In this document: piece by piece, positions 1 through 64,000 of the stretch
Layout of the letters: each line of letters starts with the position of its first letter
Numbering within the stretch: position 1 is the first letter of the stretch
Assembly: GCA_964016885.1 (NCBI GenBank)
Contig: OZ024744.1
Coordinates: forward strand, 70,060,001 to 70,124,000
DNA from: Eledone cirrhosa
Lineage: Eukaryota
Length of the DNA stretch: 64,000 bases
Reading direction: 5' to 3'
Made by a program: the position numbers and the translations under genes
The notes under the pieces: model-generated
Database searches by the model: none
The model's input: the letters and a program-made list of their open reading frames with translations, nothing else
Told to the model about the DNA's origin: nothing

Positions 1-56
1 TTCCCACGTCTTCTCAACCACGGCCGTCTGGCACACCACTAGATGGGACAGCGAGC

Positions 57-1729
57 TTGTCTGACGCCCGAGCCTTGCTGGTCAACATCTCTCGGCTCAG
101 GCGGCTCCGGAAGATCCCACTCAGGATCCCGAGAACGGCACGGGTGCCGGTAGCCGATGCCCTCACCTCCTCGATTGAGAGCGCCCTGGACTCCAATCGA
201 TCCAGTGACTGGGAGCGGTTGCTCTATTTCGCCCCACTCGCCCTCGGCCTCCCCAGCTCTGGCGCTGACCGGGTCGGCCGGTCAATAGCAGACTTCGTCA
301 AGGCCAATGTCTCGTCCTTTGGGCGAGCGCCCATTCCAAGCGTGCCCAGGGACGCCACACACCCCACCCTCAGGTACCCCTTATCCTCCACCCCTGAGGC
401 CAGCGCCTAGCGTTTTCGTGACCAAGTAAACGCCAAGCTTATCATGGGTGATGTCTCGGCCGCAGTCAGAGTTGTTCCCACCGAGGAGGTCCTGGCTGCT
501 CTGCGACTCAAACACCCTGAGCCACCCACTGATCTCAGACCCATACCCTCACCCGACCCCCACTTGCTCCTTGTGGCTTCTGATGCAGACATCATGTCCG
601 CCATCAGTTGCTTCCCAGCTAGCAGGTGCGGAGGTGTTGATGGTCTCCAACCAGGCCACCTCAAGGAGTTGACATCCCCCCTCTCCGCTGAGGCCGGGCG
701 CCGTCTTCTGAGTGAAATTGTAGTGCTCACCACTAAGCTCATCCATGGTGCCCAGGACCTTTACGCCCGTGGCCTCTTTTTTTCGGCCAACCTCACCGCT
801 CTCAGGAAGAAAGAGAGTGGCATACGCCCCATTGCTGTGGGCAATGTATTCCGGAGGCTGACTGCCAAGGTGATCTGCAAGTCCGTAACACACGAAATGG
901 GTGAGGAGTTTAGTCAGGTGCAACTAGGTGTCGGCGTGTCCGGTGGTTGCGAGGAGGCCGCTCATGCAACCAGGCAGTTCTTCAACAGCTGCCCATCAGA
1001 ACCGGCATCCAGGGACTCCAGGCACCTCATTGTCAAGCTTGACATGAGGAATGCCTTCAACTCTCTACGCCGGGATAATCTGCTCGAGGCCTGCCTCAGC
1101 TGAGCCCCCCCCTGCCTACCCGCTGGCCGACCTGTCATATGGAGCACCAAGCATGCTCCTTGCTGCTGATACAGTCATACCCTCGGCTACTGGGGTCCAA
1201 CAGGGTGACCCTTTGGGACCCCTCCTGTTCGGTATTGACCACATCGCCCAGAGTATCACGGCCCCTCTCAACATTTGGTATCTGGATGATGCTACCTTGG
1301 GCAGGCCCGTACAGACGGTCTACCATGACCTTCAATCGGTGGTTCCTGCCCTGGCGGGAATCGGCCTCCAGGTCAACTCCGCCAAGTCGGAGGTGGTGAA
1401 CGTCAGCCTCGATGTTGCGAGCTTTGCAGCCTCTTTCTTGGACGTGCGGTCCATTCTCCGCCAGGTTCAGGTGACCCTCAAAGAGGATGTCCTCATCCTC
1501 GGATCACCGATCCACCCACCGGCCATCCGCTCCACCATCAGGTCCAGGCTTCAACAGCTCCAGACTCTCACGAGCCGACTGGGCTTGACTGACGGCCACC
1601 CAGCTCTCTTTCTGCTGAGGAACTGCTTCGCCATGCCGAAGCTCCTCTATACACTCCGCAGCGCTCCGTGCTACACCCAGACATCTCTCCTCGCTGACCT
1701 CGATACTTGTATCCGAGCAGCAGCCGAAT
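57..1729 (+). mobile_element. CRE-clade-like non-LTR retrotransposon, frameshifted RT region, 3'-truncated
   Basis: ORFs 444-1103 and 1051-1794 carry IRPIAVGNVFRRLTAK, QLGVGVSGGCE, KLDMRNAFNSL, GVQQGDPLGPLLF and WYLDD. GC-rich sequence switches abruptly to a PLE pLTR at ~1730. Confidence 0.8.
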
Positions 1730-1757
1730 GTTTTTTAACCTTCATATCATGTCTCCC

Positions 1758-1828
1758 TATTTTATCTGACGAAAACGCAAATGTCATCTCATGATGATAA
1801 TTGTTTTTGAAATGCGCATAATAAAATA
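1758..1828 (+). ncRNA. Type I minimal hammerhead ribozyme in PLE pseudo-LTR
   Basis: TATTTTAT-CTGACGA-AAAC..GTTTTT-GAAA-TGCGCA-TA-ATAAAATA: 8-bp stem I and palindromic stem/loop III. Confidence 0.85.
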
Positions 1829-1858
1829 CATGGAACTCTTTTAACCATCTTTTGATCT

Positions 1859-1917
<59 letters not shown>

Positions 1918-1990
1918 AACAAAAGATGGTTAAAAGAGTTCCATGTATTTTATTATGCGCATTTATTGTACTACAATAAAACTCACCTCC

Positions 1991-2088
<98 letters not shown>

Positions 2089-2092
2089 GAGA

Positions 2093-2172
<80 letters not shown>

Positions 2173-2280
2173 CTTATTTTTTCAAGACATTTTGTATAGA
2201 AATCAACACATCTTTTCACAAAAAAAAAAAAAAATTTCGAAAAATGTTGCAACCGAAGGAAGACAGGAAGACGATACTTT

Positions 2281-2570
2281 GGTTCGTGGAGACGTTCCCT
2301 GGCAAAGAACAGGGGAAAACGAAGATAATACGTCATTATTTGGAGCGGTGAAAACAATTACACGCAAAGACAAAATCACGTTTATGGTATAAATGAAGTC
2401 GTAGACTAATATTCTATTTAGGTGGTTCGTGGAGACGTTCCCTGGCAATGAACGGATAAAACGAAGATAATACGTCATTATTTGGGGGAGTGAGAACAAT
2501 TACACGCAAAGACAAAACCACGTTATAATGTCTCGTTATAAATGAAGTCGTAGACTAAAATTCTATTTAG
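2281..2570. repeat. Two-copy ~141-bp tandem duplication
   Basis: GGTTCGTGGAGACGTTCCCTGGCA...GAAGTCGTAGACTAA starts at 2281 and again at ~2423. Confidence 0.8.
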
Positions 2571-2804
2571 GAAACCGAATGATTCTCAGCTTCAGAGTTA
2601 AGAAAAATGTAAATAAACAGAGGTTATTGAAATCAACAAAAATTAAATATATACGCATCCATATACGTACATACACATGCATGCGCGAAAACACCCGCCA
2701 TGGGGATGCAAATACAAGCACGTACTCAAAAACACGCGCGCACATACAAGCCCACGCAACGCCTGTACCCGCACACATACGAACGTATATACATATATGT
2801 GTAA

Positions 2805-3135
2805 TATATAAGAGCAAAAGATGGTTAAAAGAGTTCCATGTATTTTATTATGCGCATTTCAAAAACAAATATCATCATGCAATAACATTTGCGTTTTCGT
2901 CAAATAAAATAGGGAGACATGATATGAAGGTTAAGGTTATTTTATCTGACGAAAACGCAAATGTTATTGCATGATGATATTTGTTTTTGAAATGCGCATA
3001 ATAAAATACATGGAACTCTTTTAACCATCTTTTGATCTTATATATTATTTATACTCCAGTCCTACAAACTGTAGAGTGCTTCTTATCCGATATCTGCATT
3101 GCTTTATTGTACTACAATAAAACTCACCTCCTACA
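2805..3135. mobile_element. Inverted pair of PLE pseudo-LTRs, each with a HHR (minus 2841-2911 with C3U; plus 2938-3008 intact)
   Basis: 2805-2911 is the reverse complement of 2938-3045. Same family as 1730-1860 and 60400-60625. Confidence 0.8.
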
Positions 3136-3249
3136 TATATGTGTATATAGATATAAACATACATATACTCTCTCACACATACACTCACACATGTGTAGTG
3201 AATCTTTAATTGCTGGTCTCTCTATATTTTGACATCATCTCCTTCCTCA

Positions 3250-6200
3250 TTCATTATGTGTAGATGTGTGTATGTAATCTACAGCGTGTATAGCTTATAT
3301 GTATGTATGTACCTGTCTAGTGTGTATCTATTTTGTGTATGTATTTCTAGATATATGTGTATCTAATATGTATGTATATATCTAGTGTTTGTGTCTACTT
3401 TGTATATGTATGTCTAGATATATGTGTATTTAATATGTATGTATATATCTAATGTCTGTCTGTGTTTCTATATGTAAGTGTAGTTATGTGTATATAGCTA
3501 ATATGTATGTATATATCTAGTGTCTGTTTGTTTGTGTATATATGTGTAAATATGTGTATATATCTAATATGTATGTATATATCTAATGTCTGTCTGTGTT
3601 TGTGTATATATGTGTATATAGCTAATATGTATGTATATATCTAGTGTCTGTCTGTGTTTGTGTATATATGTGTAAATATGTATATATCTAATATGTATGT
3701 ATATATCTAATGTCTGTCTGTGTTTGTGTATATATGTGTATATAGCTAATATGTATGTATATATCTAGTGTCTGTCTGTGTTTGTGTATATATGTGTATA
3801 TAGCTAATATGTATGTATATATCTAGTGTCTGTCTGTGTTTGTGTATATATGTGTAAATATGTGTATATAGCTAATGTGTATGTATATATCTAGTGTCTC
3901 TGTGTTTGTGTATATATGTGTAAATATGTGTATATAGCTAATATGTATGTATATATCTAGTGTCTGTCTGTGTTTGTGTATATATGTGTAAATATGTGTA
4001 TATAGCTAATGTGTATGTATATATCTAGTGTCTGTTTGTGTTTGTGTGTATATGTGTAAATATGTGTATATAGCTAATATGTATGTGTATATCTAGTGTC
4101 TGTCTGTGTTTGTGTATATATGTGTAAATATGTGTATATATGTGTAAATATGTGTATATAGCTAATATGTAAGTATATATCTAGTGCATGTGTCTATTTT
4201 GTGTGTGTATATGTCTAGTGTCTTTCTGTTTTTATATGTATATATAGATATGTGTATATCTGATATGTATGTATATGTCTAGTGTCAGTTTTGTGCGTAT
4301 ATATGTGTAGACATGACGCAGGAGATGGCAGCGATAATGAGGGACAGAGACCGCTGGAGAGAGCTCGTCCATGGGTATCGGGAATTTTACCCGCCCTAGA
4401 TAGATATGTGTAGATATGTCTGTATCTAATATGTATGTATATATCTAGTGCCTGTCTGTGTTTGTGTATGTATATCTAGTGTATAACTCTGTTTTGAGTA
4501 TGTGTGTTGATGTGTGTGTATATCTAATATGTATGTATATATCTAGTGTCTGTCTGTGTTTATGTATATATGTGTATATATCTAATATGTATATATCTAG
4601 TGTCTGTTTGTGTATATATGTGTATATAGCTAATATGTATGTATATATCTAGTGTATGTCTGTGTTTGTGTATATATGTGTAAATATGTGTATATATCTA
4701 ATATGTATGTATATATCTAGTGTTTGTGTATATATGTGTAAACATGTGTATATAGTTAATATGTATGTATATATCTAGTGTCTGTCTGTGTATATATGTG
4801 TAAATATGTATATATCTAATATGTATGTATATATCTAGTGTCTGTCTGTTTGTGTATATATGTGTAAATATGTGTATATATCTAATAAGTATGTATATAT
4901 CTAGTGTCTGTCTGTTTGTGTATATATGTGTAAATATGTGTATATATCTAATAAGTATGTATATATCTAGTGTCTGTCTGTTTGTGTATATATGTGTATA
5001 TAGCTAATATGTATGTATATATCTAGTGTCTGTCTGTGTTTGTGTATATATGTGTAAATATGTATATATCTAATATGTATGTATATAACTAGTGTCTGTC
5101 TGTTTGTGTATATATGTGTAAATATGTGTATATAGCTAATATGTATGTATATATCTAGTGTCTGTCTGTGTATATATGTGTATATAGCTAATGTGTGTGT
5201 ATATATCTAGTGTCTGTCTGTTTGTGTATATATGTGTAAATATGTGTATATAGCTAATGTGTGTGTATATATCTAGTGTCTGTCTGTATATATATGTGTA
5301 AATATGTGTAAATAGCTAATATGTATGTATATATCTAGTGTCTGTCTGTGTTTGTGTATATATGTGTATATACCTAATATGTATGTATATAACTAGTGTC
5401 TGTCTGTTTGTGTAAATATGTGTATATATCTAGTGTCTGTCTGTGTTTATGTATATATGTGTAAATATGTGTATATAGCTAATGTGTGTGTATATATCTA
5501 GTGTCTGTCTGTGTTTATGTATATATGTGTAAATATGTGTATATAGCTAATGTGTGTGTATATATCTAGTGTCTGTCTGTCTGTATATATATGTGTAAAT
5601 ATGTGTATATATCTAATAAGTATGTATATATCTAGTGTCTGTCTGTGTTTGTGTATATATGTGTAAATATGTGTATATATCTAATATGTATGTGTATATC
5701 TAGTGTCTGTCTGTGTTTATGTATATATGTGTAAATATGTATATATCTAATATGTATGTATATATCTAGTGTCTGTCTGTGTATATATGTGTAAATATGT
5801 ATATATCTAATATGTATGTATATATCTAGTGTCTGTCTGTTTGTGTATATATGTGTAAATATGTGTATATATCTAATATGTATGTGTATATCTAGTGTCT
5901 GTCTGTGTTTATGTATATATGTGTAAATATGTATATATCTAGTGTCTGTCTGTGTTTGTGTATATATGTGTAAATATGTATATATCTAATATGTATGTAT
6001 ATAACTAGTGTCTGTCTGTTTGTGTATATATGTGTAAATATGTGTATATAGCTAATATGTATGTATATATCTAGTGTCTGTCTGTGTATATATGTGTATA
6101 TAGCTAATGTGTGTGTATATATCTAGTGTCTGTCTGTTTGTGTATATATGTGTAAATATGTGTATATAGCTAATGTGTGTGTATATATCTAGTGTCTGTC

Positions 6201-8680
6201 TGTCTGTATATATATGTGTAAATATGTGTATATATCTAATAAGTATGTATATATCTAGTGTCTGTCTGTGTTTGTGTATATATGTGTAAATATGTATATA
6301 TCTAATATGTATGTATATATCTAGTGTCTACCTGTGTTTGTGTATATATGTGTAAATATGTGTATATATCTAATATGTATGTGTATATCTAGTGTCTGTC
6401 TGTGTTTATGTATATATGTGTAAATATGTATATATCTAATATGTATGTATATAACTAGTGTCTGTCTGTTTGTGTATATATGTGTAAATATGTGTATATA
6501 GCTAATATGTATGTATATATCTAGTGTCTGTCTGTGTATATATGTGTAAATATGTGTATATATCTAATATGTATGTATATATCTAGTGTCTGTCTGTTTG
6601 TGTATATATGTGTAAATATGTGTATATATCTAATATGTATGTATATATCTAGTGTCTATCTGTTTGTGTATATATGTGTATATATGTGTATATACCTAAT
6701 ATGTATGTATATAACTAGTGCCTGTCTGTTTGTGTAAATATGTGTATATATCTAGTGTCTGTCTGTGTTTATGTATATATGTGTAAATATGTGTATATAG
6801 CTAATGTGTGTGTATATATCTAGTGTCTGTCTGTTTGTGTATATATGTGTAAATATGTGTATATAGCTAATGTGTGTGTATATATCTAGTGTCTGTCTGT
6901 CTGTATATATATATGTGTAAATATGTGTATATAGCTAATATGTATGTATATATCTAGTGTCTGTCTGTGTTTGTGTATATATGTGTATATACCTAATATG
7001 TATGTATATAACTAGTGTCTGTCTGTTTGTGTAAATATGTGTATATATCTAGTGTCTGTCTGTGTTTATGTATATATGTGTAAATATGTGTATATAGCTA
7101 ATGTGTGTGTATATATCTAGTGTCTGTCTGTTTGTGTATATATGTGTAAATATGTGTATATAGCTAATGTGTGTGTATATATCTAGTGTCTGTCTGTCTG
7201 TATATATATATGTGTAAATATGTGTATATAGCTAATATGTATGTATATATCTAGTGTCTGTCTGTGTTTGTGTATATATGTGTATATACCTAATATGTAT
7301 GTATATAACTAGTGTCTGTCTGTTTGTGTAAATATGTGTATATATCTAGTGTCTGTCTGTGTTTATGTATATATGTGTAAATATGTGTATATATCTAATA
7401 TGTATGTGTATATCTAGTGTCTGTCTGTGTTTGTGTATATATGTGTATATATCTAATATGTATGTATATATCTAGTGTCTGTCTGTTTGTGTATATATGT
7501 GTAAATATGTGTATATATCTAGTGTCTGTCTGTTTGTGTATATATGTGTAAATATGTGTATATATCTAATGTCTGTCTGTGTTTATGTATATATGTGTAA
7601 ATATGTGTATATATCTAGTGTCTGTCTGTTTGTGTATATATGTGTAAATATGTGTATATATCTAATGTCTGTCTGTGTTTATGTATATATGTGTAAATAT
7701 GTGTATATATCTAGTGTCTGTCTGTGTTTGTGTATATATATGTGTAAATATGTGTATATATCTAATAAGTGTGTATATATCTAGTGTCTGTCTATTTTGT
7801 GTATATAAGTGTAAATATGTGTATATATCTAATAAGTATGTATATATCTAGTGTCTGTCTATTTTGTGTATATATGTGTAAATATGTGTATATAGCTAAT
7901 ATGTATGTATATATCTAATGTCTGTCTGTGTTTCTGTATATATGTGTAAATATGTATATATATCTAATATGTATAAATCTATCCAGTGTATATGTCTATT
8001 TTGCGTATGTATGTGTAGATATGTCTGTATCTAATATGTATGTATATATCTAATGTCTGTATATAATATGTATGTATATATCTAGTGTCTTTCTCTGTTT
8101 TGTGTATATGTATGTGTAGATGTGTGTATATATCTAATGTGTATGTATATGTGTCTGTGTCGGTTTTGTGTATGTATGTGTTTATATCTAATATGTATGT
8201 ATATGTCTAGTGTGTGGATCTCTGTTATGTATGTGTAGATATGTGTGTATCTATTTAATATCTATGTATATGTCTAGTGTCTTATATGTATGTATATGTC
8301 TAGTCTATCTGTTTTTGTGTATGCGTAGATATCTGAGTATCTTATATATATATATATTATTAATGAAGTGATTCCGTCGGCAAAATATTAATAAATGAGA
8401 AATATCATAACCAAAGTATATATTTTATTATACACTAGCTAATGTGTATGTATATATCTAGTGTCTGTCTGTGTTTGTGTATATATGTGTAAATATGTGT
8501 ATATAGCTAATATGTATGTGTATATCTAGTGTCTGTCTGTGTTTATGTATATATGTGTAAATGTGTATATAGCTAATATGTATGTATATATCTAGTGCAT
8601 GTGTCTATTTTGTGTGTGTATATGTCTAGTGTCTTTCTGTTTTTATATGTATATATAGATATGTGTATATCTATATATAC
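3250..8680. repeat. ~60-bp-unit minisatellite array built from AT/GT microsatellite-like pieces
   Basis: Dozens of variants of TATGTATGTATATATCTAGTGTCTGTCTGTGTTTGTGTATATATGTGTAAATATGTGTATATA(G/T)CTAA. Confidence 0.95.
4311..4405 (+). mobile_element. 3' end of an RTE-like LINE inserted in the minisatellite
   Basis: Translates MAAIMRDRDRWRELV, followed by a TAGA-repeat tail. Confidence 0.6.
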
Positions 8681-8697
8681 ATATAAAAACAGAAAGA

Positions 8698-10301
8698 CAC
8701 TAGCAGAATGGCCTGGCGTTGCTCGGGATTTGCTCTAGGGTTCTTATATATTTGATATATATTTCTCCTTATCGAGCCTCGTGAAATAAATACGTTTGTT
8801 TATATTTTGTTATTGTGTATGCAAAAATATCTGTACACGAATATATAATTATATATATATATACCAAGATATTAATAAATGGAAACTATATTTATAAAAC
8901 CATATTTATTTTATTATATATATTTCAAGGGCGACCAAGCCAATCTTGGTGCGCTTTCATCAGATAAAATACAAAATTTGTTTTATAAATAACGACATAC
9001 CCATGGAAATCAACCTTAACGGTTGGAAATTCGCTGGATAGTGGAAACTTATTAGGGGTAATTCAAAGTTATATGTGAATATACAAATGAATGAATGAAA
9101 AAATTGAAAAAACAACCGTTTATTTAAATTACGCTGGAGAGAGATAGGGAAGAAAGAGAAGAAAGAGAGAGAAAAGGAAATTATTGTTATGAGATAGGGA
9201 GAAGAAAGCAATTTATCAGCGGATGAACTCATGTAACGTAAATAAGTCTTAAGTTTATATAAAGTTTATATTAATGTTACGTATATTTACTAATTATTGT
9301 TAGAATTCTAATATAATACAATGTAATATTTACTATTATAAGTATATAGAAAAAATAAATATATATAAAGATATATTCAAAAATAAATTAAAATAAATAG
9401 ATTTAAAGTAGAAAATAGGAGAATCAATAGATAGAAAAATATAGATAGAAGAATAGATATATGAGTGGATAAATGGGTATATCATGTTATAGATAATTGT
9501 TTTAATAAGTTATGAGGGATACTGGTTTATATTTAGTGTAAGTAATTAAATTAACTGAATTAATAAGATTATTTATAAGTTTTTAATGTTTTAAATTGGG
9601 AAGATACTGAAAATCCCAGTTTTGTTTATTTATTAGTTAGTATGAGACCATTTTGACGAAGATATAAATGTTGAAAGATATATTTAGCCAGAATTAGTTA
9701 TTGGTTATAACTCTAATATTAAATAATTAAAAATTATTAAAAGTATTAAAAAATATTTAAAAATATTAAAATATTAAAAGTTCTGGAGAAAAAAATTCTG
9801 GAAAAAATTTCTGGAAAAAAAAAAAATCTCAAGATACTCAAAAACTCTTTAAAAAATAAAAATACTTGAAAAATACTTAAACTATTTTAAATGTTTAAAA
9901 ATATTTTAAAATATTTAAAATTATTTTAAAAAATTTGAATAATCTTTAAAAAGTAATTTTTTAAGAAATAAGTAATTTTAAAAAAAAAGTAATTTTTAAA
10001 TATATGAGATATTTTAGAAATAAAATAAAAAATGAGATATTTTAGAAGTAAAATAAAAAATGAAAGATTTAAGAAGTAAAAAATATTAAAATTAAAGTTA
10101 AACTTAAAATTAAAAAAAATTTTAATAAGTGAAATTATAGGTATTGGAATAAAGTAAACATTATGTAGAAAAAATTATAAGTGTAATTATATTTTATATA
10201 TAGTTCTAAACGTTGAGTTTAGGCGATGTTGTGTGCTCTATATCAGTTATAAACATTTATGTTTGTCGGAATTCCGACAAATTAAATATAACTTCTACAT
10301 A

Positions 10302-10386
<85 letters not shown>

Positions 10387-10815
10387 CAGATTAAAGTTTA
10401 AGTAAAAAATCGCTGCTTTCACCCTTCTCTAAACTAAAAAAATCAATCTGTGAACGCAGAAGTAAATATTTCGAAAAATGTTACACACTATATATATACA
10501 CACACACTATATATACACACACATATAGCGTCATAATGTCGTAATGCAGATAGCCAGACATACAGACAGATATTATAAGGGCGCAACGTTATATCTATGT
10601 ATCTATCTAAAAAGAGAAAGATTAAGAATTATAGAGAGAGATCGCTAAATCGCCCAATGCGGTCCCTAGGGCATTGAAAATTTGAAATATGTTTTGCTCA
10701 AAACACTCACAGGACCATAAATATTACATGTGTAAAGTTTGAAAACAATCGGTTGGGTGGTTCTCGAGTTTTAGGGAGTCAGACAGACAGACATTCTCTG
10801 TTTTAGATATATAGA
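8698..10815 (+). mobile_element. Non-autonomous HINE/DINE-1-like rolling-circle element interrupted by a PLE fragment
   Basis: 5' ACTAG..CCTGGCGTTGCTCGGG short hairpin. 3' AAGTTTGAAAACAATCGG..(CAGA)n..TTTTAGATATATAGAT. Confidence 0.55.
8868..10300 (-). mobile_element. 5'-truncated PLE (3' UTR + pLTR) with HHR at 8907-8971
   Basis: Homologous to 16565-18165. Minus strand reads TATTTTAT-CTGATGA-AAG..CTT-GAAA-TATATA-TA-ATAAAATA. Confidence 0.8.
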
Positions 10816-10861
10816 TATTTCAAAGGTACAATGTTTCAGTACGTTTTCCTCAGATAAAATA
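10810..10861 (-). ncRNA. HHR truncated at its cleavage site
   Basis: Minus strand TATTTTAT-CTGAGGA-AAA..TTT-GAAA-TATCTA-TA; the 3' strand of stem I is absent. Confidence 0.6.
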
Positions 10862-10933
10862 TATAAGAGATTGGATATGCCACCTACCGCTAAGGAACTT
10901 GCATCTTCAATTCCTGTATATATATATATATAT

Positions 10934-11068
10934 AAGAAGACATACGTCAAGCAACTTGAGGACGATACTGGATGCACTGCGGAAGAACTGGCAAACGCTA
11001 TGAGAGACAGAGATGGATGGAGGAAATGTGTCGTAGAAAGCCGAGCAAGCTCGACCTGATGATGATGA

Positions 11069-11070
<2 letters not shown>
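10934..11070 (+). mobile_element. RTE-like LINE 3' end
   Basis: TYVKQLEDDTG..MRDRDGWRKCV..stop, then a (TGA)n tail. Confidence 0.7.
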
Positions 11071-11129
<59 letters not shown>

Positions 11130-11519
11130 GGGTGTGGGTGTAGGTGTGTGTTAATGTGTGTGTGTGTGTGTGTGTATATTTATCTCGCGTGTGTATATGT
11201 AGATATGCATGGAACAGGGGCAACGGAGAGGAGTTCCAGCAGCTAGATCCTGTCAACAAAATATCCCTACGGTTTAAATACACAACCAGTCTCCGATATC
11301 CAAATGGCAAACCCAAGAATAATGACCTTGATGCGGCCCGACACCACTACAGTGTAAAGAGTTAAGAGCCGAAACACATGCATAAGGGTGGGGTGTGGCT
11401 TCTTCTCTGAAGTCCTACTGTTCATCTCTCCTGAGAGTTTCTTAACACTGTGTGTATGTTAAGTGTCTGTGTGTTTCTGTGTATGTGTGTGTGTATGAAT
11501 ATGTATCTATCTATCTGAT

Positions 11520-14500
11520 AGAGATAGATCTGTCAAACCAATCGCAGCACCTAAAGAACGCTGCGCAACATATAACTTTCGAAGGTAACGGCTTTCGAAT
11601 AAGTACCCCACAGGAAATTAGAGCCGTGATCTTAAGAAAAACAATTTTCTTCACAAACCAAGAAACCGATGGCTTTAAGCAATAGCACGGTGGAAACCGC
11701 ACTAAAAGAGGCAATACCAGACATTGCTTACCACCAGAGGGCCAAGCAGTATAGGAGCATCTCGGTGCTCTTTAAAATCGAGGCCCTTGCTCAGAAATAT
11801 TCGGTGGCTCCAATTAGAACGAGCCAACATATTTTCTTCCCAACATACATGGGAAGAAGAACCCATAAAATAAGGATCTGCCAGATCCTACCGAACACCA
11901 ACATTTGGTGGATCCTGAGTGGTTTTTTGGAGGAGGGTGAAGACAACCTCCTCTCTGCAAAAAAATCAATCCGACAGACTGGAGCGGAACCTCAATTGAG
12001 CTTTTAGTTCAAATGAAACCGGAGAGGATTGAAAAATACCGGAAAGGGTGCCGGTGGATGATAACCATGTTGTCCACATCGCAGTGGAGGGCGAAAGACC
12101 ACAATGTTTCAAATGAGGAAAAGACACACATTTAAAAGCATTTTGCCCAATGCTGGATATGGAAAAACAAAAGAAGACGTTGTTGCCAACCCCAAAACTA
12201 CAACAGGCATACCCGAAAACAAAAAAACACAACCCCCAAACAATCAACATTCACCCAACTATCACAAACCACAATAGACACCACACCAAAAATTCCCCTG
12301 AAGGACTCTGTCCCACCCCTTCCCCCTCTGTCCAACACTCCCACAAACACACACACAACATACCCCTCCCACCTACCCACAATAATAACACCTCAGACAC
12401 GGCAACCTCAACATCTCCAAGTAAGGATGAAGAGGAACCCCAAAAATCCAAGAAGCAAAAAAGACAGAAAAAATACAACAAAGACATCAACTGAAAACAC
12501 GCACACACCCAACACTGACATAAACGTACCACCAGAAACGACAACCACACCAACAACACAACCAGACACTTCACTAACAAAACAAACACTCACACCACTA
12601 CAATCAGAAACCCAACCACAAAAAGAAAACTACAAAGAGAAACAGTACAAAGAACTGGTGGAAACTGTCCGAAAAAACCCCACAATACAAACGGAAAGAA
12701 AAACTTCCCCATCAACGTCCCACCCCCAAACCTCAAACTTATCAGGGTAACAACCCTACAGTACGAAACTTTAAAAGAGAACTTCCCACCTGATGTGGGG
12801 CCCCCCTTGCCAAAAACCCCTTAACCGTGTCCTGCTAAAATAATTCCCTCCCTCCCAAAACACCACCAATCTGGACATGGAGATCGAACAATCCGACCTC
12901 CAGGAAACGAAAAGGTAAGTGTTCCTGCATTTTCTCTCCTTAACTCTTCTTCACCAACATGGCGACTATACAAGCTGGATGTTTGAATGTACGTGGCCTG
13001 GACATGTCCTGGAAACGGCCAGATTTTAAATGATCTCAGGTCACATTGTATAGATGCGATAGCCATCACCGAATCCAGGATTCACGACAAGCAGCAGCTA
13101 ACCCCCATGTTCGATGATTTTGAGATCTACGCATCTCTCTGTCAGCCAGGAGGTGCAGGGGGGGGGGGGGGGGGTTGCTGTTCTGTTTCGAAAAAACTTG
13201 ATCTCAAAATTCAGACGATTCACTTGGACCCGCTGGGCAGCCTGGTAGTCCTGAACGTGAATGGTAGTGAAGGTGGAGCTTTCAGACTGGTGGCCGTATA
13301 TGCCCCGACTGGGACATCGCGACCAGAGTTCTTCAAGCGTCTGGAGCCATTCCTGGGAACGTCTCGCTCCTTAGTATTAGCGGGGGATTGGAATAGCATC
13401 CTAGACGCACTTTGGGACTATGTAGGAGCTTGTGATAATAGAGAGGGGTGTAATAGCCTCAAAAATCTCATCAGCCAATTTCAACTGGGTGATAGATATC
13501 GACTACACTTCCCAAGTGCACCACTATGGACGTGGAGCAACCGCACTGGGTCTTCTAGATCGTATTTAGATAGATTTTTTAATTAGGCAGAATGATAAGG
13601 AAACATTAAGCTGTCCACAAATGCACATGGTTGCCTATTCAGACAACAAATTAGTCACCTGCATAATCAACCTTGATAGAATACATAGACAGGGACCCGG
13701 ATACTGGAAGCTAAACATGTCGCTCCCGGCGCGTAAGGCCTACAGTAAACGGAGTAGCACCTTAGTTAAGTGCCAGTTGACGGGGGCGATCGTCAACAAC
13801 AGGTGGTGGAGCTCTCTCAAGTGAGCAATTAGAGTAGAATCAATAGCATTTAGCAAGGAAGTAGCTTTAGAAAAAAACAAAACTGAAAAGGAACTGGTAG
13901 CTAAAGTAGAAGAGGCACTTAGGAATGGCAGTACAGCTAACGTGCTAGCGGCAAAAGCGGCACTAGACCAGTTCTTCAACGTGAAACACGAAGGTTGTAT
14001 TGTCAGAAGTAGAACACGTGCTCTAAGAAACGAGGCAGCCAAAGCTGTTAGCTGGGCCCGAGTGACAGAGGCGAAAAGTGGCAACAAATCCACAATTCGG
14101 TCTTTGCAAGACAAAGATGGACGCATTATACTTGAATCCAAACAGATGTGCACGGCCTTTCAGCAGCATTTTGCACAACTGTTCGGCAAAGTGGTACGTC
14201 GAGCGAGGTGATGGACTTCAGCTCCTACCTCGACGGCGTACCACGACTCTCGAGCACGGATGCAGAGAGCTGCGAAAGGCCGATCACAGCGGGAGAAATA
14301 GAAGATGCTCTAGGCCGCTGCGGGAAACGCAAATCATCTGCTTTAGATGGTTTACCCTATGAGTTTTACATAGGCATGCCGGACTTGTTCTCTGGAGTCC
14401 TCGAAGCGGTCTACTGCAACTGGCAGCAAAACGGGAGGATTCCCAGTTCTGTAGGAAGAGTCGTAGTAACGCTGATCAGGAAAGATGAGAACAAGGGGGA

Positions 14501-16240
14501 TGAGATAAGCAATTTCAGGCCCATAACTCTGCTCAACACAGAGTTAAAGATTTTGGCCAAAGTGCTAGTAGCGAGGCTGGCGCTTGTCGTCGAGAACCTG
14601 GTAGAGGAAGTGTAAACGTGTGCAATCCCGACCAGGTCCATACACGACAACCTCCACCTCATGCGATACATCATAGAGAGGGTAGGGTCTAAACCTGGCT
14701 TTGGTGGGGCTCTTATCAATTTAGATCAGTCTAAGGCATTTGATAGGGTCGACCATCAATACTTGGAAGCGGTTCTCAAGGCGGCCGGCTTCGGATCCCG
14801 TCTTGAAAGGCTGGATCGCTGCCATGCACACCAGCATCTGCTCGGCAGTCAAGATGAATGGCTACCTATCGGAGCCATTCCAAATCATGCGTTCCATCTG
14901 TCAGGGATGCCCTCTCTCCTCCATTCTGTATGTACTGACTCTCGAGCCGTTACTGCGGAAGCTGGAGCTGTTGCAGGGCATCCCGATCGAACCAGGACTG
15001 AGGAAAGCAGCGTCGGGATATGTCGACGACATAACCGTAATGGTGTCGAAAACCTCGGAAATCGGGGTAATCGGCAACCTATTACAGGAATACGAAACGT
15101 TGACAGGAGCAAGACTAAACCCAAACAAGTCTGTCAGTTTGCAACTCGGCACATGGAGAGGCAAACCCATGCCTTCCGACAGTGTCGTTGGAAGCTGGAC
15201 GGAAGGACCGGTGAAATTGCTCGGGGTCTGGTTTGGACCAGCCCTCCAGATGGACAAGAACTGGAAAGAGGTCACGGCGAAGGTGTTTGCACTCACCCAG
15301 TAGTGGGTTGAATGTAAACTTTCCTTGAAAGGTCGAGCGGAGGTGGCGAACACTTACATAGCGTCCGTCATCTACTATTGCTTGACAGTCGTGCCTTGCC
15401 CTCGTGAATACCTCACCAAAATGGAACGCCTACCCTTCAAGTTCCTCTGGAAGAAACAGGTTCCATTGGTGAGGAGATCCATCTGCTGTCAAGACCCTTC
15501 TAACGGAGGGCTGGGCAAGCCGTGGTAGATGATGCGCAAACACGCGCTGAGGCTACGCCATCTCCAGGTATTCCTGACCGGTGAACCGGTGTGGCTGTCG
15601 TTTGAGATACAAGCTCTTCCACAATTCGTCTCACTAACAGAGCTACAGTCCTGGGTCAAGCAAAGACCGAAAATGGGTGCCTGGCACCTCGAGTACCTAC
15701 AGGCGTTCACAGGCCTCTACCAAGCGGAAACGGCGATCAGCGGAGACCCCACTTCGACATTCTATAGGGAATTAGTGGAGGATAAGTGCGACGACGTTCT
15801 CGGGGAAACTCTAGGCATCGAGGAGGACGAACTGACCAGTCTGTTCGGGAGGACTTTCCGTTCAGGGCCTATGGATAACTTCCAGAGGTCTCTGGCCTGG
15901 CAGTGTTCGAACAAATTCTACAGGCACGGACACCCTGGCAGAGATCCTGCCAAAAGGACCTGTCCAAGATGTGAGCAGGACATCGAAACCATTCTGCACG
16001 CAATTGTTCAGTGCCCAGGGGTAACCGACCTGTGGAATTATGTCGAATAGCTACTGTCACGTGTGGGACGCATCCAGTTGTCAGCCAAGTCCATCGTGAG
16101 GATCACCCCGCCGCCTTCATTTAAGAATGAAGGAGAGGCGGTTTTCCTCTGTCTAGTGGCTGTGGCGAAAGAGGTAATATGGTGGACGAGGTTAAAAGGA
16201 CTTCTTTAAGTATCACTTCAGAAGGAAGGTGAGAGTGGAT
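11520..16240 (+). mobile_element. L1/Tx1-clade LINE, near full length but decayed (ORF1 zinc knuckle; ORF2 APE-RT-CCHC)
   Basis: ORF1 remnant RPQCFK*GKDTHLKAFC; APE motifs AVYAP, LAGDWN, SYLDRF; RT motifs FRPITLLNTELKILAK, LDQSKAFDRV, QGCPLS, YVDD; CPRC..H..C. Many stops and frameshifts. Confidence 0.9.
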
Positions 16241-16564
16241 TATTTTTATTTATATATTTGTTTTTGCCCGTTAAACTTTTGCCTTTCTTGAGGAGATTTT
16301 TCAAATATTTCACTATGTTTTAAATTACCTTGTCTGTCGAACGAATGAGGACGTTTCTTGTATTCGTCTTATTTGGGATACCTCTGGTAATGAGGTAATT
16401 ATATTGTATTGTTTATTATACATTAAATTTAGCTCTGGTACTTACATAGAGCACTCTTCACTCCTATGACTTTTTCAATTTTCAACGGAAACTTCAATAC
16501 CTATATATATATATATAATACCTATATATATATATATATAATACCTATATATATATATATACAA

Positions 16565-18160
16565 TGATATTAAATAAATGGAAACTATATTTATAAAACC
16601 ATATTTATTTTATTATATATACTTCAAGGACAACCAAGACAACATTGGTACGCTTTCATCAGATAAAATACAAAGTTTGTTTTATAAATAGAGACGTACC
16701 CATTATCGGTTGGAAATTCACTGGGTAGTGGAAATATATTAGAGATTATTCAAACTTATGTGTGAATATGCAAACGAATATGTAAATAATTGAAAAACAA
16801 CCGTTTATTTAAATGACACTGGAGAAAGATAGAGAAGAAAGAGAGAGAGAAAAAATATTAATATTACGAGAGAAATAGAGAGAAGAAATTAACAAGAGGA
16901 TGAATAGAACTCATGTAACGTTAATATGGGGGAAACTTTTAAGTATTTATCTACTAATGGTACGTATATTTACGAATATTTAGTTAAAATTCTTTTTAAT
17001 ATAATATTTACTGTTATAAGTAGATAGAAAAATAAATAGATATATATAGAAAAATAAATATATATAGATAAATAAATATATATAAAATTAGATAGAAAAT
17101 ATATGGAAAAATAAATAGATAGAAAAATAGATAGAAAAATAAATCGAAAAATAAATCAATAAATAGATAAATAGATAAATAAATGGATAGATGGGTATAT
17201 CGTGTTATAGATAATTGTTTTAATGAGTTATGAGGGATATTGGTTTATATTTAAAGTAAGTACTTAAGTTAACTGAGTTAATAAGAATATTTATATTTAA
17301 TTGGGAAGATACGGAAAAACTCCAGTTTTGTTTATTTATTCGTTAGTATGAGATTATTTTTTCAAAATAAGTTTAAATGTTAAAGATATAAATGTTGAAA
17401 GATATATTTAGCCTGAATTAGTTAGTGGTTATAAATCTAATAAAAGATATTAAATTTTTTTATTAAAAATATTACAAATTCGGGAAAATTAAAAAAAATA
17501 TAATTTATAAGAGATAAGTAAATTTTAAAAAAAATAATAAGTAATTTTCAAAAATAAGTAATTTTAAAATATATGAGAAATTTAAGAAATAAAAAATAAA
17601 GAATTAAAAATAAAAAAAATATTAAAATTAAATTAAAATAAGAATTTAAAAGTTAGGTTCATATATGTATATATTTTAAGAAATTTTAAGAAGTGAAATT
17701 ATAGCAAATATTATAGATATGATTTAGAGATAACAATATATTAAAACAGAGTGGATAAGATTGTTATGGAAATAAGTAGAAATATTATAAGCGTAATTTT
17801 AATTTATATATAGTTCTAAACGTTGAGTTTAGGCGATGTTTACAAGAACTAAATAAATTCGTCCCTACATTAATAGAGTTCTTACATTTAAGTATGAAGA
17901 AAATTTCCTCAACACACAATTTGCAAAATCTAGATAAAGCTGTGTAGTCCATATTTTTGGATTTTAAGTTGTATATAAAGTTTGATAGAGAAGTTGAAGA
18001 TTTGTTATGAAAGAGCATTTGTGATAATTCCAACGGCTCCAGTAACTTGTTGAGTGCTCTAAATTTGTGATTATTCCAACGGCTCCAGTAACAGTTGAGT
18101 GCTCTAAATCAGTTATAAACATTTATGTTTGTCGGCGGACTTCCAACAAATTAAATACAA

Positions 18161-18165
<5 letters not shown>
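16565..18165 (-). mobile_element. 5'-truncated PLE: GIY-YIG C-terminus (17785-18033), 3' UTR and pLTR with HHR at 16606-16670 (GAAG variant)
   Basis: CKLCVEEIFFILK..LFSSCKHR matches the C-terminus of the 52652-54655 ORF. Confidence 0.8.
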
Positions 18166-18216
<51 letters not shown>

Positions 18217-18275
18217 TTGGACTTATACCATTAAGTTCACATGAAGATATGTCACTATCTTAACACCAATTATTA

Positions 18276-18336
18276 TATTTTATCTGACGAAAGCGTACTT
18301 AAATATTAGTACCCTTGAAATACGTTTAATAAAATA
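18276..18336 (+). ncRNA. Type I minimal HHR in a solo pLTR
   Basis: TATTTTAT-CTGACGA-AAG..CTT-GAAA-TACGTT-TA-ATAAAATA. Confidence 0.75.
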
Positions 18337-18380
18337 AATATGGTTTTATAAAGATATTTTCCATTTATTAATATTATTAA

Positions 18381-18475
18381 GGTTAACTTTGCCTTTCATC
18401 CTTACGGGGTCGATAAAATAAAATACCAGTAATGCACTGGGATAATTGCTGGCCTTGTGCCAAAAATAGAAACAA
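18381..18475 (+). mobile_element. SINE 3' fragment (other copies ~40960-41125 plus, ~50438-50534 minus)
   Basis: Shared TTTGCCTTTCATCCTTACG(G/T)GGTCGATAAAATAA..CCAGTAAT..AGAAACAATT; the copy at 41008 is preceded by B-box-like GTTCAAATCC. Confidence 0.7.
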
Positions 18476-18561
18476 TTAAAATTATTAATATTAATGATAC
18501 TCCGGAAAAACTGTTGAATGCTTCTAATCTGTTATAAAATTAACTTATATATATATCTTAG

Positions 18562-20146
18562 ATGTTGGCCCTGCAAGGTGACGGGTGTGTGAAGAGAGAC
18601 GCTAGTGGCAGTACCCCACGTGGACGGTGGGACCAGCGATAGAGAGACGCAAGGTAAGTCCGAATGCCTCCGACTACAAGCTATTTCGGCGTTTAATGAA
18701 TTTTCCTATCTTTCGGCATTCTTACTCCCGGCACGGCAGCCCTTTAGTTTACCTTTTTTTTTCTTTTTTTTTACTTTTGTTCTTTTTCGTGGGGTATCGT
18801 TGTTGACTTCTCCGATCTTGCAAGGGAGATGGCGGCGAAGCTGATATTGAATAACGAGGCGATCAAGGCTTTTAACGGCGAAGGAGATGTGGCCTGGTTG
18901 AGAAAGGCCACATTGGTCGCCTCACTGCAAGGCATTGACAATGTTGCTGATTTGATCGCTCTATATCTCGACGGGGATGCCTAGCACTGTACCTCGAGAT
19001 AGACGAGAGCGACCAACTGAACGCGGAGAAGAAAGGACAGCGACTTAAGGAAGCATTCACCGAGGGGCCGTACGTTGCTTTTGCCAAGCTAGGCAGAGAG
19101 AGATGGCAGGGAGAGCACGTGGACGTGTTTGCGACGGAGTTATGGTGGTTGGCTACGTTGGCCGGATTCGCGGTAGAACGCGAATGTGCCGTGCAGTTGG
19201 CTTTTATGAGCGGGTTCCCCGACGAAATCTCCGTGAAACTCCAACAGCTGCCTGGCAACAGGGAGATGAGCATGAGCGATCTCATCGCACAGGCCCGCGT
19301 AATAACACAGGACACGAGGTGGAGTGTTGCAGCGCTGGCAGCGACGGAAGCCCATGGCAGTCGACAGCGACCGATGTATAACGAAAGGAGACCAGCCGCT
19401 GTGAATAGTCGTCCGCGTGCGTTCGGAGGCCGGTGTTTGAGGTGCCAGGGCCCGCACATGGCAAGGGACTGCAGAGAGCCGAAGCCGGCTATAGTCTGCT
19501 ATCGCTGCAAGCAACCAGGCCACATCGCAAATAAGTGTGACCAGGGACATAGTCTAAGGGGGGCTACTGCGCCGGTAGCCACCCCTGGAAGCGAGTAGAG
19601 GCGCTTTTGCAGTCGCTGCCCGTAGTGGAAGTTCGGGGAGGAGGGGGGGGGGGGCATTGCGAGCACTCGTGGACACGTGTGCACGACAACACTAGTGACC
19701 ATGGAGGTGGTTAAAAAGTGGAGCGGGATGAGCAGTATAAGGGCAGTCAACAGCAGGGAGATTAGATGCAGAGGTACCAGCAAGGTGTCGATGGTGGTAC
19801 GGGGAAGAAAAATTAGTCTTCGGGCGATCGTGATTGACCAGGTGGCGGACGACGATCCACGAAGAAAATACCATACAGGGCAAGGATTTCAGGGCGGTGT
19901 TCGATGGCCAGCGGTTGGTAGTTGAGTGGTACGGGAAGGGAGAGCCACCAACGCTGAATAGAGTGGGCTGCTATCAACAGAAGCGAGTTTGAGGGAGAGG
20001 TTCAGAGATGGATCGAGGAGGGTATACTGATTCCTTGGAAAAAGGAGGCGAAGTGTGGAGTGTTGCTGCTAATGGGAGTGGTGCAGCCCACAAAGAACAA
20101 GGTTAGGCCGGTGCTGGACTTTCGTGAGCCGAACGAACACGTGTCA
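18562..20146 (+). mobile_element. Ty3/Gypsy LTR retrotransposon fragment (gag with two CCHC knuckles, protease, RT start)
   Basis: CLRCQGPHMARDC, CYRCKQPGHIANKC, ALVDT, KNKVRPVLDFRE. Confidence 0.8.
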
Positions 20147-20480
20147 CCGAACTAAAACCCTTTTTTCCCACTACAAGCCGAATATTACATAAAAGAGGGA
20201 CATCCCCCCAACTATATAAACCTCAATCTAGTTAGAAAAATATAAAAACAATCTCTTCTCAACATATATATGTATATTAATAACCTCAAATTACCACACT
20301 AATAATGGAAAGATATGCTGATGAGAATAGGTGCGAAAATGCGATAATGAATGTGTCTAAAAGCGACCATAAGTATGTATATATATGTGAAAATGTATAT
20401 AAATAAGTAAATATATATATATATGTTTGATGTGTATAGTTAGATGTAAGTGTATTCATGTATTAAAGTGCTTATATATA
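20143..20480 (+). mobile_element. 5'-truncated copy of the 3' end of the 26495-29607 PLE
   Basis: Near-identical to 29091-29430. Confidence 0.9.
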
Positions 20481-20496
20481 TATATATATATATATG

Positions 20497-25908
<5,412 letters not shown>

Positions 25909-25910
25909 TT

Positions 25911-25978
<68 letters not shown>

Positions 25979-26494
25979 GTATATATATACACATAGACTA
26001 GAGTATGTGTGTATATATGTGTGTGTCTATACGTGTGTATATAAAGATAAGTTGAGTATAAAAATGAATACACATGAATACATGTGTGTATATATATATG
26101 TATGCATGTGTATATGTATGTAAGTATGAACATGTTACTATGTGAATGTGAGTATATGTATTTTGTAGAGGTGTGCAAATATGTTTGTGTGTGAATGCGT
26201 GGGTGAAAGGATACGTACACTTGAAAGAAAAATTTAAGTCTGAATGTTAATTAAGTGCAAACACAAAACCAACCACGCATATCTTTACTATCTCTAATCC
26301 TTCTATAGATTTAGAAAAATAACCAATAATATTTTCTATAAAAATGTCAAAACAACAGATGGGAATCTAATTACTCACTGCCACCAAAAATTCTCACTGC
26401 TATAAAAAAAAACCACTCCCTCAACTATTCTTCTAACAACTTCACCCCTCCCTCCTAATATTCTCTATAAAAACCAAACAGGTCCTCAGTAATA

Positions 26495-26615
26495 TTATTC
26501 TGATGAAATGACAGTAAATAATAACATTGAAATATTGAATGTCTGCATAACTAATACTTTGTAGATAGCAGCTGTTTTCAGGTTATGTAACTGTTATAGA
26601 AACACGTGTCAATAA
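26495..26615 (+). ncRNA. Type I HHR with ~90-nt stem II in the 5' pLTR
   Basis: TTATT-CTGATGA-A-ATGACAGT...ACTGTTAT-A-GAAA-CACGTG-TC-AATAA. Confidence 0.75.
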
Positions 26616-26819
26616 ATTCCTTTCAACTAAACTGTATCCATTCAAATCTTTCTATTTTTCTCCGGATTACTTTTGGAACTACAACTGGAACCGTCGAGCA
26701 AACTCTACGTGAGCTGTCAATCTACTGTGTGTAATATTTATATTACAACACAACGGAAAATACTGTATATATACCTCCTGTAAATTCGTGCAACCCACAC
26801 AGCAAATGCAACCACAACA

Positions 26820-29140
26820 ATGGAAAAACACTACCTGGATATGTCACTCAAAAACATACCAACCCAAGGTAAAAAGGAATACTTATTGAGTATGATTAAA
26901 AAAACTAATGAATTCATTCGACGTGTCAGGTGGAAAACGCTCCACTATGATAGAAGCCGTATGAACTCACCATTAGAAAGTGGTGTAAACAACAAATTCG
27001 GTTTTAGAACGTGTAAAAACCCACCCACCAACCCACTATTAGATGCATTTGAGCAGGACCTTATGAACTTAATCCTTAAAATTAAATTCAAAGGACGTAA
27101 CACCAACAACAAATTACAGAAAGATATTAAAAAACTACTGGACGACCTTAAAAACACCAAAGGAATTGTAGTAAAAGCGGACAAAACATCAAACCTGTAT
27201 ACTATGGATTGCACTACATACAACAACTTCATTCGAAAAGAATTACATAAAAAAATATAGAAAAACGAATGAAGTAACTCTTAAGCTCATCAATGATGAG
27301 GCATGCGAAATAGTGAAAAATCTCGGAATCGAAGATAGGACAGGACCACTCTTACCGGCGGTACCCACCTTCAATCTTAAGGACCATAAGGTAAACTTTG
27401 ATAATGACCCTAAAATTAGATTAATCTGCCCCTCTAAATCAGATATAGGTAAAATAAGCAAATATATCTTAGATAGAATCATCCCCCAAATTAAGGCTAA
27501 GGTTAACATTAAACTCTGGGGGAAGACCCAAGAAGCAATAAGATGGTTTAATAGCATTAGCAATAAGAATAAATCTAAGTTTATCCAGTTTGATATCGAT
27601 GAATATTACTCATCGATATCACCTGAAACTTTGAATAGAGCCATTAAGTTTGCTAAGGATAACTCTGACCTTACAAACGATGAAATTAAGATTATATTAG
27701 CTAGGAAAACTATAGTCAAATTTGAGAACAGTTATTGGGTACGTAAAGATAGACCCTCTAACTTTGACATAACAATGGGCTCTAACGATTCGGCGGAAAT
27801 AACTGATACTGTGGGGTTATTTATCGCCTTTAGACTCCAGGAAAAATTCAGCAATCTCCACGGCGGAATATACCGCGACGATGTTCTCCTCCTAGTTAAA
27901 AACCTAAATAACCCAAAACTAGAAAAACTACGCAAAGATATAAGAAAACTACTACTCGAAATAGGACTAATTATAACATATGAATACAACCTTAAAGTAG
28001 TTAACTTCCTGGATGTCACACTCAATTTAAACTCTGGTCTGATTAAACCGTTTCATAAATTGAATGAAAATCTCAAATACGTAAATGTTGGGTCTAACCA
28101 CCCCATCTCTATAATTAAATCTATCCCTAAAAATATTTCCCTTAGAATCTCGGGTCTATCTTCTAACATACAAGTATTTAAGGAACACGCCGAGTACTAC
28201 GATAACGCCCTTAGTAAAGCAGGCTACCTCAACAAAATAGAGTATATAGATGGGAACAATCAAAACACCCAAAATAAATCCCACATAGGTAGATATAATA
28301 ACACAACACCAAACCACACTTACTACCATAGTATGCACACCAGTAAACCAACAAACAAAACTAATAGAAAGCGATGCAAAGAGTACTTATGGTATAACCC
28401 CGAATACAATAGTTCCATTAGTACAAATTTACCAGTACTCTTCTTTAAAATAATTAAGAGACATTTTCCTACATCACACAAATACCACAAAATCCTAAAC
28501 CCTACCACTATAAGACTGTCATACTCTACAACGTTAAACCTTGAACAACACATAAAAAAGATCAATACTAGAAGGTTAAACGAAAACACTAAAAACTTAA
28601 GTACAAAGAACACAAGAAAAAACAGTAGACAATACACTACAGAACATAAATAAACCACACCTAAGTTCGTCCGCAATACTACTCCAGAGAAAACCCAACG
28701 TACACAACTGTAACTGCACCTATCCTGGCAACTGCCCCCTCGGCAATAACTGCCTGGAAAAAAATATTATTTATAAGTGTACCATTAAATCCGGAGGCAA
28801 CGAGTGGTATTACGTGGGATCAACGGCAACATCGTTTAAATCTCGATTATATAGGCATTCTTACTCAATAAAATACCAGAGCCAAAGAAATGTAACAACT
28901 TTAGCAGAAAAAGCTTGGATGCTCAGGGATAGCGATCAAAAGTTTACCCTAAAATGGGAGAAATTAGCTAAAACCCAAAGCTTTTCCAGGAGCCAAAATT
29001 TCTGCAAATTGTGTAATCTTGAGATTTATTACATAATCACACACAAGAAGAAATTGCTGAATAACAGAATTGAACGAACATTATTCTGCCGTCACCGAAC
29101 TAAAACCCTTTGTTCCCACTACAAGCCGAATATTACATAA
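26820..29140 (+). pseudogene. Near full-length PLE ORF (RT + C-terminal GIY-YIG) broken by frameshifts/stops
   Basis: SLKNIP, VKADKT, QFDIDEYYSSI, MGSNDSA, GIYRDD, IIY..YVG, CKLC; pLTR segment 26533-26655 is repeated at 29485-29607. Confidence 0.9.
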
Positions 29141-29448
29141 AAGAGGGACATCCCCCCAACTATATAAACCTCAATCTAGTTAGAAAAATATAAAAACAAT
29201 CTCTTCTCAACATATATATGTATATTAATAACGTCAAATTACCACACTAATAATGGAAAGATATGCTGATGAGAATAGGTGCGAAAATGCGATAATGAAT
29301 GTGTCTAAAAGCGACCATAAGTATGTATATATATATGTGAAAATGTATATAAATAAGTAAATATATATATATGTTTGATGTGTATAGTTAGATGTAAGTG
29401 TATTCATGTATTAAAGTGCTTATATATATATATACATGTATTAAAGTG

Positions 29449-29489
<41 letters not shown>

Positions 29490-29735
29490 AATGTCTGCAT
29501 AACTAATACTTTGTAGATAGCAGCTGTTTTCAGGTTATGTAACTGTTATAGAAACACGTGTCAATAAATTCCTTTCAACTAAACTGTATCCATTCAAATC
29601 TTTCTATATATATAAGCGCTCATATATTCACCTAGCTTATGCTAACAGAATAACTATGAAGCTTGTTTCCTTCTTTCTACGGTTAGCTCTACTCTTTGTT
29701 GTTTTCCTGTCTCACTCGCTTTACGCGTTTTAATT

Positions 29736-29836
29736 GTCCTAATAACTTAATTTAGTTATTATTGCACTGACGTGAGGTATATGATTTTTAATGCAATGAA
29801 ATATCTATGATCGTCGGCAAATCACTGATGAGGGAC
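29736..29836 (+). ncRNA. Candidate rearranged (pseudoknotted) hammerhead with K-turn, copy A1
   Basis: GGTA-TA|TGATTT ... T-GAAA-TATC ... AAATCA-CTGATGA-G-GGAC; see findings. Confidence 0.65.
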
Positions 29837-30248
29837 TTATTTTATTACATGTTATCCATGTGCTACCAGCAGTATTTTTCTCCCCATTTTATCACATATA
29901 TTTACCTAAACTGCGATTCTGTTTTTTTCTCTCTCTCTCTCTTACTGCTCCCTCATTCTCTCTGTTTCTCCTACTTTCTTTCGCCCCCTCTGTCATGTCA
30001 GTTAACTCTTCCTCACACTTCCACTCACTCACTCACTGTTTCTCCTCTCCTCACTTCACCCCGTTCGCAACGAAAGCAATTTCTCTCTTTCTCACATTGC
30101 ATTCGTTCGCGAAAGGTCTTTTTTCTAAGCGCTCATATATTCACCTAGCTTATGCTAACAGAATAACTATGAAGCTTGTTTCCTTCCTTCTACGGTTAGC
30201 TCTACTCTTTGTTGTTTTCCTGTCTCACGCGCTTTACGCGTTTTAATT

Positions 30249-30349
30249 GTCCTAATAACTTAATTTAGTTATTATTGGACCGACGTGAGGCATATGATTT
30301 TTAATGCAATGAAATATCTATGATCGTCGGCAAATCACTGATGAGGGAC
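30249..30349 (+). ncRNA. Candidate rearranged hammerhead, copy A2 (two helix mismatches)
   Basis: Same motif, with ATTGGA and GGCA substitutions. Confidence 0.6.
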
Positions 30350-30444
30350 TTATTTTATTACATGTTATCCATGTGCTACCAGCAGTATTTTTCTCCCCAT
30401 TTTATCACATATATATATATATATATAATAGTAATAAACGAAAG

Positions 30445-30975
30445 ATCATCATCATCATCATCATCATCACCGTTTTATGTCCGTTCTTCCACGCTAGCAT
30501 GGGTTAAATGGGTTGTCCTGTTGTGGGCAGTGTCGAGTCGGCTGACCTTGTCTTGCTCATACGGGAACTGATTCTGGCTTGATTTCTACAGCCGGATGCC
30601 CTTCCTAACACCAACCTCATTTACAGTGAGTGCTGGGTGCTTTTTTGCCGTGGGAGGGGGTGGGGGCATATTGTCTATATGCTTCAGCTTCGGCTTGTAC
30701 CCGAGGGAAATCGGGTCTTCTGTATTACTGCGTGACGCCAGAGGTCACGATCGTGTGTCATCGCCTTTGAGGGGTGAAATTGGATAAGGTCGGCTTTTAT
30801 CACCTCATCCCAGGTCTTCTTGGGTCTCCCCACTCAGCGGCTTCCATCGACTTCTAGTGCTCTGCACCTTTTTATGCAGCTGTCATCCTTCATACGCATC
30901 ACATGTCCATACCAGCGCAACCTCCTCTCCTGCACACAGCATCTGATTCCTCTTATGCTCAGTCTCTCTCTCAAT
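30445..30975 (-). mobile_element. RTE-like LINE 3' end with (TGA)n tail
   Basis: Minus strand CCVQERRLRWYGHVMRM..GRPKKTWDEVIK. Confidence 0.75.
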
Positions 30976-31141
30976 TCATATCATCTCTATTTATTTCATT
31001 ATATATATTTCGAAGATATAAAGTTTTATGTATAACATAAAGCATAATATGAACCCCAGAAAAAATATATAGCAAATGTATAATTTTTTCATGATATGCT
31101 GATAGACAAACGAGCTGGACAAATCGGTGACCACCAAGTAT

Positions 31142-31288
<147 letters not shown>

Positions 31289-31845
31289 CACATATATATA
31301 TATATAAACGGAAATATATATATATATATATTAATTAGACAATTCTATTGATTGATTAATTGTTTATGTTTGTTTGATAACTTTTAGTTGAGTGCTTAAT
31401 TCGGTTTGTGTAAAGGAATTTTATTCCTTTGTTCCAAATTTGAATTTGACCGCCAAAACCGGGATTACCTCCCTTCGGGAAAACCATGTGCCTTCTACCA
31501 GTGTTCACTGCTATTATTCACACTCGGGCGGACGAGAACGAAAAACTTGTTGACGAAGTAAATTCCTCTGTTCTATCTTCCAAAAACCATTAAGTTGCAG
31601 ACCCCTGCAAGTAGATTTTGGCGATTTCAGATTTACAGAAACCTAGCGGAGATATTATATATTATATGTGATGTATATTATATATTATATATCATGTGTT
31701 GTGTATGGTATCGACGCAACGCTCCAGGTTTGTCATATTTTATCCTGAGTTCAGTTTTTTCCGTCGCTTTGGTCACTGCGGCCCGCCTATCGGTCGCTGT
31801 CTTCAATTTGCAAAGCTGTCTAAACGTAATGTTATAACTCTAGGG

Positions 31846-34574
31846 CAAAGGTTCTCAACGGGGGGTATATGCACCCCCGGGGGGAGTTTCGGAACTCCGG
31901 GGGGAGGGGGTTCGGAGCAAGGGGCGTTAGGGGGGCGTTTGGAACTTTGGAGGACACTGGAAGGCTGTTTACTTCGGTAAGTTTTATAAGCCATATTTGT
32001 ATGTCTTTTAGACAGCCAGTGTGAATGCATTTGAATGAGCATGCAGATAGCATAACTATGGTCTGATCGCAGCTGTGAGCAGGTGTTCAAGCGTGTCTAG
32101 ACATTAACCGGCAATTGAGATCCTAACAATGGAAAAACCCACAGTCAACTGGGTCAAGGACACTTCGAGCGCAACCAGTTAGAATCTTATCTTTCCTTCA
32201 TCGATAACAATGTATTTCATGTGTGAAATTATTGACTCAACCGTAACGAGTTAATACTATGTAGATCTATTTTATTCCCTATTGTATAAATAATATTACA
32301 AATAAAAAAAGAAAAAAAAACACAGAAGCGGGTAGCACACACATCTAGGACCACATACAACACAATCAGATAATACACACATCTAGGACCACATGCAACA
32401 TATAAGGAGGTAGCACACACATCTAGGAGCACATACAACACACAAGCAGGTAATACTCACATCTAGGACCACATACAACACATAAGCAGGTAATACATAC
32501 ATCTAGGACCACATGTAACACATAAGGAGGTAGCACACACATCTAGGACCACATACAATACACAAGCAGGTAATACACACATTTAGGACCACATACAACA
32601 CATAAGCAGGTAGTACATACATCTAGGACCACATGCAATACATAAGGAGGTAATACAAACATCTAGGACCACATATAACACACAAGCAGGTAATACATAT
32701 AGCTGGGACCACATACAATACATAAGCAGGTAATACAAACATCTAGGACTACATACAACACACAGGAAGGTAATTATTGACTCAACCGTAACGAGTTAAC
32801 ACTATGTAGATCTATTTTATTCTCAATTGGACCAAATACAACACACATTGTATCATGTGCTACCGATGACGCAAGAGCAATGGTCGGCCAGCATAAGGGT
32901 TTCGTCACTCTTCTGAAGAGAGAAAATCTATCTGTATTTGTTGTTCATTGTGTCATTCATCGACAACACTTGGCTGCGAAGAAACTCAGCAAACTGCTGA
33001 GCAGGTCCTTTCAGGTGGCCATTGATGTCATCAATTTTATCAAATGGCATTCCCTCAATAAACGAATTTTCCGGCAACTGTGCCAAGATAATGACGAAGA
33101 ATTCGTCAAGTTGCTCCTTCATAATGAAGTGAGGTGGCTTTCAAAGGGCAAGTGCCTTACTCACTTCTTTGAACTGTTCGACTCTATCATTGAGTTTCTG
33201 CGAGGACGCAACACAGAACTGTACAAGAAAACCCTCGATGAGAGGCAAAACTGCGCCTACCTCACCGACATCGTCGACAAATGTAATAGCGTCATTTTGG
33301 CTTTGCTGGGGAAGAAGATCACCTTGCTTAAAGCAAGGAATGCTGTGAAAACATTCCTGGCCAAATTGAATATCATCGAAAGGAATCTGTGTTGACGGGA
33401 ATTCTATAATTTTCCTAGTGTCGCCAATGTTCAAAACATTTTAAGCGATGACCAACTCCAAATTTATACCGCTCATCTCCATGCGCTACAAGATAACATG
33501 AGAAAACGGTTTGTCGACATTTTGCCGATGGACATCCCAATGGGGATAGCAGATCCCTTCAGAGTTAACGTCGATGATTTGGACGTTATATTTCAGGAAG
33601 AATTCATTGAACTTTAAGCAGATGACATGATCAAAATTAAATTTCCCAAAATAGGTGAACCCCTTTTTTGGATGCAAGAGGAAATTCAGCGTCGATTTCC
33701 ACACCTACATGCATAGGCTAGAGATTTGCTCTGCCTTTTCCAAGCTCATACTTAGTCGAGAGGAGGTTTGGTGCTGTTTCCAGACTGCACAGTAAGGCTC
33801 GCAACCACTACAATGTAATTACATGTGGAGATCTCCGGCTACATCTTACGAAAAATCCAGCCTGACGTCAAAGAGTTAGCTAGACTCCTTGAAGTTCAAG
33901 GGTCCCATTGAAATGAGGTCAAAGTTATAGTAAGTTGATTTATCCGAAAACTTGGATATGCTATTGTTACAAAACAAACTAACAATTTTTTTATTTGTAG
34001 TTGCAGTCTGACTGGACTGGAAACCATCTACACCAATTCAATTACTCATTTGTTGTATATATTTTACCATTTACTAATAAATATACCCTCCCGCTTGGTC
34101 ATGAAAACCCTCTTCCAGGGTCTCTAAGCTCACAAAGCAGAGGGAACATCAAGTTAGATATCAACATTTATTCTGTCCGTTTCATTAAACGGAAAATTGG
34201 AAGCTTTGAAATGATTTAATTGCCACTTTCTTCCAGATAAGAGCACTCTTTGGATAGACAGAGTTGCTCTTGTATAAATGTTCAAAATAGTTGGTATCGC
34301 CTGGTGGGAATATAACAAATTCAACTGGTCCTTATTCATAAAAAAGAACATTTATGTTCCTTTTATTGAAATTTATATATTTCCTTTCAAGGAATGTATT
34401 TATACTCTCAGCTGCCTGCAATGGTATCTTTGGAATATTGTTAATCAATTTTTTAGTAATCTACTGATATCAAAATCAGTAGTATATTGAAAAATGGAAA
34501 AATAGGGTAGGGCGCGTTTCGTGATTTCAAGGGACAAAAGGGGGCGTTTGGCCTAAATGGGTTGAGAACATGTG
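31846..34574 (+). mobile_element. hAT (Charlie-like) DNA transposon, decayed
   Basis: TIRs CAAAGGTTCTCAAC / GTTGAGAACATGTG; 8-bp TSD CTCTAGGG at 31838-31845 and 34575-34582; transposase remnant 32880-33395 with HCVIHRQHLAAK and EVRWLSKG. Confidence 0.9.
32335..32770. repeat. 40-bp minisatellite flanked by a ~50-bp direct repeat (32227-32279 / 32773-32823)
   Basis: About 11 copies of ACATCTAGGACCACATACAACACATAAGCAGGTAATAC. Confidence 0.9.
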
Positions 34575-35519
34575 CTCTAGGGTAATATACCCTATTGAGT
34601 GCTTAGCTGCACAACCAGACTGCATTCGTTAGCTTGGCTGCAACCAGAGCTTCGATGATGCTGTACTAAATTTTGTATTATTATCTCCTAGAATTAACGA
34701 TTAATTGATTAATTTAATTAGACAATTCTATTGATTGATTAATTGTTTATGTTTGTTTGATAACTTCTAGTTGAGTGCTTAATTCGGTTTGTGTAAAGGA
34801 ATTTTATTCCTTTGTTCCAAATTTGAATTTGACCACCAAAACCGGGGGTTACCTCCCTTCGGGAAAACCATGTGCCTTCTACCAGTGTTTACTGCTATTA
34901 TTCACACCCAGACGGACGAGAACGAAAAACTTGTTGACGAAGTAAATTCCTCTGTTCTATCTTCCAAAAACCATTAACTTGCAGACCCGTGCAAGTAGAT
35001 TTTGGCGATTTCAGATTTACAGAAACCTAGCGGAGATATTATATATTATATGTGATGTATATTATATGGTATATATCATGTGTTGTGTATGGTATCGACG
35101 CAACGCTCCAGGTTTGTCATATTTTATCCTGAGTTCAGTTTTTTCCGTCGCTTTGGTCACTGCGGCCCGCCTATCGGTCGCTGTCTTCAATTTGCAAAGC
35201 TGTCTAAACGTAATGTTATAACTCTATATGTAAACATATACATACGAGGAATTGAACCCCATATCTTCCAGATACCGGCTTGACGATTTGACTTTTAAAT
35301 TAAGGAACCGTGTCTTTTTAGTTTAAAGGTTGCAGATGGCAACTTCTTTTTCCGTCTTGTAAGGGTCTTCCCCATATTTTATAAGTTATCTTTATAGCAT
35401 TCTACGCACGCGCGCACGCACACACACTCACACACACCAAATATATATCGACAGTCTATCGACTTTCGTAAAATCGGACCGAGCAAACAATGTTTCCGTT
35501 GGTCTTTCCAATTGGTAAT

Positions 35520-35670
35520 ACTATCTATCGGTCGCAACTCCAGGTAAAAGGAGCAACGTGAAATAAAATGTCTTGTTCAAGGACATAACGCATCGCCCGG
35601 TCTGGGAATCGAACTGACAACCTCAGGATTGCGAATCCAATTCTCTAACTACTCAGCCACGCGCCTTCAT
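35520..35670 (-). mobile_element. tRNA-derived SINE
   Basis: Minus strand A box TGGCTGAGTAG, B box GTTCGATTCC, then GTCCTTGAACAAGACA. Confidence 0.7.
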
Positions 35671-35946
35671 ATAAATATATATGTTCGTTTTTAATTTCTG
35701 GGTACAAGCCGGACACACACAGAAACAAATTCTAGTTATATATATATATGCTTTTAATTAAGCATACATTGTATTGCAAAATACACTATATATACATTCA
35801 TATATATATCGCTATTACAGAGCACCAATTCTAATTTTCAATTTCTGCTTGACCGTCAACCGCTCTGTATAATCAGTTCCTGATTATTACTGAGAATTCT
35901 ATAAGAATCAAACATTCATGATTTTCAGCAAACAGGCGGAGTACTT

Positions 35947-35991
35947 AGCTTTGATAAGCACCAAAAAGTGCGAAACAGGACTCTGTCAGCT
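35947..35991 (+). ncRNA. Type I HHR, U3-A8 core variant, in a ~320-bp partial-tandem element
   Basis: AGCT-TTGATAA-GCAC..GTGC-GAAA-CAG GACT CTG-TC-AGCT. Confidence 0.8.
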
Positions 35992-36177
35992 TTATGTCCC
36001 CTGTTTGCTGAAAATTAAAGTAAGTGAGACTGTCCCTACTCTAAAACAATAGCCTAAGGTCTTCGAAATGCTTTTAATTAAGCATACAGTGTATTGCAAA
36101 ATACACTATATATACATTCACATATATATATATCGCTATTTCAGAGCAGCACCAATTGTAATATATATATATGTATG

Positions 36178-36272
<95 letters not shown>

Positions 36273-36288
36273 GTATACATATACATAT

Positions 36289-36323
<35 letters not shown>

Positions 36324-37029
36324 TATAAACGGAAAAAATGAAACGAAATTTCATTTCCCACTCTTAGTACGGCTGTTACTTAAATATAAGTATGTATACG
36401 TACATACATATATGTATACCTTCCTGCCAGATTGTTGAACGTATATACTTACCTTATGCATATTAACAGCTGAGTAGCCTAATTTGCATATCGAGTGAGT
36501 TAATCGGCCGGGCGTACCGAAAACGATAAACGGAAAAAATGAAACGAAATTTCATTTCCCACTCTTAGTACGGCTGTTACTCAAATATAAGTATGTATAC
36601 CTACATAGATATATGTATACAGACGTACAGTAGTATGTATATATATATACATACATGCACACATATATATATGTACGTATGGATTCACCGAACATTTATT
36701 ATAATGCTCGATGTGTTTGTAAACAAACATCCCGTATTAAGCCGGATAATACAATGTTACCTCTACTGGTTGTCAAGACATTATGGATGTCTAATATCCA
36801 TTTGGTAGATTTAAACATAGCACTCTCGGGTTAGCCATATTTCGCGCCACGTGTCGCATGTTAAGGAAAGCAAATTATTACGTGTTTCTGGTCTGAAACT
36901 ATCTGCTCTACTGTTTTGGCACAATGCATTACTCATCCGATAGATAGCTGTATCAGATCGTTGATTGGCTAATATTTACATGAGGTGCGTTAGTGCAACA
37001 GGGATCAACGCGTGTAAATTGACCTATTT

Positions 37030-37920
37030 ATCTGTTCACTATAGATCTCCCCGTCGGACGGGAAGAGTTGACAGGTCTGATATGGAGTTGAAATGCCCTG
37101 AAAGTCACTGACAGACACACTCCAGCATCTGGCTCACATTTCTAACATTATTGTAATAGCATCTACTTTTGGCTGACCTCATACCACCTTCATTCAGGCA
37201 CTTCAGCCACACTTGTCTCTCCTTCTCTCATCATTCATATTGCGTCCAACTCGCCTGGTCCAGCATAATTACTATACACAGTTTTTCCTCCACAGAATGC
37301 CAATCCTCTGGAAGTCTTTCCCTGCACTTGACTTTCATGCAGGAGTCGACTTACAAACATTTGCTTTGTTGATTGTTTATGCACGGAGCTAAAACATCAG
37401 TGCACCACAACACACAATTAGAAGAACCCATGGGTTCTCCCCCAAATGATAGCCCTAACTCTCCCTAAGAGGATTTCATAGCAAACGCACATCCTAAACA
37501 TAGCTAACACTATATCAACACAGTGGTCCTTTTCTTCAGGGCCAGAAAATACTTTATCCTCCAACAACAATGTTCAGGTAAAACCCACAATGGAGTTATG
37601 CCCCCATATCTGGGGCAGTGCTGCTGCTACACTACATCCATAAATAGGTCATTTGCTTAATTGGTAAGAAGTCACTGAGTAAACACACTCCAATCTCTGG
37701 TTCATATTTCAACTGTTACTGTAGTGGCATCTACTCCTAAGAGATGGCTGACCTCATGACATTTTCACTCGTGCACTCCCACCTTACTTATCTTTCCTCC
37801 TCTCATCACATATATTGTGTCCAACTCTCCAAGCCCAGCAATAACCGCTACGCACATTCCTTCTTCTCAAAACATCATCCCTCTGGAATTTTTTCCTAGC
37901 ACATGTTTTTCATATACTAG
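37030..37920 (+). mobile_element. Highly decayed CR1/L2/Jockey-group LINE 3' fragments (two related pieces)
   Basis: Remnants resembling ME..PHIWG.A and SLW..FP; 37110-37340 is similar to 37665-37910. Confidence 0.45.
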
Positions 37921-38229
37921 GAAATATAAACAATCTAGAATCCATAAATTATTGACCCATAGTTAACGATCTCTCTCTTTTGGAAACAGACTCCGAGACA
38001 TAGTTGCCAATATTTCTTTCCATAACTGTTCCAACAAGTTTCAAACTGAATTAAACAGAGGCCTCTAATCTTTTATATCCTCCAACAGAACATTCATACT
38101 ATGTGATAAAAACAACAACATATATGAATTAGATAACACTAAACATAACAACTTTCTACATAAGAGTATAACTACCAAATACAAAAAAGACAGACCCTAC
38201 TACTTATAATGACGTCAATGATTAGGCCA

Positions 38230-40900
38230 AGATTTTAGCCAGCTCTCTCATCATCACCCTTCGACCCTGTTGGCTGGAACACACTCGATAATTCCTCTCC
38301 ATACCGTACCAGCCAGCATTTGCTGTCTCCACTTCTCCGAGGTGAATCTCGTGAAATAGACTCTGGATAAGTTATTTTTCAACTATGAACACTTTCTGAA
38401 GGTTTCTATAGGGGAAGCGATGAACTTACTGCTTCTTGGTCTGCCCTAAAATAATGGCCAGCGAACTGTAGCCTTTTCTGAAATTGGACTCAGACGTCCG
38501 TTGATTGTTGTCTGGTTGGATACGACCACCAGCTAAGATTCTTCATTCATTCAAGTAAGTTGGTGTAGGTGCCATTTAAGCGTGTTTCTAAACGAGTAAC
38601 GGGTGTCCAAGTTTCTGAACCATATAAGACAATTAGCTCATCTAATCTCTGAAAGGTTTTCATTTTTAAAGAGGATGGGAGATTTGATTTCCAAATTTGA
38701 TCAAGTTGGTTACATACTTTGCATGCCAAAGATTTCTAGGTGTTCAATTTTTTTTTCTTTTTTTTTTTTTGTGAGTCCAGGTTATGCGATTCAAGATAGT
38801 TAAACTCCTTTATTTGTTTGATCAAGGGTTCGTTGAGAGATTACAGTTCAGTCGATTGAGGTGCTGTACTTCGAACTTTTGTTTTGTTATCATTACAGTA
38901 CAGTCCGATTAAATTTGATGCAATTTCCAATGATTGAAGAAGAGCTTCAGCGTCTTTGTTAGTTTGAGAAATGGGTGCATGGTCGTCTACAAAATCCAAG
39001 TCAGTAAGATATTGTGCTGGACATCGGCTGCTCTGTTGAGTTTCAGCCATTATTCCTTTCTTTTTCATGATATTAAGAGAAAGACGTTGCACATAATCTA
39101 AGACAAGGATAAACAGAAAGGGTGCTAGTGTGACACCATATAGGACACCTGCATTTATGTCAAATGCTTTGGTTTCATCATCAGGGGACAGAACAACAGT
39201 AATGGTATTAACATACGGCGTTCTTATGGTTTCAACAATTTGGTTTGGAATGTCATACAGAGGGAGAATTTCAAATATAAGGTCCCTAGAGACTGAATCA
39301 AAAGCTTCACGAAAATCAACAAAGTAGAGTGTGACTTCCTTGTTAAACTTTCTCATTTCCCCAAGAATCTTTCTAATAGTTGAACTGTCCCTTCGAAAAC
39401 AATTTTGATTTTTGCGTAGCAATGGAACCACTACTGTTACAAGTCTATCCAATAAAAGTTTATTGTAAATTTTGACAGCAATATAGGTGAGATTTATGCC
39501 ACGGTAATTGGTAGTTAGGATAAGGCCATCCCCCTTTGGCATTAGTACTATCCCACCTTTAAGCTAGGCAGACGGTAAATTGAGATTACAAAAAGTATGA
39601 TTACGTAACTCTAGTAGAAGTTAATAAAATATTGAATCCTTCCATATGAAAGTAGGAATGTTATCAAAGAAGACTTATTATTTGAGAAGGAGTTGACAGT
39701 TACTTTGATCTCATTGACAGTGAAAATGGTAAGCCATTGGCTTTGACTGGTTATCCTAGAAGTTTCTTGAAATATAAGAACCAATTTCATTTTTTCCCAT
39801 TTGAATTGTTCCCCTTTCACTCTATAGAAGGGTTTTTCTTTTCTTCTTGTTACTTTGTTAAATTTCCAAGATGCCGCGTGTTGGTTAACCGTGTGTAAAT
39901 AGGACATCTTGTCGTGCTGGTTAACTGTGTGTAAGTAGATTTCATCTTGGATGTATGCTTCTTCAATACTGGCATAGGTCTCATCATGTTTCTGCATGGC
40001 TTTTGAATCAGCTTTAAATGAATTTCTCAATCCATTTGCTTCGTAACGTTGTTTAGCATCATGAAGTTCTATTCTGAAATTAACTATTTTTGCTGTCGTG
40101 GTTGAGCTAGATATTACTATTGAAGAGCTAATAATTTCCATCAAGTAGATAACAACTAAGTCAGTATTGCAGATGGGCAACCAGAAACAAACCAGTGCTC
40201 ACCAATGTGAGCCGAACTCCCACTGTCATCGCCTCCATCGCTCTCGCCCTCCCCATCTGTCTGTAATGTGAGCAAATGGGGTCCCACGTGCTGGCCTCCC
40301 CACAGCCCTGGCAGACAGAATGGAGAAGGCGTTTCCCCGGAGGATGGTAAGGGAGATGCGCTGGAAGAGCCATTCCATCTCGCAAGGCTCACACCTGCAG
40401 CTAGTCAGCTCAGGCACATATGGTGGTGAGTAGGGAGGTAACCCTAGGGCCAAGGACACCAGAAGTCTCCACTGCCAATGGCACGACCGCAAACCTGTCG
40501 GAGAGCGACCGGTCTGTTCTTGTAGTTGATACAAGTGGATGTATATAAGAGCGTAACTTTTATGTTGTGTTCTCTTCTTTTTTAGCAACGTGTTTTAGAA
40601 AGTGTTATTTCCTCTGTACGTTGTTGATTTATTTAAGCGAGTGTCGATATCACCAGAGTGGTTTGTTACTGCATCATAACAGCTCTTGACATCAATGGCA
40701 AACCTCAGTGTCATGTTGGTGTTTGATGAGACTTCATTCCAGTCTATTTATTTAATCGAATTAAGTGACGGTCGCTTTGAACATTGATAACTAAATTTAG
40801 CGTGAATAGAGACTATTCAGAATTGAGATAGGACTAGTTAGCAAAAAAAATATATTCTTAGGAAAATAATAAGACCAACCAACTAAAGTGAGACAATAGC
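38230..40900 (-). mobile_element. Decayed RTE-group LINE (RT in 38841-39542)
   Basis: NYRGINL, VDFREAFDSV, GVLYGVTLAPFLF, LDFVDD, LYGSETW. Confidence 0.8.
40157..40480 (-). mobile_element. CRE-like element 3' end (REL tail) nested in the RTE-like LINE
   Basis: WLFQRISLTILRGNA, GC-rich island. Confidence 0.55.
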
Positions 40901-41139
40901 CAAACAGTCGTAAATTGACATTATAAATCTTTACCACTCGATATTAAAGACATTGTAGAGGGTCAGACGCCATGCTTTGCAACATAGTTACTGTCCTTTA
41001 CGGTCTGAGTTCAAATCCCGCTGAGGTTAAATTTGCCTTTCATCCTTACGTGGTCGATAAAATAAGGTACCAGTAATTCACTGGGATAATTGCTAGCCTT
41101 GTACCAAAAGTAGAAACAATTATTAGATAGACCTTTACA

Positions 41140-41850
41140 ATTCGCAAACAGATACATACATGATATTGATCTTTAAATTATATCCTACTCTAAAAAAACA
41201 CTCCTTTTTAACAATGAAGCAGCTTGTGTAAAAAAGACAGATGCCACGGATTTATTTGATGTCCGCGGTTTGGTGGGTTATGCATTTTTGGCGCTTTAAA
41301 AAGTAAATTCCCAGATTTTAGTACAAACCTATATCAAGACAATGGTTTGACCTTTAAGAGCCATAATAACAGTCTTGACCTTGATTTTTCAAGGAAAAAC
41401 ATCATAGCTACTCTCAATAGCCTATGGTAAAAAAAAAAATTACCGTAACCTCACTATTGTCAACCCCGTAGATGTTACTTTCGATCTAAACACACACGTA
41501 AACTTTACCACAAGAACTCATACCATCCACCTATAGTCTTCAAAAATGTAATAAACAACATAAGTAATAGCATCACTAATCTATCTTCTAATAAGGATAT
41601 CTTGATACTATAATAGTGTCCTAGCCAACAGTGGTTTTAAAAGTAAGATTTTTTACTATTCTAACCAATAACCTACATCTATAAACAAGCTAAATAGAAC
41701 TAGAAATATTGAATGGTTCAACTCCTTTCTCTCTAAATGTTAAGACCAACGTAGAAAAACAATTCTTAGCCCTCATAGACACACATTTTGTCATAAGCCA
41801 CAAATATTGTAAGATTTTTAACATATATACAATTAAAACTGGATAATCCT
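41140..41850 (+). mobile_element. Old decayed PLE RT fragment
   Basis: Remnants [24 protein letters not shown] resemble the other PLE ORFs. Confidence 0.6.
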
Positions 41851-42322
41851 ACATTTCTAGCAAATCCATGAGTCACCCCACGCCAGGCAAGTATACACTA
41901 TATTTTTAAATTTATATTAACTATTTTTTTTCAGTTCGTTATAACATGCTTATAATATTGATTGTATCATATTTACTTGTATATTTGTCCATATTATTGT
42001 TCGTTTTATGTTAGATTATTTTATTATTATTATTATGTTAGATTATTTTATTTTTTTATTAAGTTAGACTATTTGTATGTAATATTTAATTTTTATTAAT
42101 TCAACTATAACAATTATTATGTAAAATATATTTATTTAATATTGATTATTTTTTGTAGTTGTTTATATTAAAAGTCTGAAAATATTTTTATAACATATTT
42201 ATATTTATAAGATCATTTATAAAATAACAATTATATAATCTAATTACATTACAACAATAATTTATTATTAATATATATCATGTTTAATTAGAGTTATTAC
42301 AAGCGTTGCCTTAAAAAAATAT

Positions 42323-42773
42323 TAAACTAGACCTGAAAAATGCGCAAGCTCAAAAGAGCCACAGAATGTTATAATAAACCTTCAAAAGTGTGGGACTAGA
42401 GTTGTTGCTCAAAAATATTGTAATCATTATCTATCGTACACTCTGTGGCATCCTTTTATAAAAAGTAAAAATAGACTCATAACGAACTCAAGATGACACG
42501 ATAATTATTTAAGTGAATTTATAATATTAAATTCGGTTTAAGTGCATTTCGTATTAATCATTACTAAACATCTAATATGAGATATTGAACATTAGCTTAA
42601 ATAATTATCGTGTCATCTTGAGTTTGTTATGAGTCGCTTTTTTATAAAAGGATGTCACAGAGTGTATGATAGATAATGATTACAATATTTTTTAGCAACA
42701 ACTCTAGTCCCACACTTCTGAATGTTTATTATAACATTCTGTGGCTCTTTTGAGCTTGCGCATTTTTCAGGTC

Positions 42774-42780
<7 letters not shown>
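42323..42780. repeat. ~190-bp inverted repeat with ~80-bp spacer
   Basis: 42323-42513 is the reverse complement of 42596-42780. Confidence 0.9.
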
Positions 42781-42823
<43 letters not shown>

Positions 42824-42826
<3 letters not shown>

Positions 42827-45162
42827 AGCAGCATGGATTATAAATCTTATTGAGTCACGAGTAACATAATAATGATGTCAACAGCAGAAATTAGAAATGA
42901 AATGTATGTTTATTTTGTTGTAGCACAAATAATGTTGGTTAACTTGTATGGTTGAAGTTACACATAAAATGAGGTTACAAAAGGGAATGTGCCTTTGCGC
43001 CGGAAAGCCGGCAGGCTAAGGTGCAAAATCTCACCGTCACATGTACGTGTTGCTGGTTCGAAGATCCTGGTGCGAGAGAGAGATTCTTCAAATCTTCGCG
43101 GGTAATTTCTCCCTCAGGACGCGTAGGGATACATCCTCTTCTACTGGCGCTGATTGGCTGAGCTGAGCCAAATCACGCACAGAGAATGTATGTGAGCCCG
43201 CGGAATGTAGGTCACTACAATACTCCCCTCCTAGACGGAAATCGATACAGATTATTGAATCAGCAAGAACAAATGCTGAAAGAGCACATCAGTGAAAAAA
43301 TAATTGAGCAGAAGGATGCATGCAAGAAAAAAAATGAGGCGCTAAGGGCCGTGTTGAGCCGCTGTGTCAAATGACTAGCTGTTTTGTAGTGTATACGTGA
43401 CCACCAAAGGTCTAACAGAAAACGGATAAAGTCTGACATGGGCGAAGTTGCTGTTCTTGCATTAAATGTTAATGGCAAATGTTGTACCAGTAGCTGTGGA
43501 TGAAGCTATTATGGTAGTTTACCAGTGCTGGCAAGAAGATGATGGGTAGGCGAGAAAATGTTGGCCTCCCAGATGTATTGCCGAATGTGCTAGGGAGCCA
43601 AGAAAAAATGGCTGGTTGCTTTGAAAAGAAAAAAAAAGCAAGATGAATCTGTAGGTGGGTTGCAGTGTAAATTCCATAATTCGGGTGAATCCACAGAAGT
43701 GGTGGAAATGCTGACAAGTCCAGTTCTATTTGTTGTTTTCCCAGTGAGTCGGGTAAGATAACAAGATGGAGGTTGTTATGGACAATGAGTGTGCAACGAG
43801 ATGCGAAACTGTTTGAGTTCAGCTGCAATTAGCATTCTCGTGTTGCGGTGCCTGTCTGAATCCAGGTGAATTAAGCTCTATGAGTCGCTAGCATGTGACG
43901 GCACCTCAACCAGGTGAAAAGGGATCTCGCAGAATATTACGTTTGAAGAACATATACTAAGAACAACATGTTGGTAGGTGACAAAGAAATGTGTGCATAT
44001 GCAGGCATGGAAAACAGCAAAGAATGTGAATGAACAAAAACCATGAGCAAGCAAATAGCAAAAGAGCACAAAACAAGTAAATGCATTTTACAAAGAAATA
44101 TGTGAATGTAACAAACTGATAATTCAAAGTCAATATAAGGGAGCAGAGAAATTAATGCTCAATGATAAGTTCAAAGTTTTTCAAAGTCAAATAGTTCACA
44201 CATCACCAGTGTACAGATTTTCTGACACTAGTTCTATCTGAAAACTGAAAAAGAAGTTTGTTATGCCACTAGGGGTTAGATGTATATTGTTTTTGAGAGT
44301 TTTCGTGGCCATTTTACCGTCCTGCCACCTTGTGTGACATAAGGTTGTGTTGCTTGTTTGTATTGCAGGAAGCCGTATCGAAAGAAAAAAAAAATGTCTC
44401 CGGGCTATAATTTTGAAAATACATGTGAAAGCATAGAAGTAAACAATATGATGTGTGGTGGTTGCGTCGGTAAGGCTATGAAGCTGCTATATCACTATTC
44501 CCTGTTGTTGGTTAGTGGTTAAACAATGTTGTCGCTGCTGCTGCTGCTGCTGCTGCTGTTGTTGTTGATTGTAGACAGGACTTGTCGGTAGCCATTTTGA
44601 AATTTCCTCGTGGCGAAAAGTTTTTGAAATACTGCTAAATTTTTTTAAATTTTAAAAGGAATATTTTGTATTTTCGTAAGTTGCGAAAAGGTTGGCAACG
44701 TGGTAATAACAGTGAAGTTCAACTGAATAAAAAGGCTGCGTAAAATTCTTACGTCGGTCACCAGTTTAGCAGCATGGATTATAAATGAGATTGAGACACG
44801 AGTAACATAATAATGATGTCAACAGCAGAAATTAGAGATGAAATGTATGTTTATTTTTGTTGTAGCACAAATAATGTTGGTTAACTTGTATAGTTGAAGT
44901 TACACATAAAAATGAGGTTATAAAAGGGAATGTGCCATTGCGCCGGAAAGCCGGCAGGCTAAGGTGCAAAATCTCACCGTCACATGTACGTGTTGCTGGT
45001 TCGAAGTTCCTGGTGCGAGAGAGAGATTCTTCAAATCTTCGCGGGTAATTTCTCCCTCGGGACGCGTAGGGATACATCCTCTTCTACTGGCGCTGATTGG
45101 CTGAGCTGAGCCAAATCACGCACAGAGAATGTATGTGAGCCCGCGGAATGTAGGTCACTACA
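42824..45162 (-). mobile_element. Non-autonomous LTR retroelement (~397-bp LTRs, ~1.5-kb internal region)
   Basis: LTRs 42824-43219 and 44765-45162 start TGTAG on the minus strand; PBS TGGTGACCGACG (tRNA-Trp-like) at 44752-44763; PPT AGGAGGGGAG next to the 3' LTR. Confidence 0.85.
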
Positions 45163-45500
45163 ATATCAATGATATTAAATAAATGGAAACTATATTTATA
45201 AAACCATATTTATTCTATTATATATATATTTCAAGGGTACCAAAACTTTAGTACGCTCTCATCAGATAAAATACAAAGTTTGTTTTATAAATAGTGACAT
45301 ACCCAGGAATCAGACCTTAACGGTTCAAGTTCCGTCTGGAACCGTTAAGGTCTGATTCCTGGGTATGTCACTATTTATAAAACAAACTTTGTATTTTATC
45401 TGATGAGGGCGTACCAAAGTTTTGGTACCCTTGAAATATATATAATAGAATAAATATGGTTTTATAAATATAGTTTTCCATTTATTAATATCATTGATAT
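45163..45500. mobile_element. Inverted pLTR pair with HHRs at 45211-45273 (minus) and 45392-45452 (plus)
   Basis: Near-perfect palindrome with ~12-nt spacer at ~45332; CTGATGA..GAAA-TATATA-TA. Confidence 0.85.
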
Positions 45501-45582
45501 TATACTCCCGAAAACTTGTCGAGTGCTTCGAATCTGTTATAAATATATTTGTTAAATTACAAACAAATTAAATATCCCTTTG

Positions 45583-45653
<71 letters not shown>

Positions 45654-46206
45654 CGTAAAATAAGAAAATTAAAAAAAAATTTTTAAGAATTAACTTACTT
45701 AAATTTTCACTCCAACTAATTAGTTTCTGCAATGGGATAAAGACAGTTACGTAATGAACTGTTGAGAATTTCATTGCGAATTTTCTTATTTTACGTCTTT
45801 TATATTATTGTTCTGCATCCTCCTGCATTGAACCACCTAGGTACTATGACATAACCTGTGCATTTGCTGGCATTGGCGTACATCTGTGCGCTTATGTTAG
45901 TAGATATATTAAATTATCTATATTTATCTCCAAATTACTGATTTGTCGAGCAAACCTGCCAAAACCACTACTAAATTTTTTTGGGGGGTGCTAGTAGGCG
46001 TCTGTCATCTTACCATCCCATTCCTACTGACTAGCCTCTGTGTCACGTGATTGATTCTTTAGAATCGGCCATTTGACCAGTGGCAGTGAGAATTTTCTGT
46101 GCCTGGAATCCAGTCCTCGATAGCTGTTCCATTTACCGAATTATTATTATTTTTATATGAGTCCCCAGTGTCCGCGCATTGCCTGGAGACTTGGCTGAGA
46201 ATAGAC

Positions 46207-46286
46207 CTCCCTGATGACGCAATGAAATTCTCAACAGTTCATTACGTAACTGTCTTTATCCCATTGCAGAAACTAATTAGTTAGAG
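46207..46286 (+). ncRNA. Type I HHR with extended stem II in a ~550-bp partial-tandem element (45645-46470)
   Basis: CTCC-CTGATGA-C-GCAATG..CATTGC-A-GAAA-CTAATTAG-TT-(A/G)GAG; the inverted partial copy near 45710 retains GGAG. Confidence 0.75.
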
Positions 46287-46754
46287 TGAAAATTTAAGTA
46301 AGTTAATTCTTTAAAATTTTTTTTTAAATTTTCTTATTTTACGTCTTTTATATTATTGTTCTGCATCCTCCTGCATTGAACCACCTAGGTACTATGACAT
46401 AATCTGTGTAGTTGCTGGCATTGGCGTACATCTGTGCGCTTATGTTAGTAGATATATTAAATTATCTATCTATCTATATATATATATATATATATATATC
46501 ACGATAAATTAACGGAGGCATAGGCCCTCGCTATTCCCTGTAAATAATGTGCTCAAAGGAGAAGAGATCCTGAGCTCTTTAAAATACAATATGTTGAAAA
46601 GGTAACACACCAGAGAGAGATATATAGTGCGTTATCAATAATATAGGGAAAAAACCACCAGTGTATGGAATCTATAACCTATGAAAGGCAGACTATAGAC
46701 ACGATAATTAAAAATATAAATTAAAGCGTAAATAAATACCTCCATAACTATATA

Positions 46755-46834
46755 ACACACGTACAAATCCAAAGATATGTTTCACCAAAAATTTGTTGAA
46801 AGAAATGATCTAATCTCGGTTCATCAGCGTGTGT
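46755..46834 (-). ncRNA. Type I HHR with full stem III in a 540-bp partial-tandem element (46501-47144)
   Basis: ACACACG-CTGATGA-ACCGAG..TTTGGT-GAAA-CATATC TTTG GATTTG-TA-CGTGTGT. Confidence 0.8.
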
Positions 46835-47143
46835 AAGGCTATACATTTCAGACAACACTAAGAGAATTTTAAAATTGACTGTCCAACTACACGTGGGAGA
46901 GAGAAGTCACAGCGTGTTTAAGGGCAGTGAACCAGTGGCCTCTGAGGGACGAACTGCTAGAAAGGGCAGCCCAAAGCCACTCAGAGAAGTGTGCTCAACC
47001 AAACAGAGATAGGAAAGACTGTTATTAGGAGCGAAATATTACGATAAATTAACGGAGGCATAGGCCCTCGCTATTCCCTGTAAATAATGTGCTCAAAGGA
47101 GAAGAGATCCTGAGCTCTTTAAAATACAATATGTTGAAAAGGT

Positions 47144-48729
<1,586 letters not shown>

Positions 48730-48813
48730 TTAGGTATCGAGAGGGAGAAGAGAATGGAAAGATGGTCGATACATATATTTAGTTGCCAATAGTTTATGCA
48801 TGTGTGCTTTCCA

Positions 48814-48856
48814 TGCCCTTGATAAGCCCGCTAAGGGCGAAACGTACGTAGGTGCA
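48814..48856 (+). ncRNA. Minimal HHR, U3-A8 variant
   Basis: TGCCC-TTGATAA-GCCC GCTAA GGGC-GAAA-CGTACG-TA-GGTGCA. Confidence 0.75.
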
Positions 48857-49216
48857 CAATTATATAAACATGTTTTAACGGTTTTAAACTCTTTGTATTC
48901 ATTTCCTTATATATATATATATATAAGGAGATTTTATATCAATGTGAACTGCTATTTTTAATAGCCATCTTTTCACCCCTAGATAATTTGTGTGTTAGAC
49001 ACGTTGGCTTAGAGTTTCTGATAGGAACTAAAAGATTGATTCTTTTTAGCTTCCCATCCCCACGTAAAATGTGTAAATCAGTGGCTGGTTGAGAGATAGA
49101 GTCCTATCGGTTGCCAGTTGCTAATCGCTTTACCGTGTCGGTTGTCACAAACAGTCATGACCGGCATGGGCCGGTGTTTGGATTCTGTCGATCGATTGGT
49201 TATTGATTAGGTGATA

Positions 49217-49326
49217 CCCGCTGATGAAGCCGCATAAGCCAATTGTGCATTGTTGCATAATATATGCAGACAGATGGCGCAGTGCACCTTACTGCTGCAT
49301 TAGTGCGGCAGAAACTCGAGTCCGGG
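49217..49326 (+). ncRNA. Type I HHR with ~80-nt stem II
   Basis: CCCG-CTGATGA-A-GCCGCAT..GTGCGGC-A-GAAA-CTCGAG-TC-CGGG. Confidence 0.85.
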
Positions 49327-49477
49327 AACCTTAATGGTACCCGTTTTACGTTTGTTGTGTTGAGGGAAATAACTATGTGTATACTCTGGTAATGTATCTT
49401 ACATTGCCCATTGAGTGGGCTGAGATACAACCGGTACTGGCATTGATAAATATGCTGGGTCCGTCAACCCTTATTAT

Positions 49478-49514
<37 letters not shown>

Positions 49515-49734
49515 CACGAGCACCCTATCTCAAAATTATTTTTGAAAAGCATAAGAAATGCGCAACCGGTAAAAACTGAAAACTAAAACTGAATACTAAC
49601 TAATACTTATGACTAATTTATACTTTTTCCTAATTAAACTATTTTTTAACTGGGAAAAATTTGTCAGTATTTTCTTTTCCTATTTACTAATATATATCTA
49701 TACAGTGAGTTGTATATATAATATATATATACAC

Positions 49735-49808
<74 letters not shown>

Positions 49809-50087
49809 GTTATATATATAATATATATATATATATATAATATATATATACATAACATATATATATATATATATAGTGAGTTACGCATGTGCTTTTACAA
49901 AGCTCTGCGTCATTCACAAAGTTGGCGCAGAACAAATTACTTGTTGATAACGTGATATTCCTTGTTCGATCATTATACCAAAAGCTTATAGTTTTAAGCA
50001 GACAGTATTATTGATTTAGGTGTCATAGAAACCCTGCATTTGGATTTTACCATCAATTCCAATAGGTCCAGGTCGGTTATATATGTG

Positions 50088-50163
<76 letters not shown>

Positions 50164-50604
50164 TTTATCATTTATTTTGTTTTACCTGTTTAGCTTGACT
50201 TGTTTTTTTTTTTTTTGGCTTAGGTGGTTAATACCTTCTTGACCACTTTTCAGTTTGAATGGCGTTTTAACATATATGTTTAGCTCTGGTTTTTTAACTA
50301 TAGAGCGCTTGCCAGCATAACTCTGATTTTGCGTTTCGTTTCGTTTTTTCTACCCGCCGAAATGCGATGATCGCTGAATTTATATATATATACATCTTCT
50401 TCTTTCGTGCCCGCATATATATATATATATATATATATAATTGTTTCTACTTTTGGCACAATGCCAGCAATTACCCAGTGTATTACTGGTACGTTATTTT
50501 ATCGACCCCGTAAGGATGAAAGGCAAAGTTAACCTATAATATATATATATATGCGAGCACGCAAGAAGAAGATGTTTTTGCCTGTAACATATCACAAAAA
50601 CGAA

Positions 50605-50700
50605 TATTCATCTGAGGAAATCACTCTCATACCGGAAAAAAATGTAAATACTGCATCTTGGATTGCATAAATGTAGCCATGGAAATAATTATAATGAATA
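50605..50700 (+). ncRNA. HHR with long, poorly paired stem II
   Basis: TATTCAT-CTGAGGA..GAAA-TAATTA-TA-ATGAATA. Confidence 0.6.
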
Positions 50701-50743
50701 AACACTTTATGTAATCACAGCATCTTTCTTAATGTTATTCTTA

Positions 50744-50783
<40 letters not shown>

Positions 50784-50784
50784 A

Positions 50785-50876
<92 letters not shown>

Positions 50877-51039
50877 AAAAGGAAATACCCGTCGAAACGG
50901 CTTGAGCTCTGCCGTTGGGGTCATACTTTTTCCTGTTTCGCACTCTACTACTCTAAGTATTGAGTACTCTGGTGCGTTATGGTCCATCTGGTTCCTTATC
51001 ACAATTCCTTTGTTATTTATATATATATATATATATATA

Positions 51040-54000
51040 TACGTTATTAACAAATGGAAACTATATTTATAAAACCATATCTATTTTATTATACATATTT
51101 CAAGGATACCATGTTAAATTATGGTATGCTTTCATCAGACAAAATACAATATATACCAGTTTTATAAATAAATATTGACATACCCTTTCAAAATGCAACC
51201 GTTACTTTTGGAAGACATCAGGGATAGTGGATTTGTTTACTTATATTAGTAAGTCGTTGTGTTACGGAGAAGGAAAAAGACGGAGAGAGAGAGAAAAAAA
51301 CGGAGAGAGAGAAAAAAGCGGAGAGAGAAAGGGAGAAATAAAGAAAGAAAAAGAAAAAAAGAAAAAAGAGAAAAACGAGAGAGAAATATCAAAACACCAG
51401 ACAGAGAGAAAAAATCGAGAGAGAGAAATACAGAGATAGAGAGAGGGGGAGAGAACGAAAACCTTAAGTCATGTCATATTAAGTTAAGTTAACAATTGAG
51501 ATGAAATGAATAAATAAAATTAGAAATATTAATATTCATGAATGGAATATACATATATAATGAGAAATTAATCATTGTTTAACTATGATTAGATATTTAG
51601 TTTAAAAATTGAGATCAATATATTAAAAATTGGAATTTAAACATTAAGAAATCTGTATATTGCTAGAGAAATTACATATCATATAAACACGTACACACAC
51701 GCAAAAATACACATAAATATATATATACACACACTTAGAAAATACACATCATATCTACCCCCGTATATAATATATACATACAAAGCATAAATGATTTTTT
51801 TAAATTAATGTTATACATCCTTTGTGTTATTAAATAAAAATGTTTAATATATATATATAAATATATAAGATTAACTGTCATACATTTATGGCTGTTAATT
51901 ATGTCTATCTGCAATCAAAATTGTATAGGTACACATGTACATGTACACACATAATTCTTACATATACATATATAAATATATAAACATGTGTGTGCATCCT
52001 CAACCAATTGGTAGACACGGGTCACGCATGCATATATACATACAGACATATATTCATAAAAATGCATATAACACATGTATATGTATGTTAATATACACAT
52101 ATACATACATACACGTATAGAGATAAGTATACATCAATATATTACATAGTATAATTGAGTACATAAAATACAAAAGAATTATATTTTGGAAATATAATTA
52201 TATCAATATAACTTAAAAACAAAAGAATTCTAAAATATTAAAATATTAAAATATTTTAAAATATTATAGAATATTTTAAGTTAAAATAATATGTTTAATA
52301 GATTTAGTATAGAAATTTATCTTACGTATATTTTACTCAAGATATTGAAAGGATAAACTTTCGAAAATTATGAGAAGCTATCAGAATAAAAGCAAACCTA
52401 ATAAGAAATAAATAAAATATAAAAAAATATAAAAAATATAAAAAATATAAAAAATAAGAAATAGGAAACATTTTCTCCTTTCAAGAGCTCTCAATATATT
52501 CCTCTGGAATAGTTTATTATATTTATATTTATATTTAGGAAGAAAATTTATTTATACTTGAGTAATTAACCAAAGAAAATGAAAAAGGTGAAGGAATCTA
52601 ATGATTTATCGACAGGTTTCATATATTAACCAAATTACTTAATTAATTATACTACATTTTAAATTTATATTTATATTTAAACGTTGAGTTCAATCTATGT
52701 CTGCAGCAACTGAATAAATTATTCCTTAAATTCAGGGAATTTTTGGTCTTTAATATAAAGAATATTTCCTCTATACAAAGATCGCAATTCTCTGAAGAGG
52801 AATTAAAAGGAGTAGCTTTTGAAATAATATTCCAAATCAGCGAATATTCAACATTATCTCGTTTTAGGTCCCATAATAGGCTAGATAGCGAAGTTGAAGA
52901 TTTTTTGTTTGGATCTGTAAAAGAATTTTTATGATTATTGAAGCGGGATTTAAACTCTGTGGGGGTAGATCCGACATAATTAAATGAATTTAAATTACAA
53001 TTATAAACTACATTTTTAGCTAAGCAATTGCTATTTAACGGACAGTTGGATTTATTTCTACAGTTACAATTATTCGATTGAATATTGCTTGGGTTATTAT
53101 TGGTATTTTGGTTAGGTTTGAAATTTCTATTATTAATTCTATTAATATTTTGCGCTAAATTTTTGGTGGAAGAGTAAGTTAATTTTATAGTATGTCTATT
53201 AAAAATTGAGTAATATCTATGTGTTCTGGGGAAGCGTTTGTCAAGAGCTTTAAAGAATAGTTTAGCAATAGGGGTTTTAATATTTAGTGAGAAGGGAGGA
53301 GCGAACCATACTATGTTCCTAGTTCTATTTCTTTTTCGGCTTTCGGAATTATTGTAATGTTTTCTATTATAGTTGTTAAAATTGTTACCATAGTTAAAAT
53401 TGTTATTATTTTGGTTAGTTTTTATATTATTATTATTATCGATGTATTTAATTTTATTTCTATACCCAGCTCTACCTAACGCTTCGTTGTAATAATGCGC
53501 TTTTTCATCAAATATATTCTTATTAGATGAAATTCTCGAAATTCGTTCTTGTACAGAGTTCACTATAGTATTTTTAACGGATCTGGGGTGATTAGAGTTA
53601 AAATTGACATAATTTAAGTTCTCATTTAGTTTGTGAAATGGATAATGAAGACATGTGTTAAGATTTAGTGTTACATCTAGAAAATTGACTATTTTATGGT
53701 TATTCTCTATTTCTACTTTTAGATTAAGGTAATTAAAAAATTGTATAATTTGTTTTCTTTTTCTATTTAGTTCACAGCTATTATTTTCTATAAGTAAAAG
53801 CATGTCGTCACGATATAAACCTCCGGTTACACCTGGTATTTTCCTATGTAGAGAATTAATTATAAATAGGCCCACAAGGTCCGTGACCTGAGCTGAGTCT
53901 GAAGATTCCATAGTTATGTCGAAATTATTATTTCTATCTGCCCTAGTCCAGAGTTGGTTATTAAATTCTATTAATGTTTTCCGTGCCGATAATATAATGT

Positions 54001-54710
54001 GCATTTCATTGCTAGTTATGTCTGTATGTTTAAATGCGTAAGTTAGTGCCTTATTCAGTAGATTAGGAGTGATAGATGAGTAGTAGTTAGCAATATCCAA
54101 CTGAATAAACTTATTATTATAGTTATATTTAATTTTTTTAAACCAATCGATAACCTCACTAGTTCCTTTCCATAATTTTAAGTAAGATAAATTAGGTAAA
54201 TTCTTAATTTGTGGTATTATTCTGTCTAGAATATTTTTGCTAAGTCTGCCAAGGTCAGATTTAGATGGTGCAATTAATCTGACTGGTAAATCATTTTCGA
54301 AGTTTCTTTTATGATCCTTCATATTAATCTTAGGTTTCCTTGGCATGAAGGGTTGTGTCTTATTTTCAATGTCTAGTTCATGCATTATACAAGAGGCATC
54401 TGTATTCAGTTTTTCAAGGTCGTCTTTATTTGCTACTTTGTATTTCTTCCTTAGTTCCTTTAATATAAGATCGTTATAAATGTCCTTTTGTATTCCGTAA
54501 AGATTATTGGTTTTGTCCGACTTGACTAGAATTTTCTCCGTTTTCTCCAAGCTTTCAATATTATACTTAATATTTCTTAAGTAATCTTGGCCTTTGAAGT
54601 TGTTTTTGAATTTGATGCTTTGGATGATAGATATGATATCATTTTCAAAATCCATTAGTAGTTTGTTGGGTGGGGGGGGGTGATTTTTTTAGATTTGAAG
54701 ATTTTATCCA
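51040..54710 (-). mobile_element. PLE with uninterrupted 667-aa ORF, 3' UTR and pLTR HHR (51082-51146)
   Basis: ORF 52652-54655; minus-strand CTGATGA-AAG..CTT-GAAA-TATGTA-TA-ATAAAATA. Confidence 0.88.
52652..54655 (-). CDS. PLE reverse transcriptase + GIY-YIG endonuclease (N-terminus lost)
   Basis: VKSDKT, QLDIANYYSSI, GLYRDD, NFLDVTL, CNCRNKSNCPLNSNCL, VVY..YVG, CDLC..E. Confidence 0.9.
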   Translation of the reverse strand: MDFENDIISIIQSIKFKNNFKGQDYLRNIKYNIESLEKTEKILVKSDKTNNLYGIQKDIYNDLILKELRKKYKVANKDDLEKLNTDASCIMHELDIENKTQPFMPRKPKINMKDHKRNFENDLPVRLIAPSKSDLGRLSKNILDRIIPQIKNLPNLSYLKLWKGTSEVIDWFKKIKYNYNNKFIQLDIANYYSSITPNLLNKALTYAFKHTDITSNEMHIILSARKTLIEFNNQLWTRADRNNNFDITMESSDSAQVTDLVGLFIINSLHRKIPGVTGGLYRDDMLLLIENNSCELNRKRKQIIQFFNYLNLKVEIENNHKIVNFLDVTLNLNTCLHYPFHKLNENLNYVNFNSNHPRSVKNTIVNSVQERISRISSNKNIFDEKAHYYNEALGRAGYRNKIKYIDNNNNIKTNQNNNNFNYGNNFNNYNRKHYNNSESRKRNRTRNIVWFAPPFSLNIKTPIAKLFFKALDKRFPRTHRYYSIFNRHTIKLTYSSTKNLAQNINRINNRNFKPNQNTNNNPSNIQSNNCNCRNKSNCPLNSNCLAKNVVYNCNLNSFNYVGSTPTEFKSRFNNHKNSFTDPNKKSSTSLSSLLWDLKRDNVEYSLIWNIISKATPFNSSSENCDLCIEEIFFILKTKNSLNLRNNLFSCCRHRLNSTFKYKYKFKM

Positions 54711-54948
54711 ATATTTATATATATATATATTATATGGGGGTGTGTTATATAGACATATATATATTGCTGTTCTGAAATACCGATGTATACACGATGGTCG
54801 CCAAGAGCGTGAAACAGACTGTTAGCTTCTCTGCATTGTTTCGCCGAAAAGAAGTAAGTGTCATGGTCACTACTTTAAAACCGATAGCGTAAGGTCTTCA
54901 AAATGTTTTTAATTAAACATACATATTGCCAAATATACTAGACATACA

Positions 54949-55024
<76 letters not shown>

Positions 55025-55028
<4 letters not shown>

Positions 55029-55310
55029 AAAAGATGAAATCGAAAATGCAACTGGAGTCTTATTTTTTTTAAAATATATATATTTATTTGGTTCCTTTAC
55101 CGGTTTCGCAGTTCTTCTGCTTTTCAAAAGTAGAGTTGAGATGGAGGGTCTGTGGTTTTTCCACATCTGATGTGACAAAAACCACAGACCCTCCATCTCA
55201 ACTCTACTTTTGAAAAGCAGAAGAACTGCGAAACCGGTAAAGGAACCAAATAAATATATATATTTTTTTTAAATAAGACTCCAGTTGCATTTTCGATTTC
55301 ATCTTTTTTC
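55025..55310. mobile_element. Inverted pLTR-like pair with U3-A8 minimal HHRs (55095-55130 minus, 55207-55242 plus)
   Basis: CTT-TTGAAAA-GCAG AAGAA CTGC-GAAA-CCGG-TA-AAG. Confidence 0.75.
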
Positions 55311-55371
55311 TTTATACTTTCACTCATGTAGGACACCTCGGTTATTTTTCATTTTGTAAAGAAAACCTCAC

Positions 55372-55402
<31 letters not shown>

Positions 55403-56026
55403 GTTTAGCGAGGTTTTTTATATGAAATCGTGTGTCGAAACAAATATTGTTATACTTGGGGAGGGTCACATTTGTGTAATATTGCCAGAATTAATAACAG
55501 AACACACTCACTGTTTGGTTGGTTTTCGCTTCTCGCTGTCTTTTATATCTGCGATCTAACGTACTCGGTCCTCAATGTTGCCATTGACTGACCGACGGTC
55601 AAAAATAATACAGATACAATATAGACACAAACACATATATATAGTTTACATAATTTACATAAATCTTTCGTTGCACATCTGCAACATCGTCAGAGGTGTT
55701 ATATTTTTTCCTCCTGTTGTGTTGTATGTCTACGCCAGCTGGGTGACTAGTGTGTGTTTATGTGGTTGTTGTTATTGTGCTTGTGTATGTATTTATTTAT
55801 CTTATTTTATTTACTTATTTATACTTCTCTTAGGTCAGTGTTTTTTGTTTGGGTGTTGTTGTTCCACTCATTCTTTCTGTTTAGCTTTGTTCTTCTAATT
55901 TCTATTTCACTGGCCTCTCTGATTTGCCTATCTGCTGGGTCATTCCTGTGTTTAGATATTATTCTAATTTCTATGTTGTCTATGTTACCGTCATGTTGTT
56001 GTCTGGCATGTTCGTATAGTACTGAC

Positions 56027-56085
<59 letters not shown>

Positions 56086-56091
<6 letters not shown>

Positions 56092-56385
56092 AAAGGATAA
56101 CATGGACGGTTGGTTACTCCTTCATTACATTTATTGGTAGGTGACGCGTTTTTCGCCACTGATCACCTCAAGGTTCGATCTGTATCGATCTTACCCAACT
56201 CTATAATCGGCAGCTCGACGGACCCTTTTCTTATACCATTTTAAAGGGTCCGTCAAGCTGCCGATTATAGAGTCGGGTAAGATCGATACAGATCGAACCT
56301 GAGCTGATCAGTGGCGAAACGCGCGTCACCTACCAATAAATGTAATGAAGGAGTAACCAATCGTCCTTGTTATCCTTTCAATATA
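56086..56385. repeat. ~140-bp inverted repeat with HHR-like GAAA-CGCGCG-TC
   Basis: 56086-56227 is the reverse complement of 56243-56385. Confidence 0.85.
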
Positions 56386-56537
56386 TTACACTCTGTATAG
56401 CTCTACACCTCAACACAGAAGTGAACCTAAACATCGAGTGCTCACCCGGGTATATATATATTGTTTATTCCCATCTTTGCGTTGCTTTCATCCTTCTATG
56501 TTGTTTACTTGTCTCACGCGCTATACGCGATTTACGT

Positions 56538-56638
56538 GTCCCAATAGGTTTTTTAGTTATTGCTCGCACCAACCTGAGGTATATGATTTTTAATGCGATG
56601 AAATATCAATGATGGTTGGCAAATCACTGACGAAGGAC
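56538..56638 (+). ncRNA. Candidate rearranged hammerhead with K-turn, copy B1
   Basis: GGTA-TA|TGATTT..T-GAAA-TATC..AAATCA-CTGACGA-A-GGAC. Confidence 0.65.
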
Positions 56639-57062
56639 TATTTTTATCATATGTAACCCATGTGTAACCACGCAGTATTCTTCTTTCTTCTCAATATTTT
56701 ATATATATTTACCTCGGTTGCGTTTGTCTGTTTCTCTCTTACTGCTTCCCCGTTCTCTCTGTTTCTCTCACGTTCTTTCGCCCCCTCTGTCAGTTACACT
56801 TTCTCTCGACTGACCTCTTCCTCGCACTTCCACTCATTCATTCTCTGTTTCTACCCTTCTCACTTCCTCCCGTTTGGCTAGTAGTGGGTTCTCTTCTTGC
56901 TCACATCTCACTCACGTCGGACGGTCTGTATCTTGATCGCTCATGAAATCCACCCATCTTATGCTGACCTGGACTACCATGTTGCTTGTTTATTCCCATC
57001 TTTGCGTTGCTTTCATCCTTCTATGTTGTTTACTTGTCTCACTCGCTTTACGCAATTTACTT

Positions 57063-57164
57063 GTCCCAATAGCTTTTTTTAGTTATTGCTCGCACCAACC
57101 TGAGGTATATGATTTTTAATGCGATGAAATATCAATGATGGTTGGCAAATCACTGAGGAAGGAC
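57063..57164 (+). ncRNA. Candidate rearranged hammerhead with K-turn, copy B2
   Basis: Same motif with CTGAGGA. Confidence 0.65.
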
Positions 57165-57220
57165 TATTTTTATCATATGTAACCCATGTGCAACCACGCA
57201 GTATTCTTCTTTCTTCTCAT

Positions 57221-57292
<72 letters not shown>

Positions 57293-57418
57293 AATCATGT
57301 CCTTAGAATCATTAGAGAAAATATATATACTATTTCCTCTCCAAATGAAAATATATATATATAATATATATTATATATATATATGTGTATATATATATTA
57401 TATTATATATATTATATA

Positions 57419-57468
<50 letters not shown>

Positions 57469-57520
57469 TTATATATATATATGTGCATATATATATATAT
57501 TATATTATATATATTATATA

Positions 57521-57551
<31 letters not shown>

Positions 57552-57726
57552 AATAGAAAAAAAAAAAATATATATATACATATAATATATTATATATATA
57601 TGTGCATATATATATATATATATATATTAAATATATATATATTATATATATATATTATATTTATATATTATATACATATATATATATATATTTTTCCATT
57701 TATATATTATATATATATATATATAG

Positions 57727-57837
<111 letters not shown>

Positions 57838-57927
57838 TATATAATATATATATATAATATATATATATAATATATATATATATATAATATATATTATATA
57901 TATATTTTCATTTATATATATTATATA

Positions 57928-57974
<47 letters not shown>

Positions 57975-58021
57975 ATATTAACAAAATTAACAAATGGAAA
58001 CTATATTTATAAAACCATATT

Positions 58022-58077
58022 TATTTCATTATACATATTTCAAGGACCACCAAGGTGCGCTTTCATCAGATAAAATA
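58022..58077 (-). ncRNA. Minimal HHR in an inverted pLTR fragment
   Basis: TATTTTAT-CTGATGA-AAG..CTT-GAAA-TATGTA-TA-ATGAAATA. Confidence 0.7.
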
Positions 58078-58144
58078 TAATATAGGTTAGTTTTATAAAT
58101 AAATATTGACATACCCATAAAAAAATGCAACCATTCTGGTTGGA

Positions 58145-60622
58145 ATCTCCATGCTAACGCCAATTACTATAATAACGCGCTTTCTAAAGCCGGTTATCCT
58201 GATAAAATCAAATACAGTAAAGAAACAAATCCTAGAAGATCTTTCAGTAAAATAATTAATCATGATCATTCCAATAACTTTAATAAAAGACCTAGATACA
58301 AAAACATAATCTGGCTCCTTTCTCCATCTCTATTAATAATAATATTCCTAAATTATTCTTTAGTGCCTTAAATAAATGCTTCCCTCCCTCACATATCTAT
58401 AGTAAAATATTTAACAAACACACTATAAAATTTTCTTATTCGACCTCCTCCAACATCTCCAACATTATCTCTAAACACAATAATAAAATACTAAATACTA
58501 AATCTCTTCCTTCCAACACTGAATATCATAATAATAGTAATAGTACTCCCGACGTCATTGTTAACTCTAGGCTAATTTCTGCAAACCCAAATACAACGTC
58601 AAACACAACTTCGTTAAATGTTCTTAATCCCAATCTAAATCAAGAAACTATTATTCCTATCGTAAATAACTTCTCCAATCCAATTCCTCCTATAGATAAC
58701 ACTAGGTCACTTGTTAATAACTCTGTTAATCTCTCTAATCGCAATTGTAATTGCCCTGTTAAAAATAAATGTCCTCTCAACAACCATTGTCTTGAAAAAA
58801 ATTTAATCTATGAATGTAAAGTTATAACTGACACCAATTCCTTTACCTATTTTGGCTCCACTTCCACCTCCTTTAAAGCCCGTCTTTATAATCATCATTC
58901 GTCTTTTAAATACCAACTTAAAAGACCCAACACGGCACTCTCAGAACTCATATGGTCCTTGAAAGACAAAAATATTAACTATAACATCTCTTGGGGGAAG
59001 GTTTGTTCTGCCTCTCTATACTTGAATGCCTCTCTATCCAAAACATGTAATCTCTGTTTATGTGAGAAATTTACCATTATATCTAATTTAGATTCTATAA
59101 TAAATAAACGCACTGACTTGTTTTCTCTCTGCTTGCATAAATTCCACAGAACATTCCATAAAGTATACAGCTAATATCTAATACTTTACCAATTTAAAAT
59201 CCTTTTTCTCAAAGGCACATATATATATATATATATATTTCTTTAAAAATATACCCATCTTTCTACCTTATTTCAATGTTATTTATTATACATTATATAA
59301 TACTAGTTACCCATTCTATATCATTCCTATTTATCACTTCCCTTTCTTCCTTTTTTCCTTTTTTCCTTTTTTCTTTTAATTTCTAACCTCTAATCTGTAC
59401 CTTTTCTTCCTAGATACTTCTCAATTCTCATTATTACTCACCACAATATATCCACTCTTCCTTCTTCCATCCTATCACTGACCATAAAACTTACTATTAC
59501 CCTTTTAAATACTTTATAGTATCACCTTGAAAAATCCTTCGCAAACATAAACATTTTTTTTGACGTTAGATTATTCATCCTCAATTCAATATTTTTTTCT
59601 CCCTTTCATGCTCGTCTAACTTCTACATATTACACATCACAACACATTAAAACAAACTTAAACCCTAACTAATCTCCTTTATTACATTATATTATTACCA
59701 TTAGGAAATACTTCATAAACATACATATTTTGATGTTAAGGTCTTCTCCTTAAACACTATCTCCTTCTTTGCTTTCTGCGCTCATTTGTAAACAAACTAT
59801 TTATATATATTACACATACCTATTACTTTACATAAAAACAAACGTAAACACTAACTAATTCCTCTAAATTCATAATTCATCCACCTCTTCTACTTCTTTT
59901 CACAATATATCCTTAATTACATTACTATTTTTATTTTTAATAATACATATCAACAATTTCTTTTCATCGCACATATTATTAAACCCTTCAATATTCAAAC
60001 CTTAACTTAATATTATTCTTAATACATATTAACAATTTCTTTTCATCGCACATATTATTAAACCCTTCAATATACAAACCTTAATTTAACATTATTCTTA
60101 AATTTTTCTCTTCGTTAATTTTCAAATTCTTTTAATTTATATATTATCTTCCAATGGTTTTTTAACCTCTCTCTGTAAAACAACATATTTTTCTCAGTTA
60201 TAAAAGCTATCTCTCTCTCTCTCTCTATCACCCATCTCTCCTCCTATCTCATCCTTCCTTATTATACTCCTCCCCCTCCATTCTTTACTCTCATCTCCTC
60301 CTCTTTTTCATCCTTTCCAACCCCCCCTCATTGTTTTCCCAATATCACACACCAATCTAAAACTACTTTTCATATGTTGATTTAAAACTCCACTATTCAC
60401 AAGTGTTTTTTAACCTTCATATCATGTCTCCCTATTTTATCTGACGAAAACGCAAACGTCATCGCATGATGATATTTGTTTTTGAAATGCGCATAATAAA
60501 ATACATGTAACTCTTTTAACCATCTTTTGATCTTATATATTATTTACTCCAGTCCTACAAACTGTAGAGTGCTACTTATCCGATATTTGCATTGCTTTAT
60601 TGTACTACAATAAAACTCACCT

Positions 60623-60625
<3 letters not shown>
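58145..60625 (+). mobile_element. 5'-truncated PLE (RT thumb + GIY-YIG to 59174, 3' UTR, pLTR HHR at 60433-60503)
   Basis: YYNNALSKAGY, CNCPVKNKCPLNNHCL, LIY..YFG, CNLCLCEK; pLTR is the same family as 1730 and 2938. Confidence 0.85.
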
Positions 60626-60704
<79 letters not shown>

Positions 60705-61092
60705 GCTATGTATATGTATGTGTATATATAATTATATATATCTGTATGTATATGTATGTGTGTATATAATTGTATTTTATATGCTTCTGTTGTATTTGTG
60801 TGTGTGTATTTTTATTAAGGTGGTGACGTAACTTTTTGTAGATATGTGTGGGTGTGTGTATATGTGTATTTTTATATAATTGTTTATGTGTGTATATATA
60901 TAATAGCCTCAGAAACGGCTCGAGCTCTGCCGTCGGGGTCATACTTTTTCCTATATATATATATATATGTATATGTATGTATATGTATGTATATGTGTGT
61001 GTATTTGTATGGGTGTGTGTGTGTATATATATATATGTGTATGTATATATGTATGTGTATGTATATGCATAATTACATACAGTGATTTTTTT

Positions 61093-61960
61093 TTATATAA
61101 AAGTTTTATATAAAAGTTTTATACAAAAGTTTTGTATTTTGTCTTTTCCTGGGGATTTCCATTTGCTGGTTTTTCTTAGAGCCAAGCACAACTTTATATT
61201 TTCCCATATTTGTTCCTCAAGGTGAGCTGTATCTTTCATTTTTCTGTCTATCCATGGGGCATGTATGTTATGAACTTTTTCTTCGGCCCAGATCTTTTCC
61301 CAGAATTCTTGCACTTCCTCCTTGGGTGGTATTGATTTAGCAGTTATTGTTGACGTACCAATTTTTCTGTAGAAGTTTCTTTGGTTGTTTTTGAACATAT
61401 TATTGTCCTTATAGAATCTAGATCGTTTTTCAAAGCGCCTTATACGAGCAGCTTTGGCCGACACTTTTTGCTTGATTATTTCTATCAGCATGTCTATGTC
61501 ATACTGTACTTTCTTTTCAATTTTCTAAGTTTAGTTTGTTTAACATGTTCACCTACTTTATAGTTTGTTAAAATTTCTATGTCAGATCGGAGAAGGTTTA
61601 TTTGGCGATTGATGTTCTCTTGACAAGTAGATTTCTTGTGTGAATTCCTTTGTTTTTTCATCTTCACTCCACATAAGTGAGTGGTGACTTTAGCCGATGC
61701 ATAATAGAGATGATTTAAATCAGTAATGTTTAGTTTGTTTGTGATGATAATGTTTTTGAGAATTATGTTAGTCTTGTGTATTATCTTTTGGTTCTGTTTG
61801 GAGTTCTGGATCTTAGGGAGGGTATCTCGTTGCCCCATGTCAGATTCTTTCATTTTCATCCATTCGATCATAATTTCATCCTTCAAGTTGGCAAGTTCAT
61901 TCTCATTCATTTCTTTATCATTTACGATCTCATTATTTTCATTTTCATTATTATTATTAT
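61093..61960 (-). mobile_element. R4/Dong-like non-LTR element fragment (N-terminal of RT)
   Basis: AARIRRF..NNMFKNNQRNFYR, EFWEKIW, KWKSPGKDKIQNF. Confidence 0.7.
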
Positions 61961-62187
61961 TATTATTATTGAATGCTATGGTTGACGGAGGCTCGGCTCT
62001 GTAAGGTATTGTAAATTTTGAACGCTATAACAATTGTAAATTGTTTAAAACTTTAACCAACTTGTAGACAAAAACACCCTCCTCCTCGTGAGAGGGGTCT
62101 TTCTGTCCGTTATTTGGCCCTTAGGGGTTAAATAACTGCTTATTGGGGTTTTGTGCCCAATATTTATTTTAAACAAAAAAAAACAAC

Positions 62188-63486
62188 ATGGCTACGAAAA
62201 AGAATTTTCATAGGTCACTCCCACTCATTCCGTCTTCTTCTTCCTCAATCGTCACTACAGCAGAGAGAAGATTGTCTCTCTCCCTCCCTTCTCTTTCGCA
62301 AGCGACGACAGAAAAGAAAAGTCTCGTGCAAAGCGTGCAAGATTTCTCCACGACGACGACGACAACGACGAAACAGGTGTGCGGGAAATACGAAAACCCA
62401 TTTCATTCGTCTGACGTCGGGAATAATAGCAGTAGCAGCTGTAATAACAACAGCAACAGTGACAATGAAAACAACAGTAGCAGCCGCAACAGCATCAGCA
62501 ACAGCATAAACAACAACAGCATTAGCAGCAGCAACAACAACAACAACCACAGCAACAGCGGCGGCAGCAGTAGTCGTAGTACCTGCAGCAACAACAAAAG
62601 TAACAGCAGCTCTGACGACAACAACAACAACAACAACAGCAGCAAAGAAAAACCAATCTCGTTTGCAGGTATCGCGAAGAACCTGGAAACAATCCTCATA
62701 ACAAATGAGGAATTAGAGGAAGCGAAGAAGATGGTGATAAAAACTGGACACCGAGCAATCTGCAAGGCAGCGGAAAATTTTTTCGAAACCCAACAGCACT
62801 GTACGGTCACGTACCGTACAGTAAGTACAAAATCCCGTAGGGTAGAAAGAGCCACAGAGGCTCAAATACAAAAAGCCTTGGGGTCTGTGTGGCAGCGGAA
62901 AACACACATCACCCGAGGCAAGAAATATGCCACCGTAGACGTACTTTTTGCCACACCCCAGGAAGCAAAGGCTCAATCCGTAGTGACCCTAAGGAGCGAG
63001 GAAATGGTGTTGGTGCCCTCCTACTGCGGGCAAAAAATTGTGAGGGTCAAACTGACCCACGTCCCCCTCGGGATGGCCGCTTCTTGGCTGGCCGCGTCTG
63101 TCCTCGTCGGAATCGAGGACAAAACAACTGTACTGCAAGTACAGAAAAAAGTAAGAGAAGATTGGGTCGGCACCTCCATTGAGATGTTAATCCAAACCAA
63201 CCAGGAGTGCATCGAAGCTATGCCGGATGTGATAGACTTCGATAACGGCACTCAACTGCCCATAAGTGTTGAGGGCAAACGCCCGAAATGCTTTCGCTGT
63301 GGATCGAAGACTCACCTCAGGGCCTTCTGCAACGAGAAGACCCTGAGAAAGGAGAAAACCCCCCTCCTTCCGAAACCGGCTCCACGACTACCAGCAACAG
63401 GACAAGCGGCAACCAGAACGATAGGTCCGTGGCACCCATACCCACGCCACGGAAATCAAAAACAGCAGCAGCAGTGGAAGTATTAA
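62188..63486 (+). CDS. ORF1 (gag-like, CCHC knuckle) of an L1/Tx1-type LINE; element runs past the window end
   Basis: VEGKRPKCFRCGSKTHLRAFC, homologous to the ORF1 remnant at ~12080-12150; N/S low-complexity tract. Confidence 0.75.
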   Translation: MATKKNFHRSLPLIPSSSSSIVTTAERRLSLSLPSLSQATTEKKSLVQSVQDFSTTTTTTTKQVCGKYENPFHSSDVGNNSSSSCNNNSNSDNENNSSSRNSISNSINNNSISSSNNNNNHSNSGGSSSRSTCSNNKSNSSSDDNNNNNNSSKEKPISFAGIAKNLETILITNEELEEAKKMVIKTGHRAICKAAENFFETQQHCTVTYRTVSTKSRRVERATEAQIQKALGSVWQRKTHITRGKKYATVDVLFATPQEAKAQSVVTLRSEEMVLVPSYCGQKIVRVKLTHVPLGMAASWLAASVLVGIEDKTTVLQVQKKVREDWVGTSIEMLIQTNQECIEAMPDVIDFDNGTQLPISVEGKRPKCFRCGSKTHLRAFCNEKTLRKEKTPLLPKPAPRLPATGQAATRTIGPWHPYPRHGNQKQQQQWKY

Positions 63487-64000
63487 CAACAACAACAACA
63501 GCAATACCAAATGCAGCTGCAACAGAGACTCCAGTGCAAACATCACCAACAACAACAAGTGAAAGAGTGGAGCTGGTACCCCTCCCCGACCTCACAGAAT
63601 CAGACATGGAGTGTGAGGTGGGAGAGGGATGGCAAAAGGTCGTAAGAAGGCACAAACGCAGAAGCAGCGCATCGTCGCCTTTCAAAAGGGAGGAAAGAAA
63701 TGAAAAAAGGGTAAAGTCTACTGCAAAGAGACTCACAGCAGCAACACCACCAACACCATCACCACCCACACTAGCACCACCATCACCACCGGCGACAACC
63801 CCACCGCCAACAACAACAACACCTTCAACACCACCACCACAAGCACCAACATCGCAAACACAACAACAAAACACACACACCCAGCAAAAACGACAAGAAA
63901 ATAGCAGAACCACACGCCACCCCCAGAAAAACAAATGCACGGCAATAAATACACACAACAAGAAACTAATGACTTACATAATTGAACACACAGACATTTC

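Follow-up and report, generated by a model that had tools for sequence, protein, structure and literature searches.

Within the stretch of Eledone cirrhosa chromosomal DNA analyzed here (64,000 nt; in the following called the window), we identified two related non-coding elements, A and B, each carrying the same 101-nt motif exactly twice. The four copies in the window share one orientation and are spaced 513 nt apart in A and 526 nt in B. From its sequence, the motif is predicted to be a hammerhead ribozyme in the block order named type SGC, with the full set of canonical core nucleotides and a kink-turn in stem III, and it is very probably a working or recently working ribozyme. We consider it likely that these hammerheads cut a read-through transcript into units of 513 or 526 nt, which are reverse-transcribed into (TA)n by Hydra-clade proteins of Penelope-like elements (PLEs). 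Judged by their sequence, A and B would act like retrozymes, yet they fall outside the animal non-LTR and the plant LTR families.

Element A (29613..30414; all features are on the forward strand unless indicated) was delineated by self-alignment as a partial tandem of 1.56 units of 513 nt, its 3′ end being ambiguous by a few bases within TATATAT. In a self-BLAST of the window, 29613-29904 was found repeated at 30126-30417 over 292 nt with 97.9% identity and an offset of 513. The first repeat (A1, 29613..29901) has its 5′ junction at a TA microhomology, and the second (A2, 30126..30414) ends at an internal TATATAT joined to (TA)n. The two differ by five substitutions, all located 5′ of the predicted cleavage site. 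Element B (56461..57225) is a 1.45-mer whose repeats, 56461-56711 and 56986-57237 by self-BLAST, are 95% identical and differ at no fewer than eight sites. Its unit measures 526 nt between the predicted cleavage sites rather than the 525 nt given in a preliminary description of this DNA, which had otherwise correctly described both families as about 1.5 monomers long. A and B align with 75% identity over 771 columns, monomer against monomer with 72%.

The 5′ ends of the elements differ, with B starting ~45 nt deeper into the unit than A, and the right end is common to both: the unit reads TATATAT and then TTACC, and at this point the sequence passes into (TA)n. Both elements sit in TA microsatellite as previously described, with only about five TA units in the 5′ flanks and, on the 3′ side, about nine units following A and a TA array of ~750 nt following B. 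On its other side, element B is bordered by an inverted-repeat element.

The units are low in GC and 67% pyrimidine. The single-copy spacer of A (29902..30125) reaches 76% pyrimidine, contains blocks 85–90% identical to B and shows a branch-point-like CTTAC (29941), a GC-box-like word (29982) and TGTCAG/TT (29996); from their sequence, these words are a possible splice acceptor or promoter. The lack of a credible ORF noted earlier was borne out. An ATG ORF of 113 codons starting at 29807 in A is of low complexity, has no Pfam match and is not kept in B, where the same start runs into a stop after 15 codons. The element interiors of 223–278 nt have no similarity to PLE proteins, and a six-frame BLASTP comparison of A and B with 71 PLE homologs yielded nothing below E=0.15. 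Rolling-circle translation was rejected, as stops interrupt all frames of the two circles and 526 is not divisible by 3.

A pattern search for the motif returned four matches in the window and none in 100 shuffles. A covariance model built from the four copies gave four matches above 212 bits, with the next best at 15 bits. In total, three methods agreed on exactly two copies per element, as had been stated for a "new motif" that was not spelled out at the time and is probably, though not certainly, the one described here. In copy A1 (29736..29836), every modeled pair and core position is intact, with GAAA at 29798-801 and CUGAUGA at 29825-31; by analogy with the hammerhead core, cleavage is predicted between 29781 and 29782 (AUA/U). 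Copy A2 (30249..30349; predicted cleavage 30294/30295) has an intact core with two broken pairs, G.G in helix IIb (30278) and A.C in stem III (30291), and with these mismatches in its sequence monomer release may no longer be efficient. The copies of element B carry CUGACGA (B1, 56538..56638, predicted cleavage 56583/56584) and CUGAGGA (B2, 57063..57164, predicted cleavage 57109/57110).

In each repeat, GAAA lies 27 nt upstream of CUGANGA, a spacing that fits none of the hammerhead types I–III. The order of cleavage site, GAAA and CUGANGA, identical in all four copies, is that of type SGC. The core elements CUGANGA, GAAA, A15.1-U16.1 and H17 (textbook hammerhead numbering) are present in 4/4 copies, and within CUGANGA N7 alone varies, in three states (U, C, G). 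We also used a generic SGC descriptor, defined by NUH, a stem I of at least 5 bp, a stem III of at least 4 bp plus A15.1-U16.1, and a paired 10.1-11.1. It recovered A1, B1 and B2 under strict settings and A2 once a single mismatch was allowed; no further match turned up in 128 kb (both strands). In 3,529 windows shuffled in 500-nt blocks, the same descriptor gave 7 strict and 67 loose matches, none of them with a kink-turn. Rfam returned no match in the window at the gathering score and, at E ≤ 10, 30 matches between 24000 and 32000, none of which is a ribozyme.

Several other readings of the motif were tried and rejected. Read as type II, with GAAA in first place and both stem III and stem I forming hairpins inside 23 nt, the motif would have nothing paired as stem II and surplus bases at the cut. 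A type I reading in which helix P1 serves as stem I calls for U9 and G17 and, in A, also for G3, and a type I arrangement across units, combining CUGAUGA of unit 1 with GAAA of the spacer, uses GAAA sequences that are not conserved in B. A twister in BAC order was hinted at by UUUAAUGC and GUCCYAA. In that arrangement, UGCR after UAA faces CUGAY, to which it is not complementary, and neither the twister P2 complement directly before GAGNN nor the L4/T2 pairings were found in the motif.

The fold is described here for A1. Stem I (29782-87/29819-24) involves the six bases directly before CUGAUGA; it is set exactly at NUH and CUGA, with 6/6 perfect Watson–Crick pairs in all four copies. Stem III (29776-80/29801-05) ends in A15.1-U16.1, followed by A17, and has 5/5 pairs in three copies and 4/5 in A2. 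The direct stem II consists of a single pair, 10.1-11.1 (29832/29797; G.U or A-U), which joins U29797 before GAAA with the purine after CUGANGA and is continued by two helices, X and IIb, from other strands. Helix X (29736-39/29833-36) pairs the bases after position 10.1, and in helix IIb (29762-66/29792-96; one compensatory change) the strand before GAAA pairs just upstream of P1. Together with hairpin H0 (29740-46/29755-61; one compensatory and one wobble change), these helices and the 10.1-11.1 pair would make up a four-way junction, in which every base is paired in A and one is left unpaired in B. Helix P1 (29767-72/29812-17) is 6 bp long, two of its pairs differing between the elements by compensatory changes, and would meet stem I and IIb via 0, 1 and 4 linking bases. 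Helix IIb was found by eye, the first helix scan having demanded all four copies, and was later counted in the covariation tests. The four copies share no helix that links stem I to stem II on their free sides, a role that the junction of P1, stem I and IIb appears to take over.

Between stem III and P1 lies a standard kink-turn (29773..29811), with a 3-nt bulge and G.A, A.G and U.U pairs in all four copies. In A1, U3n, G2n, A1n and G-1n occupy 29773-76, C-1b is at 29805, the bulge at 29806-08, and G1b, A2b and U3b at 29809-11. This layout, including C:G at -1b:-1n and U:U at 3b:3n, is that of standard kink-turns such as Kt-7 and box C/D (PMC5689011), except that it sits here inside a ribozyme stem. 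At 4b:4n there is C:G in A and, as in the box C/D type, G:C in B. The folding rules in that article would predict moderate ion folding for the kink-turn of A and impaired ion folding for that of B.

We infer that stem III is folded back at the kink-turn, which would bring P1, at the distal end of the stem, into a three-way junction with stem I and IIb; this junction would do the job of the usual contact between loop I and loop II. Rough trigonometry with the textbook helix rise (2.8 Å), angle and core stacking order gave a gap between the axes of 66 Å without a kink, too wide for the links to close, and ~30 Å at 50 degrees, ~10 Å in excess of the ~20 Å needed for helices lying side by side; as support for the need for a kink, this estimate is suggestive only.

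The four-copy alignment agrees with the fold in 133 of 135 helix cells, and 4 of the 34 pairs are changed on both sides. Slid-helix controls pair in 27–52%, and none of 500 shuffles reached the observed pairing percentage or score, a control that relatedness can inflate. A1 and B2 differ in 15 of 101 columns. Eleven of these differences are in helices, where all keep pairing, none is in the core, and the remaining four are at free positions (two loop bases, bulge L1 and N7). When the same 15 substitutions were placed at random, the model was kept in 0 of 1,000,000 trials, a post hoc figure because the model was read from these sequences; a covariation null presuming no model gave p=0.018. The covariation comes from one comparison of two families with four copies, the structure being derived from the same sequences, and none was seen across the four copies in stem I, stem III or helix X.

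Pseudoknot-free folding assigned stem I a pair probability of at most 0.03 and preferred other hairpins. When the 3′ tail was included, the minimum-energy fold in A1, A2 and B2 was a rod that pairs GAAA with a downstream UUUUAUY. It covers GAAA and the cleavage site and has a compensatory pair of its own, with column 97 in common with IIb. We read the competing rod as a probable off state of the ribozyme in RNA that is longer or circular; alternatively, it could be the sole functional fold.

Type SGC was named by Eckert et al. in 2023 from metatranscriptomes, in the work that first reported non-circular RNA permutations, and such ribozymes cleave in vitro (PMC10085705). With the exception of one GCS candidate, Eckert et al. 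state, no RNAs were found when genomes of known organisms were considered. The motif described here shares with SGC HRIMA-1 and its variants the block order, the core, a linker of 3–4 nt between stems I and II (here UUAA) and a double pseudoknot. The known SGC ribozymes have G10.1-C11.1, a stem II of ~5 bp continuous with CUGAnGA and a separate I–II helix. In contrast, 10.1-11.1 is G.U or A-U in A and B, stem II is split over a four-way junction, one strand of which lies 5′ of block S, stem III runs on via the kink-turn, and the host is chromosomal DNA. The words "kink" and "k-turn" do not occur in the supplement to PMC10085705. A natural hammerhead with a one-pair stem II and a pseudoknot was reported to cleave at >1.2/min (PMC3088659).

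The published SGC descriptor (PMC10085705) needs block C to be uninterrupted, i.e., CUGAnGA(U)G followed by at least two more stem II pairs with CGAAA, which is not the arrangement found here, and it gave 0 prefilter matches in the window. Its demand for CGAAA and a longer continuous stem II would explain why the motif escaped a RefSeq-wide search, provided this genome was among those searched. In the literature covered, which leaves out most subscription journals so that a prior description is possible, we found no natural hammerhead with a kink-turn and, with the same partial coverage, no SGC or kink-turn hammerhead for animal genomes or retrozymes. No such motif is described in the passages covered of PMC13725137, PMC6765202 and PMC10162972. 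A scan of bacterial and archaeal genomes gave two matches versus ~2.3 expected by chance, both lacking stem I (2/6 and 4/6 pairs) and P1 (1/6 each).

Animal non-LTR retrozymes (PMC7229834; Li et al., 10.64898/2026.07.22.740005) resemble A and B in being non-coding, low-GC head-to-tail units with one hammerhead per unit, and in lacking PBS and PPT. That family also occurs in many dispersed copies together with PLEs, a trait that A and B may share: the 64 kb contain two elements beside several PLE fragments. According to these sources, they are of type I, mostly 150–450 nt long (51–972 in the preprint), often multimeric, and form highly self-paired circles, whereas A and B have the SGC order, units of 513–526 nt, 1.5-mers, 67% pyrimidine and predicted monomer circles that are 40–44% paired. 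The preliminary description had predicted that two cleavages release one unit-length RNA able to circularize, as established for animal non-LTR retrozymes. The release stands as a well-supported prediction, with a covarying hammerhead present twice in the same orientation at a distance of 513 or 526 nt. The appeal to established cases does not carry over, since those concern type I hammerheads and highly self-paired circles of 170–400 nt (PMC7229834). The preprint of July 2026 (bioRxiv 10.64898/2026.07.22.740005) describes a search for type I only; of nine predicted dimers of Xenopus retrozymes, it reports cleavage for only one. By the account in PMC7229834 and the preprint, plant LTR retrozymes share with A and B the 1.5-mer, two ribozyme repeats and a ribozyme predicted to be blocked by a complementary stretch. 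They differ in their type III hammerheads, PBS, PPT, 4-bp target duplications and Gypsy partners, all absent here.

PLE ORF fragments are present in the window at 24341-26026 (-), 26784-29140 (+), 47138-47560 (+), 52652-54688 (-) and 58296-59174 (+). The neighbor of element A (26784..29140), broken over three reading frames, shows RWK, DKT, YRDD, CxCx5C and a GIY-YIG-like motif, and other PLE fragments show DKT or CxCx5C. RWK, DKT and CxCx5C are described as features of the Hydra clade, which inserts in (TA)n and is found in aquatic invertebrates (PMC8557442); the named eukaryotic matches of the neighboring PLE protein are cnidarian. Both observations point to an invertebrate animal as the host. 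A pLTR-like end of this PLE, a 124-nt repeat (29484..29607) identical to 26532-26655, is followed by a short TA run before element A. We found no sequence in common between A or B and any PLE in the window, nor the motif at PLE ends or attached to a PLE ORF within it. As element A adjoins the PLE repeat without shared sequence and B lies elsewhere, shared targeting offers the best explanation for the adjacency. The window also contains fragments of non-PLE reverse transcriptases.

We regard the PLE at 26784-29140, which is separate from element A, as a candidate for the type of mobilizer. That the elements are mobilized by PLE proteins at all, as was proposed for the adjacent PLE machinery in the preliminary description, appears probable. 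The common 3′ junction, the variable 5′ end and the Hydra-clade fragments fit this part of the proposal, whereas circles, for which a route in PLEs was proposed by Cervera and de la Peña (PMC4209133), are not required according to PMC11167929. In that study, judging from the positions given, a PLE initiates reverse transcription internally, roughly 85–92 nt downstream of the hammerhead cut. In vitro, uncleaved RNA was used, the hammerhead was dispensable, and its action was assisted by protein (Frangieh et al., PMC11167929).

In the proposed cycle, a Pol II read-through transcript would be cut at AUA in both copies, i.e., at 29781/82 and 30294/95 in A or 56583/84 and 57109/10 in B, releasing unit-length RNA of 513 or 526 nt. 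This RNA would probably be closed by a host ligase such as RtcB, whose joining activity was shown in vitro for animal retrozymes (PMC7229834). The PLE endonuclease would nick (TA)n, and the nicked DNA would anneal to the internal UAUAUA located 116–120 nt past the cut. Reverse transcription would then exceed one unit and produce a ~1.5-mer with two complete ribozymes, which would be the smallest copy able to repeat the cycle. Since a linear monomer would yield only ~120 nt, a 1.5-mer could arise only from a circle, from an uncleaved multimer or by template jumping. We consider the arguments for and against a covalent circle as the template to be evenly balanced, given the circle route proposed for PLEs (PMC4209133) and the internal initiation on uncleaved RNA seen for a PLE (PMC11167929).

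The strongest competing explanation retains the ribozyme and dispenses with the circle. A and B would then be non-autonomous PLE derivatives, copied by internal initiation on an uncleaved or template-switched multimer, with the hammerhead trimming ends or acting late together with protein. This is in line with PMC11167929, where RNA that had not been processed served as the main substrate, the hammerhead depended on the PLE protein, and reads ending at the cut were absent. Moreover, the repeats inside each element differ, giving no sign of one circular template. At one homologous site, A1 differs from A2 and B1 from B2 by the same T/G exchange (29716/30229 and 56518/57043), as though copying had used two separate templates; by our hand estimate, a shared site of this kind has a chance of roughly 1 in 20, which weakens the point. 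The monomers are also poorly self-paired: the predicted circle of A is 40% paired (z=-4.0 versus shuffles), and that of B, 44% paired (z=0.0), folds no better than its shuffles. However, two complete ribozymes are kept in both elements, the competing rod, which would be able to protect a ligated junction, is conserved, and animal repeats with two hammerheads give abundant circles (PMC7229834). We consider propagation without a circle somewhat unlikely.

The elements might also be the pseudo-LTRs and UTRs of an autonomous PLE from which the ORF was deleted, the motif being the ordinary pLTR ribozyme of that family and the unit not propagating independently. Hydra-clade PLE pseudo-LTRs share with A and B the (TA)n targeting, the partial tandem and a fixed 3′ end past the hammerhead, the last two of which are described as PLE hallmarks (Craig et al. 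2021, PMC8557442). The splice-acceptor-like and promoter-like words in the spacer recall PLE 5′ UTRs, and retrozymes have been proposed to derive from pLTRs (bioRxiv 10.64898/2026.07.22.740005). However, Hydra PLEs have canonical hammerheads and an RT-EN ORF (PMC8557442), whereas A and B have no conserved ORF, and within the window none of the PLE ORFs is linked to a copy of the motif. In addition, the two elements, 28% diverged, keep a collinear unit of ~520 nt without an ORF remnant, which suggests that the short unit has been propagated as such for a long time. We judge a deleted PLE to be an unlikely source; it would alter the origin of the ribozyme and not its novelty.

Considerably less probable is that the motif is a structured RNA signal, bound by 15.5K/L7Ae or a PLE protein and equipped with a switch, which descends from a hammerhead and no longer cleaves. 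A decayed type I reading overlaps the motif: P1 and the ensuing UGAGGU...GAAAUAUCNAUG look like a type I hammerhead in which position 3 is G or C, position 9 is U and position 17 is G. Covariation is seen solely outside the catalytic stems, and the alternative rod is more stable in nearest-neighbor folding. A descendant of this kind is hard to reconcile with an SGC core that is canonical in 4/4 copies, with only N7 varying, and with a stem I that matches perfectly over 6 bp exactly at NUH and CUGA. A non-autonomous element of the TRIM/LTR or SINE type, or a tandem duplication that arose locally, with a hammerhead-like match by chance, can practically be dismissed: two ~290-nt direct repeats around a short interior do resemble a TRIM, but there are no TG...CA ends, PBS-like TGG or polypurine tract on either strand, the 5′ ends of A and B differ, the window has no tRNA gene, homologous units occur at two loci with one common 3′ junction, and motif plus kink-turn were found in 0/3,529 shuffled windows.

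Returning to the kink-turn hammerhead of type SGC, its features can be combined into one more far-reaching reading, which as a whole we put forward tentatively. The motif would be the first chromosomal, non-circularly permuted hammerhead of an animal, composed of four strands, in which the kink-turn replaces the loop contact, docks host 15.5K/Snu13 and gates the timed release of a circular, PLE-mobilized RNA. A and B would then represent a hidden class of retrozymes that was missed by descriptors for types I, II and III, and that may explain "half" hammerhead cores.

A chromosomal SGC ribozyme in a mobile element would show that this topology works in animal cells. Published work has assumed that neither the CUGAnGA block nor its stems can be interrupted; the kink-turn and the split stem II contradict this, and current descriptors would thus undercount ribozymes in animal repeats. 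The "half cores" noted for Naiad, with the second half 35–50 nt away on either side (Craig et al., PMC8557442), become testable under the SGC reading. Having a long stem III, the ribozyme would not depend on dimerization, in contrast to most hammerheads of metazoan PLEs. Moreover, if the fold of a ribozyme depends on a site for the L7Ae family, it would provide a ready-to-use switch that responds to protein.

A survey of the window for type I hammerheads yielded nine, none of them in A or B. The local PLE hammerheads have a short palindromic stem III and 3′ ends 50–60 nt past the cut, compared to ~120 nt in A and B. In all nine type I hammerheads, U11.1 faces a purine at 10.1 and cleavage is predicted after UA, which in eight of them is part of AUA. 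U11.1 and the AUA site are thus common to the neighboring type I PLE hammerheads and the SGC motif, and these shared core quirks would provide an evolutionary handle.

The two repeats within element A (A1 and A2; a non-coding partial tandem of 513-nt units) and those within element B (B1 and B2; 526-nt units) differ by the same T/G substitution at a homologous site, 29716/30229 in A and 56518/57043 in B. This site sits in a small CGCG hairpin, and the order of the two bases is opposite in A versus B. Between A1 and A2, all five substitutions lie 5′ of the predicted hammerhead cut. The T/G pattern in both elements may point to mixed templates. In the single-copy spacer between the repeats (29941–30003 and 56738–56795), a branch-point-like CTTAC, a pyrimidine tract and a CAG are conserved, and conservation of the spacer blocks between A and B equals that of the ribozyme. 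The spacer sequence TCAGTT resembles an initiator.

Other retroelement fragments in the window encode reverse transcriptase (RT) domains (411–1794 and 38841–39563), an endonuclease with RT and zf-RVT (12987–16050) and a gag-like zinc knuckle (18951–19598). Those of non-LTR type are alternative sources of reverse transcriptase.

Hammerhead-like sites occur around the Penelope-like element (PLE) neighboring element A. In its 3′ UTR, at 29250–29310 and, 98% identical, at 20302–20362, CUGAUGA and GAAA occur together with sequence that could plausibly form stem I, and an additional GAAA is located 10 nt upstream of CUGA. Neither copy shows an in-register U16.1 or a clear stem II. This site is possibly another atypical hammerhead. 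A further hammerhead at 26500 (region 26488–26533) breaks off after GAAAUA, and directly past element A, at 30425–30435, a stretch matches its stem I strand over 7 pairs; NUH is one base out of register. Tentatively, the TA loop of this older ribozyme may have been the insertion site of the neighboring PLE and element A together.

PLE pseudo-LTRs of the window contain a type I hammerhead family in which stem II is long and the stem III loop is short and near-palindromic, at 8963(−), 10853(−), 16662(−), 18284(+), 45265(−)/45400(+), 51138(−) and 58069(−). Six of these satisfy the type I descriptor, and those at 16662 and 10853 are degenerate. They are often inverted relative to 5′-truncated PLE copies, and in the palindrome 45159–45504 each strand bears one. 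A second type I family with a longer stem II, also in inverted arrangements, is found at 1729–1964, 2786–3167 and 60404–60660 (cores at 1766, 2946 and 60441).

The 3′ ends of another PLE family, at 23365–24400 and 47540–48000, consist of ~140–280 nt partial-tandem repeats that take in the end of the ORF, and a CUGANGA core was not found in them. A direct repeat (31331–31842/34714–35226; 97.7% identity) flanks 2.9 kb containing a 40-nt minisatellite and transposase-like fragments, and is unrelated to element A although the repeat is as long as the unit of A, 513 nt. Long palindromic inserts (290–470 nt), MITE-like or fold-back, adjoin TA runs at 42319–42785, 55024–55312 and 56084–56386. A TA/TG-rich minisatellite of ~5 kb with a 66-nt period occupies 3302–8650.

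Follow-up and report, generated by a model that had tools for sequence, protein, structure and literature searches.

The 64-kb window analysed here, the whole stretch of 64,000 nucleotides, contains four copies of a motif of about 100 nt in which all catalytic parts of a hammerhead ribozyme are present, in a rearranged, knotted order. A scan of the window with an HMM of the motif family detected these four copies only, two of family A and two of family B. They lie in two elements:

29613..30409, plus strand: family A element, a 513-bp unit and a partial unit between (TA)n tracts, with 26 genome matches
29736..29836, plus strand: ribozyme copy A1, checked base by base, predicted cut after 29781
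30249..30349, plus strand: ribozyme copy A2, predicted cut after 30294, with two private mismatches
56461..57223, plus strand: family B non-coding element, defined by self-alignment, a 526-bp unit and a 5'-truncated partial unit, ending in (TA)n
56538..56638, plus strand: ribozyme copy B1, examined base by base, by covariation and by family-majority pairs
57063..57164, plus strand: ribozyme copy B2, core at 57153-59, GAAA at 57126-29, predicted cut after 57109

The window also holds a second hammerhead family, of canonical type I, whose stem I has 8 bp and whose short stem III is palindrome-like. It is present in many copies per window and is typical of Penelope-like pLTRs. Five partly broken frames encode a Penelope-like RT with a C-terminal GIY-YIG domain; Pfam gave no match for them at E<=0.01, and by their motifs we take them to be Neptune-like.

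1766, 2946, 45400 and 60441, plus strand, and 8963, 45265, 51138 and 58069, minus strand: type I hammerhead copies, with similar sequences at 18284 (plus), 10853 (minus) and 16662 (minus)
24341-26026, minus strand: Penelope-like RT and GIY-YIG frame
26784-29140, plus strand: Penelope-like RT and GIY-YIG frame
47138-47560, plus strand: Penelope-like RT and GIY-YIG frame
52652-54688, minus strand: Penelope-like RT and GIY-YIG frame
58296-59174, plus strand: Penelope-like RT and GIY-YIG frame

Further repeats of the window are a MITE-like fold-back element of 300 bp, 91% self-complementary, which adjoins a (TA)n tract just upstream of the family B element (56084-56386), an AT-rich satellite of 66-68 bp in about 70 copies (3302-8080) and a 40-bp tandem in 11 copies (32319-32774).

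The block order of the motif from 5' to 3' is cleavage site, GAAA and CUGAnGA in all four window copies, which corresponds to the non-circular type SGC. In its 5' half, helix a is followed by hairpin b, helix e, helix f, a kink-turn strand, the 3' strand of stem III with the NUH site, and the 5' strand of stem I. The 3' half begins with a UUAA linker and continues with e', position 11.1, GAAA, the 5' strand of stem III, the kink-turn bulge, f', the 3' strand of stem I, CUGAnGA, position 10.1 and a' (hammerhead numbering of positions). In copy B1 these parts lie at:

56538-41/56635-38, plus strand: helix a
56542-62, plus strand: hairpin b
56564-68/56594-98, plus strand: helix e (stem II)
56569-74/56614-19, plus strand: helix f (I-II helix)
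56578-82/56603-07, plus strand: stem III
56584-89/56621-26, plus strand: stem I
56600-03, plus strand: GAAA
56627-33, plus strand: CUGAnGA
56634/56599, plus strand: pair 10.1-11.1
56583..56584, plus strand: cleavage site after an AUA triplet, predicted by analogy with the hammerhead core

The core of CUGAnGA, GAAA and NUH adjoins stems I and III, and a stem II that closes the tandem G.A pairs is present. The strand needed to complete stem II comes from upstream of the cleavage site, and the stem contains a four-way junction. This upstream strand, e and then f, is tied to the base after CUGAnGA by helix a, usually together with hairpin b. By eye, hairpin b is missing in family F; in families G and M (by eye) and in metagenome lineages, the partner of 11.1 is a base of the upstream strand and not 10.1. 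The motif has the S, G, C order and the I-II helix of type SGC, here helix f, which covaries; it lacks the uninterrupted block C of that type, the strand after the core pairing with upstream helix a. Nor does it have the circular block order without a core pseudoknot that characterises canonical types I to III as well as the Rfam hammerhead families. Rfam searches returned nothing at the gathering threshold in the window; in three loci, hammerhead families were absent at E<=5 and only sub-threshold miRNA, snoRNA and other weak matches appeared.

An earlier note had read the differences between families A and B as compensatory changes that support a rearranged hammerhead, and a base-by-base check of the four copies found such changes in place. 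Every base change that it lists exists, though the strands quoted for family A are a composite of the better halves of A1 and A2. In helix e, the proposed change of TTGCA/TGCAA to TCGCA/TGCGA does convert one T-A into a C-G pair, with TTGCA present in A1 only and a G.G mismatch in A2. Likewise, CCGACG/CGTCGG to CCAACC/GGTTGG in helix f contains two compensated pairs, with CCGACG present in A2 only and a U.G in A1. The other differences are as described: hairpin b changes from AATAACT/AGTTATT to AATAGCT/AGTTATT with a G.U in B2, at 10.1-11.1, family A has a G.U and family B an A-U, and the core heptamer varies at N7 alone across the window copies, with CTGAGGA confined to B2 among the listed B copies. 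Compensation between the families extends to the closing pair of hairpin b, which the earlier note does not list; it likewise passes over the kink-turn and the link to Naiads. Private mismatches had been left unmentioned, namely the G.G of A2 in helix e, a C.A of A2 in stem III and a G.G of B1 in hairpin b. The flanks are more diverged than the motif, as claimed: A and B agree at 86 of 102 positions of the motif (84%) and at 304 of 424 positions of the spacer (72%), versus 55% for a shuffled spacer. The assignment of the plus strand as the RNA agrees with nine G.U against two A.C among the family-majority pairs and with the orientation of the core. The four window copies amount to one comparison of two families, and statistical weight comes from the genome-wide sample.

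The earlier note had named missing covariation of the crossing helices in a wider alignment as grounds to reject its reading. We aligned 30 natural copies of about ten families with MAFFT on sequence only and scored all 6,328 column pairs by a home-made, R-scape-like, tree-aware G-test, and the fold withstood this test: the top seven column pairs were all among the 37 proposed base pairs, each at E<0.05. Four of them lie in helix f, one in stem I, and the others are 10.1-11.1 and the closing pair of hairpin b. Over the 30 copies, 89.4% of the cells of the 37-pair structure pair, against a shuffle mean of 76.5% and 29-46% in slid controls, and both sides have changed at 25 of the 37 pairs. Helices a, e and III showed no individually significant covariation in the 30-copy alignment because they vary little there. 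Helices a and e are backed instead by unrelated lineages in a shuffle test, in which a, e and f together did better than they did with a shuffled upstream strand (at most 7 of 200) for 13 of 17 representatives. All eight metagenome representatives are among these, and their helix sequences mostly bear no relation to those of the window. The four representatives I, K, F and M did not exceed the shuffles on their own.

Across 12 families, the family-majority pairs are standard in 60 of 60 cases for stem III and 71 of 72 for stem I; with family L left out (1-nt offset), the counts are 66 of 66 for helix f and 49 of 55 for helix e. The core letters are invariant or nearly so in the 30 copies. The majority cleavage triplets of the 12 families are AUA, AUC and GUA and never NUG, and GUU and GUC also occur in family G. 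Since two of our patterns fixed both 10.1 and 11.1, this pair was recounted by hand on the first 100 matches of a pattern that leaves both free: it forms in 95 of them (A-U 47, G.U 32, G-C 10, U-A 6). Some amplified subfamilies carry C.A instead, 24 of 170 copies in a pattern-selected sample. With the same loose anchors, stems I and III were found together in none of 120 loci of a viral control versus 55/65, 33/42 and 11/31 in this genome, and no true member occurred among the 120 loose and 2 tight matches in viral contigs. RNAalifold alone recovers helix f only, and minimum free energy folds of the window copies, from a program that cannot model pseudoknots, prefer rival hairpins that bury GAAA. 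We consider it almost certain that the structure is real and that the motif is a hammerhead core in non-circular order. Most probably it functions as a ribozyme.

Stem III and helix f are connected by a kink-turn consensus, which in B1 is located as follows:

56575..56613, plus strand: kink-turn consensus, with the non-bulged strand at 56575-77, a 3-nt bulge at 56608-10 and G-A-U at 56611-13

Among copies of standard spacing, the majority pair 1b.1n is G.A in all 12 families, and 2b.2n is A.G in nine, A.U in two (I, J) and tied in E. Position -1b/-1n is C-G in 11 of the 12, and the majority 3b.3n is never Watson-Crick, being U.U in families A and B and having 3b=C or 3n=G in families C, D and H. 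By the sequence criterion of a 3-nt bulge, G.A, A.G and canonical flanking helices, a kink-turn is present in 12 families and also in the metagenome sequence L541. It is absent from G, M, L444, L450, L502 and L509. Lineages lacking it place a plain bulge or an extra hairpin there, so a bend appears to be general and the kink-turn one way of making it. The consensus matches the standard kink-turn pattern (PMC5061560, PMC4382518): U4, box C/D, Kt-7 and Kt-23 share the 3-nt bulge followed by G.A and A.G, and Kt-23 has the 2n=U variant seen in two families here. Unlike these standard kink-turns, the present one sits inside a small nucleolytic ribozyme, a setting for which our literature search returned no relevant paper. 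The geometry of some SGC ribozymes was raised as a difficulty by Eckert et al. (PMC10085705); to judge from the consensus, a kink-turn bend would bring the helix that continues stem III to the distal ends of stems I and II. The same letters suggest that host 15.5K/SNU13 (L7Ae-type) perhaps binds there.

The published SGC hammerheads, HRIMA-1 and the SGC variants, come from metatranscriptomes only, and none was found in the genome of a known organism (Eckert 2023, PMC10085705). Their S, G, C order and I-II helix recur here, and the SGC order is already known; new are the split stem II, the kink-turn and the setting in an animal genome and in Naiads. In the published form, stem II and the I-II helix are built directly from the strand that follows CUGAnGA, whereas here this role falls to a strand upstream of the site. 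Block C, which PMC10085705 assumes to be uninterruptible, is split here after position 9 or 10.1, and a kink-turn or bulge connects helix f and stem III on both strands, unlike in published SGC ribozymes. Type CSG, with two natural metagenome sequences published (PMC10085705), has the same reverse connectivity as the motif here and another opening point. We infer that CSG, SGC and the form with split stem II are different openings of one circle.

The genome searched has 1,796 contigs and a size of 3.0 Gb. Searching it with a 3'-half pattern that leaves 10.1 and 11.1 free gave 19,068 matches, and the reversed control none. From fetched loci, 331 instances were defined by anchors, of which 305 were assigned to 14 families by signature and 26 remained unassigned; contig C1 is over-represented in this sample, and so are sequences that suit our search patterns. 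The loci L218/L253/L254, L164-166 and L185-186 and other loose matches were kept out of the family counts because helices were missing or no family signature matched. Family B gave 1577 genome candidates at first look, and the 40 that were scored are 96-100% identical over the motif; its copies have a fixed 3' end and a variable 5' end. A long, satellite-like head-to-tail array of 494-495-bp family A units was seen at about 299.75-299.79 Mb of G000:C4 (L041-L049), with the core intact in nearly every unit. The repeat is present in contigs from three runs of one sample, which shows presence only.

The carriers are non-coding tandem repeats in (TA)n with a unit spacing of mostly 490-760 bp. On the 3' side, copies run into (TA)n or (CA)n at one of two ends, short and long, which differ by about 40 nt; the motif lies 10-80 nt from these fixed ends, and all 35 inverted neighbour pairs are divergent. 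Partial tandems, an inverted 5'-truncated copy, a 30-40-bp tail and a microsatellite target are found, as in the insertions of Penelope-like elements (PMC8557442, PMC11167929). The window elements share partial tandems, the inverted 5'-truncated copy, the tail and (TA)n targets with the Naiad clade (PMC8557442), and unlike Naiads encode no protein. The sampled upstream regions contain no common ORF, so the carriers are taken to be non-autonomous. Their spacers showed no similarity to the autonomous elements compared or to a Naiad pLTR of the same genome. Metazoan non-LTR retrozymes (PMC7229834; bioRxiv 10.64898/2026.07.22.740005) are also non-coding tandems with one hammerhead per unit and a link to Penelope-like elements; they have type I hammerheads and RNAs of about 170-400 nt, whereas the units here are 490-760 bp and their hammerhead is non-circular.

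Naiads target (TA)n and were reported to be without canonical hammerheads; eight of them, including octopus and squid ones, are marked 'HHR_half_core' (Craig et al. 2021, PMC8557442). We inspected by eye roughly the final 260 nt of 52 consensi in the supplement of PMC8557442 and found reverse-order hammerheads in 12 of these 3' ends. Two octopus and three Acropora consensi have the full a-b-e-f architecture, one squid consensus shows the core together with clear I, III and f, and the CSG order occurs in six nematode consensi. The other 40 consensi contain no such motif in the stretch read. The likeness of the motif to the octopus Naiad ends, together with the size of the genome, would suit a cephalopod host. 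As side observations, the 3' end of Naiad-1_Movir resembles a twister ribozyme by eye (PMC8557442 File S5), and bivalve and hemichordate Naiad 3' ends have in common another conserved motif, about 60 nt long, which is no hammerhead and could be a different ribozyme.

A pattern scan of metagenomes gave 120 loci and, with two viral loci, 122 matches; stems I and III are present in 86 of the 122, three stem III pairs being imposed by the pattern and most matches belonging to one coral-like family of a single assembly. Contig L450 encodes, in two frames, an N-terminal GIY-YIG, CxC, DKA and RT, the Naiad layout. The ribozyme, a single copy in this contig, follows 48 nt after the stop of the Naiad ORF and has the same architecture as the window copies with unrelated sequence. 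The split-stem-II architecture was also seen, with unrelated sequence, in the metagenome contigs L438, L502, L509, L517, L540 and L541.

In the genome itself, an autonomous Naiad ORF of that layout was not present upstream of the sampled copies. When the genome was searched with the L450 RT (133 of 4,612 candidates scored), its Naiad RT matches proved decayed: 29 of the best 30 contain stops, and the remaining one is open for 191 aa only. Of 20 Naiad remnants, eight (L591, L593, L594, L596, L597, L599, L600 and L608) have a 3' region in common, and the S-G-C-order core in it belongs to a different family. These mostly have U at position 3 and A at position 8, and L608 alone has the usual heptamer. 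C3 and G8 form a tertiary pair in active hammerheads, into which the replacement of C3...G8 by U3...A8 would fit. In the best 30 GIY-YIG matches in the genome, a stop follows the domain at a short distance. A further 20 matches include intact long frames, all of them RT followed by GIY-YIG and thus with a C-terminal endonuclease. Three short patterns for octopus-type Naiad ends gave 0, 0 and 5 matches, with 6 in the control of the last. The motif appears to be the ribozyme thought to be missing from Naiads. The literature that we covered, including passages of PMC13725137 and with most subscription papers and bioRxiv supplements outside this coverage, describes no permuted hammerhead in Naiads, cephalopods or any animal genome.

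We think it likely that the motif self-cleaves, within Penelope-like non-coding tandem repeats, and that it derives from the 3' ribozyme of a Naiad. Five natural SGC ribozymes with the same core, a UUA-like linker and the I-II helix cleaved in vitro (PMC10085705). In the proposed course of events, read-through transcripts of tandem units would fold into the ribozyme, and the kink-turn, perhaps aided by host 15.5K/SNU13, would turn the extension of stem III back toward the ends of stems I and II. Cleavage of the family B RNA after 56583 and 57109 would then release a monomer:

56584..57109, plus strand: predicted 526-nt monomer from double cleavage at the two predicted sites

Four helices would keep the cut halves paired, and this would favour re-ligation or circularisation by RtcB. 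A Penelope-like RT/GIY-YIG protein acting in trans could copy the uncut or circular RNA and insert it into (TA)n, beginning at two internal sites that lie just 3' of the ribozyme and about 40 nt from each other. The protein that moved the young families may be of Neptune/Poseidon type. Breaks at insertion 5' ends show no excess at the predicted cut, with 2 of 47 falling within 3 nt of it (p=0.75), and 119 of 170 copies continue across it, which implies a copied template that is uncut or re-ligated. A hint of a 5'-end pile-up at the cut in a first sample was gone in a sample drawn by 3'-half patterns only.

These 5' ends and the read-through of most copies would also suit a real fold that cuts rarely or not at all and serves as an RNA handle, recognised near the RT start by a Penelope-like or kink-turn-binding host protein, with the hammerhead letters kept for structure. 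The position of the motif 10-80 nt from fixed 3' ends and the tolerance of C.A at 10.1-11.1 point the same way, and hammerhead cleavage was dispensable for insertion of a Poseidon element in vitro (PMC11167929). Against such a handle, the H-not-G rule of the triplet and the full core are kept across cephalopod-like, coral-like and other lineages that share no helix sequence, and the U3...A8 of the Naiad remnants fits a pair of active hammerheads; we therefore regard it as unlikely, and self-cleavage as the better reading.

Cleavage might instead take place only in a dimer or in trans between tandem neighbours, as in minimal Penelope hammerheads, and not in a single knotted monomer. The copies do occur in tandem, the monomer has competing hairpins, and some animal retrozymes cleave as dimers (PMC7229834). 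However, every helix can form within one copy, the L450 contig has one copy only, and single SGC ribozymes cleaved as monomers (PMC10085705). A direct stem II between the C and G blocks would be of 1-2 bp at most, so that swapping of copies does not restore the canonical order. Restriction to dimers is thus quite improbable, and cutting within a single copy is preferred.

There is even less to be said for a box C/D snoRNA-like RNP motif whose hammerhead likeness is incidental. Its kink-turn letters are box C/D-like, with the U.U at 3b.3n in families A and B, and Rfam snR66 matches over the motif below threshold (E=3, 24.4 bits versus a cut-off of 65). The D-like strand, however, precedes the C-like strand, and G, M, L444, L450, L502 and L509 keep the hammerhead core and helices without a kink-turn, which makes this explanation very improbable. 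Chance pairing or inherited palindromes in a young repeat, with no selected RNA structure, has in its favour that many changes are counted more than once in related families and that some samples were drawn with patterns fixing particular letters, but it is largely refuted by the tree-aware test, by the slid controls, by the 0 of 120 in the viral control and by the recurrence of the architecture in unrelated sequences, and retains next to no probability.

Non-circularly permuted hammerheads, formerly environmental sequences without a host or role, are hereby placed in an animal genome, in about 19,000 copies, and tied to a named retrotransposon clade, the Naiads. Their connectivity lies outside the published six-permutation scheme, block C being split by a four-way junction. 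This offers a testable answer to the Naiad puzzle: descriptors of canonical order cannot detect hammerheads in reverse order, and genome surveys of ribozymes and retrozymes that use type I-III descriptors alone would undercount them. A natural kink-turn could place cleavage under the control of a host protein and is a ready design for switchable ribozymes; if gating by 15.5K/SNU13 holds true, the motif would be a natural protein-switched self-cleaving ribozyme. In a wider and tentative view, which we hold possible and less probable than its opposite, non-circularly permuted hammerheads would be ancient and pan-invertebrate in Naiads, with tens of thousands of retrozyme-like offspring, the split-stem-II form in cephalopods and corals and CSG in nematodes, and the cephalopod-like families would be gated by 15.5K/SNU13.
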